From the NCBI GenBank assembly GCA_015491245.1, contig WFWH01000002.1, positions 3,823-67,822 of the forward strand: a DNA stretch of 64,000 nt. Direction: 5' to 3'. Position numbers and translations under genes: made by a program. The notes under the pieces were generated by a model. That model ran no database searches, had not been told where the DNA came from, and was given only the letters and a program-made list of their open reading frames with translations. Each line of letters opens with the position of its first letter. Positions within the stretch are counted from its first letter, which is position 1. This DNA comes from Patescibacteria group bacterium (lineage in GTDB: Bacteria > Patescibacteriota > Minisyncoccia > Phycocordibacterales > UBA12088). Of the stretch, positions 1 to 64,000 are shown one piece after another.

Positions 1-2128
1 AAAATTCGTCTGCGAGAATAACGTTGGAGGGGACTTCACACATTACGTACACGCGCAGGCCAGGATCTTTTTTCCTGTCTAGCCCATGCTCCGCCATCAC
101 TGCGAGCACCGCATCCGCCTCTTCCAACGTGCGGCAAAAGGGCACCATGGGCACTATGTTCTCAAGCCCCAACACGGTACGCGCACGGGCGAGCGCACGG
201 CACTCAAGCCCGAACGCATCGCGAAATGCCTCGTGGTAATAGCGCGAAGCGCCGCGCCAGCCGATCATAGGGTTCGCTTCCTCCGGCTCATAAAGCGCAC
301 CGCCGATGAGCGTACGATACTCATTGGTTTTAAAATCGGAAAAGCGGATGATAACGTCGTGCGGGAAAAACGCGGCGGCGATTTTCGCCACCCCCTCCGC
401 GAGTTCTTCCACGTAGTATGCGCTCTTGTCTTCATAGCCCACGGTGAGGCGCGCGATCTCTTGTGCCACGCGGCGCACGTGCGCATCTTCTGAGTTTTTC
501 AGCTCCTCGTAGTGGAGGAGCGCATTGGGATGAATGCGCAGCTGTGAGGAGATAATAAACTCCAACCTGCCCAGCCCAACGCCCTGCACGGGAAGAAAAT
601 GGTTTTTGAGCGCCTCCTGCGGCGAGCCGATATTGACCATGATTTTCGTCTGGGTCCGGGGTATCTTCTCGAGCTGATGCTCCTCCTTGGTAAACGCGAG
701 AGCGCCACGCAGCACGAGCCCTTCCTTTCCCGAAGCGCAGTCCACCGTAACCACCTCGCCGTCGTGAAGCGTCGCCGTTGCATCGCCGCACCCCACCACG
801 CAGGGAATACCCAGCTCACGGGAGACAATTGCCGCGTGGCTGGTTCTCCCCCCCTTGTCGGTAACAATGGCGGCGGCAATTTTCATGATCGGCTCCCAGT
901 CGGGGTCGGTGATTTCCGTCACCAGCACTTCCCCTTTTTGGAACGAGCCAATTTCTTTAACGTCGCGGATAACCCGTACCGCCCCCGTGGCGATTTTGGT
1001 GCCCACGGCCGTGCCGCGCGCCAACACGGGACCGTCCTCGGTACGGGTGTACGACACCACCACGCGCCCGCGTGCCGAGGAGTGCACCGTTTCGGGGCGC
1101 GCTTGTACAATAAAAAGGTCCCCCGTTTTGCCGTCCTTTGCCCACTCCATATCCATGGGCTGCGGGCGGCCGTAGCGTTGTGAAAAATGCTGCTCTATGG
1201 CAACCGCCCATCGCGCCAATTGCGCCACCTCCGCATCTTCAAGGCAAAAACGTGTGCGCTCCTCTTCTAGTGCCCCCACCACCATGCCACCGGTTTCTCC
1301 ATATATCATTTTTACCTCCTTCGCGCCCAAATCTTTGGCAATAATACCGTCCAGTCCTTTTTCTAAAGAGGGCTTAAACACCATAAATGCATCGGGGGTC
1401 ACCTTCCCCTGTACCACCATCTCACCCAACCCATACGAGCCCTCAATAACGACCACCTTATCAAACCCGGTTTCAGGATCTATAGAAAACATCACCCCGC
1501 TCGCTGCTAAATCGCTGCGGACCATCACCTGCACCCCCACCGAGAGCGCCACACCGGTATGCGGAAACCCCTTATCTTCCCGATACGAGATGGCGCGATC
1601 GGTAAAAAGGGAGGCAAAGCACCTTTTGGTATGCGCAACGACCGCTTCCTCTCCCACCACGTTCAGATACGTTTCCTGCTGCCCCGCAAAAGAGGCACCA
1701 GGAAGGTCCTCGGCGGTGGCGGAAGAGCGTACCGCCACATCTGGTTTCTGGTACTCTGCCACCAACGCACGGTACGCGTGCGCAATTTCCTCCCGCAAAT
1801 CGTCGGGGAGGCGCGCTTCCATGATGAGCGCCCGCACCTGCGCGCCGCGCGCCTGCAGGTCTTTAATATCCCTTACGTCCAGTTTGGCGAGCACCGCCTG
1901 TATCTTTTGGGTAAGGCCCTGCGAATCCAGAAAGTAGCGATACGCACGTGCCGTCACCGCAAAGCCATCGGGAACCCGCACACCCAGGGGCGCGAGCTGT
2001 GCAACCATCTCTCCTAACGCGGCATTTTTTCCCCCCACCAGCGGCACATCGTCAAGGGAAAGCTCACGGAAAGGGATAATATTCCTCTCCGCGCGCGCGG
2101 GAGGCTGTGATGTGGCGGGTATGGACAT
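1..2128 (-). CDS. ppsA: phosphoenolpyruvate synthase (pyruvate, water dikinase); 3' end lies beyond window start
   Basis: Minus-strand translation from ATG at 2126-2128 gives MSIPATSQPPARAERNIIPFRELSLDDVPLVGGKNAALGEMVAQLAPLG... The PEP-utilizing phospho-His motif GGRTSHAAIVSRELGIPCVVGCGD sits about 430 aa in, as in PpsA. The frame stays open to position 1 with no stop, so the ORF track omits it. Confidence 0.8.
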   Translation of the reverse strand, partial: MSIPATSQPPARAERNIIPFRELSLDDVPLVGGKNAALGEMVAQLAPLGVRVPDGFAVTARAYRYFLDSQGLTQKIQAVLAKLDVRDIKDLQARGAQVRALIMEARLPDDLREEIAHAYRALVAEYQKPDVAVRSSATAEDLPGASFAGQQETYLNVVGEEAVVAHTKRCFASLFTDRAISYREDKGFPHTGVALSVGVQVMVRSDLAASGVMFSIDPETGFDKVVVIEGSYGLGEMVVQGKVTPDAFMVFKPSLEKGLDGIIAKDLGAKEVKMIYGETGGMVVGALEEERTRFCLEDAEVAQLARWAVAIEQHFSQRYGRPQPMDMEWAKDGKTGDLFIVQARPETVHSSARGRVVVSYTRTEDGPVLARGTAVGTKIATGAVRVIRDVKEIGSFQKGEVLVTEITDPDWEPIMKIAAAIVTDKGGRTSHAAIVSRELGIPCVVGCGDATATLHDGEVVTVDCASGKEGLVLRGALAFTKEEHQLEKIPRTQTKIMVNIGSPQEALKNHFLPVQGVGLGRLEFIISSQLRIHPNALLHYEELKNSEDAHVRRVAQEIARLTVGYEDKSAYYVEELAEGVAKIAAAFFPHDVIIRFSDFKTNEYRTLIGGALYEPEEANPMIGWRGASRYYHEAFRDAFGLECRALARARTVLGLENIVPMVPFCRTLEEADAVLAVMAEHGLDRKKDPGLRVYVMCEVPSNVILADEF

Positions 2129-2152
2129 CAAAGCAACGCGCTGCGCTCTCGC

Positions 2153-3457
2153 TCATTCCTTCATGGCGATGAGGAGATCCGCAACGTTACTTCCAGTATA
2201 CCCCGTCTCTAGTACGTCCTCCAACTGTGCAAAAAAAGGAGAGGCGTCAAAGCGCGCGCGGTACTTTTCGGCGATGAGCCCCGCCTCCTGCGCGCGGCGT
2301 CGTGTCTCTGCGTCCACGAGTGCCCCCGCATACGGCCCATTGTCTCTGCCGTCACTCGCGCAGGCAAGCAGAAGTTCGCCTTCATGCAGGTGTGACAGCG
2401 CACAGAGGGCGAGGTGCTGATTGCGTCCTCCTTTCCCCGCCGTGTCGCGCACGGTGACCGTAGTCTCACCCCCATACAAAAGCACGGTACGCGGCGCGGC
2501 GTGGTGGAGGGTATGGGTGATGGTGCGCGCTACCTCCTCTGCATCCCCTTCCAATACATCGGAGGCAATCTCAGCGGCGTATTCTAAACTAAACGCGGCA
2601 CCACGCATTGCGGCAAGCGCGATGCGATTGTTGACTGCCACAACGTGAGAGATGCGCGAAAAGAGCGCGGCATCCTTGGGTGTCTCCAATAAGTGGGGCG
2701 CAAAGCGTGCGGCAAGCGGGGGCGCAACGCGCGCGAGGACCCGCAAGGCGTCCTCTTTCGTGGAGGGATCGCGTACGGTAGGGCCCGAAGCTACTATGCT
2801 AATATCGTCCCCTGGCACATCGGAGAAAATAAGTGCCACCATCCGCGCAGGATATGCGCGTGCCGCCAAGTTGCCGCCCCGCGCCAGGGAGAGGTGCTTG
2901 CGCACCACGTTCACCTCACCGATGGGGATACCGTGCTGAAAGAGTGCGCGCATCAGGAGCGTCTCTTCCTCGCAGGTGTGGTGTGCCGGCTGGCACAACA
3001 GCGTGGAGCCGCCGCCGGAGATTACCGCAATGACCACATCTCGTTCTCCTGCCCCATCTAAGAGCGTGAGAATCTCTTTCGTATACGCGACATTGTCTGC
3101 TGAGGGAAAGGGATGGGTACCGGCGCGCGCGCGTATGCGCGTAAGGGTTTCATGCGCGGCACGCACATCCACCACGATACCATCATCAATACGGTCGCCG
3201 AGTATTTCCTCAAGCGCACATGCAGCTTCCAGTGCACACTTTCCCACTCCCACCACCAAAAGGCGGTTAATTTCATCCCACGCAAAGCATTGTCCTGCAA
3301 TGCACACCCTTTCCGTATCAGCGGTGACTGTCCGACGTATCGCCTCTCGCGTGCGTATTGCATGAAGCCCCGCCCCTAGTATGGTGAGCGCCGCGATGCG
3401 CTGCGGCGTGCGGGAAATCGCCGCGGCATTGCGCAACCATGGAAAGCGAGAGCTCAT
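2153..3457 (-). CDS. glycerate kinase (MOFRL / GckA-TtuD family)
   Basis: ORF 2153..3523(-). It carries the MOFRL-family pattern VVGVGKCALEAA... VIAVISGGGSTLL... VRKHLSLARGGNLA... LIFSDVPGDDISIVASGPT. The internal Met at 3457 (MSSRFPW) is the preferred start, because it avoids overlap with the divergent gene. Confidence 0.7.
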   Translation of the reverse strand: MSSRFPWLRNAAAISRTPQRIAALTILGAGLHAIRTREAIRRTVTADTERVCIAGQCFAWDEINRLLVVGVGKCALEAACALEEILGDRIDDGIVVDVRAAHETLTRIRARAGTHPFPSADNVAYTKEILTLLDGAGERDVVIAVISGGGSTLLCQPAHHTCEEETLLMRALFQHGIPIGEVNVVRKHLSLARGGNLAARAYPARMVALIFSDVPGDDISIVASGPTVRDPSTKEDALRVLARVAPPLAARFAPHLLETPKDAALFSRISHVVAVNNRIALAAMRGAAFSLEYAAEIASDVLEGDAEEVARTITHTLHHAAPRTVLLYGGETTVTVRDTAGKGGRNQHLALCALSHLHEGELLLACASDGRDNGPYAGALVDAETRRRAQEAGLIAEKYRARFDASPFFAQLEDVLETGYTGSNVADLLIAMKE

Positions 3458-3505
3458 GGAGTAAACGCTTACTGCATTAGTGTAGGGCAAAAGTATGTTT
3501 TTTGC

Positions 3506-3511
3506 TAGAAT
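3506..3511 (+). promoter_or_regulatory. putative extended -10 (TGcTAGAAT) for the divergent cohesin-like gene, 17 nt before its ATG
   Basis: tttTGcTAGAATgcatggtgacaatcctcATG; no convincing -35. Confidence 0.3.
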
Positions 3512-3528
3512 GCATGGTGACAATCCTC

Positions 3529-4245
3529 ATGAGGCACCCACACTCCTCCCGCCGCCGCACTGGCATTGCATTGGGGCTTACCGTTGCCGTATTACTCTTC
3601 ACGGCACTGGGTATTGCGCTGCGTTACCGCACCCCCTCCAGCGAGGGGCAACTTGTACTTGCGCCAGCACAGCGCGTGCTGGCGGTGGGTGCCACCACAA
3701 GCGTTACCGTTATGCTACGCACCCGCATTCCCGTTGCCACGGTTGCGGGGAGCATTGTTTTGCCTGATGAGGTATCCCTCTTGTCACTAGACCCCTCGCG
3801 CTCGCTCGTGGAGCTGTGGACCCAAAAGCCCACCGCCCGATCTGCCAAGATCATTTCCTTTAGGGGCGGTATTGCCAACGGCTTCCAGGGAACTGGTGAG
3901 GTATTCACTTTTGTGGTGCGTGCAGATACGCCAGGAACCGCGGAGCTCCTCGTGCTCGACCCCCAATTGCGTACCCGTAAGGGGAAAGGGGGCAATATTG
4001 CGGTAGTGTCCGAGCCGCTGATACTCAAAATACAGCGCAGGGAGAGCGCTGCGCATCCCTCGGAATACATCGGTACTGATAACACTACACAGGAGGTAGC
4101 AGCCTATGGGAGAATTACCGCTATGGGATACGTATGTGTGGGGTATCATCTTCCGGCAGCACGGGCGCTTCAAAGCAGGAGGATGCAGAAACACACCCCA
4201 CATACGCGCTTTTCCCAGTGTCAGCGCGGAGGCGCCTTCCTGTAA
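3529..4245 (+). CDS. membrane-anchored cohesin-like domain protein
   Basis: N-terminal TM helix GIALGLTVAVLLFTALGIAL. Cohesin-type pattern ...VTVMLRT...VAGSIVLPDEVSLLSLDPSRSLVELWTQKP...ISFRGGIANGFQGTGEVFTFVVRADTPGTAELLV...GKGGNIAV. The C-terminal 60 aa look odd, and the gene overlaps the convergent gene by 25 bp. Confidence 0.45.
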   Translation: MRHPHSSRRRTGIALGLTVAVLLFTALGIALRYRTPSSEGQLVLAPAQRVLAVGATTSVTVMLRTRIPVATVAGSIVLPDEVSLLSLDPSRSLVELWTQKPTARSAKIISFRGGIANGFQGTGEVFTFVVRADTPGTAELLVLDPQLRTRKGKGGNIAVVSEPLILKIQRRESAAHPSEYIGTDNTTQEVAAYGRITAMGYVCVGYHLPAARALQSRRMQKHTPHTRFSQCQRGGAFL

Positions 4246-6038
4246 CGCTGCCGCTTGGGGATGCGTACCGGCGCCAAAGGATGTGTTGCCGCCGCGGCAC
4301 TTTCATCCAGCTCCCGGGAAATGTGCGCCTTGGTGCGCGGAAAGCCATGAACGAGTTGCGCGTGCAATGCGCGCTCCCTCCTGGTAAGAGGACGCGTTTT
4401 CCCCTCTTTTTCCCAAGAGCGCGCACAGCGCGCGACGCCACTCTCCAGCGGCGCAAATGAATCCGCCTCTGCCGTACGCGTTCGGGCGCGCACTTTCCCT
4501 GCCACGCGTGCGCCTCCCTGCCACACGAGCCACAAGAGCACCCCCAGAAGAGTAAGGGCGCCCATAAGCGTCGCCGCCATGGAGATATAGCTCACTGCAA
4601 TAGAGCCAAAGAGCAGAATCTTTGGCTGGCGCACCGGTATTAACGGAGTAGCCACAGTATTGCTCTCTGCGCCTTTCTCATTTCGCACTTTCAAAAAGAT
4701 TTCATATTCTCCCTCGGGGGCCGCGGCGAACGCCTCGAGCGCAAAATTGCCGTTTGCATCAGCGCGCGTTTCAATGGTGGCACGCGCCATTCCATCGCGG
4801 CGCACCTGCGCCACCACGCGACCGCGCGGATAGGTGGTACCGCGCACGATGAGGGGGCTCCCCACCGATACCACCCGGGGGACCTCTCCCAGCACGGGCG
4901 CCTTCAGTGGTGCCACGACGAATGAAACGGTGGTGGCAGTGCGGTTGCCGGCCCAATCGTATGCTGCTACCGTAAGCGCGTGCGTACCCGGACCTTCCGC
5001 AGAAATCGTGTAGCGCCCCTCCTCATCCGGCGCCCACTTTTGCGGCGGCGCGCCATTAAGCGATGCCGTGAAGTAGGCAATGCCCGAAAAGGCATCCTCT
5101 CCCTCAACAATAAAGCGCACGCGCGGATCGGTGCGGTCGCGCCGCGCGTACTCTTCTATTCGGGTGAACTGCGGAGGGGTAGTATCCACGCGCAGAGGGT
5201 AGTGCTGTACCGTACCCCAAACACCATTGTCCTTTACCTGGAGGTGAAAATACGACACCCCGTCGGGAAGGTCCGCGTAGCGCATGGTGCGCGTGCCGGG
5301 TGCGAGGCGGCGCATGGGGACGCCGCGAGGGTCTTGATCCAACCCCACACGCACCGCTGCCGCATCTCCCGGGAGTTGCCAGCGCAACAGCGCGGTAGAG
5401 GTCGCATACCAACGCATCGGATCGGGATGCGTGGATGACTGAATTACCCCTCCTGGCGCCACACGTGCTCCTGCGGCTTGCGCCACAAAAGAAAGCGCCG
5501 GAAGTACCTCCCGCGCGGTAATAGTGTAGGCACCGGACCGCAATTGGCTCAAAATATTAGTGGCCCTTCCGTTTGCCGCTAGCACCGCCGCTCCTTGGGA
5601 AAACCATACTTGGCTGGCTTTGTTACGCAGTGCGCGCAAGCGCACCGAGAACAGGAGCCCCTCTGCTCCCGAAAAGTCACTCCCCGGTGCAACCGCCCCG
5701 GAAAACACAATACGGCCCTCATCGGAGTTGTAGGAAGGCGGTGTCACCCATGAGGAAAAAATAGATCCCTCTGTTTCAATGGCTACCAGTTCCCAATCCT
5801 CCTCATCAAAAGCTAGTGCTCCCTCCGCCGCATTGATTTTCTCTTTGCCGGTATTGACCATTACGCGAATGGTAAATTCCTCCCCAAGGGTAACCAGCGC
5901 CGTTGGCGGAGCGACATAGAGGAGTGCATCCTCAGCGCGAACCGACAGAGGAAACAGCAGCACAAGGGCCCACACCCACACCACTGCGGCACATGCGGCG
6001 GCAGTGCGCAGAGTTTTAGCGCTCTCGCTCTGTGCCAT
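4221..6038 (-). CDS. cell-surface protein: signal peptide + cohesin domain + Ig-like repeats + C-terminal TM anchor
   Basis: The preferred start is MAQSESAKTLRTAAACAAVVWVWALVLLFPLSVRA (signal peptide). Cohesin signature VMVNTGKEKINAAEGALAFDEEDWELVAIETEGSIFSSWVTPPSYNSDEGRIVFSGAVAPGSDFSGAEGLLFSVRLRALRNKASQ...VLAANGRATNILS. Beta-rich repeats follow, then the TM helix ILLFGSIAVSYISMAATLMGALTLLGVLLWLVW and a basic tail. Confidence 0.6.
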   Translation of the reverse strand: MAQSESAKTLRTAAACAAVVWVWALVLLFPLSVRAEDALLYVAPPTALVTLGEEFTIRVMVNTGKEKINAAEGALAFDEEDWELVAIETEGSIFSSWVTPPSYNSDEGRIVFSGAVAPGSDFSGAEGLLFSVRLRALRNKASQVWFSQGAAVLAANGRATNILSQLRSGAYTITAREVLPALSFVAQAAGARVAPGGVIQSSTHPDPMRWYATSTALLRWQLPGDAAAVRVGLDQDPRGVPMRRLAPGTRTMRYADLPDGVSYFHLQVKDNGVWGTVQHYPLRVDTTPPQFTRIEEYARRDRTDPRVRFIVEGEDAFSGIAYFTASLNGAPPQKWAPDEEGRYTISAEGPGTHALTVAAYDWAGNRTATTVSFVVAPLKAPVLGEVPRVVSVGSPLIVRGTTYPRGRVVAQVRRDGMARATIETRADANGNFALEAFAAAPEGEYEIFLKVRNEKGAESNTVATPLIPVRQPKILLFGSIAVSYISMAATLMGALTLLGVLLWLVWQGGARVAGKVRARTRTAEADSFAPLESGVARCARSWEKEGKTRPLTRRERALHAQLVHGFPRTKAHISRELDESAAAATHPLAPVRIPKRQRYRKAPPR

Positions 6039-6045
6039 ACTTCCA

Positions 6046-7146
6046 TCACTCCGCAGTGCGGCGCGCATCTCCCGCATCCACATCTGACGCCACTCCCTGC
6101 CCCCGCACCGCCGCGCGTGCGGCACTCCCCGCAAGCCGCCGCTGCCGCACGCGCCACCACAGCGCAACCAGTGCCGCGCCGCCCACGAGGGCAATCCCCC
6201 ACCCCCACAGAGGAATACGGCGATAGGGGGCGCGCGTCTGTGCAGCAGGAGGTTGGTAACGCACCACGCGCGCATTGCCCGCTTTATCCACCGCCTTAAC
6301 CTCAATCACGCTCCTGAGGCTTTGGTCTTTCAACACATAGGGGCTTGCAGCCACCTCCCACCGCGCGGCGCCTTTTTTTCCGATGGGGAGCACGCCACGG
6401 GCAGCGCCCACCTCGCGTACCTCGTAGTGGTCAATGCCGCTTTGTTTGTCCGTCGTGGAGAACGCAATGTAGTACCTGCCGTCCGCCACCGCAGGATCAT
6501 TGTTGAGCACGATAGAAAATAGCTCAGGTGCCACCGTATCCTGCCGCACACGTGCGAGCCACTCGTCTCGTGCCGGGCGCGCCAAATAGGGAGCAACGGT
6601 AAGCACCGAAGACCTCGCAGTGGTGGGAAGCAGCGTTCCCCGCCCGTCATGGGCATACACGCGCGTAAAATCTATACTCACACGCGCCTCCTGCGGCTCT
6701 TGGACGGCACCTTGCACCAAAAAGGCAATATCCGCGAGAATGTTGGGGGCGTCGGGGCCATTTGAGTTTCCTCCGCAGTAGCCGCCAGGGATGCCGCCGG
6801 AAAACCGTACCACCCCCTCCCCTTTATCAATTTTTGGCACCTCGGGCCACAGCGAGAGTATCGAGCGCCCCCTGCCCACATCCACCGCGGTGAGGAGGTT
6901 TCGGTCGTAGCGCACCACTACCTCCACCGCGTTTACGCATGCGCCCTCGGTATCAAGGCGCAACGGCAGTACCACCACATCCCCACGCTGCAGTGCCGCA
7001 TTTCGCGCGTCAAAGGAGATTATCGCCGCACGCGCGGGGAGGGTGGGAGAGAAAAGCATCCCCAGCACCCACAGCACCCCCCACACCGCACCATGCGCTC
7101 TACGCACCCACACGGTATCACGTAGCGTGGAAGGAAACGGTGCCAT
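6046..7146 (-). CDS. cell-surface protein: signal peptide + cohesin domain + C-terminal TM anchor
   Basis: Signal peptide VWGVLWVLGMLFSPTLPARA. Cohesin pattern ...VVLPLRLDTEGACVNAVEVVVRYDRNLLTAVDVGRGRSILSLWPEVPKIDKGEGVVRFSGGIPGG...NILADIAFLVQGA. C-terminal TM helix IPLWGWGIALVGGAALVALWW. Its stop lies 7 bp upstream of the next gene's start, consistent with an operon. Confidence 0.6.
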   Translation of the reverse strand: MAPFPSTLRDTVWVRRAHGAVWGVLWVLGMLFSPTLPARAAIISFDARNAALQRGDVVVLPLRLDTEGACVNAVEVVVRYDRNLLTAVDVGRGRSILSLWPEVPKIDKGEGVVRFSGGIPGGYCGGNSNGPDAPNILADIAFLVQGAVQEPQEARVSIDFTRVYAHDGRGTLLPTTARSSVLTVAPYLARPARDEWLARVRQDTVAPELFSIVLNNDPAVADGRYYIAFSTTDKQSGIDHYEVREVGAARGVLPIGKKGAARWEVAASPYVLKDQSLRSVIEVKAVDKAGNARVVRYQPPAAQTRAPYRRIPLWGWGIALVGGAALVALWWRVRQRRLAGSAARAAVRGQGVASDVDAGDARRTAE

Positions 7147-7184
7147 TGCCTAGAGTATACCGCACATGGGGGTGTGTGTATGCC

Positions 7185-8355
7185 CTACCCGGTCCAATAA
7201 AAGAGCATGATGGAAAAATCCGCGAGTCCCACAGTGCCATCGCGGTCAAAATCCGCCCGCGCTGCGGCGGTGCTCCACTCAAAAAGTAAGATGGAAAAAT
7301 CTATTAGATCAACCCTTCCGTCCTGATTAATATCAGGACTAATGGGGATATCGACATCCTGTATTCCCACGTAAAAACCTACCAGCTGACTAAATCCACT
7401 CTCGCTCTCTAGATTGCGCGGATTACGATAGCGCGCTTTGGCGCTGTGAAAGCGCTCATTTTCAAGGGTGTCGGTGGTAAACGCCACTGCCCACGCACCA
7501 TCACGCGCACTGGTGGTGGCTATGGTGATAGCATTATCCACCAAAACCTCTACTGAGTGTTCAGGGGCAGCATACCCCTGAAACGTGAGCGACTGCCCCA
7601 GCGCCACTTTCTCGGGCACCGCCGCAATGGTGGGGGGAACGAGTATCGTGCTAATGGTGGTTTGCGCTCCCTGCGCTACCTCAATGGTGGATGTATAGGT
7701 GATGGATTTTCTCCCCTCTGGATCTTCGGCGCGAAAACCAAAAGTGGCTACACCGGGGGTAAACGCACGGAATGTGTAGGAAAATTCTCCTTCATCGTCA
7801 GCGCTCACCTCTTTCTCTACCTCCCCATCAACAAGAATGCTCACCGCTGCGCCAGGGTACGCCATACCTTCCACCTGCACCTCAGTGGGCGCATCTACAT
7901 CAATCGTTCCCTCGGGCGCGCCATCGGGATCCTTCCCCCCACTGGATCCGCCGCCACCACCCCCACCTCCACCACCGCCAGGGTTCGTGGTGGGAGCGGC
8001 TTCATTAAGGCACACGGCACTGCACAGGTCTCCATCTATATTATTCCCATCGTCACACTCCTCACCAAAAAGCGTTTGTAAAATATCGTCGCCGCAATAT
8101 GGGCCATAGCCGCTGCAACTGGCATTGCAGCGCCTCGTGGCGGTAGAGGTGGCATACGCACCGTCATTATTGGCGCTCCCATCATCACACACCTCATTGG
8201 TGCTGATCACCCCATCACCGCAGACACCCACGGAAAGCGTGGTAGTGAATTCTCCTGGGCTGCTCTGCCCCCACACCCACAGCGGGAGCAATGCCACCAC
8301 AGCCACTATTGCGTACCTCCACCATACGAACCCATACCATCGCCGTATTTGCATA
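7185..8355 (-). CDS. secreted cysteine-rich-repeat protein with C-terminal dockerin (type I) module
   Basis: Signal peptide MQIRRWYGFVWWRYAIVAVVALLPLWVWG. Two CGDGVISTNEVCDDGSANNDG / CGDDILQTLFGEECDDGNNIDGDLC repeats, a G11 linker and beta-rich domains. Duplicated dockerin Ca-binding segments DINQDGRVDLIDFSILLFEW and DFDRDGTVGLADFSIMLFYW. The listed ORF extends to a GTG at 8426. Confidence 0.6.
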
Positions 8356-8764
8356 TGTTGTAGTGCTACCGGCACTTGCCGCATGCGTGTGTCTGTGCCA
8401 CCTCCCTTAAACGCCACATGGGACACACCTTACCGGCGTGCACGAGTCCCGCTGGAGTACCGGCATCAGGCACAGCATCGCGCGCGGGAGCTTTAGCCTC
8501 CGCACATGCCATACCATAAATTCGTAAATACCCACACGCAGGAAATGCAGCAGTGCCGGAAACGTTACCCCGCTTCAGGGGACCCGCTAGCTTCCTACGT
8601 GGCGCACGCGGTGGGGGATCCCACCTCCTCGCGCCACAGAGGTGCCGCGGGTGCGGCATACTGATAATTGTACCGCCATTCAAGAAGTTTGGAAAAATGC
8701 TCTAATTTCTAATCTATTGCAAATTTTCTGAAAACACTTCCTCGTCGCTTAATGTACGATGACC

Positions 8765-9586
8765 TCAGCGCCACGCCACCAGGAATAGGAGCGCCAATGC
8801 AAGTGCAACACGGTAGTACACAAACCAGGTAAGGGTAAAGGTGCGCAAAAACCACATGAGAAAATGAATCGCCGCCATGCCAGAGAGAAAAGCCGCCGCC
8901 AACCCCGCCACCACGGCCGTCCCTGCCGCCTGTAGTGTACCCTTTTGCCAGAGCGAAAGCGCCTCGAGAGATCCTGCGCCGACGATGATGGGCAGGGCGA
9001 GCATAAATGAAAAGCGCGCGGCAGCGGCGCGTGAGAGCCCCGCAAACAATCCTCCCGAAATAGTAGCGCCCGAGCGCGACATGCCCGGCACCAATGCAAG
9101 CGCCTGAAAAAGGCCGATGAGCAAACCTTGCCGCAGAGTGGGATACTCCGCCGATGCGCCGTACCGCGCATGCCAGCGCTCCGCAGCCATAAACAATGCG
9201 GAACCAGCCAGCAAACCGCCCGCAATCACCAGCGGCGTGCGGAGTGTTTCCGCAACAATCTTTTCCCCCCACGCACCTGCCAGAGCAGCGGGCACGGTGC
9301 CCACCATCAACGCGAGAATGAATCCCTTTTCTTGCCGCGCGATTTCCTTGCCGCGCACCCACCGGAAACCATCGCGTAAAAGGCGCAAAAAATCCCTGCG
9401 GAAATACATGAGCACCGCTAGCGCGGTGGCAAAGTGCAGCAGCGCATCAAATGCGAGTGCGTCTGCGCCTCGCGCTTCCAATCCCAAGAGAAGGCGCGCC
9501 AGAATAAGATGGGCGGTGGAAGAAACGGGGAGAAATTCGGTAAGTCCCTGTACGGCTCCCAGTACTACGGCGGTAACGGTATCCAT
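8765..9586 (-). CDS. uppP: undecaprenyl-diphosphatase
   Basis: 273 aa starting MDTVTAVVLGAVQGLTEFLPVSSTAHLIL..., with the conserved GMSRSGATISGGL motif and multiple TM segments. Confidence 0.8.
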   Translation of the reverse strand: MDTVTAVVLGAVQGLTEFLPVSSTAHLILARLLLGLEARGADALAFDALLHFATALAVLMYFRRDFLRLLRDGFRWVRGKEIARQEKGFILALMVGTVPAALAGAWGEKIVAETLRTPLVIAGGLLAGSALFMAAERWHARYGASAEYPTLRQGLLIGLFQALALVPGMSRSGATISGGLFAGLSRAAAARFSFMLALPIIVGAGSLEALSLWQKGTLQAAGTAVVAGLAAAFLSGMAAIHFLMWFLRTFTLTWFVYYRVALALALLFLVAWR

Positions 9587-9649
9587 GATGATGGCTGAAC
9601 AAAATGTGTTGCCGCAGCAGACGAGGGCGCCGACCGCGGCGCACTGTGC

Positions 9650-9655
9650 TATACT
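9650..9655 (+). promoter_or_regulatory. -10 element TGcTATACTG upstream of the DsbA-like gene
   Basis: ctgTGcTATACTGgcact, 34 nt before the ATG at 9690. It belongs to the recurring TATACT(G) motif family. Confidence 0.35.
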
Positions 9656-9689
9656 GGCACTGCTTTAGCATACTAGCCTACGCCGGCCT

Positions 9690-10448
9690 ATGGAAGAGGA
9701 ATATCAACCTGCCCGCGCACACTCTCCCGCACGCCGCAGCGGCGCGTGGGGTATCGCCGCCGCCATCGTGGTAGCAGGACTCATGGTGGCGAGTGCATTC
9801 TGGGCAACCCGCACCCCCTCTACCAGCCCCGTGAAAGAGCCGCCCGCGGCACAAAAGCAAGGTGCCATAGCCATTCGTCCCGTTTCCGAAGAAGATCATA
9901 TTCGTGGCGATCCGAACGCGCCCGTGGTGATTGTGGAATATTCCGACTATGAGTGCCCCTTTTGCGCGAAGTTTGACCTCACCATGCAAAAGCTCATGGA
10001 AAAGTACGGGAAAGAGGGCAAACTGGCGTGGGTGTACCGCCACTTCCCCATTGAGCAGCTGCACAAGAAAGCGTGGCGCATCGCCATAGGGAGCGAGTGC
10101 GTTGCGGAGATAGCAGGCAATGATGCGTTTTGGAAGTATTCCGATCTCGTGTTTGCGCAAATGCGCAAACGTCCGCCGGGCAGCCTGGAATTTGATATGA
10201 CGCTACTCTCCGATTACGCCGAGGAGGCGGGCGCTTCACGCGAGGCGTTCAATGCCTGCATGGAAACGGAGCGCACGCGCCCCAAAGTGCAGGAGGACTA
10301 CGACGAAGCGGTGAGCGGCGCACAGGCAAAGGGAACCCCCCACAACATCATTATTGCGGGGGGGCAAATGGCGGCCGTGCCCGGCGCACAGCCCTACGAC
10401 GTGCTGGACCAACTCATCGCCTCCATCCTCAGCGGCCTGGGAGAGTAG
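9690..10448 (+). CDS. membrane-anchored DsbA-like thiol:disulfide oxidoreductase (thioredoxin fold, CPFC)
   Basis: TM helix GIAAAIVVAGLMVASAFWA, then VVIVEYSDYECPFCAKF. Confidence 0.6.
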   Translation: MEEEYQPARAHSPARRSGAWGIAAAIVVAGLMVASAFWATRTPSTSPVKEPPAAQKQGAIAIRPVSEEDHIRGDPNAPVVIVEYSDYECPFCAKFDLTMQKLMEKYGKEGKLAWVYRHFPIEQLHKKAWRIAIGSECVAEIAGNDAFWKYSDLVFAQMRKRPPGSLEFDMTLLSDYAEEAGASREAFNACMETERTRPKVQEDYDEAVSGAQAKGTPHNIIIAGGQMAAVPGAQPYDVLDQLIASILSGLGE

Positions 10449-10533
10449 CCCCCCGCACCAGCCACGCAGCATTTTTTACGTGCCGCCCGCGTGAGAAAAA
10501 TAAAATAATAGAGGGAGCATGCGCCACACATCG

Positions 10534-13500
10534 CTATGCCTCACGCGACTCCTTTCTCTCAAACAGCTCCCGCACCAAGGGGCAAAACGAGGTGGTGCGC
10601 GCATCGCACGGATCGCGGAGAAATTCCAGGTGGTAGATGCGGCGCGCCGCCGCGGCTATCTCTTCCTCCAACCGTGCCACTTCCTCATCTGTTATGGAGG
10701 CGACATAGGGCGTACGCACCACGCCGCGCGCATCAGGCTCCACGAATTCAATCGCCGCATGCGCCATGGCCGGCTCGTTACGGTGCGCCCGTTGCCAGAG
10801 CAAGCGGTAAAACACCAGCTGGCGGTAGTAGTCTCCCGCACCCTGCGCCTTAGTGCGTCCCTCAATGTGGTTGCGTGATTTCGGCTTCCCCGTTTTGTAA
10901 TCCACCACGCGCACCCCACCCTCCTCCACGAGATCCACGCGGTCCAGCATCCCCCGAAGCGGAAAAGAGAACCCCTCGGGGTGCTGAAACTGCGCCGTGA
11001 GAGAAAGTTCTGTCGCGAACACGCGCGGCACCGCCGCGCAACGCGCCTCCCAATAGCGCGCCAAACTCTCTTCCCCTTTTTTGCGCATCTCTTCCCACTC
11101 GCGCGCGGAAAGCGGCTTTCGGGAGAGATGGTAGCGGAAGCGGTCTAAGAGGTAGGCGCCGTCCGCGCGCTCTCCGGTGCGCAGGCGCTCATAGTGGTCC
11201 CGCAGCGCCTGATGCACCGCATCACCAAAGAGCATGTGGCGGTTGGGCGAGAGGGGCACGCGCAGCAGATTGGCAAAGAAATACTCCCACGGATTTTTGA
11301 GAAAATTGTTGAGGGCGGTGACGGAAAGCCCCTGCTCCAAAAAGAGCGCACGCAGGTACTCCTCATCTATCGGCGATACAATGCGCGCCTGCCGCGGCGC
11401 CAGCAGCAGGGCGGGGTCAAGGTTTTGCTCAAATGCGTCCCCCGCTACCTCTTCGCGATAGCGCGGGTCTATCTCTTCAATAAACCTGCAGGGGAGCTGG
11501 GGGCGTCCCGAGAGAGAGCGGGTCGCATAGGTAATGGTAACCCCGTGCCGCGCACGGGTAAGCGCCACGTAGAAGAGGCGGCGCTCGTCGTCAATGGCGC
11601 TTTCCGCCGCATCTTCGGACAACCCGGTGGTCAAGGTAAAGTGCGCAGCGGGGCGCGCGGCGCCTCCCCAGTGTGCGTCGTATGCCTGCACGAGGAATAC
11701 GTAATCAAACTCAAGTCCCTTCGCTTTATGGGCGGTCATACAGCGCACCGACGGCGTGCGGACGCGCGGACGCACGCTCTTTACCGGCACGCGATGCTCC
11801 TCAAGGAGAGAGAGGTAGCGCACCACCTCTGCCATGCCGTAGTCACGGTGCGCTTCCAAGAGGCTCTGTATATCACGCAAAAAAGAACGGAAAAACTCCA
11901 GCCGCTCCCTTCCATCTCCGAGGGTGAGGAGATGGCGCACAAATCCCGATTCCTGCGCCACCGTATCCAACACCTCCAACACGCCGCGATTGCGTGCGAG
12001 GCGGCTCCAGCGGGCAAGTGCGTTCCCAAGTTCCGCCATCCGTGCGGAATCTCCCACTCCGGCCTTTTCCAAGAGTGCGGGCTGCGCGAGCAACCCATAT
12101 AAGCTCTTGCCGCTATCGCGCCGCAGGCGCATCAGTTTGTAGATATCCAAGGGCGCTAAACCGGTCACCTCCCAGCACAGAAACGACGCCAAGAGCTCCT
12201 CATTGCCGTAGTGTACCAGTGTGCGCAACAGCGAGACGAATCCGCGCAAGAGCGGGTCTGCCAGGACATTCTGGTCGGATTCCACCACAAACGGCACGCC
12301 CAACCGCTCAAAATCCGGTATAAACTGCTCCACATCGCGGTTGTTGCGGTACAGCACCGCTATCTCCTCCGCCGGCACCCCTTGGTCTATAAGGTCGCGC
12401 ACGGCGCGCGCGACATACGCTGCCTCAAATGCGGGTTCCGAGAAAGAAGCCACGGTGATTTTCTCCCCCGTCTCCTCGAGATGTGCCTTGAGCGGCTCTT
12501 TCAATTCCACCTCCGCCAACCCCCCCTTCGCAATCATGCTGAACGAGGAATCCAATATGAACTGACGCGAGCGGTAGTTGTCGGAGAGGCGGATGACCTC
12601 CGCTTCGGGATACTTTTTCTGGAAATACAGGAAGTTCTCCAGGGAAGCTCCCTGGAAGCGGTAAATGGCCTGCTTGGCATCGCCCACCAGAAACAGGTTG
12701 GGCCGGGGATGAAAACTGGCGAGCAATTCCAGAATGCGGTTTTGCGATTGGTTTGCATCTTGATGCTCATCCGCGAGCAGGTAGAGGTATTCTTCCTGCA
12801 CCGAAAGCAGAAAATCTTCGTTGCGCTCCAGCGCCGCAACGGTTTCCACTATCATGTCATCAAAGTCATAGCGGCGCTCCTCGCGCAGGCGTTGCTCGTA
12901 GCGCGCGTACAATTGCGCCAAATCCTCATTCTTTTCCAGCTTGGCCTCCCAAACCACGTACTTCCCTTTTTTCTTTCCCTTGTGCGGCCCTTTCTCGTGG
13001 TAGAGGTCCTCAATGGAGGCGAACGCTTCGCGCTCTTTACGCGCGCGGCGCGCCGCCTCCTCGGGGCTGATCGCCTCTTTTTTGAGGTCACTAATGGCGC
13101 GCGCCACGTGCGGCAGGTAGTGGTAGGGGCTGCCAAAGGGGCGCAGACGCTTCAGCGGTGCCTCATCAATGAGCGCCTTGAGCAGCTCCAGCTTATCCAC
13201 TTCGGTTAAAAGCTGCGCACCGATAATGCGGGGATAGGCATCCGGAAAACGGCGAATGAGATCATTGCAAAAAGAGTGGAAGGTATAGATGGCTACTTGG
13301 TAGCCGCGGCTTCCCACCATTGCCACCAGGCGCTTGCGCATCGCGTACACGCCCGCCTCGGTGAACGTCAGCGCCAAAATGCCCGAGGGCGGGGTGTCGG
13401 TGAGGCGCAAGATGTTGGCGATGCGCAGTGTGAGGATTTGTGTCTTTCCCGTTCCCGGGCCGGCAATCACCATGACCGGTCCCTCAATGGTGTCCACCGC

Positions 13501-13554
13501 GCGGCGCTGCTGCGGATTGAGTTGCCGATATAAGCGAGAAAACGAAGCATCCAT
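10534..13554 (-). CDS. UvrD/PcrA-family helicase fused to C-terminal PD-(D/E)xK (RecB/AddA-type) nuclease domain
   Basis: 1006 aa. N-terminus RAVDTIEGPVMVIAGPGTGKTQ (Walker A) with helicase motifs throughout. C-terminal nuclease motifs GMLDRVDLVEEGGVRVVDYKTGKPK, QLVFYRLL and CDARTTSFC. Confidence 0.7.
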   Translation of the reverse strand: MDASFSRLYRQLNPQQRRAVDTIEGPVMVIAGPGTGKTQILTLRIANILRLTDTPPSGILALTFTEAGVYAMRKRLVAMVGSRGYQVAIYTFHSFCNDLIRRFPDAYPRIIGAQLLTEVDKLELLKALIDEAPLKRLRPFGSPYHYLPHVARAISDLKKEAISPEEAARRARKEREAFASIEDLYHEKGPHKGKKKGKYVVWEAKLEKNEDLAQLYARYEQRLREERRYDFDDMIVETVAALERNEDFLLSVQEEYLYLLADEHQDANQSQNRILELLASFHPRPNLFLVGDAKQAIYRFQGASLENFLYFQKKYPEAEVIRLSDNYRSRQFILDSSFSMIAKGGLAEVELKEPLKAHLEETGEKITVASFSEPAFEAAYVARAVRDLIDQGVPAEEIAVLYRNNRDVEQFIPDFERLGVPFVVESDQNVLADPLLRGFVSLLRTLVHYGNEELLASFLCWEVTGLAPLDIYKLMRLRRDSGKSLYGLLAQPALLEKAGVGDSARMAELGNALARWSRLARNRGVLEVLDTVAQESGFVRHLLTLGDGRERLEFFRSFLRDIQSLLEAHRDYGMAEVVRYLSLLEEHRVPVKSVRPRVRTPSVRCMTAHKAKGLEFDYVFLVQAYDAHWGGAARPAAHFTLTTGLSEDAAESAIDDERRLFYVALTRARHGVTITYATRSLSGRPQLPCRFIEEIDPRYREEVAGDAFEQNLDPALLLAPRQARIVSPIDEEYLRALFLEQGLSVTALNNFLKNPWEYFFANLLRVPLSPNRHMLFGDAVHQALRDHYERLRTGERADGAYLLDRFRYHLSRKPLSAREWEEMRKKGEESLARYWEARCAAVPRVFATELSLTAQFQHPEGFSFPLRGMLDRVDLVEEGGVRVVDYKTGKPKSRNHIEGRTKAQGAGDYYRQLVFYRLLWQRAHRNEPAMAHAAIEFVEPDARGVVRTPYVASITDEEVARLEEEIAAAARRIYHLEFLRDPCDARTTSFCPLVRELFERKESREA

Positions 13555-13574
13555 GGCGCACGTGCGTTTTCGGC

Positions 13575-13580
13575 ATTATA
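13575..13580 (-). promoter_or_regulatory. extended -10 (TGcTATAAT) for the helicase-nuclease gene
   Basis: Minus strand gcgTGcTATAATgccgaaaacgcacgtgcgccATG, 20 nt before the start. Confidence 0.35.
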
Positions 13581-13692
13581 GCACGCGCGCCAACGCCCCT
13601 TACGGCGCTTCACTGCCCCCGCCTGCGGCGGCACATCGCCTCGCGCAGGAAGCGGTAGCCGCAGCGGTGCGCGTGGAGGCGCCCACGGCGCA

Positions 13693-15093
13693 CTAGTAGT
13701 TGCGCAATTTTTTGCTCTTTTCGTGGTGGCGAATCTTTTCAATCGCCTTCGCCTCAATTTGGCGGATGCGCTCGCGGGTCACCCCAAACTGCTTACCCAC
13801 TTCCTCCAGCGTGTGGTATATGCCATCCACCAAGCCGTGGCGCAGCTCAAGAATTTTCCGCTCCTTGGGCGAGAGATCACCTAAAATATCGCGAATGTGA
13901 TCGGAGAGAATGCGATGTGAGGTTTCTTGGTCCGGCGCGGTAATTTGGTCATCCGCGATAAAGTCCCCCAAGGTGGATTTTTCATCATCGTCCGATCCTA
14001 CCGGCGCTTCCAGCGAAACGGTTGCTTGGTCAATTTTTTCAATCATATGAATCTTCTCCACCTCCACGCCCATTTCCGCCGCCACTTCCTCGGGAAGGGG
14101 GTCGCGCCCCAAATCCTGCGCCATGCGCCGAAACACCTGCTTGTATTTGGCAATGGTCTCCACCATGTGCACGGGAATGCGAATGGTGCGCGATTGGTCG
14201 GCGAGCGCGCGGGTGATGGCTTGGCGAATCCACCACGTGGCATAGGTGGAAAATTTGTACCCCTTGGTGTAGTCAAATTTGTCCACCGCCTTGAAAAGGC
14301 CCAAGTTGCCCTCTTGAATCAAATCCAACAGCGTCAAATCGGGACTCCTCCCAATATATTTTTTGGCGATAGACACTACGAGGCGCAAATTGGCGCGCGC
14401 GAGGAGGTTCTTTGCCTCCTCGTCGCCCTCCATGACGCGCTTGGCGAGCGCGCGCTCTTCGCTTGCCGTCAAGAGCGGGTACTGGCCGATTTCCCTGAGG
14501 TACATTTGGATGGAGTCATAGCCGGAATCGTGGCGGCGGTACACGTTTTTTTTGTCCAGTATGTTGCCTACTGTCTCATCGGAGAGAATATTGCCGCTCT
14601 CCAACACCTCAATCCCCGCCGCGGCGAAGCGCTCGTACAGGTCTTCCAAAAAAGCGATGTCGCGCTCCACCTCGGGAAGCTCTTTGAGAATCTCGTCATA
14701 AGTGATGTAGCCGCGCTCACGCCCTTTAGCAATTAAGCGCTCGGCGAGTAAATCTTTCTCCGAGGTTTTTTCCGCGGCGTGCGTGCGCGGTACACTTTTC
14801 TTTTTTGCGCGCACGGATGCCGATGCAGCGCGCGCAGCTGTGTTCTTTGCGGCGGTTTTCTTAGCGGGTGCACGGCGCGTGCGCGCACGCGCGCGCGTAT
14901 TGCGGGTTGTAGTTGCGTTCTTTACGGTACGTGTAGTCTTGCTCTTTTTCTTCGCAGTGGCAGTGGTTTTTTTAACGTTCCCCTTCGCCTTAGCGGCGGT
15001 GACGGACTTTTTCCCTGCCTTTTTCTTCGCCTTGGAGGCGGCGGTTTTTTTGCGCGTATGTGCGCGTGTTGCTTTTGCCTTTGTACTCGGCAT
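13693..15093 (-). CDS. rpoD: RNA polymerase sigma-70 (primary sigma) with about 115-aa Lys/Ala-rich N-terminal extension
   Basis: The C-terminal 350 aa carry sigma70 regions 1.2-4 ([72 protein letters not shown]). The N-terminus is [52 protein letters not shown]... Confidence 0.85.
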
Positions 15094-15108
15094 AACAGAT
15101 ATGGTGGA

Positions 15109-15133
15109 GCAACTATACTACATATGTAGTTGC
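15109..15133. promoter_or_regulatory. 25-bp inverted repeat GCAACTATACTACATATGTAGTTGC overlapping the putative rpoD -10 (TATAGT on the minus strand)
   Basis: Arms GCAACTA/TAGTTGC flank a CATATG core, 16-40 nt upstream of the rpoD ATG. Possible operator. Confidence 0.3.
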
Positions 15134-15157
15134 ACCGCAATGCGCTGCAGTAGTTAC

Positions 15158-16906
15158 CTATGCCGTATCTCCCTCATGCAGGCGCAGTGAAATCTCTTGA
15201 ATCTCACGCAGGAGTGCCTCTGCTTCCTCCTCTCTTCCCGCCGCCTCGGCTGCCGCATGGCAGGCATGGAGCTCTTTAAGCCTGCGCTGCGCCTTTGCGC
15301 GCTCCCACTCGTCCAACACTGCATGCAGTGCGGCAATGCGCGCGTGGTGCCCCTCTTCCTTGAGGTACTTGTCTTCGAGCTCAAAAAGCAAACGGGTGCG
15401 CGCGGGGGTAAGTGGTGCCATCTCTTCATCTGTCACCAACGCCTCAGCCCGCTGGTGCAGGGCGGCAAGCGACGCATCCGCTGCATCAGCGGATGCCTTC
15501 TCTGCGATGTCTTCCGTGTACCACCGCACCGCAACCGCCATACGCTGAAGGTGCTGGTACCGACCTTCTGCAGGCGCAGCAATATCTGTTGTAGCACCGG
15601 GCGCCGTGCGCGGCGGCGCGGCGGCGCGCGGTGTCTCCTGTGCCGCCACCGCGATCTCTTCCCGCACCGTATCTTCCGGCACTGAGAGTGCACGTGCGAT
15701 GTGCCCCGCCCACAATGCGCGGTCCACCGCATGCGGCATAGCGGCCACCAAAGGGAATACCTCTGCGCGCACCGCGCGCACATAGGCGCGCTCGTCGCGC
15801 GTGGCGGCGCGCAGCAGCGCGAGGTAGTGCTCTACCACAGGGATACTGCTTTTCACCGCCGTGCGCCACGCCTCGGGGCTCTCCCGTACACAATCGGCCG
15901 GATCGCTCCCCTCGGGCAAAACAACCGTCTTCACCTCCATGCCCTCGGCAAGTGCCATGCGCGCCACGCGGCCCAGTGAGCGCATTCCCGCTGCGTCGGC
16001 ATCAAACGCGACCACCAGATTTGCGGTAAGGCGGCGCAAGAGCGAGAGGTGCTGAGGGGTAAACGCAGTTCCCGATACTGCCACCGTGTTAGGAAATCCC
16101 GCTTGGTGGCTCATCACCAAGTCCATCTGCCCCTCCACCACGAGTGCAAAATTGAAGCGGCGTATGGCACCCTTCGCTCTGTCGTAGCCATAGAGCAGCG
16201 ACGATTTGTCATAGAGCGGCGTTTCGGGAGAGTTAAGATACTTCGCCACTTCCGCACCTCCCTCTTGACCCACGGCGCGGCCCGAGAACGCCACCACGCG
16301 CCCCGCGCTGTCGCACAACGGGAAGAGAATGCGGCTGCGGAACCGGTCATAGTAGGTGCCGCGCTCACTTTTTTTGACAAGTCCCGCCTTCTCTAACTCA
16401 TCCTCGCGGTACCCTTTTTGCTTCAGCGCCTCCAAAAGCGCGCGCCACGCGGCAGGTGCAAAACCCAGGCGCCACGTGCGGCGGGTTTCTTCGCGCACGC
16501 CACGCGCCGCAAGGTACGCCTGCGCTTCGGGGGAGGCGGAAAGCTGCGCCGTATACCACGAGGCGGCATCCTCCATTATCTGGTACAGCCGCTCGCGCGC
16601 ATCTCGCGCCTCTTTCCTCTCGGGCACCAGTGCTATCCCCGCACGCTCCGCCAATATTTTCAACGCGCCGCGAAAATCCACCCCCTCCATTTCTTGAATG
16701 AAGGTAAAGATGTCGCCTCCCTTATTGGAGGAAAAACAATAGTACATGCCCCGCTCGGGGGAAACAAAAAACGAGGGGGTCTTTTCCTTGTTAAAGGGTG
16801 AGAGGCCGCGGAAATTTTTCCCCGCTTTCGTGAGTTTGACATACTCCCCCACCAGTGCCACGATATCCACCCGCTCCTTTATCTGCTCCACCACAGACGA
16901 GCGCAT
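15158..16906 (-). CDS. dnaG: DNA primase
   Basis: MRSSVVEQIKERVDIVALVGEYVKLTKAGKNFRGLSPFNKEKTPSFFVSPERGMYYCFSSNKGGDIFTF, followed by a TOPRIM region. It sits in the classic dnaG-rpoD pairing. Confidence 0.85.
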   Translation of the reverse strand: MRSSVVEQIKERVDIVALVGEYVKLTKAGKNFRGLSPFNKEKTPSFFVSPERGMYYCFSSNKGGDIFTFIQEMEGVDFRGALKILAERAGIALVPERKEARDARERLYQIMEDAASWYTAQLSASPEAQAYLAARGVREETRRTWRLGFAPAAWRALLEALKQKGYREDELEKAGLVKKSERGTYYDRFRSRILFPLCDSAGRVVAFSGRAVGQEGGAEVAKYLNSPETPLYDKSSLLYGYDRAKGAIRRFNFALVVEGQMDLVMSHQAGFPNTVAVSGTAFTPQHLSLLRRLTANLVVAFDADAAGMRSLGRVARMALAEGMEVKTVVLPEGSDPADCVRESPEAWRTAVKSSIPVVEHYLALLRAATRDERAYVRAVRAEVFPLVAAMPHAVDRALWAGHIARALSVPEDTVREEIAVAAQETPRAAAPPRTAPGATTDIAAPAEGRYQHLQRMAVAVRWYTEDIAEKASADAADASLAALHQRAEALVTDEEMAPLTPARTRLLFELEDKYLKEEGHHARIAALHAVLDEWERAKAQRRLKELHACHAAAEAAGREEEAEALLREIQEISLRLHEGDTA

Positions 16907-16976
16907 ACGGAATATAGTATATCAGCTCCCCTCGGCGGGAATGGAAAGGGAGGAGAAGAAGACGGCGTGGTACCCG

Positions 16977-19900
16977 CTACGCCTCTTGTGCAGCTGCGGG
17001 CTTTTCCTCCGCGGCCTCTTCCTCCATCGCATCGGGAGTGATGGTAAGGCCCTCCTGCACCTCTTCTTCCGCCTCAGGCTCCTGTGACGCGAGTGTCTCC
17101 TGGAGTTCGGTGATCATTTGGTACTTCTCGCTGCCGGGGTAGTGCGTTCCCGCAGGAATGAGGCGGCCAATGATGACGTTTTCCTTGAGGCCGCGCAAGC
17201 GGTCCTTTACCCCCTTGACGGCAGCGTTAATGAGCACTTTGTTGGTGTTTTGGAAGGAAGCCGCAGAAAGGAAGCTCTGGCGTGTGAGTGAGACCTCTGC
17301 AATGCCGAGTAGATGCGTTTCTGCCTCCGCGGGCTGCCCGCCCTGCGCGCGCGCCGCCTCGTTTACCTCCTCCAGGTACCACTCCTCCACAATATCGCCC
17401 ACATTGAGGTGGGTGTCACCGGGGTCCTTCACCTTTTTACGGGAGAGCATTTGCTTTACGATAACCTCAATGTGCTTACGGGAAATGGAAACGCCCTGCA
17501 GTTCGTAAATTTTGCTCGTTTCGCGGATAATGTAGTCCTGCGTTTTCTTTTTTCCCGCAAAGCGGAACAGCTCGGTGAGATTGGCGGAGCCGTCGGTCAG
17601 GAGGTCGCCCTTCTCCACTTTGTCCCTCTCTTGTACCAGTATTTTGCGCGGCGGCTGCACACGGTACTCAATTTCTTTTTTCTTCGCATCCTTGGACCCT
17701 TTTTCCGGCGCCAAGATGATCACCTTTTCACTTCCCTCATCCCGTATTTCCAAAACGGTACCAGAAATTTGCGCAATGGCAGCCGGCCCTTTGGGCATGC
17801 GCCGCTCAAACACCTCCTCCACGCGGGGGAGGCCCTGCACCACATCACCCTGCACGCCCGCCGCGCCCCCGGCGTGCTTGGTGTTCATGGTAAGCTGCGT
17901 CCCCGGCTCGCCAATGGCCTGCGCCGCTACGGTCCCAACCGCTTCGCCAAAATCAACCGGCTTCCCGGTGGTAAGGTCAGCGCCGTAGCACCTGCGGCAC
18001 ACGCCGTGGAGGTTTTTGCAGGCCATGGGGCTGCGCACCTCCACCGCCTCCACTCCCGCGCGCTCAATGGCACGGGCGTCTTCCGGTGTCACAAAGTGGT
18101 TGCGTTTGAACACGGTGCCGTCCTCCAGCACCACCTCCTTGGCGAGGAAACGTCCCACAATGTTTTTGGCGAGGTCGGTTTCAATGCCTAGCGCACTCTC
18201 GCGCGAGATCGTAGCGCCCTCACGCGTACCGCAATCCTCCTCTGTCACGATTACGTCCTGTGCCACATCAAACAGTTTGCGCGTCAGGTATCCTGCCTTT
18301 GCAGTTTGCAGTGCGGTATCGGCAAGTCCCTTGCGAGAGCCGTGCGTGGTCACAAAGTATTCAATGGGGGTCAACCCCTCCTTGTAGGAAGTGGTAATCG
18401 GAAACTCAATGGTCTCCCCTTGGGTGTTTTGAATGAGCCCCTTCATGCCCGCCATCTGTGTCAATTGCCCCATGGAGCCGCGCGCGCCGGAGATGACCAG
18501 GTCATACACGGAGCCGTTGGGATCCATCGCCTCGGGGATCTTCTTCTCTATTTCGCTCTTGGCGTGGTGCCACACCTCAATCACCATGCGCTTTTTCTCC
18601 TCGGGAGAGAGCAAGCCTTCCTGGTACTGCGCCTCAATTTCGCGCTGGCGCGCGCGTGCCTCTTCCACAATGCGCGCTTTTTCCTCGGGAATGGTGAGCT
18701 CATCAATACTCCATGTGACCCCGGATTTCGTCGCATAGGTGAAGCCGAAGTCTTTCATTTTGTCCAGTATCGGCGGCATCGCATCCAGGCCGTAGAGGCG
18801 GATGAGCTCGTCCACGAGTGCAGAGAGCGCGCCCTTTTTCATCTCTTGGTTAAGGTAGGGGTAATCCTTGGGGAGTACGCTGTTGAAGAGCAGGCGCCCC
18901 ACCGAAGTTTCAAACGGCACGCCGTTGAACTGCGCATACTTGGGGCTGTCGCTCGGCAGCACCTTGATGCGCGCGCGGAATGATACCAGGCCGTAATCGT
19001 ACGCATGAATGGCGTCATTGGGGCTGGAGAAATATTTCCCCTCCCCTTTTTCTCCATCCACAATTTTAGTCATCCAGTAGCAGCCCAGCACAATGTCTTG
19101 GCTGGGAGTGGTCACAGGGGTCCCGCTGCCCGGCTTCAGGAGGTTTTTGTTGGCGGACATAATCTCCCGCGCCTCCAGCTGTGCCTCTTCAGAGAGCGGC
19201 ACGTGCACCGCCATTTGATCGCCGTCAAAGTCAGCGTTAAATGCGGGACACACCAAGGGGTGGATACGGATCGCATTGCCCTCTATCAGAACCGGGCGAA
19301 ACGCTTGGATGCCCTGCCGGTGCAGCGTGGGCGCACGGTTGAGCAGCACATGTTTGTCCGCAATAACCTCTTCCAAAATGGCCCACACCTCGGGAATCCC
19401 TTCTTCAATGAGCCGGCCCGCGCCGCGAATGTTATAGGCGAGCTCGCGCTCCAGAAGCTTCGCGATAATGAAGGGGCGGAACAGCTCCAGCGCCATGTGC
19501 TTGGGCAAGCCGCACTGGTCCAATTTCAATTCAGGCCCCACCACAATAACCGAGCGGCCCGAGTAATCCACGCGCTTCCCCAGCAGGTTCTGCCGGAAGT
19601 ACCCCTGCTTGCCGCGCAGGTAATCCGACAAGGATTTGAGCGGACGGCGCTGCGCCTGGCTCATTGCTGAGTACGTGGTGTTGCCGTGGCGTATGGAATT
19701 ATCAATGAGTGCATCCACCGCCTCCTGCAAAATGCGCTTCTCGTTGCGCAGGATAACCTCGGGCGCCTGGATGTCCATGAGCTTTTTGAGGCGGTTGTTG
19801 CGGTTAATGACGCGCCGATAGAGATCGTTGAGGTCTGAAGAGGCATGGCGCCCCCCCTCCAGGGCAACCATGGGGCGCAGTGCCGGCGGAATGACGGGAA

Positions 19901-20726
19901 TGGTGGTGAGGAACATCCACTCGGGGCGGATACCCGCGTGGAGGAGTGAGTTAATGAGCGCAATGCGCTTGTTGATCTTGACGCGCTCCAGCGCGCCCGC
20001 TTGGTCGCGGCGCGCAATCAGCTTTTCGCGCAGCTTCTCTAGGTCCAGCTCTTTGAATATATCGTAGATTGCCTCCGCACCAATGCGCGCCTCAAAGAGG
20101 GTGCCGTAGCGCACCGAGTAGCGGTGGTAGGTCGCCTCATCCAACACCTGCCCTTCCGCCAAGCGCTCCACCTCGGCTTTCGCTTGTATAAACAGCTCTT
20201 TCAGCTTCTCGCGCTCATCCTGGGATGCCGCAGCGCCTGTTTTGGACTTGTACTCTGCGTCTATCTCCTTCAAGAGGCGCTTGCGCTCCTGCTCGTTGAC
20301 CTTGGTGACGATGTAACCCGCAAAGTAAATTACCTTTTCGGTATCTGCCGAGGAAATGCCGAGGAGGGTGGCAATGCGCGAAGGAATGGCGCGCAGGTAC
20401 CAAATGTGCGCCACCGGCGAAGCAAGCTCAATGTGCCCCATGCGCTCGCGGCGCACAATGGCACGCGTTACCTCCACCCCGCAGCGGTCGCAGACAATAC
20501 CCTTGTAACGTATCCCTTTGTACTTGCCGCAGAAACACTCGTAGTCACGCGTGGGCCCAAATATTTTCTCGTCAAACAAGCCGTGCTTTTCCGCGCGCTG
20601 GGTGCGGTAGTTGATGGTTTCCGGCTTGGTAACCTCGCCGTGGGACCACCCACGGATATCTTCGGGGCTCGCGACTTTGATGGACACCGCGCTAAAATCA
20701 TTTATGTCGCTGATTTCTCGTTTCAT
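16977..20726 (-). CDS. rpoC: DNA-directed RNA polymerase subunit beta'
   Basis: 1249 aa, with NADFDGDQMAVHVPLS and the zinc-binding CFCGKYKGIRYKGIVCDRCGVEV. Confidence 0.95.
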   Translation of the reverse strand: MKREISDINDFSAVSIKVASPEDIRGWSHGEVTKPETINYRTQRAEKHGLFDEKIFGPTRDYECFCGKYKGIRYKGIVCDRCGVEVTRAIVRRERMGHIELASPVAHIWYLRAIPSRIATLLGISSADTEKVIYFAGYIVTKVNEQERKRLLKEIDAEYKSKTGAAASQDEREKLKELFIQAKAEVERLAEGQVLDEATYHRYSVRYGTLFEARIGAEAIYDIFKELDLEKLREKLIARRDQAGALERVKINKRIALINSLLHAGIRPEWMFLTTIPVIPPALRPMVALEGGRHASSDLNDLYRRVINRNNRLKKLMDIQAPEVILRNEKRILQEAVDALIDNSIRHGNTTYSAMSQAQRRPLKSLSDYLRGKQGYFRQNLLGKRVDYSGRSVIVVGPELKLDQCGLPKHMALELFRPFIIAKLLERELAYNIRGAGRLIEEGIPEVWAILEEVIADKHVLLNRAPTLHRQGIQAFRPVLIEGNAIRIHPLVCPAFNADFDGDQMAVHVPLSEEAQLEAREIMSANKNLLKPGSGTPVTTPSQDIVLGCYWMTKIVDGEKGEGKYFSSPNDAIHAYDYGLVSFRARIKVLPSDSPKYAQFNGVPFETSVGRLLFNSVLPKDYPYLNQEMKKGALSALVDELIRLYGLDAMPPILDKMKDFGFTYATKSGVTWSIDELTIPEEKARIVEEARARQREIEAQYQEGLLSPEEKKRMVIEVWHHAKSEIEKKIPEAMDPNGSVYDLVISGARGSMGQLTQMAGMKGLIQNTQGETIEFPITTSYKEGLTPIEYFVTTHGSRKGLADTALQTAKAGYLTRKLFDVAQDVIVTEEDCGTREGATISRESALGIETDLAKNIVGRFLAKEVVLEDGTVFKRNHFVTPEDARAIERAGVEAVEVRSPMACKNLHGVCRRCYGADLTTGKPVDFGEAVGTVAAQAIGEPGTQLTMNTKHAGGAAGVQGDVVQGLPRVEEVFERRMPKGPAAIAQISGTVLEIRDEGSEKVIILAPEKGSKDAKKKEIEYRVQPPRKILVQERDKVEKGDLLTDGSANLTELFRFAGKKKTQDYIIRETSKIYELQGVSISRKHIEVIVKQMLSRKKVKDPGDTHLNVGDIVEEWYLEEVNEAARAQGGQPAEAETHLLGIAEVSLTRQSFLSAASFQNTNKVLINAAVKGVKDRLRGLKENVIIGRLIPAGTHYPGSEKYQMITELQETLASQEPEAEEEVQEGLTITPDAMEEEAAEEKPAAAQEA

Positions 20727-20758
20727 AAGTGCGTAGGTGATTCGTGGGTGGCTAATAA

Positions 20759-23956
<3,198 letters not shown>

Positions 23957-24295
23957 GGGAAGTTGAGGATAAGGAATAAAGGCGTGGCAAAACTTTCCGC
24001 ATGGAATGCGCGGTGCGGTGCGCGCTGATACGCACAATCCCGCGCCTCGCCGGTGTGACCATGCAGCTTGCCATGTTACCCAACTTTGGGTAAAGCGCGC
24101 ATCGCGTATGCGCTATGCGACTGCATCCAGTACATTTAGTGGTAGTGGTGTTGGTGCGGATATCCGCAGAAACATGCACTGCAGCAAATCCCTTGCCGCG
24201 TGCATGCGCGCTCACTCACTTGTCTCTATGTCTCTGAGCGAATTAACGAGTAATGTAAGGTATGCAAACGCTTCTCACCCGCAACTCAATCAAAT

Positions 24296-24340
24296 CTGTA
24301 TAGTGCAAGGCAGTATAAAGTCAAGGGAGTTAAATGTCAA
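24296..24340 (-). promoter_or_regulatory. tandem sigma70-type promoters for rpoBC: TTGACA-17-TATACT and TTGACT-16-TATACA, with three TTGAC repeats
   Basis: Minus strand cccTTGACAgtgcTTGACAtttaactcccTTGACTttaTACTGccttgcacTATACAg. Leaves a roughly 350-nt leader. Confidence 0.45.
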
Positions 24341-24403
24341 GCACTGTCAAGGGTGTTTTTCCACAGCCACCCAGACTCCTTCGTCCTTATGGAATACTGT
24401 ATC

Positions 24404-25096
24404 TCAGGCACCTTTTTCCTTCGCACTACCGTGCTTCTCTCTTGAAGCGGTGCGCCATGCGTCTATCTGGGCATGGTGGCCGGAGAGCAGGACTTTCGGC
24501 ACACGGTAGCGCCGCCCCTTCCACTCCAACACCTCCGGGCGCGTATACACCTCGCTGCTGGAAGGCCGCTCCTCTTCTAGCGAGGCATACGTACCCAGCA
24601 CCCCTTTCACTTGGCGCGCCACCACATCGGCAACCACCATGGCGGGCAGTTCCCCTCCCGTGGTAACGTAGGGGCCTATGGAGAGCGGTTCGGCGCGAAG
24701 TATTTTCTGTACGCGCGCATCCACCCCCTCGTAGCGGCCGCAGATCATCACTGTATGGCGATACCGCCGCGCTACGTTCTTGGCATACGCGGTATCAAAC
24801 TGGCGCCCCGACGGAGAAAAGAATATTACCTTTATCCCGCGGCGCGTGGCATTTTTTCCGCGTGCGCGCGCGAGCGCATCTTCCGCAGCACGCAGTAAGG
24901 GCAGCGCCTCCAGCACCATACCCGGCCCGCCCCCGTAGGGGCGCCGGTCTATGCGGCGCCACTTGTCGTCAGTGTAATCACGCGGATTGTAAAAGGAGAA
25001 GCCAATGATGCCCCTCTCGCGCGCGCGCTTTAAAATAGACTCATTTAAGTACGAGGCAAACGCCTGAGGAAACAAAGTGATGATATGGAAATGCAT
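24404..25096 (-). CDS. trmD: tRNA (guanine37-N1)-methyltransferase
   Basis: MHFHIITLFPQAFASYLNESILKRARERGIIGFSFYNPRDYT...RIDRRPYGGGPGMVL. Confidence 0.85.
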   Translation of the reverse strand: MHFHIITLFPQAFASYLNESILKRARERGIIGFSFYNPRDYTDDKWRRIDRRPYGGGPGMVLEALPLLRAAEDALARARGKNATRRGIKVIFFSPSGRQFDTAYAKNVARRYRHTVMICGRYEGVDARVQKILRAEPLSIGPYVTTGGELPAMVVADVVARQVKGVLGTYASLEEERPSSSEVYTRPEVLEWKGRRYRVPKVLLSGHHAQIDAWRTASREKHGSAKEKGA

Positions 25097-25241
25097 GGGC
25101 AGGAATGGGGGGTTCTGCGCACCAACATGATACCCCACCAGCGCGTGGCGCGCGAATTTGCATGTGCAATACGCAGAACCGCCCCCTGTGGGCACGCAAG
25201 GGGCGGCTGCATCCTTCGTATGCGTGAGAGGTGTGTGCGCG

Positions 25242-25613
25242 CTAGAGCTTTAGCTCTTCCATCGCTGCATCCACCGAGTCTGCCGCGTCATCGGCGGCAG
25301 GGGAAGTCGCAGCGTGGTTCGCCGGCGCTTGCGCGGGTGTGGGTTCCTGCGCGCGGCTCATTTTGCCTCCCTCGGGCTCAAGTATCTTGAGGTTAACGCG
25401 CGCGTTGTGCTTCATTCCCACGACGCGCAACAGCGTGCGGATCGCCTTGGCGGTAGCGCCCGAGCGCCCGATCACCTTACCCATGTCCTCGGGGTGCACG
25501 TCCAACGTGAGCAATACGCCCATTTGGTCCACCGTTCGCTCCACCTTGACCTGCTCGGGATGGTCCACGAGCGCCTTTACCACATACTCAAGAAAGTGTT
25601 TGTCTGCTTCCAT
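25242..25613 (-). CDS. KH-domain RNA-binding protein (YlqC/UPF0109-like)
   Basis: MEADKHFLEYVVKALVDHPEQVKVERTVDQMGVLLTLDVHPEDMGKVIGRSGATAKAIRTLL, with an acidic C-terminal tail. It lies between rpsP and trmD as in the conserved operon, but rimM is missing. Confidence 0.7.
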   Translation of the reverse strand: MEADKHFLEYVVKALVDHPEQVKVERTVDQMGVLLTLDVHPEDMGKVIGRSGATAKAIRTLLRVVGMKHNARVNLKILEPEGGKMSRAQEPTPAQAPANHAATSPAADDAADSVDAAMEELKL

Positions 25614-25754
25614 AATGGCTACGCGAATAATCCTCCTGGTAATGCGGCGCCGCACGCGCCGCGAATGCGTGCAGTGTAGCAAAGTGCAACGCGTCTGTCA
25701 TCTCGGGGCAACGTGCTCATGTATTGCAGCCCTTTCATTGTGAGAAGAGGCGGG

Positions 25755-26174
25755 CTATGCCGTGGCCGTTTCTTTTGCGCCTTCCTCCGCGGAGGGAGCG
25801 GCGTCCTCCTCCTCCTTTTCTTCTTCTTTGGTTTCAGCGTCTGCTTCGGCTTCGCGCTGGCCGGCATCATCACTCGTGCCTTCGCCATCGTCAGTACGCA
25901 CTGGTGTTTTGCGTGGGAGCACGTTCTTCTTCTTCCCCTCTATTACGCCCGCACCGACCAAAAGGTTATAGACGGTGTCGCTCGGCTGCGCACCCACGGA
26001 AAGCCAATAGCGCGCCCGTTCCTCGCGCAGCGCCACCGTATCGGTGTGCGGATTGTAGGCACCGATCACCTCGCGGTGCTTGCCGCTTTTGGGGCCGGTG
26101 GTGTGCTCGCACACCACCACCCGAAATTCGGCATGGTTGCGCTTCCCCACACGCTGCAGTCGTATCTTCAACAT
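25755..26174 (-). CDS. rpsP: 30S ribosomal protein S16 with acidic C-terminal extension
   Basis: MLKIRLQRVGKRNHAEFRVVVCEHTTGPKSGKHREVIGAYNP... Confidence 0.85.
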   Translation of the reverse strand: MLKIRLQRVGKRNHAEFRVVVCEHTTGPKSGKHREVIGAYNPHTDTVALREERARYWLSVGAQPSDTVYNLLVGAGVIEGKKKNVLPRKTPVRTDDGEGTSDDAGQREAEADAETKEEEKEEEDAAPSAEEGAKETATA

Positions 26175-26441
26175 AGGTGCACTGCACTGTACCAAAAGGA
26201 ATAGGGTACGTCAAATGATGCCGAGCCCGCAAAGCGGTAACGATCCCCCCTGTGCCATAAATAAAAATGAAAAAGAGCCGGGTCCGAAGACCCGGCCAAG
26301 TAGATCAGGGAGGATAAACGCTTGGGGCGAGGGTGGGCTTGCGTGCCCGCCCCGCCACCACGGTCGGGCGGATAATATACATCCGCCCGACCGTATGCTT
26401 ACATCGTAGGGAATATCCTTTTATATGTCAAGGGCTCTTGG

Positions 26442-26447
26442 TATACT
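26442..26447 (+). promoter_or_regulatory. -10 TATACTG, 8 nt before the rnr start codon (near-leaderless)
   Basis: tatgtcaagggctcttggTATACTGccgcagtATG. Two perfect hairpins lie upstream (GCCGGGTC-cgaa-GACCCGGC at about 26278-26297 and GTCGGGCGGAT-aatatac-ATCCGCCCGAC at about 26367-26395). Confidence 0.35.
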
Positions 26448-26455
26448 GCCGCAGT

Positions 26456-28522
26456 ATGCGCCATGCGCGAAAAAAGCAAAAAGAAAGGGAGGCGGCGCGC
26501 ACAAAGCCTCGCCACCGCACCGCGCGCCCGCGCACTCAGCGCAGCGGGGGTGCCAAAAAAGGGCGCGCGCGCCTTATCGGCCGCGTAAAGGTAACCTTGC
26601 GCGGGCGCGGATTTCTCATTGTGGACGAGGCGCGGGACGCCGATAGCATTGAAATTCCCCGCGAGTGCCTCAACACCGCTCTGCCGGGTGATACGGTAGA
26701 AGCCATGCTGTTGCCCCACAAGCGCAACGAGCCGCGCCGTGCCGAGGTGGTACGGATTCTGGAACGCGCCAAAACCCGCTTTGTGGGCACGTTCGTCCGC
26801 CACGGCGATCGCTGGTACGTGGACCCCGACGACCCGCGCGTCTATGCCGATATCCTTATTGAAACTCCCGACCAAAAGCGCGCGCGCGAGGGGTACAAAG
26901 CGCTGGTTGCCCTCACCGTGTGGGACGACCCAAAGAAGGCACCGCTGGGGCGCGTAGTGGAGGTAATCGGCAAAGAGGGTGAGCACGAAACCGAAATGCG
27001 CGCCGTGGCGCTCGCGCAAGGTTTTGACTACACGTTTCCTCCCGAGGTGGCGCGCGCGGCTGATGCCCTGCGCGCGGCGCGGGCGCGCATTTTCCGCGCC
27101 GCGCGCGCCACGCACCGCGACCTGCGCGCCCTCCCCACTTTTACCATTGACCCCGAAGACGCCAAGGATTTTGATGACGCGCTTTCCGTGCGCCCCCTTG
27201 AGGGCGGCGCCATAGAGGTGGGGGTACACATTGCCGATGTCTCCACTTATGTGAAAAAGGATGACGCCATAGACAAAGAGGCGCAGGAGCGCGCCACTTC
27301 CGTCTACCTCGTGGATCGCACCATACCTATGCTCCCCGAGGTGCTCTCCAATGATTTGTGCTCCTTAAACCCCGGCGAGGAAAAATTGGCGTTTTCCGTA
27401 CTCTTCACCTTTACCCCCGACCACACCCTCTCGGACACGTGGTTCGGGAAGAGCATTATCACCTCCGACAAGCGCTTCAGCTACGAAGAGGCGCAGCAAG
27501 TGCTGGACCGCGGCAAAGGCCCCTTTTTTCAAGAGCTCACCATCGCGCGCGACATAGCCCGCACCCTGCGCGCGGCGCGCTTTCGCGCGGGGGCCATTTC
27601 TTTTGAGACTGAGGAGATAAAATTCAAGCTAGACGCCGACATGAAGCCGGTGGACGTCCTGCGCAAAGCGCGCCAGGAAACCAATCTCCTCATTGAGGAC
27701 TGGATGCTACTCGCCAATCGTGCGGTGGCAGAGCGCATCAGTGCGGAGTGCAAACAGCGGCACCCCGAGCCCTGCGTCTGCGTGTACCGCGTGCACCCTG
27801 AACCCGATCCCGAGAAAATCATGGAACTCGCGCACTTTGTGGAGGCGCTCGGCTTTCACCTGCCCCATGATAAGGGCGTGGTGCGCGGCGAGGATCTCAA
27901 TGCCCTCTTTCGCCAGGTGGAGGGGACCGACGCGCAGGATCTGGTGGAGACGGCAGCCATACGCTCCATGGCAAAAGCGTTCTATTCCCTGAAAAATATC
28001 GGGCATTTTGGTCTCGCATTTTCCCACTACCTGCACTTTACCTCGCCCATACGCCGGTACCCCGACCTGATGGTGCACCGCATTTTAACGCGTGTCCTCG
28101 CAGGCAAGGGCACTCCTTCACGCGAGTATCGCTGGCATGAGCGGCTTGCCCAACACGCCACGGAAAAGGAGGTGGCGGCAATGGAAGCTGAGCGCGACAG
28201 CGTGCGCTACAAGCAAATTGAATACCTGCGCGGCAAGGTGGGACAGGTATTTGAGGGGAAAATTTCCGGCATTACCGACTGGGGCATATTTGTGGAAGAG
28301 CTGCACTCTAAAGCAGAAGGGCTCGTGCGCCTGCGCGACCTCACCGACGATTACTACTATATTGATAAAAAGGGCCTGCGCCTCGTGGGGCAGCGAACAC
28401 GCAAGACACTCTCCCTCTGCGATCGCGTACGGGTAAAGCTCACCGCCGTGGATATGGAGCACAAAACGCTGGAGTGGAAACTGTTAACCGTACTGCCGCA
28501 CGCAACGCCGCCCACGCGGTAA
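26456..28522 (+). CDS. rnr: ribonuclease R (RNB family 3'-5' exoribonuclease) with basic N-terminal tail
   Basis: N-terminus MRHARKKQKEREAARTKPRHRTARPRTQRSGGAKKGRAR, then a cold-shock/OB region. RNB motifs FTIDPEDAKDFDDALS and DRTIPMLPEVLSNDLCSLNPGE, plus a C-terminal S1 domain. Confidence 0.85.
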   Translation: MRHARKKQKEREAARTKPRHRTARPRTQRSGGAKKGRARLIGRVKVTLRGRGFLIVDEARDADSIEIPRECLNTALPGDTVEAMLLPHKRNEPRRAEVVRILERAKTRFVGTFVRHGDRWYVDPDDPRVYADILIETPDQKRAREGYKALVALTVWDDPKKAPLGRVVEVIGKEGEHETEMRAVALAQGFDYTFPPEVARAADALRAARARIFRAARATHRDLRALPTFTIDPEDAKDFDDALSVRPLEGGAIEVGVHIADVSTYVKKDDAIDKEAQERATSVYLVDRTIPMLPEVLSNDLCSLNPGEEKLAFSVLFTFTPDHTLSDTWFGKSIITSDKRFSYEEAQQVLDRGKGPFFQELTIARDIARTLRAARFRAGAISFETEEIKFKLDADMKPVDVLRKARQETNLLIEDWMLLANRAVAERISAECKQRHPEPCVCVYRVHPEPDPEKIMELAHFVEALGFHLPHDKGVVRGEDLNALFRQVEGTDAQDLVETAAIRSMAKAFYSLKNIGHFGLAFSHYLHFTSPIRRYPDLMVHRILTRVLAGKGTPSREYRWHERLAQHATEKEVAAMEAERDSVRYKQIEYLRGKVGQVFEGKISGITDWGIFVEELHSKAEGLVRLRDLTDDYYYIDKKGLRLVGQRTRKTLSLCDRVRVKLTAVDMEHKTLEWKLLTVLPHATPPTR

Positions 28523-28555
28523 GCCCCCACATCAGAAGGAGTTGTTTTCCCTTTT

Positions 28556-28600
28556 CCCTCCTTTTCCGCTATAGTGAGAGGAGGTACACCAAAAGGAGGG
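28556..28600 (+). promoter_or_regulatory. SD-sequestering hairpin: CCCTCCTTTT (28556-28565) pairs with AAAAGGAGGG (28591-28600, the ribosome-binding site)
   Basis: Perfect 10-bp complement with a 25-nt loop, ending 8 nt before the ATG at 28609. fourU / RNA-thermometer-like architecture. Confidence 0.4.
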
Positions 28601-28608
28601 CCATCTCA

Positions 28609-28866
28609 ATGGCATATCACGCCAAGGATGCCGCTGCCGTGCGTCCGCCGCAGCGCGCGCGCACGGTCCGCTACGTGAACCGGAAGAAAAAGAGGGAGGA
28701 GTTCAATGCCCGCGAGTACGCGTGGGTCCGCCAGGGGCGCCGGTGGAAAGGCGTCCACAAGAAAACGGGCGAGGCGGCGTACTTCGTCCTCGTGGTACGC
28801 AACCGACGCGACTTCTGGCTGCAGGTTTCTAAGCAAGAGTTTTCTCGCTTCGGCATTCTCTACTGA
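28609..28866 (+). CDS. small basic hypothetical protein (85 aa)
   Basis: MAYHAKDAAAVRPPQRARTVRYVNRKKKREEFNAREYAWVRQGRRWKGVHKK... It has a strong SD (AAAGGAGGG, 8-nt spacer), which is rare in this window, and a TGA stop. Confidence 0.5.
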   Translation: MAYHAKDAAAVRPPQRARTVRYVNRKKKREEFNAREYAWVRQGRRWKGVHKKTGEAAYFVLVVRNRRDFWLQVSKQEFSRFGILY

Positions 28867-28888
28867 TAATACACCAGTTCCTCACTAG

Positions 28889-28923
28889 TGCCCGCCGCTT
28901 CGCATCCACGACGGCGGGCACCC
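28889..28923. terminator. hairpin GTGCCCGCCG-N15-CGGCGGGCAC between convergent genes (no T-run)
   Basis: 10-bp stem, 23 nt after the stop of the small basic gene. Confidence 0.3.
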
Positions 28924-28988
28924 CTTATGGGGCCCATGCAGCTAATGCGGAAAAGCGCGCGTGCGCGCCGCAGAATAAAAACGCCGCG

Positions 28989-29738
28989 CTACTCCACCTC
29001 CACGCGCTCAATAATAACCTCCTCCACGGGGCGGTCCGCTGCATCGGTGGCGGTGTTCGCAATAGCGTCCACCACATCCATGCCCGCCACCACACGCCCG
29101 AATACGGGATGCTTGCTGGTGAGGGGCGGCTTGTTGAAATCAAGCCCCGTGTTGTCGCCCACGTTGATGAAAAATTGGCTCCCGCCCGAGTCAGGGCGGC
29201 CCGTATTGGCCATCGCGATCGTGCCGCGCACGTTAGAGAGCCCCTCGCCCTCCACGAATTCGTCTTTAATGGTGTAGCCCGGACCGCCCGTTCCCCAGCG
29301 CGCCTTCTCGCGCACATCTTTGGTCAAGGGATCGCCCGCCTGAATCATAAAGCCGCGGATGACGCGGTGAAAGCGCACGCCGTCATAGAACCCCTTGCGC
29401 GCAAGCTCCACAAAGTTACCCACGGTAAGCGGCATGCGCGCGGCGTCGAGCGCGAGCGTAATCACTCCCCTGTTGGTAATGAGCCGCGCGGTAATTTCTT
29501 GTTTTCCTTCCATAAATGATTTGGTAGCATCGGATAAATCATCAAAAGTACGTACGGCACTTTTAGCACGGGCGCTGGGGCGCGCCTCTCCCGCGCGATC
29601 GCGCGCATCCGCCGCTGCATTGGGTGCAACGTCACTGACTGGATTTTCATTGCCCAACCATACCGGCGCGCGCGAGAGCGCAAAGAGTGCCACAAGAAGC
29701 ACGATAACAATGATACTGATACGTGTGAGCTGCTGCAT
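28989..29738 (-). CDS. membrane-anchored peptidyl-prolyl cis-trans isomerase (cyclophilin type)
   Basis: TM helix ISIIVIVLLVALFAL, then the cyclophilin motifs GFYDGVRFHRVIRGFMIQAGDP and GTIAMANTGRPDSGGSQFFIN. Confidence 0.8.
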   Translation of the reverse strand: MQQLTRISIIVIVLLVALFALSRAPVWLGNENPVSDVAPNAAADARDRAGEARPSARAKSAVRTFDDLSDATKSFMEGKQEITARLITNRGVITLALDAARMPLTVGNFVELARKGFYDGVRFHRVIRGFMIQAGDPLTKDVREKARWGTGGPGYTIKDEFVEGEGLSNVRGTIAMANTGRPDSGGSQFFINVGDNTGLDFNKPPLTSKHPVFGRVVAGMDVVDAIANTATDAADRPVEEVIIERVEVE

Positions 29739-29836
29739 GGCGGCTATTGTAGCAAAAGCCCCAAAAGAATAAAACTGCGGCGGGCGGGGCGCGCGTCGCA
29801 GCTAATCCACATTTTTCTTATGTTAGTTTTTAAAAA

Positions 29837-29981
29837 TTTAAAATCCAACCAAACCGCCCTCCGCAAGGAGGGCAAGCACCGCAGCGACCCACAATATGGT
29901 GCGCCGCACGAGCGTCGGAATATCAAGCTCCGACGTTCGTTTGTCTTCTTCCCTTATTAGGGAAGAAAATAGATCATCCAT
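29837..29981 (-). CDS. small hypothetical membrane protein (48 aa), not in ORF track
   Basis: MDDLFSSLIREEDKRTSELDIPTLVRRTILWVAAVLALLAEGGLVGF. SD GGAGG with a 5-nt spacer before the ATG. Its own promoter TTGCAT-16-TATAAC lies at 30032-30059 (minus strand). Confidence 0.4.
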
Positions 29982-30085
29982 TTTTCCTCCCCTTCTTTCA
30001 GCACCCCTCCCGCAGGGGCGCCTCTGTCCCCGTTATACTCCTCTCGCACCAAGATGCAAGCAAAACTGTGCACAGGCCCCATACG

Positions 30086-30110
30086 CAAAAAACGCGCACC
30101 GGTGCGGTTT
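30086..30110 (-). terminator. intrinsic terminator after the SMC-like gene: CGCACCGGTGCG stem followed by TTTTTT on the minus strand
   Basis: Plus strand aaaaaacgCGCACCGGTGCGgtttc. Confidence 0.45.
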
Positions 30111-30183
30111 CTTCGGCGCAAGGGCCGCGGGGTCTGCGGCACCAAAAGTGCAGGAGGCAGCGCATCGCTGCCGCGCACTCACG

Positions 30184-32454
30184 CTATTTGGCAAATTGTG
30201 CCCCTTCTTCAAACTTTACGGAGAGCACGCGCGACACCCCGTCAGCGGCCATGGTAATACCGTAGAGCACGCCGGCGCGGCTCATGGTTTCGCGGTTATG
30301 GGTAATGACGATAAGCTGGGACTCCTTCGCGAGCTCCTCCAGCATATCGCCATAGCGGCGCGAGTTCGCCTCGTCCAGCGCCGCATCCGTTTCATCCAAA
30401 ATTAAGAACGGAGGCGGGTTCACGCGGCTCATGGCAAAAATAAGCGCTATGGAGGTGAGTGCGCGCTCGCCGCCCGAGAGCATCATAAGCCCCTTTACGC
30501 GCTTGCGCGGCAACGACACGGCAACTTCCACCCCCACCTCAGCAAGCTCACTTTCTTCCTCATCTTCTCCCGGCATGGCTTCCTCTTCCTCCACTCCCGT
30601 ACGCGGCGTGCGCCTTTTTTCCCGTACCACCTTGAGGGACGCTTTGCCGCCGCCGAACATAAGCGTAAAGAACGTATGGAACGCCTCTGATATTTTCTCA
30701 ATGCCCTGCAGGAATTTTTCCTCCAATTCTCTGTCCAAATCTTCTATCAAGGAGCGCAGCGAAGCGGCGGACGCTTCCAGATCCTTTAATTCCCTTTCCA
30801 AAAACGCGTCGCGTTCTTTAACCTCCTCATACTCCCGCATAATCTCGTCGGCATTGGCGCCGCCCAGCTCCTCCAGCCGTATCTTCATGCGCTCCAGCTC
30901 TTTGCGGCGCTTCTCCTGCGCCGTACGCTCTTCGGCAAGCAGCTCTTCCAGAGGCACTGCTTCCCCCGCGGCGTCTTCCAGGGACACCTCGCGGTACCGA
31001 GCAGCGCCCCGCCCCAAAAGCGCCACCGCCTCGGCAAGTTCGCGCTTGAACGCTTCGCGGTCGCGCGCCAGCTGTGCGGCGCGCGCTTCCAGCGAAGAGA
31101 GCGTCAGCTGTACCTCGTTATGCTCCTGCATGAGTGCGAAGAGCTCACGCTCCTGTGTGCGCCCCTCTTCATGCGCGCGTACCATTGCCTCCTGAGCCGC
31201 GCGAGAACGCGCTTCTAGCTGCGCGGCGCGCGCTTTTACCTTCTCGAGCGCCCGCTCCGCCTTTGCGTATTCGTGCTCAAGGCGCCGCAAAGGTTTGTGG
31301 TCGGGTGCTGCGGGGCGCGCCGCGCGGTGCGTGCGGAGAAATTTTTCCAACAGGCCGCGAATATGCGCGGCGATGCGTCGCGCCCGGGAGATGTCTTCTT
31401 CCTGCTCCAGCGCCGCGAGCGACTCGTCCGCCTCGCGCACCAGCGTCTCCACTGCCCCCATCGGCACCGTGGCGTGCGCGGCATCTTGTGCGCGGCGCGC
31501 CTCGTCGGCAATGCGGCGCTTTTCAAACGCAATCTGCCCCTCCAGCGATCCCAGGGTGCGGTTCAAGCGCTCGCGCTCCTCGCGCACTTCACGAAGTTCT
31601 TTTTCCAGCGCGAGCACTTCGGCGCGCGCAGCGTCATCTTCCTCTTGCTTTTCCAACGCGGCACGCAAATGGGCAATGCGGCGGGAGAGCTCCCGTGCGC
31701 GGCGCTCCGGTTCTTCGCGCGCGGCGGCAATCGCCTCCGCCTCCGCCTCTAAATAACGCTCCTCACGCTTGAGGTACTCTGCGTACCGTACCTCCAGTTC
31801 CTCACGCAGGGACAACGCCTTCTTCAGTTTCGCCACTTGGCGCTCCAGAAAGGAAAGGTGCGGCTTATTTTCGCGCCGGAGCGCCTCCACCTGCTGTTTG
31901 TTTTCCTCCGTTTTTGCGAGTTTCTTTTCACTCTCCCGTATCTTGTAGTGAAAAATGCGCAGCCCCAGCGCATCCTCTATCATGGCGCGGCGCTCGCGCG
32001 GCGAGGCCGCCAGCACCCTATCGGCCTCTCCTTGGGAAATAATATGGTGCCCCGACGCGCCGATGTGGGCGCGCGCGAGCAATTCGGTAACGTCCTTGAG
32101 CCGCACGCGCGACCCGTTAATGAAATACTCATTCGTGCCGTCACGATACACGGCGCGCTCCAAAACCACTGCATCAAAATCCAGCGCTAAGGTGCGGTCG
32201 CGGTTGTCAAATTCCACCCGCACCGCCGCGCGGTTTAGGCGGCCGTTTTCTCCGGTATAGATAAGGTCTTCCCCCTTTTTGCCGCGCAGGGATTTGATGG
32301 ATTGCTCCCCCAGTACAAAGCGGAACGCTTCGGCAACGTTGCTCTTGCCGGACCCGTTAGGGCCCACGATGGCGGTAATGGGCGCGGAAAAGTCAAAGTC
32401 GCTTTTTTTAGCAAAAGACTTAAACCCACTGAGCTCAAGGCGTGTGAGGCGCAT
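30184..32454 (-). CDS. smc: SMC-family ATPase, short form (about 757 aa) with no recognisable hinge domain
   Basis: Start MRLTRLELSGFKSFA. Walker A GPNGSGKSN. C-terminal signature LSGGERALTSIALIFAMSRV...FLILDETDAALD. About 500 aa of heptad-rich coiled coil lie between them. It occupies the conserved rnc-smc position. Confidence 0.7.
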   Translation of the reverse strand: MRLTRLELSGFKSFAKKSDFDFSAPITAIVGPNGSGKSNVAEAFRFVLGEQSIKSLRGKKGEDLIYTGENGRLNRAAVRVEFDNRDRTLALDFDAVVLERAVYRDGTNEYFINGSRVRLKDVTELLARAHIGASGHHIISQGEADRVLAASPRERRAMIEDALGLRIFHYKIRESEKKLAKTEENKQQVEALRRENKPHLSFLERQVAKLKKALSLREELEVRYAEYLKREERYLEAEAEAIAAAREEPERRARELSRRIAHLRAALEKQEEDDAARAEVLALEKELREVREERERLNRTLGSLEGQIAFEKRRIADEARRAQDAAHATVPMGAVETLVREADESLAALEQEEDISRARRIAAHIRGLLEKFLRTHRAARPAAPDHKPLRRLEHEYAKAERALEKVKARAAQLEARSRAAQEAMVRAHEEGRTQERELFALMQEHNEVQLTLSSLEARAAQLARDREAFKRELAEAVALLGRGAARYREVSLEDAAGEAVPLEELLAEERTAQEKRRKELERMKIRLEELGGANADEIMREYEEVKERDAFLERELKDLEASAASLRSLIEDLDRELEEKFLQGIEKISEAFHTFFTLMFGGGKASLKVVREKRRTPRTGVEEEEAMPGEDEEESELAEVGVEVAVSLPRKRVKGLMMLSGGERALTSIALIFAMSRVNPPPFLILDETDAALDEANSRRYGDMLEELAKESQLIVITHNRETMSRAGVLYGITMAADGVSRVLSVKFEEGAQFAK

Positions 32455-32534
32455 AACACCCACCAGTATACGCGCAATGCCTGCCGCGGAGAAGCGCTGG
32501 CGTGTGCAGTGTGGCGCCAGCGCGTCACACTGCA

Positions 32535-33230
32535 CTACCACCCCTTCTTCGCCAGTGCGTTAAGTGCAGCGTTCTGCTCCGCCTCCTGCTTTGACTTGCC
32601 GCGCCCCTCGGCAACCTTTTCATTTCCCGTATACACGCCCACGGTGAAGAGCTTGTCGTGGTCGGGGCCCTCTTCGTGCAGGATGCGGTACGTAGGCGTT
32701 ACCGAAAGCCGCTCCTGCGCCGCCTCTTGGAAGCGGCTCTTGGGGTCCTGCCACAGGCGGCGGCGCACGATCTCGTCAGTGAGAGGAAAAATGTGCTGCG
32801 CGATAAAATCACGCGCGGCGGCATACCCTTGATCCAGGTACAGCGCACCGATGATTGCCTCAAACGCATTAGCGAGAATGTACTGCCGTGCGCGCCCCGT
32901 GTCTTTCGCTTCACCGCGCGAGAGGCGCAGGTACTCATTCACGCCCAAGCGCCGCGCGGTGTCGGCGAGGGTATGGGTATTTACGAGCGCCGCACGGTAC
33001 GCGGTCAATTCCCCCTCAGGCTTGTCGGGGAAGGTGTGGAAGAGGTAATCGGTCACCACGAGCTCCAATACGGCGTCTCCCAAAAACTCAAGCCGTTCAT
33101 TGTGCGCTAATGTGCTGCCACGGTGTTCATTAAGGTACGAGCGATGCACCAGCGCCTGCTCCAAGAGGCGCAGATCATTGCAGCGGAGTGCCAATTGCTC
33201 CGCCAGTTCGGCAATAGGTTTCGGCTCCAT
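32535..33230 (-). CDS. rnc: ribonuclease III
   Basis: RNase III signature HRSYLNEHRGSTLAHNERLEFLGDAVLELVVTDYLF, plus a C-terminal dsRBD. Confidence 0.9.
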   Translation of the reverse strand: MEPKPIAELAEQLALRCNDLRLLEQALVHRSYLNEHRGSTLAHNERLEFLGDAVLELVVTDYLFHTFPDKPEGELTAYRAALVNTHTLADTARRLGVNEYLRLSRGEAKDTGRARQYILANAFEAIIGALYLDQGYAAARDFIAQHIFPLTDEIVRRRLWQDPKSRFQEAAQERLSVTPTYRILHEEGPDHDKLFTVGVYTGNEKVAEGRGKSKQEAEQNAALNALAKKGW

Positions 33231-33380
33231 GGGGATAGTGTGGCCCCGCCATTCGAGATAAAACGCACCAACCTCTCTCTCGGGAGGCGAAGTTTGAGCG
33301 CTTTATCTTGAATGTGCAAAAGGGCGCGTAATGCGAATAAAAGCTGCCACCACCACCACTGGGTGGCGCGCGGCATCAGG

Positions 33381-34325
33381 TCATTTGCGTGTAGGCGCGC
33401 GCGTAACCAATATATTGATCGCCTTGGTCACTATGGGGAGAATATCGTGGTAGAAATTTAAGTCAAGGATATCAGTGATTTTGAACCAGCGCGCATCATC
33501 CAATCCTCCTTTCTCCTCCAAGGTGAGGTCCACAAAATCCGCTTCCGCGAGGTAGTACGTCACGTGCTTGCGAATCTTGCCTTTCTCCGGATTCGCGGCG
33601 ACGTACTCATTTTCGCCCAAAATTTCCTGCGGGCGCACTGTAACGCCGATTTCATCGCGGATTTCCCTTATCACCCCCTTTTCAATGCTCTCCCCCTCTT
33701 TGATGCCCCCTTTGGGCAGGGTCCAGTGCCCGAACACATCATGCACGAGTGCAATGTATATCTCATCACCGTCCCGGGCATACACCACTGCGCCCCCCTT
33801 GTGCTCTACCGGCATCTTTTCATAAGGCACGGCTTGTTTGGGTTTTGCGGGGGCGCGGCGCGCCTTATTTCTTTTTCCGGTCTCGTGTTTTCCCGGCTCC
33901 CCCAACTCTTTGTACACGGCACCCAACACACCGTTAACGAAGCGCCCGCTCGTTTCGCCGCCGAAATTTTTCGCAAGCTCTATCGCTTCGTTAATGGCGA
34001 CTTTGGCCGGTACCTCTTTGCGGTCGGCAAACAAGAGCTCGTAGAGGCCGATGCGGAGAATGTTGCGGTCTATACGCGCAATCTTGTGAATCGGCCACTC
34101 GGGCGCGGCTTTTTCAATGACGAGATCTAGCTCTTTCTGCTTTTCCAACACCCCGCGCAAGAGGCGCTCCATGAAAGGGATATCCTTGGAGCCGGGGGCG
34201 AATTCCTCTATGTTGCGTCGCAACATTTCCACGGCGGGAACGTCCTTCTTCCCCTCTTCTAGCAGCGCATCGCGCTCAAAGAGGGTTTGAAGAACAATGG
34301 AACGTGAAAGGTGCCGGTTCGCCAT
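33381..34325 (-). CDS. nusB: NusB (transcription antitermination) fused to C-terminal NUDIX hydrolase domain
   Basis: The N-terminal 140 aa match NusB ([33 protein letters not shown]). A basic linker follows. The C-terminal 150 aa contain the Nudix box [23 protein letters not shown]. Confidence 0.7.
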   Translation of the reverse strand: [314 protein letters not shown]

Positions 34326-34347
34326 GACCTACCTGCGGTTCCCTGCC

Positions 34348-34353
34348 AGTATA
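34348..34353 (-). promoter_or_regulatory. -10 TATACTG for the nusB-nudix gene (22 nt before its ATG)
   Basis: Minus strand gtgccaaggtggccttttttagGTATACTGgcagggaaccgcaggtaggtcATG. Confidence 0.35.
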
Positions 34354-34514
34354 CCTAAAAAAGGCCACCTTGGCACTCGAGGCACCAGGGGATGTGGAAA
34401 GCGCATTCCGCGCAAAAGCCATGCAATACATTTCCGCTGCACATAGCTATGTAAAAGGGCGCAGCGAACCCACGGGCATGCGCGGCGACCCGCGCATTGG
34501 AGCTGTGGAGCGCG

Positions 34515-34763
34515 TTAGGAGGACGGCTTTTCTTCTCCCGCAGCTTCCGTTTCTGCGCTTTCCTTCGCCTTGGAGGAAGGCGCGGAAGTTGCCGCTTCGG
34601 GTATTACGGCATTCCCCCGGTACGTGCCGGTTGCGGGATCCATAAAGTGCCGCAGGTGCGGATGGCCCGTCTTTTTATCAAACGCCACCGCAGGTTTCTT
34701 TACCCGGTGGTGCGCGCGGCGGCTGTGCGTTTTGGCGCGCGTCATGCGCATGCGTACCGACAT
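34515..34763 (-). CDS. rpmF: 50S ribosomal protein L32 with C-terminal extension
   Basis: MSVRMRMTRAKTHSRRAHHRVKKPAVAFDKKTGHPHLRHFMDPATGTYRGNAVI matches the L32 pattern (RRSH...D..TGE.HL.HH....G.YRG). Confidence 0.65.
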   Translation of the reverse strand: MSVRMRMTRAKTHSRRAHHRVKKPAVAFDKKTGHPHLRHFMDPATGTYRGNAVIPEAATSAPSSKAKESAETEAAGEEKPSS

Positions 34764-34772
34764 AGTGAGCGC

Positions 34773-34801
34773 ACTATACGGGAAAATCGCCAAAAAGGCA
34801 A
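34773..34801 (-). promoter_or_regulatory. promoter TTGCCT-17-TATAGT for rpmF; the -10 ends 9 nt before the ATG (leaderless or near-leaderless mRNA)
   Basis: Minus strand cTTGCCTttttggcgattttcccgTATAGTgcgctcactATG. Confidence 0.5.
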
Positions 34802-34860
34802 GCGTGATTCGTGTGTGCGGCGAATATTCCAGAGCGCACGGCTTCACCTCCCACGTGGCA

Positions 34861-35472
34861 TTAACTGTGCCGTAAAAAGCTTCTCCGGTGCGCGGGCGTA
34901 GGACCATAGCGGCGCAGAGCGGCGTAGTGCGCGCGCGTGCCGTACCCCTTGTGCGCCGCAAACCCGTAGGCGGGATAGCGGCGGGCCAAGCGCCGCAGGC
35001 GCGCATCACGTGTTTCTTTAGCGGCCACGGACGCGAGCGCAATGGGATAGGCGCGCGCATCTCCCCCCACCAACGTGCATTGGTGCGGATACGCGCGCGG
35101 CGCGGCAAGCCCGCCGTCCAAGAGCACCAGGCACTCTTCGGGCGGAAGCGCAAGGCGCGCGAGCGCGCGCGCGAGCGCCTCACGGATGGCTGCCGCAATC
35201 CCTATCGCATCAATGCGCGCGGGACCCGCCAGGGAAACCGCCCAGTGCATTGCACCTTGCGCCGCAGATGCCTTGAGCTCAGCAAAAACTGCCGCGCGGC
35301 GCGCGGGTGTGAGGCGCTTGCTGTCACGGAACGCAGAGGGGAGCGGCGCGTCGCGCGGCAGCGCCACCGCTCCCACCGCAACGGGTCCTGCCAGTGGCCC
35401 GCGCCCTGCCTCATCTACCCCCACCACATAGCGCACCTGCGTGGGTAGGGGTACTCCTGCGATCGCCCGCAT
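34861..35472 (-). CDS. rnhB: ribonuclease HII
   Basis: VVGVDEAGRGPLAGPVAVGAVAL...DSKRLTPARR...LLDG. Confidence 0.85.
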   Translation of the reverse strand: MRAIAGVPLPTQVRYVVGVDEAGRGPLAGPVAVGAVALPRDAPLPSAFRDSKRLTPARRAAVFAELKASAAQGAMHWAVSLAGPARIDAIGIAAAIREALARALARLALPPEECLVLLDGGLAAPRAYPHQCTLVGGDARAYPIALASVAAKETRDARLRRLARRYPAYGFAAHKGYGTRAHYAALRRYGPTPAHRRSFLRHS

Positions 35473-35525
35473 ACGATGGGTATTTTGCTATACTAACACC
35501 ACACGAGCTACCCCCAATTAATCCC

Positions 35526-38500
35526 ATGCGCGCACCATTCGTCCATTTGCACACCCACAGCCACTACTCACTGCTCTCGGCGCTGCCAACTGTGCCCGAG
35601 TTGGTAGCAGCCGCCAAAGAGCGCGACATGGACGCGCTCGCGCTTACTGACGCCGGCAATCTCTATGGCGCCATTGAATTTTACAAAGCATGCAATGCCG
35701 CGGGCATCAAACCCATTATCGGGGTGGACTTTTACGTTGCGCCGCGCACGCGGCACGACCGCACGCACCGCGTGGACAACCGCTGGCACCGCCTGGTGCT
35801 GCTCGCGGAAAACGAAGCAGGTTACAAAAACCTCATCAAACTCGTTACCGAATCATACCTCACCGGCTTCTACTACAAGCCGCGGATAGATGCAGAGCTC
35901 ATGGAGCGCCACGCGGAGGGCCTCATCGCGCTCCTTCCCTCTTTCTCTTCCGAGGCATCCCATGCGCTCAAGAACGGCCGGCAAGACGAGGTGCGCGCCA
36001 TCCTCACGCGCTACCGCGCGTGGTATGGCGCGGAAAACGTGTATCTGGAGCTCACGCACCACCCGGAAATACCCGGCCACCAAGCGCTGATGGCAGCGGT
36101 GCGCGAAGCGGCGGCAGCGAGCGGCGTGCCGCTCGCCGCTGCGCACGACGTGTACTACCTCCGGCCGGAGGATCGCCGCGCGCGCGAAACCATGATGCGC
36201 ATCCAGGGGTCATTCGGCAACCGCAGCGGCTTTGAAGACGACGAAGAGGATTTTTCTTTTATTGATGCAGAGACGGCGGAGGAGTACTTCCGCGAGGTGC
36301 CCGAAGCGCTGCACGGAACCCGCACCATCGCGGACCGCTGCCAGCTCTCTATCCCCATGCAGTGGACCTTCCCCCACTACCCCATTGCATCCGGAAGAGA
36401 ACCCGATGAAGAATTGCGCCACCTCGCGTACGAGGGCGCAGCGTGGCGCGGCCTCTCCCTTGAGGATTCCGCGGTGCGGGAGCGCTTGGACTACGAACTC
36501 AAGGTTATCAAAGCAAAAGGGTACGCCATTTACTTTCTCGTAGTGGGCGACCTACTGCGCGAGGCGCGCACCCGCGGCATTTTAACCACCATACGCGGCT
36601 CGGTTGCTGGCTCGCTTACCACCTACGTGCTGGGCATTACCAACGTCAATCCACTGGAGTACCACCTTCCTTTTGAGCGGTTTCTCAATCCTGAGCGCCC
36701 CTCGGCGCCTGACATAGACATGGACTTCGCAGATGACCGCCGCGACGAAATCATTGCGTACGCCAAAGAAAAGTACGGCCATGATCATGTGGCGCAAATC
36801 GGTACCTTCGGCACCATGATGGCGCGTGCGGTGGTGCGCGATGTGGCGCGCGCGCTCAACCACCCGTACGCGGTCGGCGACCGCATTGCGCGCCTCATTC
36901 CCATGGGATCCCAGGGATTCCCCATGACCATTGACCGCGCCCTGGAAATGAACGAAGAGCTCGCCGCACTCGCCAAGAGCGATCCTGCGGTGAAAGAGAT
37001 ACTGGATCTCGGGCGCCAAATTGAGGGGCGGGCGCGGCACATCGGGGTGCACGCCGCGGGCGTGGTCATCGCCCCGCAGCCGCTCACCGAATACGTGCCG
37101 CTCCAGTATGATCCCAAGACCATGGAAAAGGGCGAGGGGAAGCTCATCACGCAGTACGACATGCGCTCCGTGGGCGAGGATGGTATCGGCTTGCTCAAGT
37201 TTGACTTCCTCGGCCTCAAGAACCTCTCCATACTCTCCGACGCCGTCGCGCGCGTGCGCGCGCGCACCGGCAAAGAAATAGACATTGAGCGCATTCCCCT
37301 TGACGATAAAAAAACGTTTACCCTGCTCGCCAAGGGAGAGACGATGGGGCTATTCCAGCTCAGCGGCGCGGCGATGACCAAGTACCTCAAGGAGCTCAAA
37401 CCCAGCACTATTTTTGACATCAACGCCATGGTGGCGCTCTACCGCCCCGGCCCCATGGAATCTATTCCCACCTATATCGAGCGTAAACATAACCCCCATC
37501 GCATTACCTACCTGGACCCGCGCCTGAAACCCATTTTGGAGCGCTCATACGGCGTAATCACCTACCAAGACGACGTCATGATGATCGCCATCAAGCTCGC
37601 GGGATACTCGTGGCTGGAGGCGGACAAACTGCGCAAGGCGATGGGTAAGAAAATTCCCGAAGTGATGGCGGCGGAGAAAGAGAAGCTAATCGCCGGTTTT
37701 GTGGCGCACGGCATGACGCAAGAAAACGCAGAGGAGCTCTGGCGCCTCATTGAGCCCTTTGCCGCATACGGCTTTAACAAGGCGCACGCCGCAAGCTACG
37801 GGCGCGTCGCCTACCAAACCGCCTACATGAAGGCCAACTACCCCGTGGAATACATGGCAGCTATCCTCACCGCCGATGCGGGAGACGTGGATAAAATCGC
37901 CGCAGCGGTCCACGAGTGCGCACGCCTCGGCATACCCGTGCTCCCCCCCGACGTCAACGAGAGCATGGGGCGCTTTACCGTAGTAGAGGGAGCAGACGGC
38001 GCGCCGGCGATACGGTTCGGGCTCTACTCCATAAAAAATTTCGGCGAAGGCATTGCCGATGCCATTATCGCCGAGCGTGAGCGGGGGGGGAAATTTGCCT
38101 CGCTCGCCGATTTTTTGGCGCGCATCCATGACCGCAACCTCAACAAAAAAACGCTGGAGGCGCTGGTAAAGGCAGGCGCACTGGACTCACTGGAGAACCG
38201 TATGCAGATGGCGCAGCACTTGGACCTTTTGCTGCACTACGCGCGGGAATGCCGCCAGAAGCCCGCGGCGCAGGGGACGCTGTTTGGCGCACTGGAGGGG
38301 GCCGCACCCCTTACCCTGCCGCCCGCGGATAACGCGGACCCTTGGGAGCAACTTGCGTGGGAACGCGAACTATTGGGCCTCTACCTCTCCGGGCATCCGC
38401 TAGACCGGTGGGAGGCGGTGCTTAAGCGGCACGACTTTTCCCTCGCCCATGCCCGCAATGCACCACCCGGCACGCTGGTGGTGGTATACGCCATTGTGGA

Positions 38501-38744
38501 CCAACACAAAGTCATCATGACAAAAAAGGGGGAGCCCATGGCATTCCTCACCCTCGCGGACAAGCACGCCTCCATGGAAGCGGTGTGCTTTTCCGACCTC
38601 TACAAGGAAATACGCGCGCAACTCAACACCCACGCTTGCCTGGGCGTCAAGGGCCGCGTTACCGAACGCAACGGCGAAAAGAGCATCGTGGTGGAGAAGG
38701 TAAAATTTCTCACGGGCGCCGCACCCTTACGCACTGCCACATAG
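35526..38744 (+). CDS. dnaE: DNA polymerase III alpha subunit
   Basis: MRAPFVHLHTHSHYSLLSALPTVPELVAAAKERDMDALALTDAGNLYGAIEFYK (PHP domain), then the polymerase core and an OB fold. 1072 aa. An extended -10 TGcTATACT lies at 35486-35494. Confidence 0.9.
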   Translation: MRAPFVHLHTHSHYSLLSALPTVPELVAAAKERDMDALALTDAGNLYGAIEFYKACNAAGIKPIIGVDFYVAPRTRHDRTHRVDNRWHRLVLLAENEAGYKNLIKLVTESYLTGFYYKPRIDAELMERHAEGLIALLPSFSSEASHALKNGRQDEVRAILTRYRAWYGAENVYLELTHHPEIPGHQALMAAVREAAAASGVPLAAAHDVYYLRPEDRRARETMMRIQGSFGNRSGFEDDEEDFSFIDAETAEEYFREVPEALHGTRTIADRCQLSIPMQWTFPHYPIASGREPDEELRHLAYEGAAWRGLSLEDSAVRERLDYELKVIKAKGYAIYFLVVGDLLREARTRGILTTIRGSVAGSLTTYVLGITNVNPLEYHLPFERFLNPERPSAPDIDMDFADDRRDEIIAYAKEKYGHDHVAQIGTFGTMMARAVVRDVARALNHPYAVGDRIARLIPMGSQGFPMTIDRALEMNEELAALAKSDPAVKEILDLGRQIEGRARHIGVHAAGVVIAPQPLTEYVPLQYDPKTMEKGEGKLITQYDMRSVGEDGIGLLKFDFLGLKNLSILSDAVARVRARTGKEIDIERIPLDDKKTFTLLAKGETMGLFQLSGAAMTKYLKELKPSTIFDINAMVALYRPGPMESIPTYIERKHNPHRITYLDPRLKPILERSYGVITYQDDVMMIAIKLAGYSWLEADKLRKAMGKKIPEVMAAEKEKLIAGFVAHGMTQENAEELWRLIEPFAAYGFNKAHAASYGRVAYQTAYMKANYPVEYMAAILTADAGDVDKIAAAVHECARLGIPVLPPDVNESMGRFTVVEGADGAPAIRFGLYSIKNFGEGIADAIIAERERGGKFASLADFLARIHDRNLNKKTLEALVKAGALDSLENRMQMAQHLDLLLHYARECRQKPAAQGTLFGALEGAAPLTLPPADNADPWEQLAWERELLGLYLSGHPLDRWEAVLKRHDFSLAHARNAPPGTLVVVYAIVDQHKVIMTKKGEPMAFLTLADKHASMEAVCFSDLYKEIRAQLNTHACLGVKGRVTERNGEKSIVVEKVKFLTGAAPLRTAT

Positions 38745-38770
38745 GCGCATGCCACGTACCATTACGCGCA

Positions 38771-39382
38771 CTAGCGCGGTACCACCGTTATGGTGCGTGT
38801 GGCGCTGCCGTAGGGAGGATAATCCAACCGAATCGTGTAGCGCCCGGGCTTGAGCGGGTACGCCTCCGTCGTGTGGCGCATGCGCAGCATGCGCGCCTTA
38901 CCGGGTGCAAGGTAATAGGTAATCTCTTCCCCTGTATTGCAGGCGGGACGCTCGGCGCTGTTGTAGAGCTCGGTTCCATCTTGGGAGAGAATAGCGTATG
39001 AAAGTACACACTTCCTCCTCCCTTTCATGGCAAGCGTTTCGGTGCTGGTATTTTTCACCGTCAACAACAGCCCCTCTATGGGATCCCCCTCCCGATAGGT
39101 GCGGTCGGCAAATTCAATAAGCTGGGAAGCGCGCAGCTCCACCGCATCGGGATTATCCACCGCATCGGGATTGAGCACGGAAATAACCTCCACCGCCTCT
39201 CGTGCGCGCTGCTCCTGTGTCGCAGGAATAATGCCGCGCTGCAGCAAAAGGTCAACGAGTGCCCGAAGTGAGATCGCCTCCACGCGCTGCGCGTACACCA
39301 CGCCACCTGCGAGGAGCGCGAGCGCAAGGGCCCCCCCTGCGAGCCATAGGTTTCTCTTCCTTGCCTCCATGGGAATCATTGT
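38771..39382 (-). CDS. exported or membrane-anchored hypothetical protein
   Basis: MIPMEARKRNLWLAGGALALALLAGGVVYAQ, then a beta-rich region. Start uncertain (39433, 39382 or 39373). Confidence 0.4.
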   Translation of the reverse strand, partial: TMIPMEARKRNLWLAGGALALALLAGGVVYAQRVEAISLRALVDLLLQRGIIPATQEQRAREAVEVISVLNPDAVDNPDAVELRASQLIEFADRTYREGDPIEGLLLTVKNTSTETLAMKGRRKCVLSYAILSQDGTELYNSAERPACNTGEEITYYLAPGKARMLRMRHTTEAYPLKPGRYTIRLDYPPYGSATRTITVVPR

Positions 39383-39439
39383 GCGCGCGCGGCGCGCATT
39401 TTGCAAGTGGGCAATGCGCCGCGGGCGAGGCACCCTTCT

Positions 39440-39467
39440 TTGACAGCGCGGGCGGGGGCGTTATACT
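39440..39467 (+). promoter_or_regulatory. promoter TTGACA-16-TATACT for thrS (about 65-nt leader)
   Basis: ctTTGACAgcgcgggcgggggcgtTATACTtgagcc. Confidence 0.5.
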
Positions 39468-39541
39468 TGAGCCGTATACGGTGCCGCGGCGACATAGTGC
39501 ATTCTTGGCGCCTCCGCGCTTTCGCGCACCACATCGCAACC

Positions 39542-41302
39542 ATGACTGAAGAACATTCCCTTGAACAGATGCGCCACACACTCGCCCATCTTTTGGCCGC
39601 GGCAGTACAAAAGCATTATCCGCACGCAAAGCCCGCAATAGGTCCTGCGATTGAGCACGGGTTTTACTACGATTTTGATTTTTCAGGGGGTGCGGCGCCG
39701 GGTGAGAGCGACCTGCCGAAACTGGAGGAGGAGATGCGCGCGCTCTTGCCCGCATGGGAATCCTTTTCCCGCCACGAAGCCTCCCTTGAAGAAGTCCGCG
39801 CGCTCTTTAAAGAAAACCCCTACAAAAAAGAGCTCGCGGAAGAATTTGCCCGCGAGGGAAAAACGCTCACGCTCTACACCAGCGGCGGCTTTACCGATCT
39901 GTGCCGCGGGGGCCACACGCCCCATCCCGCCCAAGACATCAACCCTCGCGCGTTTGCACTGGATCGCGTCGCGGGCGCGTATTGGCGGGGGGACGAGCGC
40001 AATCCCATGCTGACGCGCATCTACGGGCTTGCCTTCCGCACACCGGAGGAGCTAGAGGCGTTTCGGCAGCAACGCGAGGAAGCGCGCGCGCGCGACCACC
40101 GAAAAATCGGCAAGGCGCACGATTTGTTCGTCTTCTCTGACCTAGTGGGGCCGGGCCTTCCGCTCTGGACGCCCAGGGGCGCGCTGGTGCGCGCGCTGCT
40201 GGACGAGTTCGTGTGGGAGCTGCGCGCGGCGCGCGGTTACCAGCGCGTTGCCATTCCCCACCTCACCAAGCGCGCGCTCTACGAGACGAGTGGCCACTGG
40301 GAAAAATTCCACGAGGAGCTGTTCCGCATCACCTCCCGCGAGGGAAAAGAGTACGCGCTCAAGCCTATGAACTGCCCGCACCACACGCAGATATTTGCCC
40401 GCCGGCCCCATTCTTACCGCGAGATGCCGCAGCGCTACGCCGAAACCACCATGGTCTACCGCGATGAGCAATCGGGCGAGCTAGGAGGGCTCACGCGCGT
40501 CCTGTCCATTACCCAAGACGATTCCCATGTATTTTGCCGCCACGCGCAAATCAAAGAGGAATTTTTCTCCCTATGGGACATGGTGGACACCTTTTACCAA
40601 ACGTTCGGCTTTTCCCTGCGTGTTCGCCTCTCATTTCACGATACGGAACACCCCGAGCAGTACCTCGGCTCAAAAGCGGTATGGGAGAAGGCGGAGCGCG
40701 CGCTGCGCGAAATCGCCGAGGAGCGCCGCGCAGATTTCTTTGAGGCGCGCGGAGAAGCGGCGCTCTACGGCCCGAAGCTGGATTTCATGGCGCAAGACTC
40801 GCTGGGGCGCGCGCACCAAGTGGCCACCATACAACTGGACCTAAACCTGCCGGAGCGCTTTGACCTCTTCTGTATTAATGAAAAGGGAGCACAGGAGCGC
40901 ATCGCCATGATTCACTGTGCCATCATGGGATCGCTGGAGCGCTTTATCGCCGTACTGCTGGAGCACTACGCGGGCGCGCTGCCGCTGTGGCTTTCTCCGG
41001 TGCAGGTCAAAATCCTTCCGATAAGCGACGAGGCAGCAAGCTATGCCGCGCGCGTAGAGGAGGCTCTCCGCCAAAAGGGAATCCGCACCGTGGTGGACGG
41101 CTCCAAGGAAACCTTGGGAAAAAGGATTCGCCTCGCCAAGGAAGAAAAGGTTCCCTTTCTCGCCGTCGTAGGGAACAAAGAAGCGTCACGGGGGACACTG
41201 GCGGTGGAAACGCGCGGCGCCGGCCGTACGGAGGAGAAGATGGAGGATTTCGCCGCGCGCGTTGCAGAAGCGGTACGCACGCGCGCCAATATCCCCTCGT
41301 AG
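39542..41302 (+). CDS. thrS: threonyl-tRNA synthetase, short form lacking N-terminal TGS domain
   Basis: It starts at the editing-domain region (HTLAHLLAAAVQKHYPHAKPAIGPAIEHGFYYDFDF). Class II motifs appear (MNCPHH...RDEQSGELGGLTRV), followed by a C-terminal anticodon-binding domain. 586 aa. Confidence 0.85.
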   Translation: MTEEHSLEQMRHTLAHLLAAAVQKHYPHAKPAIGPAIEHGFYYDFDFSGGAAPGESDLPKLEEEMRALLPAWESFSRHEASLEEVRALFKENPYKKELAEEFAREGKTLTLYTSGGFTDLCRGGHTPHPAQDINPRAFALDRVAGAYWRGDERNPMLTRIYGLAFRTPEELEAFRQQREEARARDHRKIGKAHDLFVFSDLVGPGLPLWTPRGALVRALLDEFVWELRAARGYQRVAIPHLTKRALYETSGHWEKFHEELFRITSREGKEYALKPMNCPHHTQIFARRPHSYREMPQRYAETTMVYRDEQSGELGGLTRVLSITQDDSHVFCRHAQIKEEFFSLWDMVDTFYQTFGFSLRVRLSFHDTEHPEQYLGSKAVWEKAERALREIAEERRADFFEARGEAALYGPKLDFMAQDSLGRAHQVATIQLDLNLPERFDLFCINEKGAQERIAMIHCAIMGSLERFIAVLLEHYAGALPLWLSPVQVKILPISDEAASYAARVEEALRQKGIRTVVDGSKETLGKRIRLAKEEKVPFLAVVGNKEASRGTLAVETRGAGRTEEKMEDFAARVAEAVRTRANIPS

Positions 41303-41330
41303 GGGCGTGTCTGCAGCCCGCAAGGAGAAT

Positions 41331-41363
41331 GCAAAAACGGCACCTACGGTGCCGTTTTTGCAG
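41331..41363. terminator. bidirectional intrinsic terminator: GCAAAAACGGCACC-tac-GGTGCCGTTTTTGC
   Basis: Perfect 14-bp stem with A/T runs on both sides. Sits between thrS (+) and the convergent surface-protein gene (-). Confidence 0.7.
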
Positions 41364-41404
41364 AGTGGAGTTTTGCAACACCCCGCCGCATATTTTTTCC
41401 GCCC

Positions 41405-44206
41405 TTAGCGGCCGGCGGCCGCTCCCCGCAGCGCGCCCTGTTTCTCTTCACTCCTGCGCGCAAAGAAGCCGTTTAACTTGGTGAGGGCGATTTTTGCCCC
41501 CACAAGCGGCGCGCCGTAGCTGAAGTCAACACTGTCTGCAAATGCAGCGAGCACCAGCTCAAAGTCTTTGTCCTGCCATGTGCGGGTAAGCGCCACCACC
41601 TCTTTGTCAGGCTTGCGTCCGCCCTCCAGCCGCTGCTTGTACGCCTCATCCAACTCGCGCAGCATGAGGCGCAGGAGCGCATCCGGCTCAACTTGGGCCG
41701 CCTGCGTTTCCTGCAGGACGCGGTAGGCGCCGCGCTGGTCCCCCTGTGCGAGGGCAGACAAGAACTTTTTCATGCGGCGCCTGAGCGAGAGGCGCTCTTC
41801 CGCGGGAGCGGCTGTTTCCTGTTCCTGCTCCTGCACGTTGGCTGCTGGTTCTGCCGCGCCGTTTTTCTCGCGCATCGCCCCTGCGAGAGGCCCGTGCGGC
41901 ACCAAGGCGTCCGCGTCATGCGCCGCCTTCCCCTCCCCTTTATGGTACGGGGCGGAAGGCTGGCGTGCCGCAGCGCCTACCACCGCCGAGAGTGCCGCGG
42001 CGAGCGGCGACGCTTCCTCGCTCTTTCCTGCGGCTGCCTCCGTGCCGCGCTCCTCTCCAGAGTCCGCCTGCCGTATCTCTTCCTCGCGTTGCTTGCGGCC
42101 GCGGCGGCGCGCGAGCAGCATATGCACCCGCTCAGGCGAGAGGAGTATCCATCCGTCCTCGCGGGGGAACGTTTCCTTGGCGAGCGCGAGCACCTCCTCA
42201 ACGAGAGTGTCGCTTCCCTCCTTCTCTTCCGCGCGCAGGAGCGCATGCTGCGCTTGGGGAGAGAGCAGTATAGACTCCTGTTGCGCTGCCTGCTCCAGGG
42301 CTTTCTCGCGCGGTGCCTTCTCATGCGCTTCCAAGACGGGCGCTGCCACTGCAGACTGAGCGATCACCTCCTCCGTTTCCAGGCGTACGCCCTGTGGCTT
42401 ATTTTCTTCTGCCGCAGAGAGATGCGGAAGGGATGCCGCAGAGGGCCCCATGAGCCACTGCCACAGGCGCCGCGCTCCATCGCGCATGACTAAAAAGTAG
42501 GAGAGCGCCGCACTCACCGCGAGCAGAAATGCCCAAAATAGCGCGGTGACAAACGGACCCGCCTCAAACCCCGTGTAGGGGATTTGGTTCAGGTATACGA
42601 ACGAACCCGGCTTGGCTGTTACCACTTTTTTGGCGACGACCACTTTGGGCTTTTTTTGTTCGGGTTGGGGCTCATCTTTGTCCTCTTCTTCTTTGCTGCC
42701 GCAATTCAAACAGCGGCCCCCGCCTCCGCCGCCACTGGCGCGCGTGACCGACGCACTGCAAGACGCCTCATTGCCCTGCGCATCCTTGAAGACGCCGGTA
42801 TAGGTTTTAGCGCCGCCGGGCACGACCGCCCTGCTTCCCGTAGCGGCGACATCGCCCACATCGGGGGTAATGGTACCGCCCACAGCATTCACCGAGGTCC
42901 ACGAAAGCGTCACTGCTTGGGAAGCAGAGGTTACCCGTGCGGGCGACACGGTGAGCGTACACTGCGGAAACGCGTCTGTCACATACACCGCCACCGTCGT
43001 GCTGCAGGTGACGGCAGTGCCGTCACTCCCGGTAAAGGTTCCGGTAAACGTGGTAGTTTTGTTGAGGGGTACCGTCGTACTTCCCAACGCATCCACCGCA
43101 CCGATGCCTTGGTCTATGGACCCCCCGGTCACATGTTCCGCGCGCCAATAAATCGTAGTCGATGCTCCTGCGGCAACCTTTCCGGGTTCCGCCCAAAGTT
43201 CACACACCGGCGCTTTGGGGGCGGGCGGATCCCCCACTTTTTCAAATGCCGCACATATGGGGTAGACGCTATTGGGGGAACTGGTGTCGGGGTACACCGC
43301 ATGTTGGGCGTACACCTCCGTGACCGCCTCACTCAGAAGAAAGTTGCCGTCATGGACCTTGTTAACCTGCAGTGCCTCCACCACATTATCCTCCAAATCT
43401 ACCGTTGCGGCGGTGCCGCTTATGAATCCTTTGTCATTGGTGAGTATCACCTTGTAGCGCTCATCGGGCTGAGAAGCATTCTCGCGCCCTAGGTAACCAT
43501 CCCATGCCGCGAGGGTAACCGTATACAACCCCGGCGAGAGCGATACCGGTACGCGTGCGCTCTGCGCCTCCTTCCACCCCTTGTCGCTGCGCAGCTTTTT
43601 CTCGCCAAAAGAAACAATCGTGCGGTTTTCTCCCGGCGTAAGGGGGCACGCGGGACGTGCCGGAGGCTGCGGCGTTTCTTTTTCAGTCACCTGCACACAG
43701 CGCGGCACCACACTGTGCGGCTCATCGCTCTTGGGGTAGCGCACATGGCGCACCACCACGCGCGCCACGTCGCGCGAAAAAGAAATGTTGTCACCGAAAG
43801 AGCCGGTTACCTGCCCCAGCTCCACTCCGTCGGGCACATCCTCGGTGGGACCGAGCGTAACAACCTCATTGCCGTCAGCATCTAGGAACAACACCTTCCA
43901 CTGCTCCTCGTCTTGGCGATTTACATCCGCATTTTCACGCCCCACATACCCATCATAGGAGAAATAGCGCACCGTATATGTTCCCGCGGGAAAAGAAGCC
44001 TTGCGCGAGAATTCAGTAATGCCCTTGGAAGCTACCAAACGCTTGGTGCCAAAATCCACCACGCCCGCACCGGTAAAGGGACACGCGGCATCGCGTGCCT
44101 TGGTACCTGCCGCAAACGCGGGAACAGGCGCACCGGCAAACAGCAGCGCCAGCGCCGCAAAGGCAATGAGCGCGCGAGAGGTGAAGTGTAAGGTGTGGGT
44201 ACGCAT
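41405..44206 (-). CDS. large surface protein (933 aa): signal peptide, duplicated Cys-bounded domains, Ig-like repeats, Gly-rich linker, [LI]PxTG-like IPYTG + TM + basic stop-transfer, then about 330-aa cytoplasmic domain
   Basis: Signal peptide MRTHTLHFTSRALIAFAALALLFAGAPVPAFA. Internal duplication ACPFTGAG...TYTVRYFSYDGYVGRENA // ACPLTPGE...LYTVTLAAWDGYLGRENA. The sorting-like segment is ...YLNQIPYTGFEAGPFVTALFWAFLLAVSAALSYFLVMRDGARR... Confidence 0.6.
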   Translation of the reverse strand: MRTHTLHFTSRALIAFAALALLFAGAPVPAFAAGTKARDAACPFTGAGVVDFGTKRLVASKGITEFSRKASFPAGTYTVRYFSYDGYVGRENADVNRQDEEQWKVLFLDADGNEVVTLGPTEDVPDGVELGQVTGSFGDNISFSRDVARVVVRHVRYPKSDEPHSVVPRCVQVTEKETPQPPARPACPLTPGENRTIVSFGEKKLRSDKGWKEAQSARVPVSLSPGLYTVTLAAWDGYLGRENASQPDERYKVILTNDKGFISGTAATVDLEDNVVEALQVNKVHDGNFLLSEAVTEVYAQHAVYPDTSSPNSVYPICAAFEKVGDPPAPKAPVCELWAEPGKVAAGASTTIYWRAEHVTGGSIDQGIGAVDALGSTTVPLNKTTTFTGTFTGSDGTAVTCSTTVAVYVTDAFPQCTLTVSPARVTSASQAVTLSWTSVNAVGGTITPDVGDVAATGSRAVVPGGAKTYTGVFKDAQGNEASCSASVTRASGGGGGGRCLNCGSKEEEDKDEPQPEQKKPKVVVAKKVVTAKPGSFVYLNQIPYTGFEAGPFVTALFWAFLLAVSAALSYFLVMRDGARRLWQWLMGPSAASLPHLSAAEENKPQGVRLETEEVIAQSAVAAPVLEAHEKAPREKALEQAAQQESILLSPQAQHALLRAEEKEGSDTLVEEVLALAKETFPREDGWILLSPERVHMLLARRRGRKQREEEIRQADSGEERGTEAAAGKSEEASPLAAALSAVVGAAARQPSAPYHKGEGKAAHDADALVPHGPLAGAMREKNGAAEPAANVQEQEQETAAPAEERLSLRRRMKKFLSALAQGDQRGAYRVLQETQAAQVEPDALLRLMLRELDEAYKQRLEGGRKPDKEVVALTRTWQDKDFELVLAAFADSVDFSYGAPLVGAKIALTKLNGFFARRSEEKQGALRGAAAGR

Positions 44207-44266
44207 AGTAGTCGTGGCTAATTAATGAGATTAAGTAAGGCGAATAAATAAAATAGGCGCTGCTGC

Positions 44267-44300
44267 ACGTAATACCGCGCACATCCAGAGTGTATGCGTG
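44267..44300 (-). promoter_or_regulatory. candidate promoter TTGCCA-16-TACACT upstream of the surface-protein gene
   Basis: Minus strand caatTTGCCAcctgccataacacgcaTACACTctgg. Coordinates approximate. Confidence 0.3.
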
Positions 44301-44466
44301 TTATGGCAGGTGGCAAATTGGCACGTAGTGCCGCAGCGTCCTATTTTTCTTCAAACGAACGAAAGAGCGGTGGGCCGGTACGGCACCGCAGTGCCTTCTC
44401 AGGTATCGCGGTGCGCGCCCGTGCGCCTTTCGGAATTTTGAGAGAAGTATACAATATATGGAAAAA

Positions 44467-45297
44467 TTAGTCAATAATCGGGAATGCGCCGACAAAATAC
44501 GCCTCCACAAGGTAGCGCTCGTCTTCTTCGCCCAACACATTGCACGTAGCGAGCGTCAGCATGCGCGTTTCGGTGGAGAATACCACCGGCGTCTCCGGTG
44601 CCAACACCAGTGAGACACGCCGCACACGATACACATAGTTGGTGTCGCGCGTTTGTATCTTGATGATGTCTCCCTCTAAAAGCTCCTTGAGGCGGTTGAA
44701 AACCTTGTAGTTTTTATTCCGCACATACGGCAGCTCGCTGGAGTGCCCAAACAGGAATACGTTGGAGACATCATCCATAAAGCCCGAGGTGGGATAGTGC
44801 ACCACCCCGCGCATGAGTGCCTCCTCTAACACAGGTATGGCGGTGCTCGACGGCGAGATTACCGGTGCGTCCACCTTAATGCGGGGAATGATGATCCTGC
44901 GTGGCGCGCTTGCCGGCAGGGGGCCGGTGCGCACCGCGCGCGCAGGGGTTCCCTCGGTCTTAATGCGTAGGGTATTGTTTCTCTCGGCGGCGGCTGCCGC
45001 CGCAGGGGTATCAGGCGTGGCGGTCTGTGCAGTGGTATCAGATTCTGGTTTTTCCTGTGTTGTGAGTGTAGATGCGGCAGCCGCCGCGCGCTCTCCGGAA
45101 CGCGCAGGAGGTGCGGCGGCTCCAGGCTCGTTCGCGTGCGCTGCGGGTTCCGGCAGGATATCAAAAAACGCGAACGTGCCGCTCAGGAATGCAAATAGCA
45201 CCCCCCATACGGCAAGGTATGCGGCATACCCGCGGATGCCCGGGGTGTGTGCGCGCGTGTAAGTGCTGCGGTGAGGTATGGGATGAGAAAATTGCAT
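44467..45297 (-). CDS. sortase-family transpeptidase (membrane-anchored)
   Basis: N-terminal TM helix AYLAVWGVLFAFLSGTFAFF. Catalytic-triad context FLFGHSS (His), LTLATC (TLxTC Cys) and RYLVEA (Arg). Confidence 0.75.
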   Translation of the reverse strand: MQFSHPIPHRSTYTRAHTPGIRGYAAYLAVWGVLFAFLSGTFAFFDILPEPAAHANEPGAAAPPARSGERAAAAASTLTTQEKPESDTTAQTATPDTPAAAAAAERNNTLRIKTEGTPARAVRTGPLPASAPRRIIIPRIKVDAPVISPSSTAIPVLEEALMRGVVHYPTSGFMDDVSNVFLFGHSSELPYVRNKNYKVFNRLKELLEGDIIKIQTRDTNYVYRVRRVSLVLAPETPVVFSTETRMLTLATCNVLGEEDERYLVEAYFVGAFPIID

Positions 45298-45313
45298 GGT
45301 TTACTGTGTTTAT

Positions 45314-45342
45314 ATTTTACCACAAAAAAATATATGAGTCAA
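45314..45342 (-). promoter_or_regulatory. promoter TTGACT-17-TAAAAT for the sortase gene
   Basis: Minus strand agTTTGACTcatatatttttttgtggTAAAATataaacacagtaaaccATG. Confidence 0.5.
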
Positions 45343-45431
45343 ACTATACTACCACACACCGAAAGGCGCCGTGAGCAGCGCCGCGCCGCAGCACCCATAC
45401 CCCCTCCCCGACCGAGCGGAAAGGGTGACAT

Positions 45432-45460
45432 TTGACACAAAAAATCAAACATGGTATCAT
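45432..45460 (+). promoter_or_regulatory. promoter TTGACA-17-TATCAT inside the 434-bp divergent intergenic region; about 270-nt leader (or ncRNA) before the CARDB gene
   Basis: gtgacatTTGACAcaaaaaatcaaacatggTATCATcatgcc. Confidence 0.45.
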
Positions 45461-45593
45461 CATGCCGGTTCTCATCTGTTCTCCACTTTTTCTTCCCTAC
45501 AGAATCTTAAGAGGAATCAAAAAACAATACTCTTGTTGTTGGTGCAGCGAGCGTTCCCTGCGACCGCGCCCACAAGTGCGCGCCGCCGGACCT

Positions 45594-45610
45594 GCGCCAT
45601 GGCGCCATGG
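45594..45610. repeat. palindromic tandem repeat GCGCCATGGCGCCATGG
   Basis: Two copies of GCGCCATG forming a 14-bp perfect palindrome CCATGGCGCCATGG, inside the putative leader. Confidence 0.4.
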
Positions 45611-45731
45611 TGTAGTGCCGAAGATTACTTTCATTAGTGCATAATATCTTAAATTACCCACCCTAATTAAATAATCAATAAACAAAAAACCATTACCCGA
45701 TTGCCATTAGCGCCCTAAACCTTACACACGT

Positions 45732-46961
45732 ATGATGCACGCCACACACTCTCGCCAGAACACCCCGGAGCCTCAGGAAACCCAGAATGATGCCGCCGCT
45801 GACGCCGCGGGCGCTTCGGCAGAGGCGCACACCTCTCACCCGGCGGTAAAGTTGTTTGCCCTCATTGGCCTTACCGCGATTCTCTTTGCAGGTGCGTGGT
45901 TCTCCGTTAAACTGGTTCAGTGGCTCCCGGGTATCAGCTCCGCCGCTTCTACCTTTACCCTGCGCGAGGTGTTGCCCTTCCCTTTTGGGAACGGAGAAGG
46001 GGCGCGAAAAGGGGCACTGCGCCTCACACTCCCTTCACTGAGTGTAGCGCATGGGGCACCCTTCACTCTCTCCTGGGAATACCCCGGCACGCCGGAAGGC
46101 GCTCCACTATACGCACTCTCCTACACTTGCGCAGAAGGGGTCTCGCTCAGCGTGGTAGATGGGCTCACGATACGCGACCTTCCGTGCGGCACTCCCTACC
46201 GATTCTCCAGTGAGAGCAGAAAAATGCTCCTGGTGCCGCGCTCTTTGAAAAACCGCTTTATTGACGTAACCCTCTCCCTGGTGCTGTTGCGTGCCGATGG
46301 TACGCCGCGCGAGGATACCCGCGCCACGCAAATCATTACCATCGTAAACGAGCGCATCAGTGACAGTCCCTCACTGCGCTCCCCGAAAAAGGGGCAGCGC
46401 GCGCCCGGCCAAGGCAGCACAGGAGACACGAATGCGCCGGAAGCGGTGTCGCGCACCGAGGATGCGGTGCGGGCCGCACCGCAAACCCGCGCGCCGCAAA
46501 AGCCGGTAACGGTATTCGTACCCAATCCCAAGACACGCGAAAATCCCAGTGGCGCGCCTGATCTGGCGGTAGAGGCGCTCACCGTGGGCGCTTCGGTGAC
46601 GGTAAACGGAAAAGACATTTTTGTGCCGCGCACCACCATTGCCGGCTCTGCGACGCCCACTATTTCCTTCCGGGTATCCAATCAAGGCGATAAGCGCAGC
46701 GGCAGCGCATGGCGCTTCCGCTTAACCATCCCCCTGAAGGGTGGGCAAACCTTCACCTACACCTCACCCGCGCAGGAAGTGCTGAAACCCGGAGACTATA
46801 TAGAGTACACCGTTGGTTTGGAGGAACTGGAAGCGGGATCCTATACCGCTACCGTAACCCTCCTCAAGGTTGCGGGCGACAAAAAAGATGCCAACAACCG
46901 CGCCGAGGTATCGTGGAAAGTGGTGTCCTCCGCGCAGGGTAAAGATAAAAACAACTCTTAG
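45732..46961 (+). CDS. membrane-anchored hypothetical protein with C-terminal CARDB-like (cell-adhesion-related) domain
   Basis: TM helix VKLFALIGLTAILFAGAWFSV. CARDB pattern PDLAVEALTVGASVTVNGKDIFVP...ISFRVSNQGDKRSGSAWRFRLTI...LKPGDYIEYTVGLEELEAGSYTATVT. Confidence 0.5.
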   Translation: MMHATHSRQNTPEPQETQNDAAADAAGASAEAHTSHPAVKLFALIGLTAILFAGAWFSVKLVQWLPGISSAASTFTLREVLPFPFGNGEGARKGALRLTLPSLSVAHGAPFTLSWEYPGTPEGAPLYALSYTCAEGVSLSVVDGLTIRDLPCGTPYRFSSESRKMLLVPRSLKNRFIDVTLSLVLLRADGTPREDTRATQIITIVNERISDSPSLRSPKKGQRAPGQGSTGDTNAPEAVSRTEDAVRAAPQTRAPQKPVTVFVPNPKTRENPSGAPDLAVEALTVGASVTVNGKDIFVPRTTIAGSATPTISFRVSNQGDKRSGSAWRFRLTIPLKGGQTFTYTSPAQEVLKPGDYIEYTVGLEELEAGSYTATVTLLKVAGDKKDANNRAEVSWKVVSSAQGKDKNNS

Positions 46962-47052
46962 GGAACATACCGGCGCTGCCCAATGCCCGAAAGCGGTGCG
47001 AGATGCGCCCTTGCCCCTATGGGGCGTCAAGAGACATACGCCACGCACCCAG

Positions 47053-47090
47053 AAAAAACCCAGCGGCACTGCACTGCCGCTGGGTTTTTT
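47053..47090. terminator. bidirectional intrinsic terminator: AAAAAACCCAGCGGCA-ctgcac-TGCCGCTGGGTTTTTT
   Basis: Perfect 10-bp stem flanked by A6 and T6. Sits between the convergent CARDB gene and gyrB. Confidence 0.7.
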
Positions 47091-47124
47091 GCGTGGGCTG
47101 CGCGCCGCGCGAGGCTTTGCGGTA

Positions 47125-49206
47125 CTACACATCCAAAGTCGCCTCCTTTGCGTTGGTTTGGATGAATGTCTTGCGCGCGCCCACATCCGTTCCCATCAAG
47201 GTATCAAATACCGCATCCGCCTCGCGCGCGTCCTCAATGGTGACCTGCTTGAGCACCCTGCGGGAAGGATTCATGGTAGTCTCCCACAACTCTTCGGGGT
47301 TCATCTCCCCAAGCCCCTTGTAGCGCTGAATGGCGATACGCGGCTCTTTTTTGTCTGCAGGTGCCGCTTCCTCTTCTCCGCCCTCTTCCACTGTACCCAC
47401 CGCGTCCGCTTCCGCCGCATCACCGCCCCACGCTTTCACCACTGCGTGCTTTTCCTCATCGCTGTAGGCATAGCGCACCTCTTTCCCCTTCACCATCTTG
47501 TAGAGGGGCGGCTGGGCGATGTAGAGATGGCCCTCCTCAATGAGAGGCCGGAAGTGGCGGTAGAAAAGGGTGAGCAGGAGCGTGCGAATGTGCGCGCCAT
47601 CTACGTCAGCATCAGTGGCAATAATGATTTTATGGTAGCGCAGTTTGCCGGCATCAAACACATCGCCAATCGCCGTACCCAGCGCCACCACCAGTGCCTT
47701 AATTTCATTATTGGCGAGCATGCGGTCCAAGCGCGCGCGTTCCACATTTAAGATTTTTCCCCGCAAAGGGAGAATAGCCTGCACCCTGCGGTCGCGTCCC
47801 ATCTTCGCCGAGCCGCCCGCAGAATCCCCCTCCACGATGAAGAGCTCCGCCTCGTCTTTTTTGCGCGTTTGGCAATCGGCAAGTTTTCCGGGAAGCGTGA
47901 GGCCCTCCAGCGCCCCCTTGCGCAACACAGAATCCTTGGCGGCTTTGGCGGCTTTGCGCGCCTTCATGGCAAGCAGCGCCTTCCCCACAATTGCCTTGGC
48001 GTCATCGGGGTGCTCTTCCAAAAAGGCGGAAAATGCGTCACTGAAGACCGATTCCACCGCGCTGCGCGCCTCCACCGAGCCGAGCTTGGCTTTGGTTTGC
48101 CCCTCAAACTGCACCTCCCGCAACTTCACCGATACCACGGCGGTAAGGCCCTCCATCACGTCTTCCCCGGTAAAGTTTTCATCCTTATCCTTAATCAAAT
48201 TATTTTTCCGCGCATAGCTGTTAACCGTGCGCGTGAGCGCGGTTTTGAATCCGGTGATGTGCATGCCGCCCTCGGGATTGTAGATATTATTGGCATAGGC
48301 GGCAATGCGGGAGGAGATGTCATCCACGTACTGCAGCGCCACCTCCACCGAGAGCACGTTATCATCCAATGACTCTCGCGCTGCGTAAAAAATGTTTTTG
48401 TGCAGCGGCTTTTGGTGGGCGTTGTAGAACGCCACCAGAGAACGAAGTCCGCCCTCAAAATAAAATGACATGGAGGGAACCTCAATGCCCCGTGCGTGCA
48501 AATAGGGTGCGGGATCCGGCGCGCCTTCGCGCGTCAGTGGCTCCTTCCCGGCATACGCGCGCGCATCTAGAATGGTGATGCGCATGCTGCGCACCAAATA
48601 GGCCTGATTGCGCAGGTGGTTTACCATGCGCTTCCAATCAAACGCGATTTCTTTAAAAATTTCCGGATCGGGCTCAAAGGTGACGATAGTGCCGTGAAAA
48701 TCTGTGGTGCCTACTTTCTTCACCCGTGCGCGCGGCACACCCCTCTCATACTCTTGGAGATAGACACCCCCTTCGCGGTGCACCTCTACCTTGGCATACA
48801 CGGAAAGCGCATTCACCACCGAAACCCCCACCCCGTGCAAGCCGCCGGAAACCTTGTATCCCTCGCCGCCGAATTTGCCCCCTGCATGGAGCGTGGTCAT
48901 AATCGTCTCCAATGCAGACACTTTGGTTTGCGGGTGGGTGTCCACGGGAATGCCCCTGCCGTTATCCACCACGCGCACGCGGTTGTGCGGCAGCAGCGCA
49001 ACCTCTATGGAATCCGCAAAGCCGCCCATGGCCTCGTCGCGGGAATTGTCAAACACCTCCCATATCAAATGGTGCAGACCGTCAGGGCCCGTGGTGCCAA
49101 TGTACATGCCCGGGCGCTTGCGCACCGGCTCCAGCCCTTCCAAGACGGTAATAGCACGGGCGTCATAGCGGTGGCCCGCTTCGGTTGCTTTGGTTTTTTT
49201 AGCCAT
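47125..49206 (-). CDS. gyrB: DNA gyrase subunit B
   Basis: MAKKTKATEAGHRYDARAITVLEGLEPVRKRPGMYIGTTGPDGLHHLIWEVFDNSRDEAMGG... 693 aa, with TOPRIM and a C-terminal domain. No gyrA is adjacent. Confidence 0.9.
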   Translation of the reverse strand: MAKKTKATEAGHRYDARAITVLEGLEPVRKRPGMYIGTTGPDGLHHLIWEVFDNSRDEAMGGFADSIEVALLPHNRVRVVDNGRGIPVDTHPQTKVSALETIMTTLHAGGKFGGEGYKVSGGLHGVGVSVVNALSVYAKVEVHREGGVYLQEYERGVPRARVKKVGTTDFHGTIVTFEPDPEIFKEIAFDWKRMVNHLRNQAYLVRSMRITILDARAYAGKEPLTREGAPDPAPYLHARGIEVPSMSFYFEGGLRSLVAFYNAHQKPLHKNIFYAARESLDDNVLSVEVALQYVDDISSRIAAYANNIYNPEGGMHITGFKTALTRTVNSYARKNNLIKDKDENFTGEDVMEGLTAVVSVKLREVQFEGQTKAKLGSVEARSAVESVFSDAFSAFLEEHPDDAKAIVGKALLAMKARKAAKAAKDSVLRKGALEGLTLPGKLADCQTRKKDEAELFIVEGDSAGGSAKMGRDRRVQAILPLRGKILNVERARLDRMLANNEIKALVVALGTAIGDVFDAGKLRYHKIIIATDADVDGAHIRTLLLTLFYRHFRPLIEEGHLYIAQPPLYKMVKGKEVRYAYSDEEKHAVVKAWGGDAAEADAVGTVEEGGEEEAAPADKKEPRIAIQRYKGLGEMNPEELWETTMNPSRRVLKQVTIEDAREADAVFDTLMGTDVGARKTFIQTNAKEATLDV

Positions 49207-49240
49207 AATAAAAAAGCGAACGCGTGACAGTGCGCCACGA

Positions 49241-49246
49241 TTTCCC
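49241..49246 (-). promoter_or_regulatory. extended -10 TGcTATACT for gyrB
   Basis: Minus strand aaatTTGcTATACTaaaaggg, 44 nt before the ATG. Confidence 0.35.
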
Positions 49247-49300
49247 TTTTAGTATAGCAAATTTTCTCCCTACCCGCGAGGCGGCACTGCCAAAAAAACC

Positions 49301-49330
49301 GGCGTGTTGCGCCGGTTTTTTCTCTCTTGC
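49301..49330. terminator. bidirectional intrinsic terminator: AAAAAAACCGGCG-tgtt-GCGCCGGTTTTTT
   Basis: It follows the stop at 49355 of the Ala-rich gene (minus strand) and precedes the gyrB promoter. Confidence 0.6.
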
Positions 49331-49354
49331 CCTGGGCCCTGGAGCGGGCCGCGG

Positions 49355-50113
49355 CTACGCTTCCTGGAAGGCGGCGCGCAGATCTTCGGAGGCGGCGCGC
49401 ACCTCTTCTTTGAATGCGGCAATGGCGGCATCCACCTTCGCCTTCTGCGCCTCACGAAGCGCGCGGTGCGCCTCGCGCCCGCTCTCGCGCAAGCCTTTCA
49501 GGGAAGCGCGGAATTCCTCCAGTGCGGTGCGCAGCGTGGCGCGCAACGCCTCGCGAATTTTTGCGCGGTCTTTCCCCTCCGCGCAAGCGGTGCGGAGGTC
49601 CTCCATCGCGGCGTCTGCAGCCGTGCGCAGCGCGCGCAGCGCATCCTGTATTTTTTCAAACCGCTCGCCCACCAAGTCATCTATGCCCTGCCGGTATGCC
49701 GCAATCGCTGCATCCACTGCCGCGCGGCGCGCGGCAACCGCATCTTCCACGCGGGTGCGGAACGCTGCTACCGCTTCTTTTTGCACATCAGTTTTCGCTT
49801 TCGCCTCTAAACGCGCATAGCGCTCCGCACGGCGCGCATCGGCGGCGGCGCGGCGCGCCGTCAATTTTTCATCTTGGCGCGCGCGGCGCGCGGCGCGGCG
49901 CTCTTGGATCAGCGCTTTCTTCTCACGCAGTTTTTGCTCACGCTTCTCTACCCCGCGCGCCGCTCTTTGGGCAATCTCATCCACTCGTGAACAGAAACCG
50001 GCGATTCTCCCCGCGGGTGTGCTCTCTTGGGCGAATACGGTGCCACCCGCCGGGAAGAGCAGCGACAGCACCAAAAGTGATAAGAGTCCTGTGTGGTACG
50101 TCTTGCTTTTCAT
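49355..50113 (-). CDS. secreted Ala/Arg-rich coiled-coil (apolipoprotein-like) protein
   Basis: Signal peptide MKSKTYHTGLLSLLVLSLLFPAGGTVFAQ. About 220 aa of repetitive amphipathic helix follow (...AVDAAIAAYRQGIDDL...AKVDAAIAAFKEEVRAASEDLRAAFQEA). Confidence 0.5.
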   Translation of the reverse strand: MKSKTYHTGLLSLLVLSLLFPAGGTVFAQESTPAGRIAGFCSRVDEIAQRAARGVEKREQKLREKKALIQERRAARRARQDEKLTARRAAADARRAERYARLEAKAKTDVQKEAVAAFRTRVEDAVAARRAAVDAAIAAYRQGIDDLVGERFEKIQDALRALRTAADAAMEDLRTACAEGKDRAKIREALRATLRTALEEFRASLKGLRESGREAHRALREAQKAKVDAAIAAFKEEVRAASEDLRAAFQEA

Positions 50114-50166
50114 AGGTAACGTACAATGGATTAAAAGGCCACCGCCACGTTGCGGCATAGGCACCG

Positions 50167-50544
50167 TTACTGATAAAGGGGTTCGGTTTCGTCCACCTGC
50201 GTGCTCTCCTCTACGTCGGCGGATTCGTCCGCCGCGGCAAAATCTTCGGCACTTGCATCCCCATCGGCGAGCAAGTCGCGCACCACGCTATCCACCGCCG
50301 CCGCACCCTCATTCTGTGCCGCGGGAGCGGGTGCGGTGGCGGTATTTTCAGTGTTTGCCGCCGGTGCACTCTCAGCGGGAGATGTTGGCGACGTGCGCGG
50401 GGTTGGGGTGGATTGGGTAGATTGCGTATCAGAGGCTACTTCCCCGGGATACGGCATATCCGCGTATACCGCATAGAGCAGCACCGCCACAGAGGTAATG
50501 GCGATAAGGCCCCATATGACCATACGCGGTGTTACGGCATTCAT
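50167..50544 (-). CDS. small membrane-anchored acidic Thr/Pro/Ala-rich protein
   Basis: MNAVTPRMVIWGLIAITSVAVLLYAVYA, then a low-complexity acidic tail. Its stop lies 3 nt upstream of the 50164 Met of the Ala-rich ORF. Confidence 0.4.
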   Translation of the reverse strand: MNAVTPRMVIWGLIAITSVAVLLYAVYADMPYPGEVASDTQSTQSTPTPRTSPTSPAESAPAANTENTATAPAPAAQNEGAAAVDSVVRDLLADGDASAEDFAAADESADVEESTQVDETEPLYQ

Positions 50545-50616
50545 ACGTAATCGCAAGAGATAGTTAAGGTGAATAAAAGCGACCTATAAACCAGCGAAAA
50601 GGGCGCGGCAGCGCCG

Positions 50617-50645
50617 CGTATACTACGCTTATGCTACGTATACTA
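50617..50645. repeat. direct repeat CGTATACTA x2 (each containing the palindrome GTATAC and a TATACT hexamer), 20-nt period
   Basis: gCGTATACTAcgcttatgctaCGTATACTAtaagg. A hairpin GGCGC-n-GCGCC plus T-run lies just downstream of the pheT stop (minus strand, about 50596-50616). Confidence 0.4.
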
Positions 50646-50713
50646 TAAGGAGAGGTACGCCGCGCGTAAATGCGAATAATACACAGGGAGGAGGGCGCCG
50701 GTAACCGCAGCAC

Positions 50714-52648
50714 CTAGCGCACCTCCCATCCCTCGCGCACCATCGCCGCGGCAATGCGGTCCATAATGGTATTTACCTCTTCGTCGGTGAGCGTGCGTTC
50801 ATCAGATTGGAACACCAAATGGAACGCGAAAGAGCAGCGCCCGTCTTTGGGAAAGGTATCAAACAGGTCGCAGCGTACCAGAATATCCCCGCCGATGCGG
50901 CGGATTATCTCCGCTACCGCTTCAGCTGCCGTCCCTTCAGGTACCCACACGGCAATATCGCGCAAGACGAAGGGGTAAGGGGAAGGCGGCCGGAAACGGG
51001 TCTCAGCGCTATCAACACCCGCCGGTTCATACGCGTCCGGTTCTGGCAGCGCGTCAAGCAGCGCATCAAAAGAAAGCTCCGCCGCTGCGCCGCGCCACTG
51101 GGGCTCGGGGAGTGCGGTTCCCAAATGAGCCGCGAGCGCCTCCAGCGCTTCGGAAATCTCCCCCTCGGGAGTACGCCCCTTTTTCTTTTTAGGGAATGCA
51201 ACACCAAGCGACAGCATTACCTCCTCCTCTGCGCCGCTGCCGTCCTTTCGCAGGCCTCGCCACACGGTCCCTATCTCAAACAGCGAGATTACCTCAAGTC
51301 CCAGAAGCGGCGCATAGTAGGCATTGCGCTCCAGCGCGCGTGCCATTGCGGGCAAGAGCGAAGCGCGCAGGTGGTTCTTATCCGCTGCGAGCGCATTGGC
51401 AAGCGCCACGGCACCCTGATCAGCCAACGGGTACGTATAGATCTCCGAAAATCCTCGCTGCGCGAGAAACGTACCCACCCGCTCCTCATAGTACCTGCGC
51501 TTTTGCGTGTGCGGCGCGTGTGGCAAGGGTGGGAGCGGAAGCGAGGTAATATTCTCATACCCGTAGGCTCTGCCGATTTCCTCCACCACATCCTCGGGGC
51601 CGGTGAGGTCGCGGCGCTCAAAGGGGGTGGCTACAGTGTAGCGGCCGCGCTGCTCCTGAAATTCCCACCCGAAACGGTAGAGTATCTCGTTTACCTCGCT
51701 CACTCCGAGAGGGGCACCTAAGAGCGCGGCTACATCCTCTAACGCGAACGTTACCTGCGGCGGGTGGTAGGGGTGCGGGTAGGTATCGCTGGCGCCCGCG
51801 AGCGTGCCGCCCGCAAGCGTGCGAATAAGCGCGATAACCTCCCGCAGCGCATAGGCGGTCAATTGCGGCACCGGCTGGTGCTGGAAGCGGTGCGAAGCGT
51901 CGGTGTGCAATTTGATGCGCTGTGCTGTTTTTCGTATGGTGGCGTAATGGAAGTTTGCCGCCTCCACCACGATATCTTCGGTATCCTCCCGCACTTCGGC
52001 ATGCGCGCCACCCTTAATGCCCGCAATGGCAAGCGCGGTATCGCTGGTGCCGTCGGCAATGACCAAATCTTTTTCGGTGAGCGTGTACGTCTCCCCGGTA
52101 AGCACCGTCACCTCTTCCCCCGCGCGCGCCCACCGCGCTTCCAGTATTTTCGTCTCCCCCTCCAGTTTTTGCGCATCAAACGCGTGCAGTGGCTGCCCCA
52201 GGTGCAGCATGACAAAATTGGTGGCGTCCACCACGTTATTGATGGACCGTTGCCCCACCGCCGCCAAGAGGCGCACGAGCCACTCCGGGGAGGGACCCAC
52301 ACGTACACCGCGAATAAGTACGGCACTCAAGCGGTGCACGCCTTCCTCGGCGCGAATGACCGTGCCGCAAGGGGCATCCGGGGAAAAAGGCAAGTGCGCC
52401 TCTTCCTTCAATGGATCGTTTTTAAAGGGGATATTGCCCATCACGGCAATCTCTTTGGCAATGCCGCGATGGCAGAGGCAATCACTGCCGCGATTCGCTA
52501 GCACATCCACCTCTATCACCTCATCACCCTCGTGCGCTTCCACGCCCTCTATTTCAAATGAATGGACTGTCAGCAGGTCCGCGATTGCCTGCGCCGGCGG
52601 AAGCGGGGAAGCAAAAAATCGCTGCAGCCAATTTCGCGATACGCGCAT
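50714..52648 (-). CDS. pheT: phenylalanyl-tRNA synthetase beta subunit (short, 644 aa)
   Basis: MRVSRNWLQRFFASPLPPAQAIADLLTVHSFEIEGVE... It carries the B3/4 and B5 domains and a C-terminal FDX-ACB-like region. Confidence 0.85.
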   Translation of the reverse strand: MRVSRNWLQRFFASPLPPAQAIADLLTVHSFEIEGVEAHEGDEVIEVDVLANRGSDCLCHRGIAKEIAVMGNIPFKNDPLKEEAHLPFSPDAPCGTVIRAEEGVHRLSAVLIRGVRVGPSPEWLVRLLAAVGQRSINNVVDATNFVMLHLGQPLHAFDAQKLEGETKILEARWARAGEEVTVLTGETYTLTEKDLVIADGTSDTALAIAGIKGGAHAEVREDTEDIVVEAANFHYATIRKTAQRIKLHTDASHRFQHQPVPQLTAYALREVIALIRTLAGGTLAGASDTYPHPYHPPQVTFALEDVAALLGAPLGVSEVNEILYRFGWEFQEQRGRYTVATPFERRDLTGPEDVVEEIGRAYGYENITSLPLPPLPHAPHTQKRRYYEERVGTFLAQRGFSEIYTYPLADQGAVALANALAADKNHLRASLLPAMARALERNAYYAPLLGLEVISLFEIGTVWRGLRKDGSGAEEEVMLSLGVAFPKKKKGRTPEGEISEALEALAAHLGTALPEPQWRGAAAELSFDALLDALPEPDAYEPAGVDSAETRFRPPSPYPFVLRDIAVWVPEGTAAEAVAEIIRRIGGDILVRCDLFDTFPKDGRCSFAFHLVFQSDERTLTDEEVNTIMDRIAAAMVREGWEVR

Positions 52649-52660
52649 GGAAAAGCAAAA

Positions 52661-53407
52661 CTAAAATTGGGTGATAAAGCGTAAGTCGGCGCTCAAAAAC
52701 CAACGAATGTCGTCTATTTCGTACTTAACCGCGACGAGGCGCTCAATGCCAGCCCCGAACGCAAACCCGCCATAGCGCGAGGGATCAACGCCCGCCGCAC
52801 TGAGCACGCGAGGGTGCACCATGCCCGCGCCCATAATCTCCATCCAGCGCTCCCCGCGCGCACTGGAGTGCCACATGTCCACCTCTACTCCCGGCTCCAC
52901 AAAGGGAAAGTAGCCCGGGCGGAACCGTGTTTTGATCTCCCGGCAGTAGTAGGAGGAAAGGAACGACTCCAGCACCCCTTTCAGGTGCGCGAGCGTAATG
53001 GCGCCTTTTTTGTCAATCACCAACCCCTCCACTTGGTGGAAGGCCGCCTCGTGAGTCGCATCGGTCGCCTCGTTGCGGAATACCTGCCCGAGCGAGATGA
53101 TGCGATAGGGAGGCGCCACGCCCTTTTTCTGCATCGCCTCCATGTACCGCACCTGAACCGAACTGGTATGGGTGCGCAGGACGAGATGGGGGGCGCCCCG
53201 TACAAAAAACGTATCCTGCGCATCGCGCGCCGGGTGATCTTGCGGCACATTGAGCGCGTCAAAATTGTACCACTCGCTTTCCACGAGGGGGCCTTCCGCA
53301 ACTGCAAACCCCATGGCGCCAAAAATGCTGCGCAGCTCCATCATGGCGCGCGAGAGGGGGTGTATGTGGCCCGCCGGCACGGGTGCTTGGGAGGAGGAAT
53401 CGGTCAC
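52661..53407 (-). CDS. pheS: phenylalanyl-tRNA synthetase alpha subunit, N-terminally short (248 aa), GTG start
   Basis: It starts at a GTG (plus-strand cac, about 53405-53407). The first residues, HPLSRAMMELRSIFGAMGF, align with about residue 100 of E. coli PheS. Class II motifs FRNEATDATHEAAFHQVEG and GAGMVHPRVL are present. Only 23 nt separate it from the upstream gene. Confidence 0.8.
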   Translation of the reverse strand: MTDSSSQAPVPAGHIHPLSRAMMELRSIFGAMGFAVAEGPLVESEWYNFDALNVPQDHPARDAQDTFFVRGAPHLVLRTHTSSVQVRYMEAMQKKGVAPPYRIISLGQVFRNEATDATHEAAFHQVEGLVIDKKGAITLAHLKGVLESFLSSYYCREIKTRFRPGYFPFVEPGVEVDMWHSSARGERWMEIMGAGMVHPRVLSAAGVDPSRYGGFAFGAGIERLVAVKYEIDDIRWFLSADLRFITQF

Positions 53408-53430
53408 AAGGGGAGTATAGCGAACGGTGC

Positions 53431-54477
53431 CTATTCAATCAACTCAAGGAAACGCTGCTGCGCGTCGTCTCGCACAATGATGGTGCTGCCGCTGCGCACA
53501 CGAAAATCAGAGAATTGCCCCCTGATAAGCGTCTGCACGTTCTGGCGCGAGCGGTCGTCCAGCTCTACCGCATGGAGCCCTTTGTCGTTCAGCACCAAGA
53601 GCACATCGTCCCTCCCCGGGAAAAATTCAAAGCGGCGGATGTCGTCCTGCCAATCAATGACAATGGTGTTCTTGCAAGTGATGGTGCAGAAGTAAAAAGG
53701 AATGGCGGCGCGGTCGCCCACCCATACTGCATACACATTACCCCGCTCCAGCCACGCCGCCACGCGGTTGCGCTCGCGCAAGGTGGGCTGTGCGCGGAAA
53801 TCCACCCAGCGCCCCTCCTCCCGTTGCATAAATTCCTCCAAGTAGGGCGGGAGCGCTATGCTAAACACGGTGGTGGTCGCTGCACGTGCGGCACTGCTGG
53901 TCGCCTGCGTACTAGTAGCGTGCGGCGCGCTCGTGGCACGCACTACCGCAAACTGCGGCTGTGCGGTTGCAGTAAAGTACGCCATCAACTCTTCATACGC
54001 GGGATTGGGAACCACGCGCGGCGTACTCGTGGCGCGTGACGAGGTAGCAACCGCAGGCGCACCGCTTCGCGTCGCTTCCGGTGTGGTGGTAGCGGGAATG
54101 GTTTTCCAGGTATGCGTGCGTGGCAGCATCAGCACCCGCGCCTCGGTAACCAAATTGGGGCGCACGTAGAGTGTTTTTTCCCACCAGTAGTAGCCGTCTT
54201 TCTCCACGCGTATGTGGTAGGTGCGGTTGGGGCGCAGATTTTGTATCAGCGTGTTGCGCAAAAAATACCCGTTGCGGTCTACAAACTTATCGTTGAGATA
54301 CACGCGCGTGCCGGCGACATCGGAATGGATGAAAATCCCCCCCGTGCGCACTACGTTGAGCGCGTCATCCAAGCGGTAGCCGCTCGCATACGCGGCGAGG
54401 AGCGGGCCTAACACCACAAAGAGCGCCACCGAGGTCCAGAGCAGTATGCGCCGTTTCTTTCTCTCAAGCGGTTTCAT
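53431..54477 (-). CDS. membrane-anchored PEGA-domain protein
   Basis: TM helix ILLWTSVALFVVLGPLLAAYA. PEGA-like GTRVYLNDKFVDRNGYFLRNTLIQNLRPNRTYHIRVEKDGYYWWEKTLYV. Thr/Ser/Ala-rich linker. Confidence 0.5.
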   Translation of the reverse strand: MKPLERKKRRILLWTSVALFVVLGPLLAAYASGYRLDDALNVVRTGGIFIHSDVAGTRVYLNDKFVDRNGYFLRNTLIQNLRPNRTYHIRVEKDGYYWWEKTLYVRPNLVTEARVLMLPRTHTWKTIPATTTPEATRSGAPAVATSSRATSTPRVVPNPAYEELMAYFTATAQPQFAVVRATSAPHATSTQATSSAARAATTTVFSIALPPYLEEFMQREEGRWVDFRAQPTLRERNRVAAWLERGNVYAVWVGDRAAIPFYFCTITCKNTIVIDWQDDIRRFEFFPGRDDVLLVLNDKGLHAVELDDRSRQNVQTLIRGQFSDFRVRSGSTIIVRDDAQQRFLELIE

Positions 54478-56131
54478 GGGCGAGCGGAGGGGCGGCAGCG
54501 ACGCGATGCTTGGGGGTTACCCAAAACGCACCGAGATAGCGGCCCAGCATGAGGCGCGTCTGGGCATCCAGGCCGGGGATCGCCCCGAATACCACAATGG
54601 TAACGGGAACCAGCGTCCACTGGAGCGCCATAATGGTATAGTGCCATGCCTTCCGCTTTTGCAAATCGGGCGGGAGCGGCGGAATCAGCGTAAAGGCGAC
54701 AATGGCGGAGAGCACGAGCCCGCCCATGGCGAGAATCATCAAATTGCGGGTGAAGAGCGGCAGATTGTAGGAGAGCACCGTATCCCGAAACGCTTCCCCG
54801 CCCAGCAAGAGCGGCAGCCACCCCAGCAGCAGGATAAAGAGCGGATTGGTGGCGAGTGACCAAAATCCCTCAATCTGGACAATGCTGTGCCGTATTTTCT
54901 CCTTGAGAGGTATGCGCTTGTTTTTCACGAAACCAAACAGCATGTAGGGAATGTTCTCCACCCCCCACATCCAGCGGCGGTGCTGCCGGTAGATATTCAC
55001 CATGGTGCGCCAGAGGGACGGCGTCAGATTGGCATCCATGGATACCGGAAACGAAATCGGGACCACGCGGTAGTTGCCGTCATGCGCGAGATACAAATTC
55101 CAAAAAATGCGCGAGTCGTCGGAGATCATGTTTTTTTGCCAAAATCCCACGCGCGCGAGTGCGGCAAATGAAACTGCGTGCGAGGAGAACGTGGTGAGCT
55201 TTTCCGGACGCTCCTGTTGGATCATCTGCCAGAACGTGGAAGAGAGCGCGGCGACCCGCGACACGGCGGGCGCGTGCCATATGTTGTTATTGTAGAGGGG
55301 AACCGGTTGGAACGAAGCGCGCAGGCGGTCTTCGGTAGTCATAAAGTGCCACGAGAGGCAGGCGAAGTAATGGGGGTGCACCACCGTGTCAATGTCAAAT
55401 GCCGACACAATCACATCCTCAAAGGGAATGCCGTGCGCCTCGAGCACAGCGCGCTGCGCCTCTTGGGCCGCATAGGTGATGTTGGGTCCCTTGCCCCGTA
55501 TCTCGCCGGGCAAGCCGTCGGGGTGCACCGTCACCAAAAAGTGCCCGAACCGCGCCCCGTACTTGCGCCGCATGTCCTCCGCAAGCTCACGCGCCGCAGG
55601 ACCCGCGCGCTCCTCCGCCGCCAACACCACGATGAAGCGCCGCAAATCGTAGCGGGCGCGCGCGAGCGCTCGTATGCTCTGCTCCACCACTTCTCTCCCC
55701 TCTCGGTAGAATGGGAGGAGAATGAGGTGGTAGAGATGCTCGTGCTTTACCCCCTCCAGCATGCGCGGCCAATCCACTGCCATGTTGTGGCGGAGCCGCT
55801 TCCAGTTGTGGCGGTGGTGCGCCGAAAGGTACACCGTCTTCAAGAGCCAGTAGAAGTCAAATAGAATAATGAAGTATGCCGCGAGGCGCGGATTGGTTGC
55901 GGAGAGGATTGCCGTGCCCAAGAGCGACCCCCACGCGAGCGCACCGGGAAGTATTTCAAACGCACGGTAGAGCGCACGGTCCCACCCCTGCAGATCGCGC
56001 GCGTGCGCAACATGAAAATAGGGCGTTTTCGCGTAATCCACGTTATGGGCGATTATAGCGGGGCGTTTCTGGCGCGACAAGCGAAGAGGCGCCTCCGCCG
56101 CGCCTCTACCGAGAAAGTCCGGCATACGCAC
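54464..56131 (-). CDS. family-2 glycosyltransferase, integral-membrane processive synthase type (cellulose/chitin/hyaluronan-synthase-like)
   Basis: DxD (SAFDIDTVVH). QxxRW (QHRRWMWG). TM helices lie N-terminal and C-terminal to the catalytic domain. It overlaps the PEGA gene by 14 nt. Start uncertain (56131 GTG or 56125 ATG). Confidence 0.6.
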   Translation of the reverse strand: MRMPDFLGRGAAEAPLRLSRQKRPAIIAHNVDYAKTPYFHVAHARDLQGWDRALYRAFEILPGALAWGSLLGTAILSATNPRLAAYFIILFDFYWLLKTVYLSAHHRHNWKRLRHNMAVDWPRMLEGVKHEHLYHLILLPFYREGREVVEQSIRALARARYDLRRFIVVLAAEERAGPAARELAEDMRRKYGARFGHFLVTVHPDGLPGEIRGKGPNITYAAQEAQRAVLEAHGIPFEDVIVSAFDIDTVVHPHYFACLSWHFMTTEDRLRASFQPVPLYNNNIWHAPAVSRVAALSSTFWQMIQQERPEKLTTFSSHAVSFAALARVGFWQKNMISDDSRIFWNLYLAHDGNYRVVPISFPVSMDANLTPSLWRTMVNIYRQHRRWMWGVENIPYMLFGFVKNKRIPLKEKIRHSIVQIEGFWSLATNPLFILLLGWLPLLLGGEAFRDTVLSYNLPLFTRNLMILAMGGLVLSAIVAFTLIPPLPPDLQKRKAWHYTIMALQWTLVPVTIVVFGAIPGLDAQTRLMLGRYLGAFWVTPKHRVAAAPPLAHETA

Positions 56132-56245
56132 TGGCTTTTCCGCCGCCCGCTTCTTTTTCTAAGCGCGCCACGGCACGCTAAGAACGCTGGACGCGGCTCG
56201 CCGACAAGCACGCTCCTTCGGAGCGTCTTGTATACCGGCTCCGCC

Positions 56246-56300
56246 GTTCGAGTCCCTCTCCGGCAACACACGCTGGTCGCCGCAGGGACTGCCCTGCGGC
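56246..56300 (-). repeat. inverted copy of the tRNA-Thr 3' end (GTTCGAGTCCCTCT-C-CCGGC, 19/20 nt) plus adjacent perfect hairpin GCCGCAGGG-actg-CCCTGCGGC
   Basis: On the minus-strand transcript this lies 6-60 nt downstream of the tRNA. The copy is complementary to the tRNA T-arm and acceptor 3' strand. Its own T-stem cannot pair, so it is a fragment, not a tRNA. Confidence 0.6.
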
Positions 56301-56305
56301 TCCGC

Positions 56306-56378
56306 GTGTGTAAGAGCCGGCAGAGGGACTCGAACCCACGACCTGCGGTTTACAAAACCGCTGCTCTACCAACTGAGC
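56306..56378 (-). tRNA. trnT: tRNA-Thr (anticodon UGU)
   Basis: The reverse complement reads GCCGGCATAGCTCAGTTGGTAGAGCAGCGGTTTTGTAAACCGCAGGTCGTGGGTTCGAGTCCCTCTGCCGGCT. It has a 7-bp acceptor stem, a D-loop AGTTGGTA, an anticodon loop TTTGTAA and a T-loop TTCGAGT. One T-T mismatch in the T-stem. CCA is not encoded. Confidence 0.85.
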
Positions 56379-56420
56379 TATGCCGGCTGCACGGTGGTGG
56401 GTGCGAGGCGGCGGGCAGCA

Positions 56421-57008
56421 CTACCCGCGCGCGGAGAGGCGCGCGATGCGCTCCACTTCAATGCGCTCGCCGAATTTTTGCACCGCCTCTTGAATGAGCG
56501 CCCCCACCGTTTTGGTTTCATCCTTGATGAAGGGCTGCGCTAATAATACCCGCTCCTTCAGGTATGCGTCCATCTTTCCTTCCACGATCTTGGCGCGGAT
56601 TTCCTCGGGCTTGTCCGCCGCCTCTTTCTCAAACACCGCGCGCGCGGCGCGCACGTCGTCTTCTGTTACCTCCTCGCGGCGTACGAATTGCGGATCTGCA
56701 GCCGCCACATGCATGGCAATGTCATAGGCGAGGCGCACAAAATCCTCGTTTTTCGCGACAAAATCAGTCTCGCAGGTAAGGAGTACCATGGCGCCCACCT
56801 CATGGCCGGCATGCACGTACGCTGCCACCGCACCCGCACCCAGCGAGCGGTCAGATTTTTTTGCCGCCGCGGCCCCGCTCTTTTTGCGGAGAATAACCGC
56901 AGCTTTTTCCATGTCGCCCTCAGCCTCTTCCAGCGCCTTTTTGCATTCCATGACCGAAACGCCGGTGCGGGCGCGCAATTCCTTTACCTGATCGGGAGTA
57001 ATCGCCAT
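56421..57008 (-). CDS. tsf: elongation factor Ts (short, 195 aa)
   Basis: MAITPDQVKELRARTGVSVMECKKALEEAEGDMEKAAVILRKKSGAAAAKK (UBA-like N-terminus), then the dimerisation domain. Confidence 0.85.
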   Translation of the reverse strand: MAITPDQVKELRARTGVSVMECKKALEEAEGDMEKAAVILRKKSGAAAAKKSDRSLGAGAVAAYVHAGHEVGAMVLLTCETDFVAKNEDFVRLAYDIAMHVAAADPQFVRREEVTEDDVRAARAVFEKEAADKPEEIRAKIVEGKMDAYLKERVLLAQPFIKDETKTVGALIQEAVQKFGERIEVERIARLSARG

Positions 57009-57081
57009 AGGTACTTAAAAAACAACTTGCATTACTAATAATGACAGCAGAACTTGCGAGACGCGCAGCGCCCCACGCGCA

Positions 57082-57870
57082 CTACGCTCCCTCTTCTTCG
57101 GTCCCTGGTTCCGCAGTGGGAGAAGCAGCCGCCGCTTCCTTTTTACGGCGCATGCCCTCTCCATACGCTTTGCCTATCTCTTCCACAAAAAATGCGATGC
57201 TCGCGCGTGCCGCATCATTCGCCACAATGGGATAGGCGATGGGAGCAATATCACAGTCGGTGCTCGCCAGCGCGATAACCGGCAGAGAAAATTCGCGCGC
57301 CTCCCGCACCGCAATATGCTCAAAGCGGGGATCCACCACCAACAGCGCCTGCGGCAGCGCTTCCATGCCCATAAGGCCGCCGAACTTTTCCTCCAGCTTG
57401 GCGATTTCCCGGTCAAACATGAGCTGCTCCCGTTTGGTGTACTTGGCAAGCTCCCCTTTCTCACGCTGGGTGCGCAAAGTTTCCAATCGCGCTACTCGCT
57501 TCTTTATCTCGGGAAAATTGGAAAGCGTGCCGCCAATCCAGCGGCCAGCGACATAAGGGAGCCCCAAAGACTCCGCCGTCTCCCGGACCGCTTTCTGCGC
57601 CTCACTTTTGCCGCCCACCATGAGCAGCACCTTCCCCTCTGCGCCCAGGGTGTGCGCAAATTCCTTGGCGCGTGCGAGCTGCGCGGCGGTTTTGGTAAGG
57701 TCAATGATTTCCAGTTTTTCTTTGGTGCCGTAGATATACGGCGCAACGCTAGGATGGCGGCGCGCGCGCGAGCACCCGTAGTGCGCCCCCACAGAAAACA
57801 TGCGGCTCACCACCTCCGCCTGCGCTAAGTGGTCTTCTGTTCCTTGTGGAATCACCGTGGTATTCGTCAT
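57082..57870 (-). CDS. rpsB: 30S ribosomal protein S2
   Basis: ...MFSVGAHYGCSRARRHPSVAPYIYGTKEKLEIIDLTKT... The true start could be the internal Met at about 57801. A candidate promoter TTGCGC-17-TACGAT sits in the 160-nt upstream gap. Confidence 0.85.
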   Translation of the reverse strand: MTNTTVIPQGTEDHLAQAEVVSRMFSVGAHYGCSRARRHPSVAPYIYGTKEKLEIIDLTKTAAQLARAKEFAHTLGAEGKVLLMVGGKSEAQKAVRETAESLGLPYVAGRWIGGTLSNFPEIKKRVARLETLRTQREKGELAKYTKREQLMFDREIAKLEEKFGGLMGMEALPQALLVVDPRFEHIAVREAREFSLPVIALASTDCDIAPIAYPIVANDAARASIAFFVEEIGKAYGEGMRRKKEAAAASPTAEPGTEEEGA

Positions 57871-58030
57871 AAAGTATGCGCAACAAACTTATGGCGCCTT
57901 GCGTATCGCAGCACACACTGCCGCAGCGGCAACACCCGCCCCGCCGCGCACGCGGCGCGCCATAGTGTGGCTATCGTACCAGATGAATCCTGCCTGCGCA
58001 AGGATGCCGCGGAGCGTGGGGGAACTGCCA

Positions 58031-59026
58031 TTACGCGGTGGCGGGTGCCGCGTGCGCGCGCGCCGCCTCTGCGGCCACATCTGTGAGGATGCGGCCCAAG
58101 TCCCCGCGCAGCACCTCCGCCACATTGGACCACGACTTTTTGATGCGGTGGTCAGTGACCCGATCCTGCAGGATGTTGTAGGTGCGTATTTTTTCCGAAC
58201 GGTCACCGGTGCCTATTTGCGCGCGGCGCGCATGGGCGTATTTTCGCGCCTCCTCTTCCTCCGCCCGCTGCTGCAGTTTTGCCTGAAGGATGCGCAGCGC
58301 CTTCTCGCGGTTCTGCTGCTGGCTCCGCTCTGAGGTGCAGCGCACATCCAACCCGCTGGGCTTATGGATGAGCCGCACCGCCGTTTCCACCTTGTTGACA
58401 TTTTGCCCGCCGGCGCCGCCGGATCGGGAGTACTCTATTTCAATATCTTCCGGCTTGATCTCTATGTGCACTTTCTTCCGCACCGGCAAGATGGCGACGG
58501 ACGCGGTGGAGGTGTGGATGCGGCCGGATTTTTCCGTCTCGGGCACCCTCTGGATGCGGTGCACGCCGGTTTCAAACCTGAGCGCTTCGTACACGCCTTC
58601 CCCCTTCACCTCAAACGATGCCTCCTTGTAGCCTCCCAAATCACTGAGCGACTCTGAAAGGGTGCGCATGCGCCAGCCCCTACTGCGCGCGTACGCCGCA
58701 TACATCTCCGCCAATTCGCGGGCAAACAGCGCCGCCTCTTCCCCTCCCGCGCCCGCGCGCACCTCCAGGATCACCTCGTGGGGAAATTGCTCCTCCTTTT
58801 CTTCTTGGGCGGCAATCTCCTCCATCTGCGCTACCAGCGCATCGTACTGCGCGGAAAGCGCGCGCACCTCTTCTTGCGCGAGCGCGCGCAGAGAGGGATC
58901 GCGCTCTGCCAACTCATCGGCCTCGCGCATTTTTTCGGCAACGCGCGCGGCCTCGCCCGCCAGGAATGCGGTTTTGGGATGCGCACGGAACGGTTGGTGG
59001 CGGGTTGGAAGCTCCATGATGTTCAC
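58031..59026 (-). CDS. prfA: peptide chain release factor 1
   Basis: RF1-type tripeptide context [17 protein letters not shown] motif [20 protein letters not shown]. No internal frameshift site. Confidence 0.85.
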
Positions 59027-59090
59027 GGAGGCACACGAGAATGCGCGCCCCTCTACCTACGCAACATTACCAAAAAGGAACGCGTAACAA

Positions 59091-59120
59091 AAAACCCATG
59101 GCACCACGCGCAGCGTGGGG
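59091..59120 (-). terminator. hairpin CCACGC-gca-GCGTGG followed (minus strand) by TTTTTTG after rpmE
   Basis: Plus strand aaaaaacccatggcaccacgcgcagcgtgggg. Non-canonical 9-nt spacing between stem and T-run. Confidence 0.35.
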
Positions 59121-59137
59121 AGCGCGGTATATGTTGG

Positions 59138-59413
59138 TTACCGGCGCGCGGCGCGTGCCGCGCGTGCCGCCTCTTGCCGCTTGCGGAATTTTTCCACCCG
59201 ACCGGTGGTGTCTACGGTCGTTTCTTTTCCGGTGTAAAAGGGGTGGGAAGCGCTAGAGATTTCCACCGTTGCTTTGGGGTAGGTGTTACCGTCTTGCTCC
59301 CACACCTCTTCTTCCGATGTGGCGATGGTGGAGTGCAGCAAAAAACGCGCACCGGAAGCGGCGTCCACAAAAATAACCGGGCGGTAGTTTTTTGGGTGTA
59401 TCCCTTTTTTCAT
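59138..59413 (-). CDS. rpmE: 50S ribosomal protein L31, type B (zinc-ribbon cysteines absent)
   Basis: [33 protein letters not shown]...[12 protein letters not shown], with Ser in place of the usual Cys. Confidence 0.8.
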
Positions 59414-59473
59414 TGCATGCGCATTATACTAAAAAAATACGCTCCTGCAAGAGGCGCGTGCCGAGGCGGGCGT

Positions 59474-60940
59474 TTAGCGCCCCGCACGCTGGAGGATATC
59501 AATCTGCCGCTGGTAGTACGCGGCATGGCGCATGACCCCGTCCCCATAGAACGCATAGGCGGGGTTGGTGGCATTGCTCCAACCCGCAAAGTAGCGCAGG
59601 GCGGCAAGGCGCTCCGCCTCATAGCCGCCGCGATCGGCACCATTATCTTTGAGCAGCAGTGCCGCCGCAAAAAACGCATCCTGCTTGTCCCATGGATTGG
59701 AGGGACGCGCGCGGCCGCTGAGCGCGCGCAGGCGGTCCTGCGATTTTTCATAGCGCCATGGTCCCGCCCAAAATTGGTCCCAACTCAAGCTGCGGCGCGC
59801 ATTGCTGCAATCGCCCGTATTCACATTAACCCACCCGCCATAGCACGCCCAAGTGGAGGGAATAAATTGCGCCGGTCCCATGGCACCACCCCATCCGTAC
59901 GAGGGTTTTTTGGATACCGGCATGCTGTCCGGATTGAGCCCCAACGCTTTCGTGAGTGCGAGAAAGAGCGGTACATCGCGCGTGGGGTGCATGTCGCGCC
60001 GGTAATTGCCGGTGCCCAAAAATTCTCCAAGCTTCGTTTCCTGCGTGAGTACGCCCAAAATGAGCGCGGGGCGCACCCCCGTCTTTGCACCCGCGCGCGT
60101 GGCATATTCCAGTGCCTCCCCGAAGGGAATGGCGCCGGTGTCCCGCAGTGCGAACAGTTCTGCGCGGATATCGGCGGCGGTGCGCTGTTTGGCTTCAATA
60201 AGCGCCTGGTAGCGCGCCTCTTCCCCGCGCGTTTCGGCGAGTATTTCCTTCTTTTGCGCTTCCCGGCTCTCCACCTCCCGCTTCTGTAGCTCTTGGAGCG
60301 TCCTTAGCTCCACCTCCTCGCGGCGTTTTGCCGCAAGTGCGTCCCGCTCGCTGCGCACCGACTCCTTCAGTGCCTCCAGCCGCCGGGAGGAACGCGCCAA
60401 TGCGGCTTTTACCTTCCGTACATCGTCAAAATCTTCAAAAAAGTCTGAGAGATTTTTGTTACTCAAAACAATTTCCACGAGGGACACCTGATCTAGTTCA
60501 TTGGTCTTGCGCACCAGCTGTGCGAGCGCTTCCCTCTCGCGTGCCAGTTTTTCGTCCAAATCGGCAATGGTGCCCTCTTTGCTGCGAATATCTGCAGAGA
60601 GCCCTTGTATGACCAACTCGCGCGCCCGTATGGCAAGGCGTGCTTTTTCTATTTGCGCATCCAAGATGGCAATGTCGCGCTCAAGCGATACCCTCTCTTT
60701 TTGCTTGGTGGAGAGGAGTATCTGCTGGTACTTTATTTGCTCTTCAATCCTTTTTAATTCGCGCTCCAACTGTGCACGGCGCTTTGCAATTGCGTCATCA
60801 GTTTCCGCCGTAAGCGGCGCAGGAAAAACCGCCGTGAAAAAAAGCGCGGTACCCACTGCCAAAAAAAGCGCAGCCGCCGCACGCGCGCGCAAGTGACGGC
60901 AGGGTGATTTGTCCTCAAGGACTGTAGGGCCGTGATTCAT
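59474..60940 (-). CDS. secreted coiled-coil protein with C-terminal MltB-like lytic murein transglycosylase domain
   Basis: Signal/TM AAALFLAVGTALFFTAVFPA. About 250 aa of coiled coil. C-terminal RPALILGVLTQETKLGEF...YGWGGAMGPAQFIPSTW (MltB/SLT_2 GPMQFIPSTW motif). A TATAAT box lies at about 60996-61001 on the minus strand. Confidence 0.55.
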   Translation of the reverse strand: MNHGPTVLEDKSPCRHLRARAAAALFLAVGTALFFTAVFPAPLTAETDDAIAKRRAQLERELKRIEEQIKYQQILLSTKQKERVSLERDIAILDAQIEKARLAIRARELVIQGLSADIRSKEGTIADLDEKLAREREALAQLVRKTNELDQVSLVEIVLSNKNLSDFFEDFDDVRKVKAALARSSRRLEALKESVRSERDALAAKRREEVELRTLQELQKREVESREAQKKEILAETRGEEARYQALIEAKQRTAADIRAELFALRDTGAIPFGEALEYATRAGAKTGVRPALILGVLTQETKLGEFLGTGNYRRDMHPTRDVPLFLALTKALGLNPDSMPVSKKPSYGWGGAMGPAQFIPSTWACYGGWVNVNTGDCSNARRSLSWDQFWAGPWRYEKSQDRLRALSGRARPSNPWDKQDAFFAAALLLKDNGADRGGYEAERLAALRYFAGWSNATNPAYAFYGDGVMRHAAYYQRQIDILQRAGR

Positions 60941-61102
60941 GGGCTAACCCCTAATGGGCGTACGCCTGTTGAAAGGCGCAGCTTTGTATTATACCAATCC
61001 CCTCACTGAGGAAAAACCACACAATCCTGAGAAGCAAAAGGCCCCGTATGTGGACCAGCGAGGCACTGCAGATGCGGCATGCATTTCGATGCGCAATCAG
61101 CG

Positions 61103-61747
61103 CTACGCCGTTTCTCCTTCCTCTTCTTTCTTCCCCCTCTCCGCTACCGCAATAGTATCCAAGTCAGGTGCGACAGCTTCTGCAGAAAGGTCTTCCTCCA
61201 CCGCCTCCTGCACCAGCGCGACCACCTCGGCGCCATCGGTGAGGATTTTCACTCCCGCGGGTGGGCGCACATCGCGCACATGGATTTGGTCCTCAAAGGT
61301 TTTGAGGGGCGATATGTCCACTTCTATGGCGCGCGGCAAATCCTTCGGTAGTGCCTCAATTTCCACCTCGTGCAGCACCTTGATGAGAATGCCGCCGCGC
61401 TCTTTCTCGGCGGGCGCCACGCCCGTAAACTCAAGCGGCACCTCCACTCGCACCGCACTCTGTTGGTCAATAGCGTACAAATCTGCGTGAAGCGGGTTCC
61501 CCAACACAGGGTCAAACGCCACCTCATGTATCAGCACTTGCAGCGGATCCCCCAGCCCCTCAACGTGCACCATGCCCGTCTCGCCCGCCTCTTTCCACGC
61601 GCGGTGAAACGCGCGCGCTTCAATTGCCACAGGGGTTGCGGGAAATTTTTTGCCGTATACCACCGCAGGAATTTTTCCCTCGGCGCGCAAACGCCGATTT
61701 TCCTTTTTGGAAACGCGGTCCCTCTTTTCCACCGAGAGTGATGCCAT
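61103..61747 (-). CDS. rplY: 50S ribosomal protein L25 / general stress protein Ctc
   Basis: MASLSVEKRDRVSKKENRRLRAEGKIPAVVYGKKFPATPVAIEARAF..., with an acidic C-terminal extension. Confidence 0.8.
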   Translation of the reverse strand: MASLSVEKRDRVSKKENRRLRAEGKIPAVVYGKKFPATPVAIEARAFHRAWKEAGETGMVHVEGLGDPLQVLIHEVAFDPVLGNPLHADLYAIDQQSAVRVEVPLEFTGVAPAEKERGGILIKVLHEVEIEALPKDLPRAIEVDISPLKTFEDQIHVRDVRPPAGVKILTDGAEVVALVQEAVEEDLSAEAVAPDLDTIAVAERGKKEEEGETA

Positions 61748-61762
61748 AAATGTTGCGGTAGC

Positions 61763-61791
61763 ACTATAACTTGCCCCCTGCCGAGAGTCAA
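61763..61791 (-). promoter_or_regulatory. promoter TTGACT-17-TATAGT for rplY; the -10 ends 15 nt before the ATG
   Basis: Minus strand ggTTGACTctcggcagggggcaagtTATAGTgctaccgcaacatttATG. Confidence 0.5.
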
Positions 61792-61873
61792 CCTTGTCAG
61801 CGCGGTGCCGCGCACATGCCGCGCTGGGCGCGCACCGGTACCATACCTCTCGCGGCAGCACCCATATCCTTGG

Positions 61874-61879
61874 TATACT
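61874..61879 (+). promoter_or_regulatory. -10 TATACTG upstream of the PfkB kinase gene
   Basis: ccttggTATACTGaaaggg, about 100 nt before the ATG at 61983. Confidence 0.3.
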
Positions 61880-61982
61880 GAAAGGGCGCACGAGCCGAAA
61901 GGGGCACACGCTCACACATTTACATTATATTTACCCAAAACGTGTGCGGCGCCACAAAATCTTCTGCGCTTTAATTGATAGT

Positions 61983-62996
61983 ATGGAACACTCTTTTGAC
62001 TTCATTGCCATCGGCGACATCGTAACCGACGAATTCATAGAGCTGGACCCCCGCGAGGCGGTCGTCTCGGAAAACGAGGAAGGGAGAAAAATACTCTCCA
62101 TGCACTTCGGCGACAAACTGCCGTACCGCGGGGCAACCACCGTGCCCGCCGTCGGCAACAGCCCCAACGCCGCGGTTGCGGCAACCCGCCTCGGGCTGAA
62201 AACCGCACTGGTTACCCACATCGGCGACGACGAGGGCGGCAGGGAAATCCTCACCCAACTGGAGCAAAACGGCATTGACCGCACGTTTGTCCAAATACAG
62301 GAAGGGAAAGAAACCAACCACCACTATGTCCTGCGCTACGGCCCCGAGCGCACCATCCTCATCAAGCACGAGCGCTACGAGTACCGCCTCCCCGACTTGG
62401 GCGCACCGCGCTGGATTTACTTCAGTTCGGTGGGCGAAGATTCACTTCCCTACCACCACGAAATCGCCGCGTATATTGAAACGCACCCGGAGGTAAAGCT
62501 CGCCTTTCAACCGGGCAGTTTTCAAATCAAGCTGGGCTACGAAACCCTCCAAGACATTTATAAGGCATGCGCGCTCTTTTTCTGCAACCGTGAAGAGGCA
62601 ATGAGCATTTTGGAAACCAAAGAGCGCGATATTACCGCGCTTTTGGACGGCCTGCACGAGCGCGGCGTTGCCACACCGGTCGTCACCGACGGGCCGGAGG
62701 GCGCCTATGTGCGCGAAGAGGACGGCAGCATCTGGCACATGCCTATGTACCCCGATCCCGCGCCGCCCGTAGACCGCACGGGCGCGGGTGATGCGTTCGC
62801 TTCCACGTTCACCGCCTGCCTCGCGCGCGGCATGGCGCTTCCCGAAGCCCTGCGCCGCGCGCCCATTAATTCCATGAGCGTGGTGCAGCACATTGGCGCG
62901 CAGGAAGGATTGCTGAGTATGGACGCGCTGGAGGAGTTTCTTGCGCGTGCTCCTTCCCATTACGTACCCCATCAAATTCGCGCGCCGCTTTCCTAA
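61983..62996 (+). CDS. PfkB-family carbohydrate kinase (ribokinase/fructokinase-like)
   Basis: MEHSFDFIAIGDIVTDEF... PfkB signature-2 PVDRTGAGDAFASTF. Confidence 0.75.
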   Translation: MEHSFDFIAIGDIVTDEFIELDPREAVVSENEEGRKILSMHFGDKLPYRGATTVPAVGNSPNAAVAATRLGLKTALVTHIGDDEGGREILTQLEQNGIDRTFVQIQEGKETNHHYVLRYGPERTILIKHERYEYRLPDLGAPRWIYFSSVGEDSLPYHHEIAAYIETHPEVKLAFQPGSFQIKLGYETLQDIYKACALFFCNREEAMSILETKERDITALLDGLHERGVATPVVTDGPEGAYVREEDGSIWHMPMYPDPAPPVDRTGAGDAFASTFTACLARGMALPEALRRAPINSMSVVQHIGAQEGLLSMDALEEFLARAPSHYVPHQIRAPLS

Positions 62997-63229
62997 CTTA
63001 CATCGCAAATCTTCGTGCCTGTGGTTTCTCTCGGTGCCTGCCGGCGTGCCGCGGCCACAGGGGGAGGGATGCGCACCGTGTCATAGCGGGATAGCATAAG
63101 CGCACACCATTCCTTGTCCGCCGCCTCTTCAACACGGATAACGAGCAAACTCGCAAAAAGCGCCACGCTGGCCAACAGCGCTACCGACGGTATGGTGTTG
63201 ATGCGCTGGGTGAGCAATGAGTGCACCAT
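62993..63229 (-). CDS. small hypothetical membrane protein (78 aa)
   Basis: MVHSLLTQRINTIPSVALLASVALFASLLVIRV..., with a low-complexity C-terminal half. It overlaps the pfkB stop by 4 nt. No homology recognised. Confidence 0.25.
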   Translation of the reverse strand: MVHSLLTQRINTIPSVALLASVALFASLLVIRVEEAADKEWCALMLSRYDTVRIPPPVAAARRQAPRETTGTKICDVS

Positions 63230-63303
63230 ACCCGTACGTGCGTGAAGGCGGGAAGCGCCGTGCGTTCTCCTTCAGTCCGTGCGTGTGCGTGGCAATACGT
63301 GCC

Positions 63304-64000
63304 TTACCCTTCCTTGCGCGCCAATGCCGCCCTTATCGCCTCTTTAATGCTCGCCACATCCATACCGTAATGCCGCATGAGCTCTTCAGGGGTGCCCGAT
63401 TGGCCGAACTGGTCGTGCACGCCCACTGTAACCAGGGGAACCGGCGCGTTATGCATGAGCACCTCAGCCACCGCGCCGCCCATGCCCCCCGAAACTTGGT
63501 GCTCTTCCACCGTCACCACCGCACCCGCCCTGCGCGCCACCTCTATCACCAGCGGCTCATCCATGGGCTTTACCGTGTGGTTGTTCACCACCACGGTATC
63601 AATTCCCTCATGCGCAAGTTCAGCGGCGGCACGCACCGCCTCGTACACCAACGGGCCGCAAGCGAACACCGCCACTTCGGGATTATCGCTTTCCCACACC
63701 AGATACGCTTTTCCTATTGCAAAAGGAGTGGCGCGCGTGGTAAAGACGGGCGTTTTGGCGCGGTGGAAGCGAATGTATACAGGGCCGTCGGTTTTTGCCG
63801 CTGCCTCTACCGCTTTGCGCGCCTCCAGCGCATCACAGGGGGCAATAACCGTCATGCGGGGCAGCACGCGCATGATCGCAATATCCTCCAGCGCCTGGTG
63901 CGTGGCGCCGTCGGGCCCCACCGACACTCCGGCATGCATCCCCATCACCTTCACCGGCATCTCGTTGAGGCACACGGTGGTGCGTATTTGCTCCCAATTC
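63304..64000 (-). CDS. tkt: transketolase, C-terminal (pyrimidine-binding + C-terminal) portion; 5' end beyond window
   Basis: ...GPDGATHQALEDIAIMRVLPRMTVIAPCDALEARKAV...GPVYIRF... The ORF runs off the window end. Confidence 0.75.
   Translation of the reverse strand, partial: NWEQIRTTVCLNEMPVKVMGMHAGVSVGPDGATHQALEDIAIMRVLPRMTVIAPCDALEARKAVEAAAKTDGPVYIRFHRAKTPVFTTRATPFAIGKAYLVWESDNPEVAVFACGPLVYEAVRAAAELAHEGIDTVVVNNHTVKPMDEPLVIEVARRAGAVVTVEEHQVSGGMGGAVAEVLMHNAPVPLVTVGVHDQFGQSGTPEELMRHYGMDVASIKEAIRAALARKEG

What the first reader, a model, noticed from the sequence alone, without database searches (positions are those of the whole stretch)
33381..34325. NusB fused in-frame to a NUDIX hydrolase
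The first 140 aa are an unambiguous NusB ([33 protein letters not shown] closely matches E. coli [33 protein letters not shown]). After a Lys/Arg-rich linker, the C-terminal 150 aa carry a complete Nudix box ([23 protein letters not shown]). NusB normally acts with NusE on nascent rRNA and mRNA. Nudix enzymes of the RppH type remove 5' pyrophosphate from transcripts. A physical fusion would place an RNA 5'-end-modifying or nucleotide-hydrolysing activity on the transcription antitermination complex. This has not been widely described. The gene sits at the conserved position upstream of rnc-smc.
Basis: partly seen in the sequence, partly recalled or inferred. Interest (0 to 1): 0.55.

Follow-up and report, generated by a model that had tools for sequence, protein, structure and literature searches.

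The report
NusB fused to a Nudix domain
This is a real and widespread gene of the tiny "candidate phyla radiation" bacteria in which the rRNA-transcription factor NusB carries, on a flexible tether, a Nudix module whose closest studied relative strips protecting groups from RNA 5' ends; most fused copies have lost catalytic residues, so the module may now bind rather than cut.

Summary
Window 33381-34325 (-) is one uninterrupted 314-aa ORF: NusB (residues 1-140, above the NusB equivalog cutoff), a disordered linker (141-176) and a Nudix domain (177-308).

The fusion is not an artefact. All 120 best database hits carry both domains. About 55 clusters at 50% identity and about 33 GTDB species (Kaiser-, Zambryski-, Niyogi-, Ryan-, Nomurabacteria, Paceibacterota) have it.

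In Saccharibacteria the same two genes are separate but overlapping, inside a nusB-nudix-rnc operon. The fusion therefore joined operon neighbours.

The Nudix half is not an E. coli-type RppH. Its closest relatives are ApnA hydrolases, above all Aquifex aq_158, shown in 2026 to be a broad RNA 5'-end pyrophosphatase.

The catalytic REx2EE motif is intact in 118/120 standalone copies, but in only 17/120 close fused relatives and 22/98 across the fused family. The phosphate-binding Lys and base-stacking Tyr residues stay about 90-95% conserved. The window's copy reads RE..DE.

Most likely this is a NusB orthologue with a tethered module that recognises 5'-polyphosphate or cap structures, catalytic in some lineages and binding-only in many. 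No paper in the searchable library describes it. It is a new variant of known kinds, of moderate to high interest.

The parts
33381..34325 (-). Complete nusB-nudix fusion ORF (314 aa plus stop)
   Evidence: 100% and 99% identical proteins in NCBI assemblies
33906..34325 (-). NusB domain, residues 1-140. It includes F129 (= Aquifex NusB F122, which stacks on BoxA U8), D86 (= E81) and F16 (= E. coli Y18 at the NusE interface)
   Evidence: Pfam and TIGR01951 above cutoff; Foldseek 1tzv TM 0.83, 33% identity; residue mapping from the alignment and PMC3177189; F129 100% and D86 94% conserved in 55 fusion representatives
33798..33905 (-). Inter-domain linker, residues 141-176 ([36 protein letters not shown]), predicted disordered, net charge +5 to +6 depending on exact boundaries
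   Evidence: AF2 pLDDT below 50 for residues 146-160, pTM 0.52; family linker 12-46 aa, median charge 0, 24% mean identity; net charge
33402..33797 (-). Nudix-fold domain, residues 177-308, of the aq_158/Ndx1/NUDT2 (ApnA hydrolase) type
   Evidence: Pfam NUDIX; Foldseek 3i7u TM 0.84-0.89, rmsd 2.0-2.6 A; profile against PDB, 3i7u E 3.5e-20
33642..33710 (-). Nudix box, residues 206-228: G206-x5-E212-x7-R220-E221-I-R-D224-E225-I-G227-V228. The third Glu is Asp. E225 corresponds to aq_158 E51, whose E51A mutant is inactive
   Evidence: read directly from the sequence; alignment; PMC13145063
34348..34376 (-). Weak sigma70-like promoter match (GTGCCA-17-TATACT) 23 nt upstream of the start codon. 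It suggests the gene may have its own promoter
   Evidence: 3 matches in the region against 1.4 expected; weak evidence only
32535..33230 (-). rnc (RNase III), the conserved downstream partner of nusB(-nudix) across Patescibacteria
   Evidence: Pfam; synteny
34515..34745 (-). rpmF (ribosomal protein L32), upstream neighbour (context)
   Evidence: Pfam Ribosomal_L32p, E 2.2e-12
34861..35472 (-). rnhB (RNase HII), conserved upstream neighbour (context)
   Evidence: Pfam; synteny
30184..32541 (-). Short SMC, conserved downstream neighbour (context)
   Evidence: Pfam SMC_N; synteny

Best explanation
The ORF is this Patescibacteria (Paceibacteria/Parcubacteria-type) organism's NusB orthologue. It has absorbed the gene that lay immediately downstream in an ancestral nusB-nudix-rnc operon.

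Shown: (1) the N-terminal half has the NusB fold, passes the equivalog threshold, keeps the BoxA-U8 pocket residues and sits at the locus where NusB-only relatives have their nusB; (2) the C-terminal half is an independently folding Nudix domain of the aq_158/Ndx1/NUDT2 type, joined by a disordered linker of about 35 residues with no fixed inter-domain packing; (3) in Saccharibacteria the two are separate, overlapping genes followed directly by rnc.

Inferred: the NusB half binds S10 and the BoxA element of nascent rRNA-leader transcripts as usual. The tether keeps the Nudix module within roughly 100 A of that site, where it can engage the 5'-terminal nucleoside polyphosphate or cap of the same transcript. 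The closest characterised relative, aq_158, removes exactly such groups (ppp, pp, Np4, NAD, FAD). In standalone and canonical-box copies the module probably hydrolyses the group to a 5'-monophosphate, which would prime leader or rRNA processing together with RNase III and 5'-dependent nucleases.

In most fused lineages the metal-binding glutamates have decayed, while the phosphate-binding Lys and the two base-stacking aromatic residues are kept. The function conserved across the fusion is therefore probably recognition or retention of that 5' nucleotide (or of a free ApnA-type ligand) rather than turnover. The window's own copy (E212, R220, E221, D224, E225) may still be weakly or fully active.
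For: Architecture.

Spread: 120/120 best hits carry both domains; about 55 full-length fusion clusters at 50% identity, reaching down to about 30% identity; about 33 GTDB species loci.

Operon origin: L046, L074, L077 and L079 have nusB and nudix abutting or overlapping. The genomes CP006915.1, CP039999.1 and DAOMYD010000001.1 show nusB, then nudix overlapping it by 23-29 nt, then rnc.

Synteny: rnhB-(rpmF)-nusB[-nudix]-rnc-smc is conserved in fused, split and NusB-only loci.

Subfamily: aq_158 is the best PDB hit for the fused Nudix profile (3.5e-20), for the AF2 model and for the standalone TM7 protein (3.2e-13). Canonical fused copies, split copies and aq_158 are mutually 30-41% identical.

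aq_158 activity: an RNA 5' pyrophosphatase and decapping enzyme; E51A is inactive (PMC13145063). E51 corresponds to E225, the best-kept Glu here.

Decay of catalysis: REx2EE is intact in 118/120 standalone copies against 17/120 close fused copies, and in 22/98 across the fused tree, with losses interleaved among clades. The box (33% mean pairwise identity) is less conserved than the domain as a whole (37%).

Retention of binding residues: K205, Y241, Y292, W201, Y257 and W280 are each kept in 59-63 of the 66 degenerate-box sequences. K205, Y241 and Y292 correspond to human NUDT2 K42, Y82 and F128, which bind the P1 phosphate and stack the adenine (PMC4734340; alignment).

NusB competence: F129 = AaNusB F122, D86 = E81, F16 = EcY18.
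Against: There are no biochemical data for any member. The window holds no rRNA operon, so I could not check whether a BoxA exists or how far it lies from the transcript's 5' end. The Nudix domain is acidic (net -5 to -8), so it is not a general RNA-binding surface. Only a 5'-terminal nucleotide with Mg2+ would fit, and free dinucleoside polyphosphates fit equally well. Nudix substrate specificity cannot be predicted reliably from sequence (stated in PMC13145063). A flexible tether with no interface (pTM 0.52) is also what a functionally neutral fusion of operon neighbours would look like. The fused and standalone Nudix domains are only about 27% identical, so their orthology rests mainly on genomic position and shared subfamily. 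I could not show that the fusion is the only nusB in its genome.
Confidence: 0.45

Rival explanations
1. A fully active RppH-like RNA pyrophosphohydrolase riding on the antitermination complex. The Nudix half catalytically converts 5'-triphosphate, or removes caps, on nascent BoxA-containing transcripts in all carriers of the fusion.
For: aq_158, the closest characterised relative, has exactly this chemistry. The window's copy keeps four acidic box positions (E, E, D, E) and R220. The operon link with rnc is conserved.
Against: The motif is intact in only 17/120 close relatives and 22/98 of the fused family. The second Glu is replaced by K, V, I or A in 66/98. The box is less conserved than the rest of the domain. 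RppH equivalog cutoffs are not met.
Confidence: 0.2
2. A housekeeping dinucleoside-polyphosphate (Ap4A-Ap6A) hydrolase that became fused to NusB only because the two genes overlapped in an operon. There is no functional coupling; each half works independently.
For: All nearest solved relatives were first described as ApnA hydrolases. The overlapping nusB and nudix ORFs in Saccharibacteria need only a one-base frame change to fuse. The linker is flexible with no inter-domain interface. The base-stacking and phosphate-binding residues typical of Ap4A hydrolases are kept.
Against: A housekeeping hydrolase should keep its catalytic glutamates, yet they decay specifically in the fused form (118/120 against 17/120) while the domain is still retained under constraint. 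The nusB-nudix adjacency is conserved across very deep divergence (NusB halves about 50% identical, Nudix halves about 27%).
Confidence: 0.15
3. A ligand sensor. The Nudix half binds a nucleotide signal (Ap4A, (p)ppGpp, NAD derivatives) without hydrolysing it and modulates NusB-dependent rRNA transcription, in the way non-catalytic Nudix domains act in NrtR regulators or CFIm25.
For: Catalytic residues are lost while the nucleotide-pocket residues are retained. There are precedents: CFIm25 lacks two box glutamates and binds but does not hydrolyse Ap4A inside an RNA-processing complex (PMC2425470), and the NrtR Nudix domain ranks 4th in Foldseek.
Against: There is no predicted contact between the domains through which binding could be transmitted (pTM 0.52, disordered linker). 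Canonical-box members coexist in the same family.
Confidence: 0.12
4. A protein-protein adaptor. The decayed Nudix fold recruits a partner (RNase III, RNA polymerase, S10 or a ribosome-assembly factor) to the NusB-BoxA complex.
For: The link to rnc is conserved. Non-enzymatic, protein-binding Nudix domains are known (PMC5389931). Some members (P0262, P0263) replace the whole box helix with a Lys/Glu-rich insert of about 100 aa yet keep the rest of the fold.
Against: The best-conserved residues map to the nucleotide pocket, not to a new surface. There is no direct evidence for any partner.
Confidence: 0.07
5. An artefact: a frameshift or misassembly joins two separate genes.
For: In Saccharibacteria the genes are separate and overlap out of frame.
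Against: There is a continuous ORF with a conserved linker motif (GEPGK...MPVE). 120/120 best hits from NCBI, JGI, ENA and Logan assemblies, and about 33 GTDB species, carry the single ORF.
Confidence: 0.01

Closest known systems
Standalone NusB (E. coli, Thermotoga maritima 1TZT, Aquifex 3R2C)
   Same: Residues 1-140 share the fold (TM 0.83 to 1tzv), pass the TIGR01951 equivalog cutoff, keep the BoxA-U8 stacking Phe and the Glu/Asp partner, and keep the aromatic residue at the NusE interface.
   Different: It carries about 175 extra C-terminal residues (linker plus Nudix domain). The locus context is rnhB-rpmF-nusB-rnc-smc rather than ribH-nusB (E. coli; from my own knowledge).
Aquifex aeolicus aq_158, 'Ap4A hydrolase' renamed Omnivore RNA pyrophosphatase (PDB 3I7U/3I7V; PMC13145063)
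   Same: It is the best sequence-profile hit (E 3.5e-20) and the best structural hit (TM 0.84-0.89, rmsd 2.0-2.6 A, 28% identity) for the Nudix half. They share W-x3-K-G, a Tyr 13 residues after the box, a C-terminal aromatic residue, and the essential Glu (E51 = E225).
   Different: aq_158 is a free 134-aa enzyme with a canonical REVWEE box. Here the domain is tethered to NusB, the third Glu is Asp, and most fused relatives have lost one or more box glutamates.
Thermus Ndx1 (Ap6A hydrolase), Chlamydia CT771, human and C. elegans NUDT2 (Ap4A hydrolase), mycobacterial MutT1 N-domain
   Same: They belong to the same Nudix subfamily by profile and fold. The phosphate-binding Lys and the adenine-stacking Tyr and Phe/Tyr are conserved. 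NUDT2 also dephosphorylates ppp-RNA (PMC9283932).
   Different: None of them is fused to a transcription factor, and all keep canonical boxes.
E. coli RppH (NudH) and B. subtilis RppH (YtkD)
   Same: Both have the Nudix fold. The proposed type of substrate (an RNA 5' polyphosphate or cap) is the same.
   Different: This is not a member of either family. RppH equivalog HMMs score 36-38 bits against cutoffs of 116-259. E. coli-type RppH is absent from the top Foldseek and profile hits. YtkD is matched weakly by only 4/30 members.
CFIm25 / NUDT21 (eukaryotic cleavage factor Im 25-kDa subunit)
   Same: It is a Nudix fold working inside an RNA-processing complex, with box glutamates replaced by hydrophobic residues (RLx2EI). 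It binds but does not hydrolyse Ap4A or ATP (PMC2425470). It is the best functional analogy for the degenerate-box fusions.
   Different: It is eukaryotic, dimeric, a different Nudix subfamily (PF13869) and recognises UGUA in the RNA body. It has no NusB partner.
RsmB/Sun 16S rRNA m5C967 methyltransferase
   Same: It is the known precedent for a NusB-fold N-terminal domain fused to an RNA-modifying catalytic domain. The NusB half here also hits the RsmB models weakly (62 bits against a cutoff of 319).
   Different: The catalytic partner in RsmB is a SAM methyltransferase, not a Nudix domain, and the RsmB NusB-like domain is a paralogue. Here the NusB half is the NusB orthologue itself (equivalog score and synteny).
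Saccharibacteria (TM7) nusB-nudix-rnc operon (e.g. CP006915.1, CP039999.1, OX335598.1)
   Same: It has the same three genes in the same order. Its Nudix protein belongs to the same aq_158-like subfamily, and its NusB is about 50% identical.
   Different: nusB (about 152 aa) and nudix (about 165 aa) are separate ORFs overlapping by 23-29 nt in different frames. The Nudix box is canonical in 118/120 sequences.

Membership tests
NusB (TIGR01951 / PF01029) | Profile score above the curated equivalog or gathering threshold | tested here: met
   TIGR01951 120.7 bits (cutoff 88.35); PF01029 113.2 bits (cutoff 23.1)
NusB (TIGR01951 / PF01029) | All-helical NusB fold | tested here: met
   The AF2 model has pLDDT above 90 over residues 5-141, all helices. 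Foldseek to T. maritima NusB 1tzv gives TM 0.83, rmsd 2.3 A, 33% identity
NusB (TIGR01951 / PF01029) | BoxA-U8 pocket residues (Aquifex NusB F122 stack, E81 H-bond) and an aromatic residue at the NusE interface (E. coli Y18) | tested here: met
   F129 (100% in 55 fusion representatives), D86 (94%; Asp as in T. maritima) and F16. Mapping comes from the alignment and PMC3177189
NusB (TIGR01951 / PF01029) | Orthologous locus (same position as the nusB of relatives) | tested here: met
   rnhB-(rpmF)-nusB-rnc-smc is shared with 38/43 NusB-only Patescibacteria loci. There is no second NusB in the 64-kb window
NusB (TIGR01951 / PF01029) | Forms a heterodimer with S10 (NusE) and binds BoxA RNA; supports rrn antitermination | not testable with these tools
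   Needs biochemistry. No rRNA leader is present in the window
Nudix superfamily (PF00293) | Profile score above the gathering threshold and the alpha/beta/alpha Nudix fold | tested here: met
   56.7 bits (cutoff 21.1). AF2 pLDDT is above 90, and hundreds of Nudix structures match at E<1e-3
Nudix hydrolases (catalytically competent) | Nudix box GX5EX7REUXEEXGU with all four glutamates | tested here: inconclusive
   The window has G206, E212, R220, E221, D224 (Asp for the third Glu), E225 and G227. Close relatives: REx2EE intact in 17/120, third Glu replaced by Gln in 58 and Asp in 22. Whole fused family: 22/98 canonical, 66/98 degenerate
ApnA-hydrolase / aq_158 ('Omnivore') type Nudix | Closest by sequence profile and by fold | tested here: met
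   3i7u E 3.5e-20, CT771 3.5e-15, Ndx1 1.9e-13, NUDT2 5e-12. Foldseek ranks 1-3, 8, 15 and 31
ApnA-hydrolase / aq_158 ('Omnivore') type Nudix | P1-phosphate Lys in W-x3-K-G, a stacking Tyr 13-17 residues after the box, and a second stacking aromatic residue in the C-terminal helix | tested here: met
   K205, Y241 and Y292 align to NUDT2 K42, Y82 and F128 (residue roles from PMC4734340 and PMC2425470). They are conserved at 89-97% in the fused family
ApnA-hydrolase / aq_158 ('Omnivore') type Nudix | Hydrolysis of ApnA and/or RNA 5' ppp, pp or caps; dependence on the fourth box Glu (aq_158 E51) | not testable with these tools
   E225 (= E51) is present in the window and in 116/120 close relatives. 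Activity needs an assay
RppH, E. coli type (NF001934-NF001938) | Equivalog profile score above the cutoff | tested here: not met
   Best score 35.9-37.7 bits against a cutoff of 118; other RppH models score 22-28 bits against cutoffs of 116-259
RppH, E. coli type (NF001934-NF001938) | Closest structural or sequence neighbour among solved Nudix proteins | tested here: not met
   E. coli RppH scores E 3e-3 by phmmer, matching only residues 200-238. It is absent from the top 50 Foldseek hits and top 60 profile hits
RppH, B. subtilis type (YtkD, TIGR02705) | Profile match | tested here: not met
   Only 4/30 family members match, with best E 8.3e-5, far below equivalog level

The most novel reading that the evidence does not exclude
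The fused Nudix domain is a non-catalytic '5'-end reader'. It holds the triphosphate or cap nucleotide of the nascent rRNA leader while NusB-S10 holds BoxA. That would make it a previously unrecognised component of the rRNA antitermination and processing complex in candidate-phyla-radiation bacteria, which have reduced sets of ribosome-biogenesis factors. It would have evolved from an active 5'-end pyrophosphatase that still exists as a separate operon partner in Saccharibacteria.
Probability: 0.15. Interest if true: 0.8.

Novelty: new variant of a known kind. Interest (0 to 1): 0.6.

Why it matters
NusB has been studied for decades as a small single-domain factor. Here a large branch of bacteria, covering much of the Paceibacteria and, as an operon, the Saccharibacteria, couples it physically or translationally to a Nudix module and to RNase III.

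The closest studied relative of that module deprotects RNA 5' ends. The association therefore suggests that 5'-end chemistry, BoxA-dependent antitermination and RNase III processing are linked during transcription in these organisms.

The contrast between intact catalytic motifs in standalone copies and decayed motifs in fused copies is a natural experiment in an enzyme turning into a binding module. It parallels eukaryotic CFIm25.

The hypothesis is directly testable. The proteins are small and soluble-looking, and some Saccharibacteria that carry the operon are cultivable (from my own knowledge). In practical terms, thousands of database entries annotated only as "NusB" hide a second domain.

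Tried and rejected
The source organism is therefore known only as a Patescibacteria/Paceibacteria-type genome with about 59% GC.
- Literature searches found nothing relevant: NusB+Nudix+fusion, NusB+'candidate phyla radiation', Nudix+Patescibacteria, Nudix+Saccharibacteria. The Nudix-clan survey never mentions NusB.
- Nudix-only and NusB-only cluster representatives that looked like split forms of the close clade (P0145, P0178, P0211, P0225, P0243 and others) are mostly fragments that begin inside NusB or inside the linker. I did not use them as evidence.
- I rejected the idea that the basic linker is a conserved RNA-binding element. Median net charge across the family is 0 and mean identity is 24%.
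- I rejected the idea that the Nudix domain is a general RNA-binding surface, because it is acidic.
- A BoxA-like motif search found 7 near-matches against 1.6 expected. None lies near nusB, the exact match lies inside an ORF, and I did not check the positions of the others; there is no rRNA in the window. It is uninformative for the mechanism.
- The first regex for the Nudix box matched W77 in NusB and gave nonsense (second block). I corrected it.
- The search for Ndx1 mutagenesis data, to learn which box glutamates are essential in this subfamily, found no accessible paper. The effect of the third-Glu substitution therefore remains open.
Full report
**1. The observation**

Window 33381-34325 on the minus strand is a single ATG-to-stop ORF of 314 codons with no interruption. 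Pfam places NusB at residues 7-139 (E 1.5e-32) and NUDIX at 179-292 (E 3.4e-15). The NCBIfam NusB equivalog model TIGR01951 scores 120.7 bits against a cutoff of 88.35.

The quoted Nudix box is residues 206-228. It matches GX5EX7REUXEEXGU at every fixed position except the third glutamate, which is Asp224 (read directly from the sequence).

An AlphaFold2 model built on 85 homologues gives pLDDT above 90 for both domains and below 50 for residues 146-160. Its pTM is only 0.52. The protein is therefore two well-folded beads on a disordered string, with no predicted packing between them.

**2. The fusion is real and widespread**

- All 120 best hits in the 5.8-billion-protein collection carry both Pfam domains. 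They come from NCBI, JGI, ENA and Logan assemblies. Where named, they are called 'NusB' from Patescibacteria, Parcubacteria or Pacebacteria.
- An exhaustive search of 1.84 billion cluster representatives (50% identity) found 142 proteins at E<=1e-30. Fifty-nine of the 150 listed are at least 270 aa long, and the 55 that aligned across both domains are full-length fusions, with identity down to about 30%.
- A scan of GTDB species genomes found at least 594 NusB relatives. Among the best 80, about 33 are single-ORF fusions (Kaiser-, Zambryski-, Niyogi-, Ryan-, Nomurabacteria, 'Paceibacterota', Parcubacteria C7867-004). Four have nusB and the Nudix gene as separate adjacent ORFs. Forty-three have nusB only, with no Nudix gene of this family within 6 kb.

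**3. Origin of the fusion**

In the split loci the Nudix gene either starts 5 nt after the nusB stop codon (L046) or overlaps the end of nusB in another frame (L074, L077, L079).

The standalone Nudix protein of about 165 aa is ubiquitous in Saccharibacteria, with 7762 hits at E<=1e-10. In the genomes CP006915.1 (RAAC3_TM7_1), CP039999.1 (oral taxon 488) and DAOMYD010000001.1 the order is nusB, then nudix overlapping it by 23-29 nt, then rnc. In the first two of these genomes rnc abuts or overlaps the nudix stop codon; in the third it starts 146 nt downstream.

The wider order rnhB-(rpmF)-nusB[-nudix]-rnc-smc is conserved in fused, split and NusB-only loci. rnc lies directly downstream in 33/33, 4/4 and 38/43 loci respectively. 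The window shows the same order.

The fusion therefore joined two translationally coupled operon neighbours. The Nudix module always sits between nusB and RNase III.

In a rough NusB-domain neighbour-joining tree, most fusions form one clade. Next to it are NusB-only forms that still carry the 'GEPGK' linker motif. One canonical-box fusion (L040) groups with the split Saccharibacteria forms. More than one fusion event, or secondary losses, are therefore possible.

**4. The NusB half**

This half meets the equivalog threshold and has the NusB fold (TM 0.83 to T. maritima 1tzv). It also keeps the residues that matter in the Aquifex NusB-NusE-BoxA structure:

- The Phe that stacks on BoxA U8 (AaF122) is F129, 100% conserved in the fusions.
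- Its partner AaE81 is D86, 94% conserved.
- The aromatic residue at the NusE interface (E. coli Y18) is F16.

The mapping uses the alignment, the conservation figures come, and the residue roles come from PMC3177189. Together with the synteny, this makes the N-terminal half the organism's NusB orthologue and not a NusB-like paralogue of the RsmB kind.

**5. The Nudix half**

This half is not an E. coli-type or B. subtilis-type RppH. RppH equivalog models reach 36-38 bits against cutoffs of 116-259. E. coli-type RppH is absent from the 50 best Foldseek hits and the 60 best profile hits.

The nearest solved relatives are diadenosine-polyphosphate hydrolases:

| Relative | Profile E-value |
|---|---|
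| Aquifex aq_158 (3i7u) | 3.5e-20 |
| Chlamydia CT771 | 3.5e-15 |
| Thermus Ndx1 | 1.9e-13 |
| Human NUDT2 | 5e-12 |
| Mycobacterial MutT1 | 1.8e-10 |
| Dcp2 | 7.6e-10 |

For aq_158 the Foldseek TM-score is 0.84-0.89 at rmsd 2.0-2.6 A. The Saccharibacteria standalone protein also has aq_158 as its best PDB hit (3.2e-13). Canonical-box fusions, split forms and aq_158 are mutually 30-41% identical, so they form one subfamily. The window's own Nudix half is more diverged.

aq_158 was recently shown to convert RNA 5' triphosphates and diphosphates to monophosphates and to remove m7G, NAD, FAD, Np4 and sugar caps. Its E51A mutant is inactive (PMC13145063). In the alignment E51 corresponds to E225 of the window protein. 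NUDT2 likewise dephosphorylates ppp-RNA, and E. coli RppH removes Np4 caps (PMC9283932).

**6. Decay of the catalytic motif after fusion**

At comparable divergence (the top 120 hits in each case, at least 66-71% identical to the query):

| Form | REx2EE intact |
|---|---|
| Standalone Saccharibacteria Nudix | 118/120 |
| Fused relatives of the window | 17/120 |

In the fused set the third Glu is Gln in 58 and Asp in 22. The second Glu is kept in 106 and the fourth in 116.

Across 98 diverse fusions, 22 are canonical, 10 near-canonical and 66 degenerate. The second ('RE') Glu is most often replaced by Lys, Val, Ile or Ala. These states are interleaved on the tree, which indicates repeated independent loss.

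The Nudix box has lower mean pairwise identity (33%) than the domain as a whole (37%). The NusB half stands at 49% and the linker at 24%. In a hydrolase family the box would be expected to be the best-conserved part.

The domain is nevertheless never discarded within the fused clade, and its other signature residues are kept equally well in degenerate-box and canonical-box members. In the 66 degenerate sequences the counts are W201 62, T202 59, K205 63, D196 60, Y241 59 (plus 4 Phe), Y257 63, W280 62 and Y292 63.

By alignment to human NUDT2, K205, Y241 and Y292 correspond to K42, Y82 and F128. K42 and Y82 bind the P1 phosphate, and Y82 with F128 sandwich the adenine (PMC4734340; the 'Tyr/Phe downstream of the box' rule is in PMC2425470).

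An extreme case is P0262/P0263. There the whole box helix is replaced by a Lys/Glu-rich insert of about 100 residues, while the flanking strands and the C-terminal helix remain.

This pattern matches known non-catalytic Nudix domains. CFIm25/NUDT21 (box RLx2EI) binds but does not hydrolyse Ap4A within an RNA 3'-processing complex (PMC2425470). Other non-enzymatic Nudix domains are listed in PMC5389931.

**7. Most likely mechanism**

Shown: the protein is the NusB orthologue with a flexibly tethered aq_158-type Nudix module. The pairing of the two genes, and their link to rnc, is ancient and conserved.

Inferred:

- NusB binds S10 and BoxA on nascent leader RNA.
- A disordered tether of about 35 residues can span roughly 100 A (my estimate at about 3 A per residue). 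That lets the Nudix pocket engage the 5'-terminal nucleoside polyphosphate or cap of the same transcript.
- Canonical and standalone forms hydrolyse it, producing a 5' monophosphate that would license 5'-end-dependent nucleases alongside RNase III.
- In most fused lineages the module has become a binder.

The window's copy (E, R, E, D, E) is at the conservative end and may retain activity. I put about 0.95 on the architectural and evolutionary statements and about 0.35-0.45 on the mechanistic part.

**8. Rivals and caveats**

- A neutral fusion of a housekeeping ApnA hydrolase would explain the flexible tether. It would not explain why catalysis decays only after fusion while the domain stays constrained.
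- A ligand-sensor or protein-adaptor role is compatible with the decay, but I have no evidence for coupling between the domains or for a partner.
- The domain is acidic (net -5 to -8), which argues against binding to the RNA body.
- Nudix specificity cannot be read reliably from sequence (PMC13145063).
- The window has no rRNA operon.
- I could not check for a second nusB in fusion-bearing genomes.

**9. Novelty**

No paper in the searchable library mentions the fusion or the operon. The Nudix-clan survey of 2017 does not mention NusB. The proteins are in public databases, annotated simply as NusB.

Both domains belong to well-known families, and NusB-fold fusions to RNA enzymes have a precedent in RsmB. 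I therefore class this as a new variant of known kinds, of moderate to high interest. The reasons are its breadth, the conserved link to RNase III, the recent demonstration that the closest relative acts on RNA 5' ends, and the clear signature of an enzyme turning into a binding module.

Noticed in passing
L032 5983-6930 (CAZWMQ010000003.1, GC 28.5%): The NusB-Nudix ORF of this GTDB species representative has three in-frame TGA codons, each at a family-invariant Trp column (W77, W201, W280). Across the ORFs of the locus, TGA aligns with Trp in homologues in 127 of 148 aligned cases. This suggests UGA=Trp recoding in a Patescibacteria lineage, unlike the UGA=Gly known from Gracilibacteria and Absconditabacteria (the latter from my own knowledge).
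   Followed up: partly
L081 5-2908 (Ca. Saccharibacteria RAAC3_TM7_1, CP006915.1): The leucyl-tRNA synthetase gene just upstream of the nusB-nudix-rnc operon (967 aa) carries a precomputed Pfam NUDIX hit inserted between its tRNA-synt_1 segments. The LeuRS genes of L083 and L085 (864 and 816 aa) lack it.
   Followed up: no
window 30184-32541 (-): The SMC homologue is only about 755-785 aa, with SMC_N head halves at both ends. That is much shorter than typical bacterial SMC (about 1200 aa, from my own knowledge) and implies a short coiled coil.
   Followed up: no
window 46240-46251 (+) and six other sites: The BoxA-like pattern GYTCTTTRAMAA (up to 1 mismatch) occurs 7 times against 1.6 expected; 0 of 100 shuffles reach 7. 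The exact match GCTCTTTGAAAA lies inside ORF 45732-46961. None is near nusB, and the excess may be a codon-usage effect.
   Followed up: no
P0262, P0263 (cluster representatives, 345 and 338 aa): These are NusB fused to a Nudix-fold remnant in which the Nudix-box helix is replaced by a Lys/Glu-rich insert of about 100 residues. They are the extreme end of the decay of the catalytic motif.
   Followed up: partly
L034-L038, L041-L043 (NusB-only Patescibacteria loci): These nusB genes end with the same 'GEPGK(D/E)' motif that starts the linker in the fusions, followed by a low-complexity tail of 12-39 aa. Either the motif predates the fusion or these lineages lost the Nudix domain secondarily.
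   Followed up: partly
window 26333-35472: Genes for RNA and nucleic-acid processing are clustered: RNase R (26333-28522, +), RNase III (32535-33230, -), NusB-Nudix, and RNase HII (34861-35472, -), all within about 9 kb.
   Followed up: no
L029 5968-6953 (Ca. Nomurabacteria CALRHH010000008.1): The fusion gene appears frameshifted, but the break coincides with a run of ambiguous bases (X in the translation), so it is an assembly gap and not a pseudogene.
   Followed up: yes

Follow-up and report, generated by a model that had tools for sequence, protein, structure and literature searches.

The tRNA-Thr(UGU) locus

The window, that is, the whole 64,000-nt stretch of DNA analysed here, which belongs to an uncultured member of the Patescibacteria, carries on its minus strand the order rpsB-tsf-tRNA-Thr(UGU), followed by a GT2-family glycosyltransferase gene and, in a Pfam scan, by a PEGA-domain gene. 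The initial annotation had named the gene downstream of the tRNA as GT2, and a match to PF13632 agrees with this. Only 33 nt separate tsf from the tRNA gene downstream, so that the latter probably shares a transcript with rpsB-tsf. As listed, the GT2 open reading frame reaches 56131; homology with its orthologues begins only near 56041, and judging from the N-terminal alignment of these orthologues, the GTG at 56041 is the probable true start. The range first assigned to the structure under study (56230-56378) cuts off the tRNA 5′ end, the gene running to 56387. The features are as follows, in the order of the minus-strand transcript.

56421..57008, minus strand: tsf (EF-Ts, 195 aa), upstream neighbour of the tRNA and anchor for the comparative loci
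56314/5-56387, minus strand: tRNA-Thr(UGU) gene, no encoded CCA (ARAGORN; Rfam RF00005, 72.6 bits)
56316..56335, minus strand: left palindrome arm, the tRNA's own G53/T-loop, T-stem 3′ strand and acceptor 3′ strand, GTTCGAGTCCCTCTGCCGGC
56266..56311, no strand: palindrome core, −45.3 kcal/mol, z = −5.3
56266-56273 / 56304-56311: outer arms of the core, ACACACGC / GCGTGTGT, 8 bp
56279-56287 / 56292-56300, loop 56288-56291: inner perfect 9-bp hairpin, GCCGCAGGG-ACTG-CCCTGCGGC
56246..56264, minus strand: inverted copy, the reverse complement of tRNA positions 53-72 with one base missing; the minus strand reads GCCGGAGAGGGACTCGAAC
56196..56245, plus strand: possible decayed remainder of a convergent tRNA-Thr copy, weakly supported
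56210..56226, read on the minus strand: second small perfect hairpin, ACGCTCC-GAA-GGAGCGT, downstream of the inverted copy
56176..56199, minus strand: segment GAGCCGCGTCCAGCGTTCTTAGCG, 18/24 like a motif in the tRNA-Leu-linked insertion of L005
56052..56080, minus strand: sigma-70-like promoter match TTGTCG-17-TATAAT, just upstream of the GT2 GTG at 56041
54464..56041, minus strand: GT2-family glycosyltransferase gene (PF13632; Pfam match and orthologue alignment)

The second small hairpin, at 56210..56226, corresponds to a second hairpin inside the insertions of related organisms that are described below.

An inverted copy of the tRNA 3′ end

The tRNA and the DNA behind it share a perfect 14-nt inverted repeat (56246-56259 / 56322-56335). 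It extends to GCCGG-AGAGGGACTCGAAC versus GCCGGCAGAGGGACTCGAAC, a match of 19/20 with one deleted base, so that the inverted copy of the tRNA-Thr 3′ 20 nt claimed from the letters alone is found at 56246-56264. The copy complements the tRNA 3′ strand (GAGGG); it does not repeat the T-stem 5′ strand (GTGGG). Between the two arms, the 9-bp hairpin with its ACTG loop and the complementary outer arms lie exactly as first described. The entire structure is an imperfect palindrome of ~90 bp, 56246-56335, with nested arms of 14+5, 8 and 9 nt.

This structure is real and non-random. The minus-strand RNA of 56225-56390 folds at −102.3 kcal/mol, as compared with −63.5 ± 4.3 for shuffled sequences (z = −9.1). 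When the downstream 300 nt were shuffled 300 times, the score of the inverted match was never reached (p = 0.003); this score is also the highest among 88 distinct tRNA loci. In the predicted fold, the tRNA T-arm and acceptor 3′ strand are pulled into an interrupted duplex of ~38 bp, close to the extended duplex of ~40 bp with the tRNA 3′ end that had been anticipated.

One might regard the inverted copy as the best-preserved part, the 3′ 20 nt, of a second tRNA-Thr gene that faces the first tail-to-tail and has otherwise decayed. Plus-strand similarity does run past the 19-nt core into 56196..56245, where the anticodon-arm-like GTCTTGTATACCG matches the anticodon loop GTTTTGTAAACCG and is joined by D-arm-like GCTC..GAGC and GCCGACA segments; collinear tests gave p = 0.019 and p = 0.05-0.07. 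However, an unconstrained local alignment is not significant (p = 0.084), and the putative gene is detected neither by ARAGORN nor by Rfam, even at E ≤ 1. In four other loci the similarity stops sharply at position 54 with no extension, and uniform decay cannot give a 19/20 core next to ~60% identity beyond it. A convergent second gene is thus quite improbable. A supposed direct copy of the tRNA 5′ end (AGCCGGTATA, 56231-56240, 9/10) falls within chance expectation and more plausibly belongs to the weak similarity with the anticodon arm.

Further downstream, the motif in L005 that resembles GAGCCGCGTCCAGCGTTCTTAGCG sits at the same offset from the inverted copy (p = 0.046), and only 2 chance matches of such quality occur in 2.26 Mb.

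A possible function in RNA

A role of the hairpin in termination or processing is possible. A broader proposal is that the whole fold-back is a selected RNA element: a terminator or RNase III site, or a switch that controls tRNA-Thr maturation or GT2 read-through. The extended duplex is predicted to be ~22 kcal/mol better than the cloverleaf plus local hairpins, the same genome encodes RNase III (32535-33230), and the tRNA is co-oriented with GT2 and placed between two operons. Equivalent architectures recur in relatives, and all four substitutions between two strains in the L008 spacer fall outside hairpins and repeats, a weak signal (P ~ 0.05). As in Rho-independent terminators after tRNAs, a GC-rich perfect stem-loop lies directly 3′ of an operon-end tRNA, and the first hairpin of AT-rich relatives has the A/U-rich arms of a bidirectional terminator.

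Unlike a Rho-independent terminator, however, the window has no U-tract and its stem reaches into the tRNA itself; a terminator scan gave no site at 56226-56313 on the minus strand. The structure is missing at most orthologous loci, including those with a gene directly after the tRNA, its mismatches are non-compensatory, and it belongs to no Rfam family: searches at E ≤ 1 for the window and E ≤ 5 for four relatives returned only the tRNA and chance miRNA-like hairpin matches, with no T-box. Sequestering the 3′ half of the single tRNA-Thr(UGU) would be harmful rather than useful. We consider a selected RNA element unlikely. The more specific suggestion of an anti-tRNA regulator for the GT2 operon is not supported, in view of the lack of conservation, the non-compensatory mismatches, the absence of a T-box or other Rfam match, and the promoter-like site that GT2 has of its own.

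Patchy occurrence among relatives

The synteny of tsf and tRNA-Thr(UGU) (rpsB-tsf-tRNA-Thr) is kept in ~27 lineages, most of which have no inverted copy. At this position it is restricted to the window, L007, L008/L188/L189 and L169/L170 (L numbers denote comparative loci), with a short variant in L190-L194, and these lineages are scattered over the EF-Ts tree. In the comparison with relatives that the initial annotation had proposed, the inverted copy is unconserved and recurs patchily with lineage-specific sequence. The four non-window cases (L007, L008, L169 and the tRNA-Leu(CAA) locus of L005) are unrelated in sequence to the window, and each inverted copy matches its own tRNA, as with GAGAGGATTCGAA in L007, GAAGGGACTCGAA in L169 and GAGGAGtaAATCGAA beside tRNA-Leu(CAA) in L005.

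In these relatives the inverted copy is accompanied by a repeat of the tRNA 3′ end in direct orientation. A significant direct copy is present in 4/4 non-window cases, with periods of 136-199 bp; it is perfect over 27 nt in L169, 25 nt in L005 and 18 nt in L008, and is 9 nt long in L007. Some 30 other tRNAs carry neither of the two. Both kinds of copy have fixed boundaries: the inverted copies of the relatives complement positions 54-66+ and end at 54 (53 in the window), and the direct copies start at positions 56-58 and run 2-10 nt into the trailer. The repeat boundary lies in a symmetric tRNA sublocation, the T-loop, and the repeat extends through the 3′ end. In the window itself the best direct match is 7 nt (p = 0.5), and a candidate third copy within 56040-56205 is not significant.

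At sister loci the next gene begins 0-14 nt after the tRNA; it is GT2 in L165/L166 and L006, and in L173 a NUDIX gene with GT2 behind it. The spacers of 136-270 nt are thus insertions. Their DNA is hairpin-rich and not found in sister genomes, and comparison of the interiors with tRNA and flanking sequence showed that they are not local copies. Some interior motifs are common to different hosts and tRNAs (L008 and L005, p ≤ 0.002; L169 and L007, p = 0.012; the window and L005, p = 0.046); as signs of homology these are modest, pairwise and partly post hoc. An nhmmer search for further interior copies found none in 1.2 Mb of related loci. In L008 and L005 the inverted copies are decayed, with T:T and A:C mismatches that are non-compensatory, and in L169 and L007 a 23-25-nt hairpin is inserted within them.

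The closest relative of the window organism has 71% EF-Ts identity, none above this value being present in 5.8 billion proteins, and more distant relatives have none of the spacer. Two strains 1.3% apart (L008 versus L188/L189) both carry the L008 insertion, which shows no sign of current mobility; as both members of this only close pair are filled, it offers no strain-level empty site.

Amplified DNA is known for fold-back chimeras, and several related contigs end at or near the tRNA. Nevertheless, an assembly or amplification artefact is hardly credible. The arms differ by indels and asymmetric bulges, as in evolved sequence and not in a fresh chimera, conserved synteny continues on both sides on the contig, and equivalents are found in independent assemblies or samples (L169 and L170; L008, L188 and L189).

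Search for mobile elements

No integrase, transposase or recombinase was found by Pfam in 28 ORFs in 38.7-64 kb and ten elsewhere, and for these ORFs the earlier remark that no integrase is nearby holds. The gene calls of related loci likewise gave no mobility genes. Neither the core nor the spacer is repeated in the 64-kb window or in 1.2 Mb of related loci, which speaks against a REP or MITE family. As candidate phage attP sites, the tRNA 3′ ends of the window and L169 had no exact match in IMG/VR, and the matches of the L008 3′ end are phage tRNA genes or chance matches in an 818-aa ORF. A degenerate interior motif matched coding regions only, where it translates to D-N-G-R-E-F-L-T, which resembles a DDE-transposase core motif. 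BLAST against phage and plasmid collections gave no match.

Three further candidates were rejected. An IS200/IS605-type insertion at the TTAC just past the tRNA has no equivalent motif at the other loci and no TnpA/TnpB. A retroviral-type primer-binding site does not fit, the inverted copy being complementary to the gene plus trailer and not to the CCA-tailed mature tRNA. A local tandem-inversion duplication is at odds with the sequence between the copies, which is not from the tRNA or its flanks. An invertible promoter (inverton) ahead of a surface-glycan operon would share the inverted repeats, which do exist, but the 62-bp segment between them is itself palindromic and has no promoter match, and the scanned ORFs include no invertase.

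Origin of the fold-back

Our preferred reading, held at about even odds, is that the inverted copy is a footprint in the DNA, left by insertion or recombination at the tRNA T-loop/3′ end, and not a selected RNA element. The inverted copy is the right arm of the ~90-bp palindrome, whose left arm is the T-loop-to-acceptor segment of the tRNA plus trailer; the window would keep the tRNA-proximal part of a short, hairpin-rich, non-coding insertion that recurs at Patescibacteria tRNA genes. In the better-preserved cases the order is the tRNA 3′ end (direct), a hairpin, the inverted copy, a second hairpin, the second direct copy and the original downstream gene. The second direct copy, which starts within the T-loop and continues to a few bases past the gene, is what one sees after DNA has recombined or inserted at the T-loop sublocation of a tRNA gene, whereby incoming DNA replaces the tRNA 3′ end and the original 3′ end is displaced. 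Element integration is known to leave partial tRNA copies behind (PMC9897764, PMC4383910). In the window, the distal direct copy would have been lost or never retained, leaving only the fold-back. We infer that insertion or recombination was the maker, that the window holds a copy of the relatives' class, and that the hairpin acts on RNA only incidentally, as a strong stem-loop that may end or insulate the rpsB-tsf-tRNA transcript, or as a possible RNase III substrate, ahead of GT2. Among the three readings raised initially, that of a scar fits best, given the patchy distribution and the att-like direct repeat that bounds the insertion in relatives, though not as the scar of a simple inversion.

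This reading leaves the constant presence of the inverted copy unexplained, because standard integrase att scars carry none. In addition, a double-stranded circular intermediate of the ordinary kind could not be as small as the inserts, which measure 72-199 bp. The window copy, the best preserved of all, also looks more like a recent in-situ fold-back than like an old insertion that has eroded.

Such a fold-back could arise by template switching, in which a nascent strand at a terminator hairpin copied the left flank (trailer plus tRNA 3′ end) as its reverse complement rightward and so extended the hairpin outward, a quasi-palindrome expansion that needs no foreign DNA and no recombinase. The new arm is indeed the reverse complement of the hairpin's flank and contiguous with the hairpin (56246-56335), and the window has a near-perfect inverted copy alone, without the direct repeat. 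All five loci form one nested quasi-palindrome with the hairpin loop centred 10-30 nt past the tRNA, and the inserts are mostly perfect short hairpins. Template switching is known to create and lengthen hairpins and to homogenise inverted-repeat arms (PMC8794818, PMC8604942, PMC13100816). However, it yields no direct copy, and the two copies co-occur in all four other cases and in none of the ~30 negatives. The direct copies match the tRNA exactly, which they do not do with the decayed inverted copy; that of L169 was not templated by the inverted copy, because it has 7 trailer bases that the latter lacks. Moreover, local sequence is not the source of the 75-130 nt that separate the inverted from the direct copy, and ordinary hairpins downstream of other relatives' tRNAs show no expansion. 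Template switching alone is the main rival, a tentative alternative that we think has perhaps one chance in a few.

Comparison with known systems

The footprint we favour is most easily set beside the tRNA att sites of tyrosine-integrase islands and prophages. Islander-type sites consist of a regenerated tRNA and a displaced 3′ fragment, as with mycobacteriophage Ms6 at tRNA-Ala (PMC4383910, PMC1762012, PMC9897764). In L169, L008 and L005 a perfect 18-27-nt direct repeat runs from the T-loop (the same sublocation) past the 3′ end; the repeat of the relatives bounds DNA missing from sister genomes, and the tRNA is regenerated. The window, in contrast, lacks a direct repeat, neither an integrase nor cargo is present, and the inserts are only 72-199 bp. 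As was remarked at the outset, att-site repeats are normally direct, whereas all present cases have an inverted target copy, which is undescribed for such sites.

Opposite target-like sequences are found in folded single-stranded sites. In CTX-phi attP(+) (IMEX) and integron attC, two such sequences separated by a short spacer pair into a hairpin, and the chromosome with integrated CTX-phi has one functional site plus two non-functional target-like sites (PMC3089051, PMC3442271, PMC4792948). That arrangement matches the tRNA 3′ end, inverted copy and direct copy, and the window has two opposite target-like sites able to pair in the predicted fold. The 1-nt deletion and the 23-25-nt hairpin in the L169 and L007 inverted copies recall the bulges and extrahelical hairpins of attC stems. 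The target here, however, is a tRNA gene instead of dif or attI; it has no linked recombinase of the Xer or IntI type, and genes of a single-stranded DNA replicon are absent; the elements would be only ~140-200 nt, and nothing shows movement.

By this analogy, the modules might be integrative elements of Patescibacteria of an undescribed class: miniature (about 70-200 nt), non-coding and made up of hairpins alone. Their target would be the T-loop-to-3′-end segment of tRNA genes; a mimic of the tRNA 3′ end would pair with its own inverted copy to form a folded attachment site, following the logic of CTX-phi and integron attC, and a host or helper recombinase would mobilise them in trans. The window copy would then be immobilised, its distal repeat lost. 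We put this forward as a doubtful, speculative extension.

Quasi-palindrome template switching, tandem-inversion duplications and the inverted triplications of ODIRA also share features with the present loci: the reverse-complemented flank is contiguous with a hairpin, and the copies are ordered direct-inverted-direct, their junctions falling at short palindromes (PMC8794818, PMC13100816, PMC4689423). They differ in that the segments between the copies here are not local sequence, that the third copy is not adjacent to the inverted one, which the symmetry of a triplication would demand, and that the direct copy is not derived from the inverted copy.

Implications

If the fold-back is only a scar, tRNA-Thr(UGU) and other tRNA 3′ ends would be rearrangement hot spots in the streamlined genomes of Patescibacteria. 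The finding would then be of practical use: a search for riboswitches or anti-tRNA regulators can be led astray by fold-backs of this kind, which may also cause assemblies to break. Neither att duplication nor template switching alone explains why inverted and direct copies are recurrently coupled, with fixed T-loop boundaries. Therefore, a genome-wide census could reveal a new element type or a repair signature: either a new type of tiny integrative element, or a characteristic signature of replication and repair where genes are highly transcribed and form hairpins, in organisms whose DNA-repair repertoires are reduced.

Anatomy of the fold-back in its gene context

The only tRNA gene called by ARAGORN in the 64-kb window is a tRNA-Thr(UGU) without an encoded CCA, and Rfam concurs (RF00005, 72.6 bits). 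It lies within the minus-strand gene order prfA, rpsB, tsf, tRNA-Thr, GT2 glycosyltransferase, PEGA-domain protein, pheS and pheT, starting 33 nt after the tsf stop. The sequence matches ENA ERZ23495399 scaffold_207 exactly, and searches with EF-Ts lead to Patescibacteria (CPR) MAGs, the nearest relative among 5.8 billion proteins having only 71% identity. A Pfam scan of 28 window ORFs returned housekeeping genes only, with no integrase or transposase, in agreement with the initial annotation, which had seen no integrase nearby.

Features of the window
56314–56387 (−), tRNA-Thr(UGU)
56337–56351, its T-stem, with a U50:U64 mismatch (a non-canonical pair in the Rfam alignment)
56246–56264 (−), inverted copy of the tRNA 3′ end
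56246–56259 / 56322–56335, perfect 14-nt inverted repeat
56080–56052, sigma-70-like promoter match
56041, GTG at which GT2 orthologue homology begins
56421–57008 (−), EF-Ts, short (195 aa)
52661–53407 (−), PheS, short (248 aa as listed, 227 aa in the public gene call)
32535–33230, RNase III
39401–41302, ThrRS
33381–34325 (−), apparent NusB-NUDIX fusion ORF, 314 aa
34515–35198 (−), L32 ribosomal protein ORF with a ~150-aa N-terminal extension, which may be a first-start-codon artefact of ORF calling
41405–44206 (−), 933-aa ORF adjoining a sortase gene (44467–45297), no Pfam match at E ≤ 0.001
45732–46961 (+), 38771–39433 (−) and 6046–7146 (−), ORFs of 409, 220 and 366 aa, no Pfam match at E ≤ 0.001

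The short PheS and EF-Ts are considered typical for reduced CPR genomes. Because the promoter match sits just 5′ of GTG 56041, GT2 probably has its own promoter. Non-coding sequence extends for ~270 nt after the tRNA.

Besides the 14-nt repeat, the repeat search recovered the 9-bp hairpin GCCGCAGGG-ACTG-CCCTGCGGC and the arms ACACACGC/GCGTGTGT downstream of the tRNA on the minus strand. The inverted match grows to 19/20 with one gap (GCCGG-AGAGGGACTCGAAC versus GCCGGCAGAGGGACTCGAAC). Thus, the inverted near-copy of the 3′-terminal 20 nt that the initial annotation described, with a hairpin and complementary arms in between, is present in full, although the range then assigned to the structure clips the 5′ end of the tRNA. 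The inverted copy reads GAGGG where the 5′ strand of the T-stem reads GTGGG, which shows it to be a genuine reverse complement of the tRNA 3′ strand, made at the DNA level, rather than a copy of the 5′ strands. Palindrome and spacer have no second occurrence within the 64-kb window, and match no Rfam family and no phage or plasmid record.

Statistics and predicted RNA folding

The fold-back of the tRNA 3′ end is real and highly non-random. None of 300 shuffles of the downstream 300 nt equalled the inverted-match score (p = 0.003), and no other locus in a set of 88 distinct tRNA loci scores as high as the window's 32, the bulk reaching at most 17. The minus-strand RNA 56225–56390 folds with a predicted minimum free energy of −102.3 kcal/mol, whereas its shuffled versions give −63.5 ± 4.3 (z = −9.1). 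In this fold the inverted copy pairs with the T-arm and acceptor 3′ strand, so that the tRNA 3′ end is drawn into a duplex with downstream RNA, as had been proposed. Enforcing the cloverleaf limits the fold to −80.6 kcal/mol at best, so that a read-through transcript left unprocessed is predicted in silico to favour, on thermodynamic grounds, the duplex that disrupts the tRNA.

Distribution among orthologous loci

About 190 loci (L-numbers) were retrieved via EF-Ts; with this single gene neighbourhood as anchor, tRNAs other than tRNA-Thr are barely sampled. Linkage of tsf to tRNA-Thr(UGU) is widely conserved, usually with a ~130-aa membrane-protein gene in between that is absent from the window. 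For instance, L003–L008 (~4590–5010) hold a predicted membrane-protein gene of ~120–150 aa with no Pfam match, where the window has only the 33 nt of 56388–56420, implying that the gene was lost or moved.

The inverted copy is absent from most of the ~27 distinct lineages with enough downstream sequence, and the lineages that carry it are scattered among negatives in the EF-Ts tree. Conservation in relatives, by which the initial annotation proposed to judge the structure, is thus not observed. In L165/L166, L006 and L173 the next gene lies only 0–14 nt past the tRNA, indicating that the long spacers elsewhere are insertions.

We regard a functional RNA role, whether as terminator, RNase III site or anti-tRNA switch, as very doubtful. 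So strong a hairpin, placed between two operons, probably does influence transcripts, but the structure shows neither conservation nor covariation and has no U-tract.

Two further observations concern this site. In L068 (4950–5025) the tRNA-Thr(UGU) is inverted relative to tsf, while it is co-oriented in the closest relatives L037, L072 and L107, a further sign of a rearrangement hot spot. In addition, many short metagenomic and Logan contigs of this clade (L162, L167, L171, L170, L175, L176) end inside, or a few bases from, tRNA-Thr or its insertion; L171 stops 10 nt past the tRNA and L170 just short of the distal repeat. Such breaks may reflect k-mers common to several species, or population heterogeneity there.

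A recurrent module with lineage-specific sequence

Four further cases have an equivalent structure, each built from its own, different sequence.

Modules in related loci (inverted copy; hairpins; direct copy; period)
L007 (Wolfebacteria MAG): GAGCCGAG[25-nt hairpin]GAGAGGATTCGAA, complement of its own 21 3′-terminal nt; one separating the inverted copy from the tRNA; degenerate, 9 nt; 165 bp
L169/L170 (EF-Ts 68% to the window): GGGAGC-GGAGA[23-nt hairpin]GAAGGGACTCGAA; second hairpin past the inverted copy; perfect 27 nt, GAGTCCCTTCTCCGGCTCCCGAGCGCA; 155 bp
L008/L188/L189: 13/15; before and after; perfect 18 nt; 136 bp
L005 (tRNA-Leu(CAA)): 13/15; before and after; perfect 25 nt; 199 bp

In L005, from a Paceibacterota MAG (5900–6278, −), a long hairpin is followed by the T-arm inverted copy, a second hairpin and a direct copy running from T-loop to trailer, which shows that such modules are not confined to tRNA-Thr. 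By the shuffle test, all loci with a significant inverted copy, except the window, also have a significant direct copy, and ~30 loci have neither. Outside the window, the fold-back is coupled to an att-like direct repeat bounding an insertion. The boundaries at the T-loop are fixed: inverted copies are the complement of positions 54–66 and beyond (53 in the window), and direct copies run from positions 56–58 to 2–10 nt inside the trailer. In every case a single nested quasi-palindrome, with its centre 10–30 nt past the tRNA, takes in the tRNA 3′ end, the trailer and the inverted copy. An assembly artefact is unlikely, since the arms contain evolved indels and equivalent structures occur in independent assemblies.

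A shorter variant occurs in the L190–L194 clade, where the hairpin GGACCAACCTGT-ATGTAAT-ACAGGTGGCTCC lies 41 nt past the tRNA, its right arm repeating tRNA positions 64–75 in direct orientation; L190 has one substitution in this arm. In this clade (for example L191, 3561–3640) the 12-bp hairpin imitates the acceptor stem of the tRNA-Thr before it and stops 9 nt short of the next gene's ATG. Either a processing signal resembling a minihelix or a tRNA duplicate that has collapsed could explain it.

A whole-gene origin was considered for the window as well. On the plus strand, the sequence in front of the inverted copy shows similarity to the anticodon loop (GTCTTGTATACCG versus GTTTTGTAAACCG) and, more loosely, to the D-arm and 5′ acceptor strand (p = 0.019 and 0.05–0.07 in collinear tests, 0.084 in an unconstrained one). 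A decayed inverted duplicate of the entire tRNA-Thr gene is a minor possibility: neither ARAGORN nor Rfam calls a second tRNA in the window, and the four other loci show no such extension.

Decay and interior sequence

The inverted copies of L008 and L005 have two mismatches each, giving T:T or A:C oppositions, which are not compensatory. Their direct copies are perfect and their inverted copies decayed, whereas the window and L007 show the opposite, so that decay of the three copies does not simply go in step. The L169 direct copy includes 7 trailer bases missing from its inverted copy, so it derived from the tRNA copy and not from the inverted one.

The sequence between copies has no derivation from the tRNA or nearby DNA. 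Some interiors appear to share motifs across hosts and tRNA identities, on modest and partly post hoc evidence: comparing L008 (Thr) with L005 (Leu) yields a score of 16 (null 8.2 ± 1.4), L169 with L007 p = 0.012, and the window with L005 p = 0.046, at equal offset from the inverted copy. Several of our p-values come from small shuffle sets or from motifs spotted first and then tested. GAGTGAG..GGTCGYGAG is common to L190 and L005. An HMM built on the motif found no further copies in 1.2 Mb. The L008 insertion is present in both of two strains 1.3% apart, with 4 substitutions, all outside hairpins and repeats, and thus gives no direct evidence of present-day mobility.

Origin of the structure

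Neither compensatory evolution nor mobility genes were found. We infer that the structure is a DNA-level footprint and not a selected RNA. Since the form of the direct repeats is classic for T-loop recombination, insertion or recombination at the tRNA 3′ end is ranked first, at about an even chance; the window copy would be one without the distal repeat. In recombination at the T-loop sublocation, the tRNA is regenerated and followed by a displaced 3′ fragment (PMC4383910, PMC1762012, PMC9897764). The inverted copy is unexplained by this standard model, and there are two ideas that might explain it.

The main rival, template-switch expansion of an adjacent hairpin (PMC8794818, PMC13100816), fits the window very well when taken alone. 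It yields, however, neither direct copies nor foreign interiors, and we consider it distinctly less probable than insertion or recombination.

The modules might also be tiny integrative elements using a folded attachment site, an attractive, unproven and rather improbable idea. When CTX-phi integrates, a functional site remains together with two non-functional target-like ones in opposite orientation (PMC3089051). Similarly, a single strand exchange between the chromosomal site and a hairpin in which a target mimic is paired to its inverted copy would give target copy, spacer, inverted copy, spacer and target copy.

Integrase att scars, quasi-palindrome template-switch products and folded single-stranded DNA attachment sites each have features in common with the structure. 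However, the structure lacks at least one defining feature of each, and is therefore filed under none of the three; we rate it a variant of tRNA-3′-end duplication scars. The modules at tRNA 3′ ends may represent a mutational signature or, alternatively, a new miniature element.
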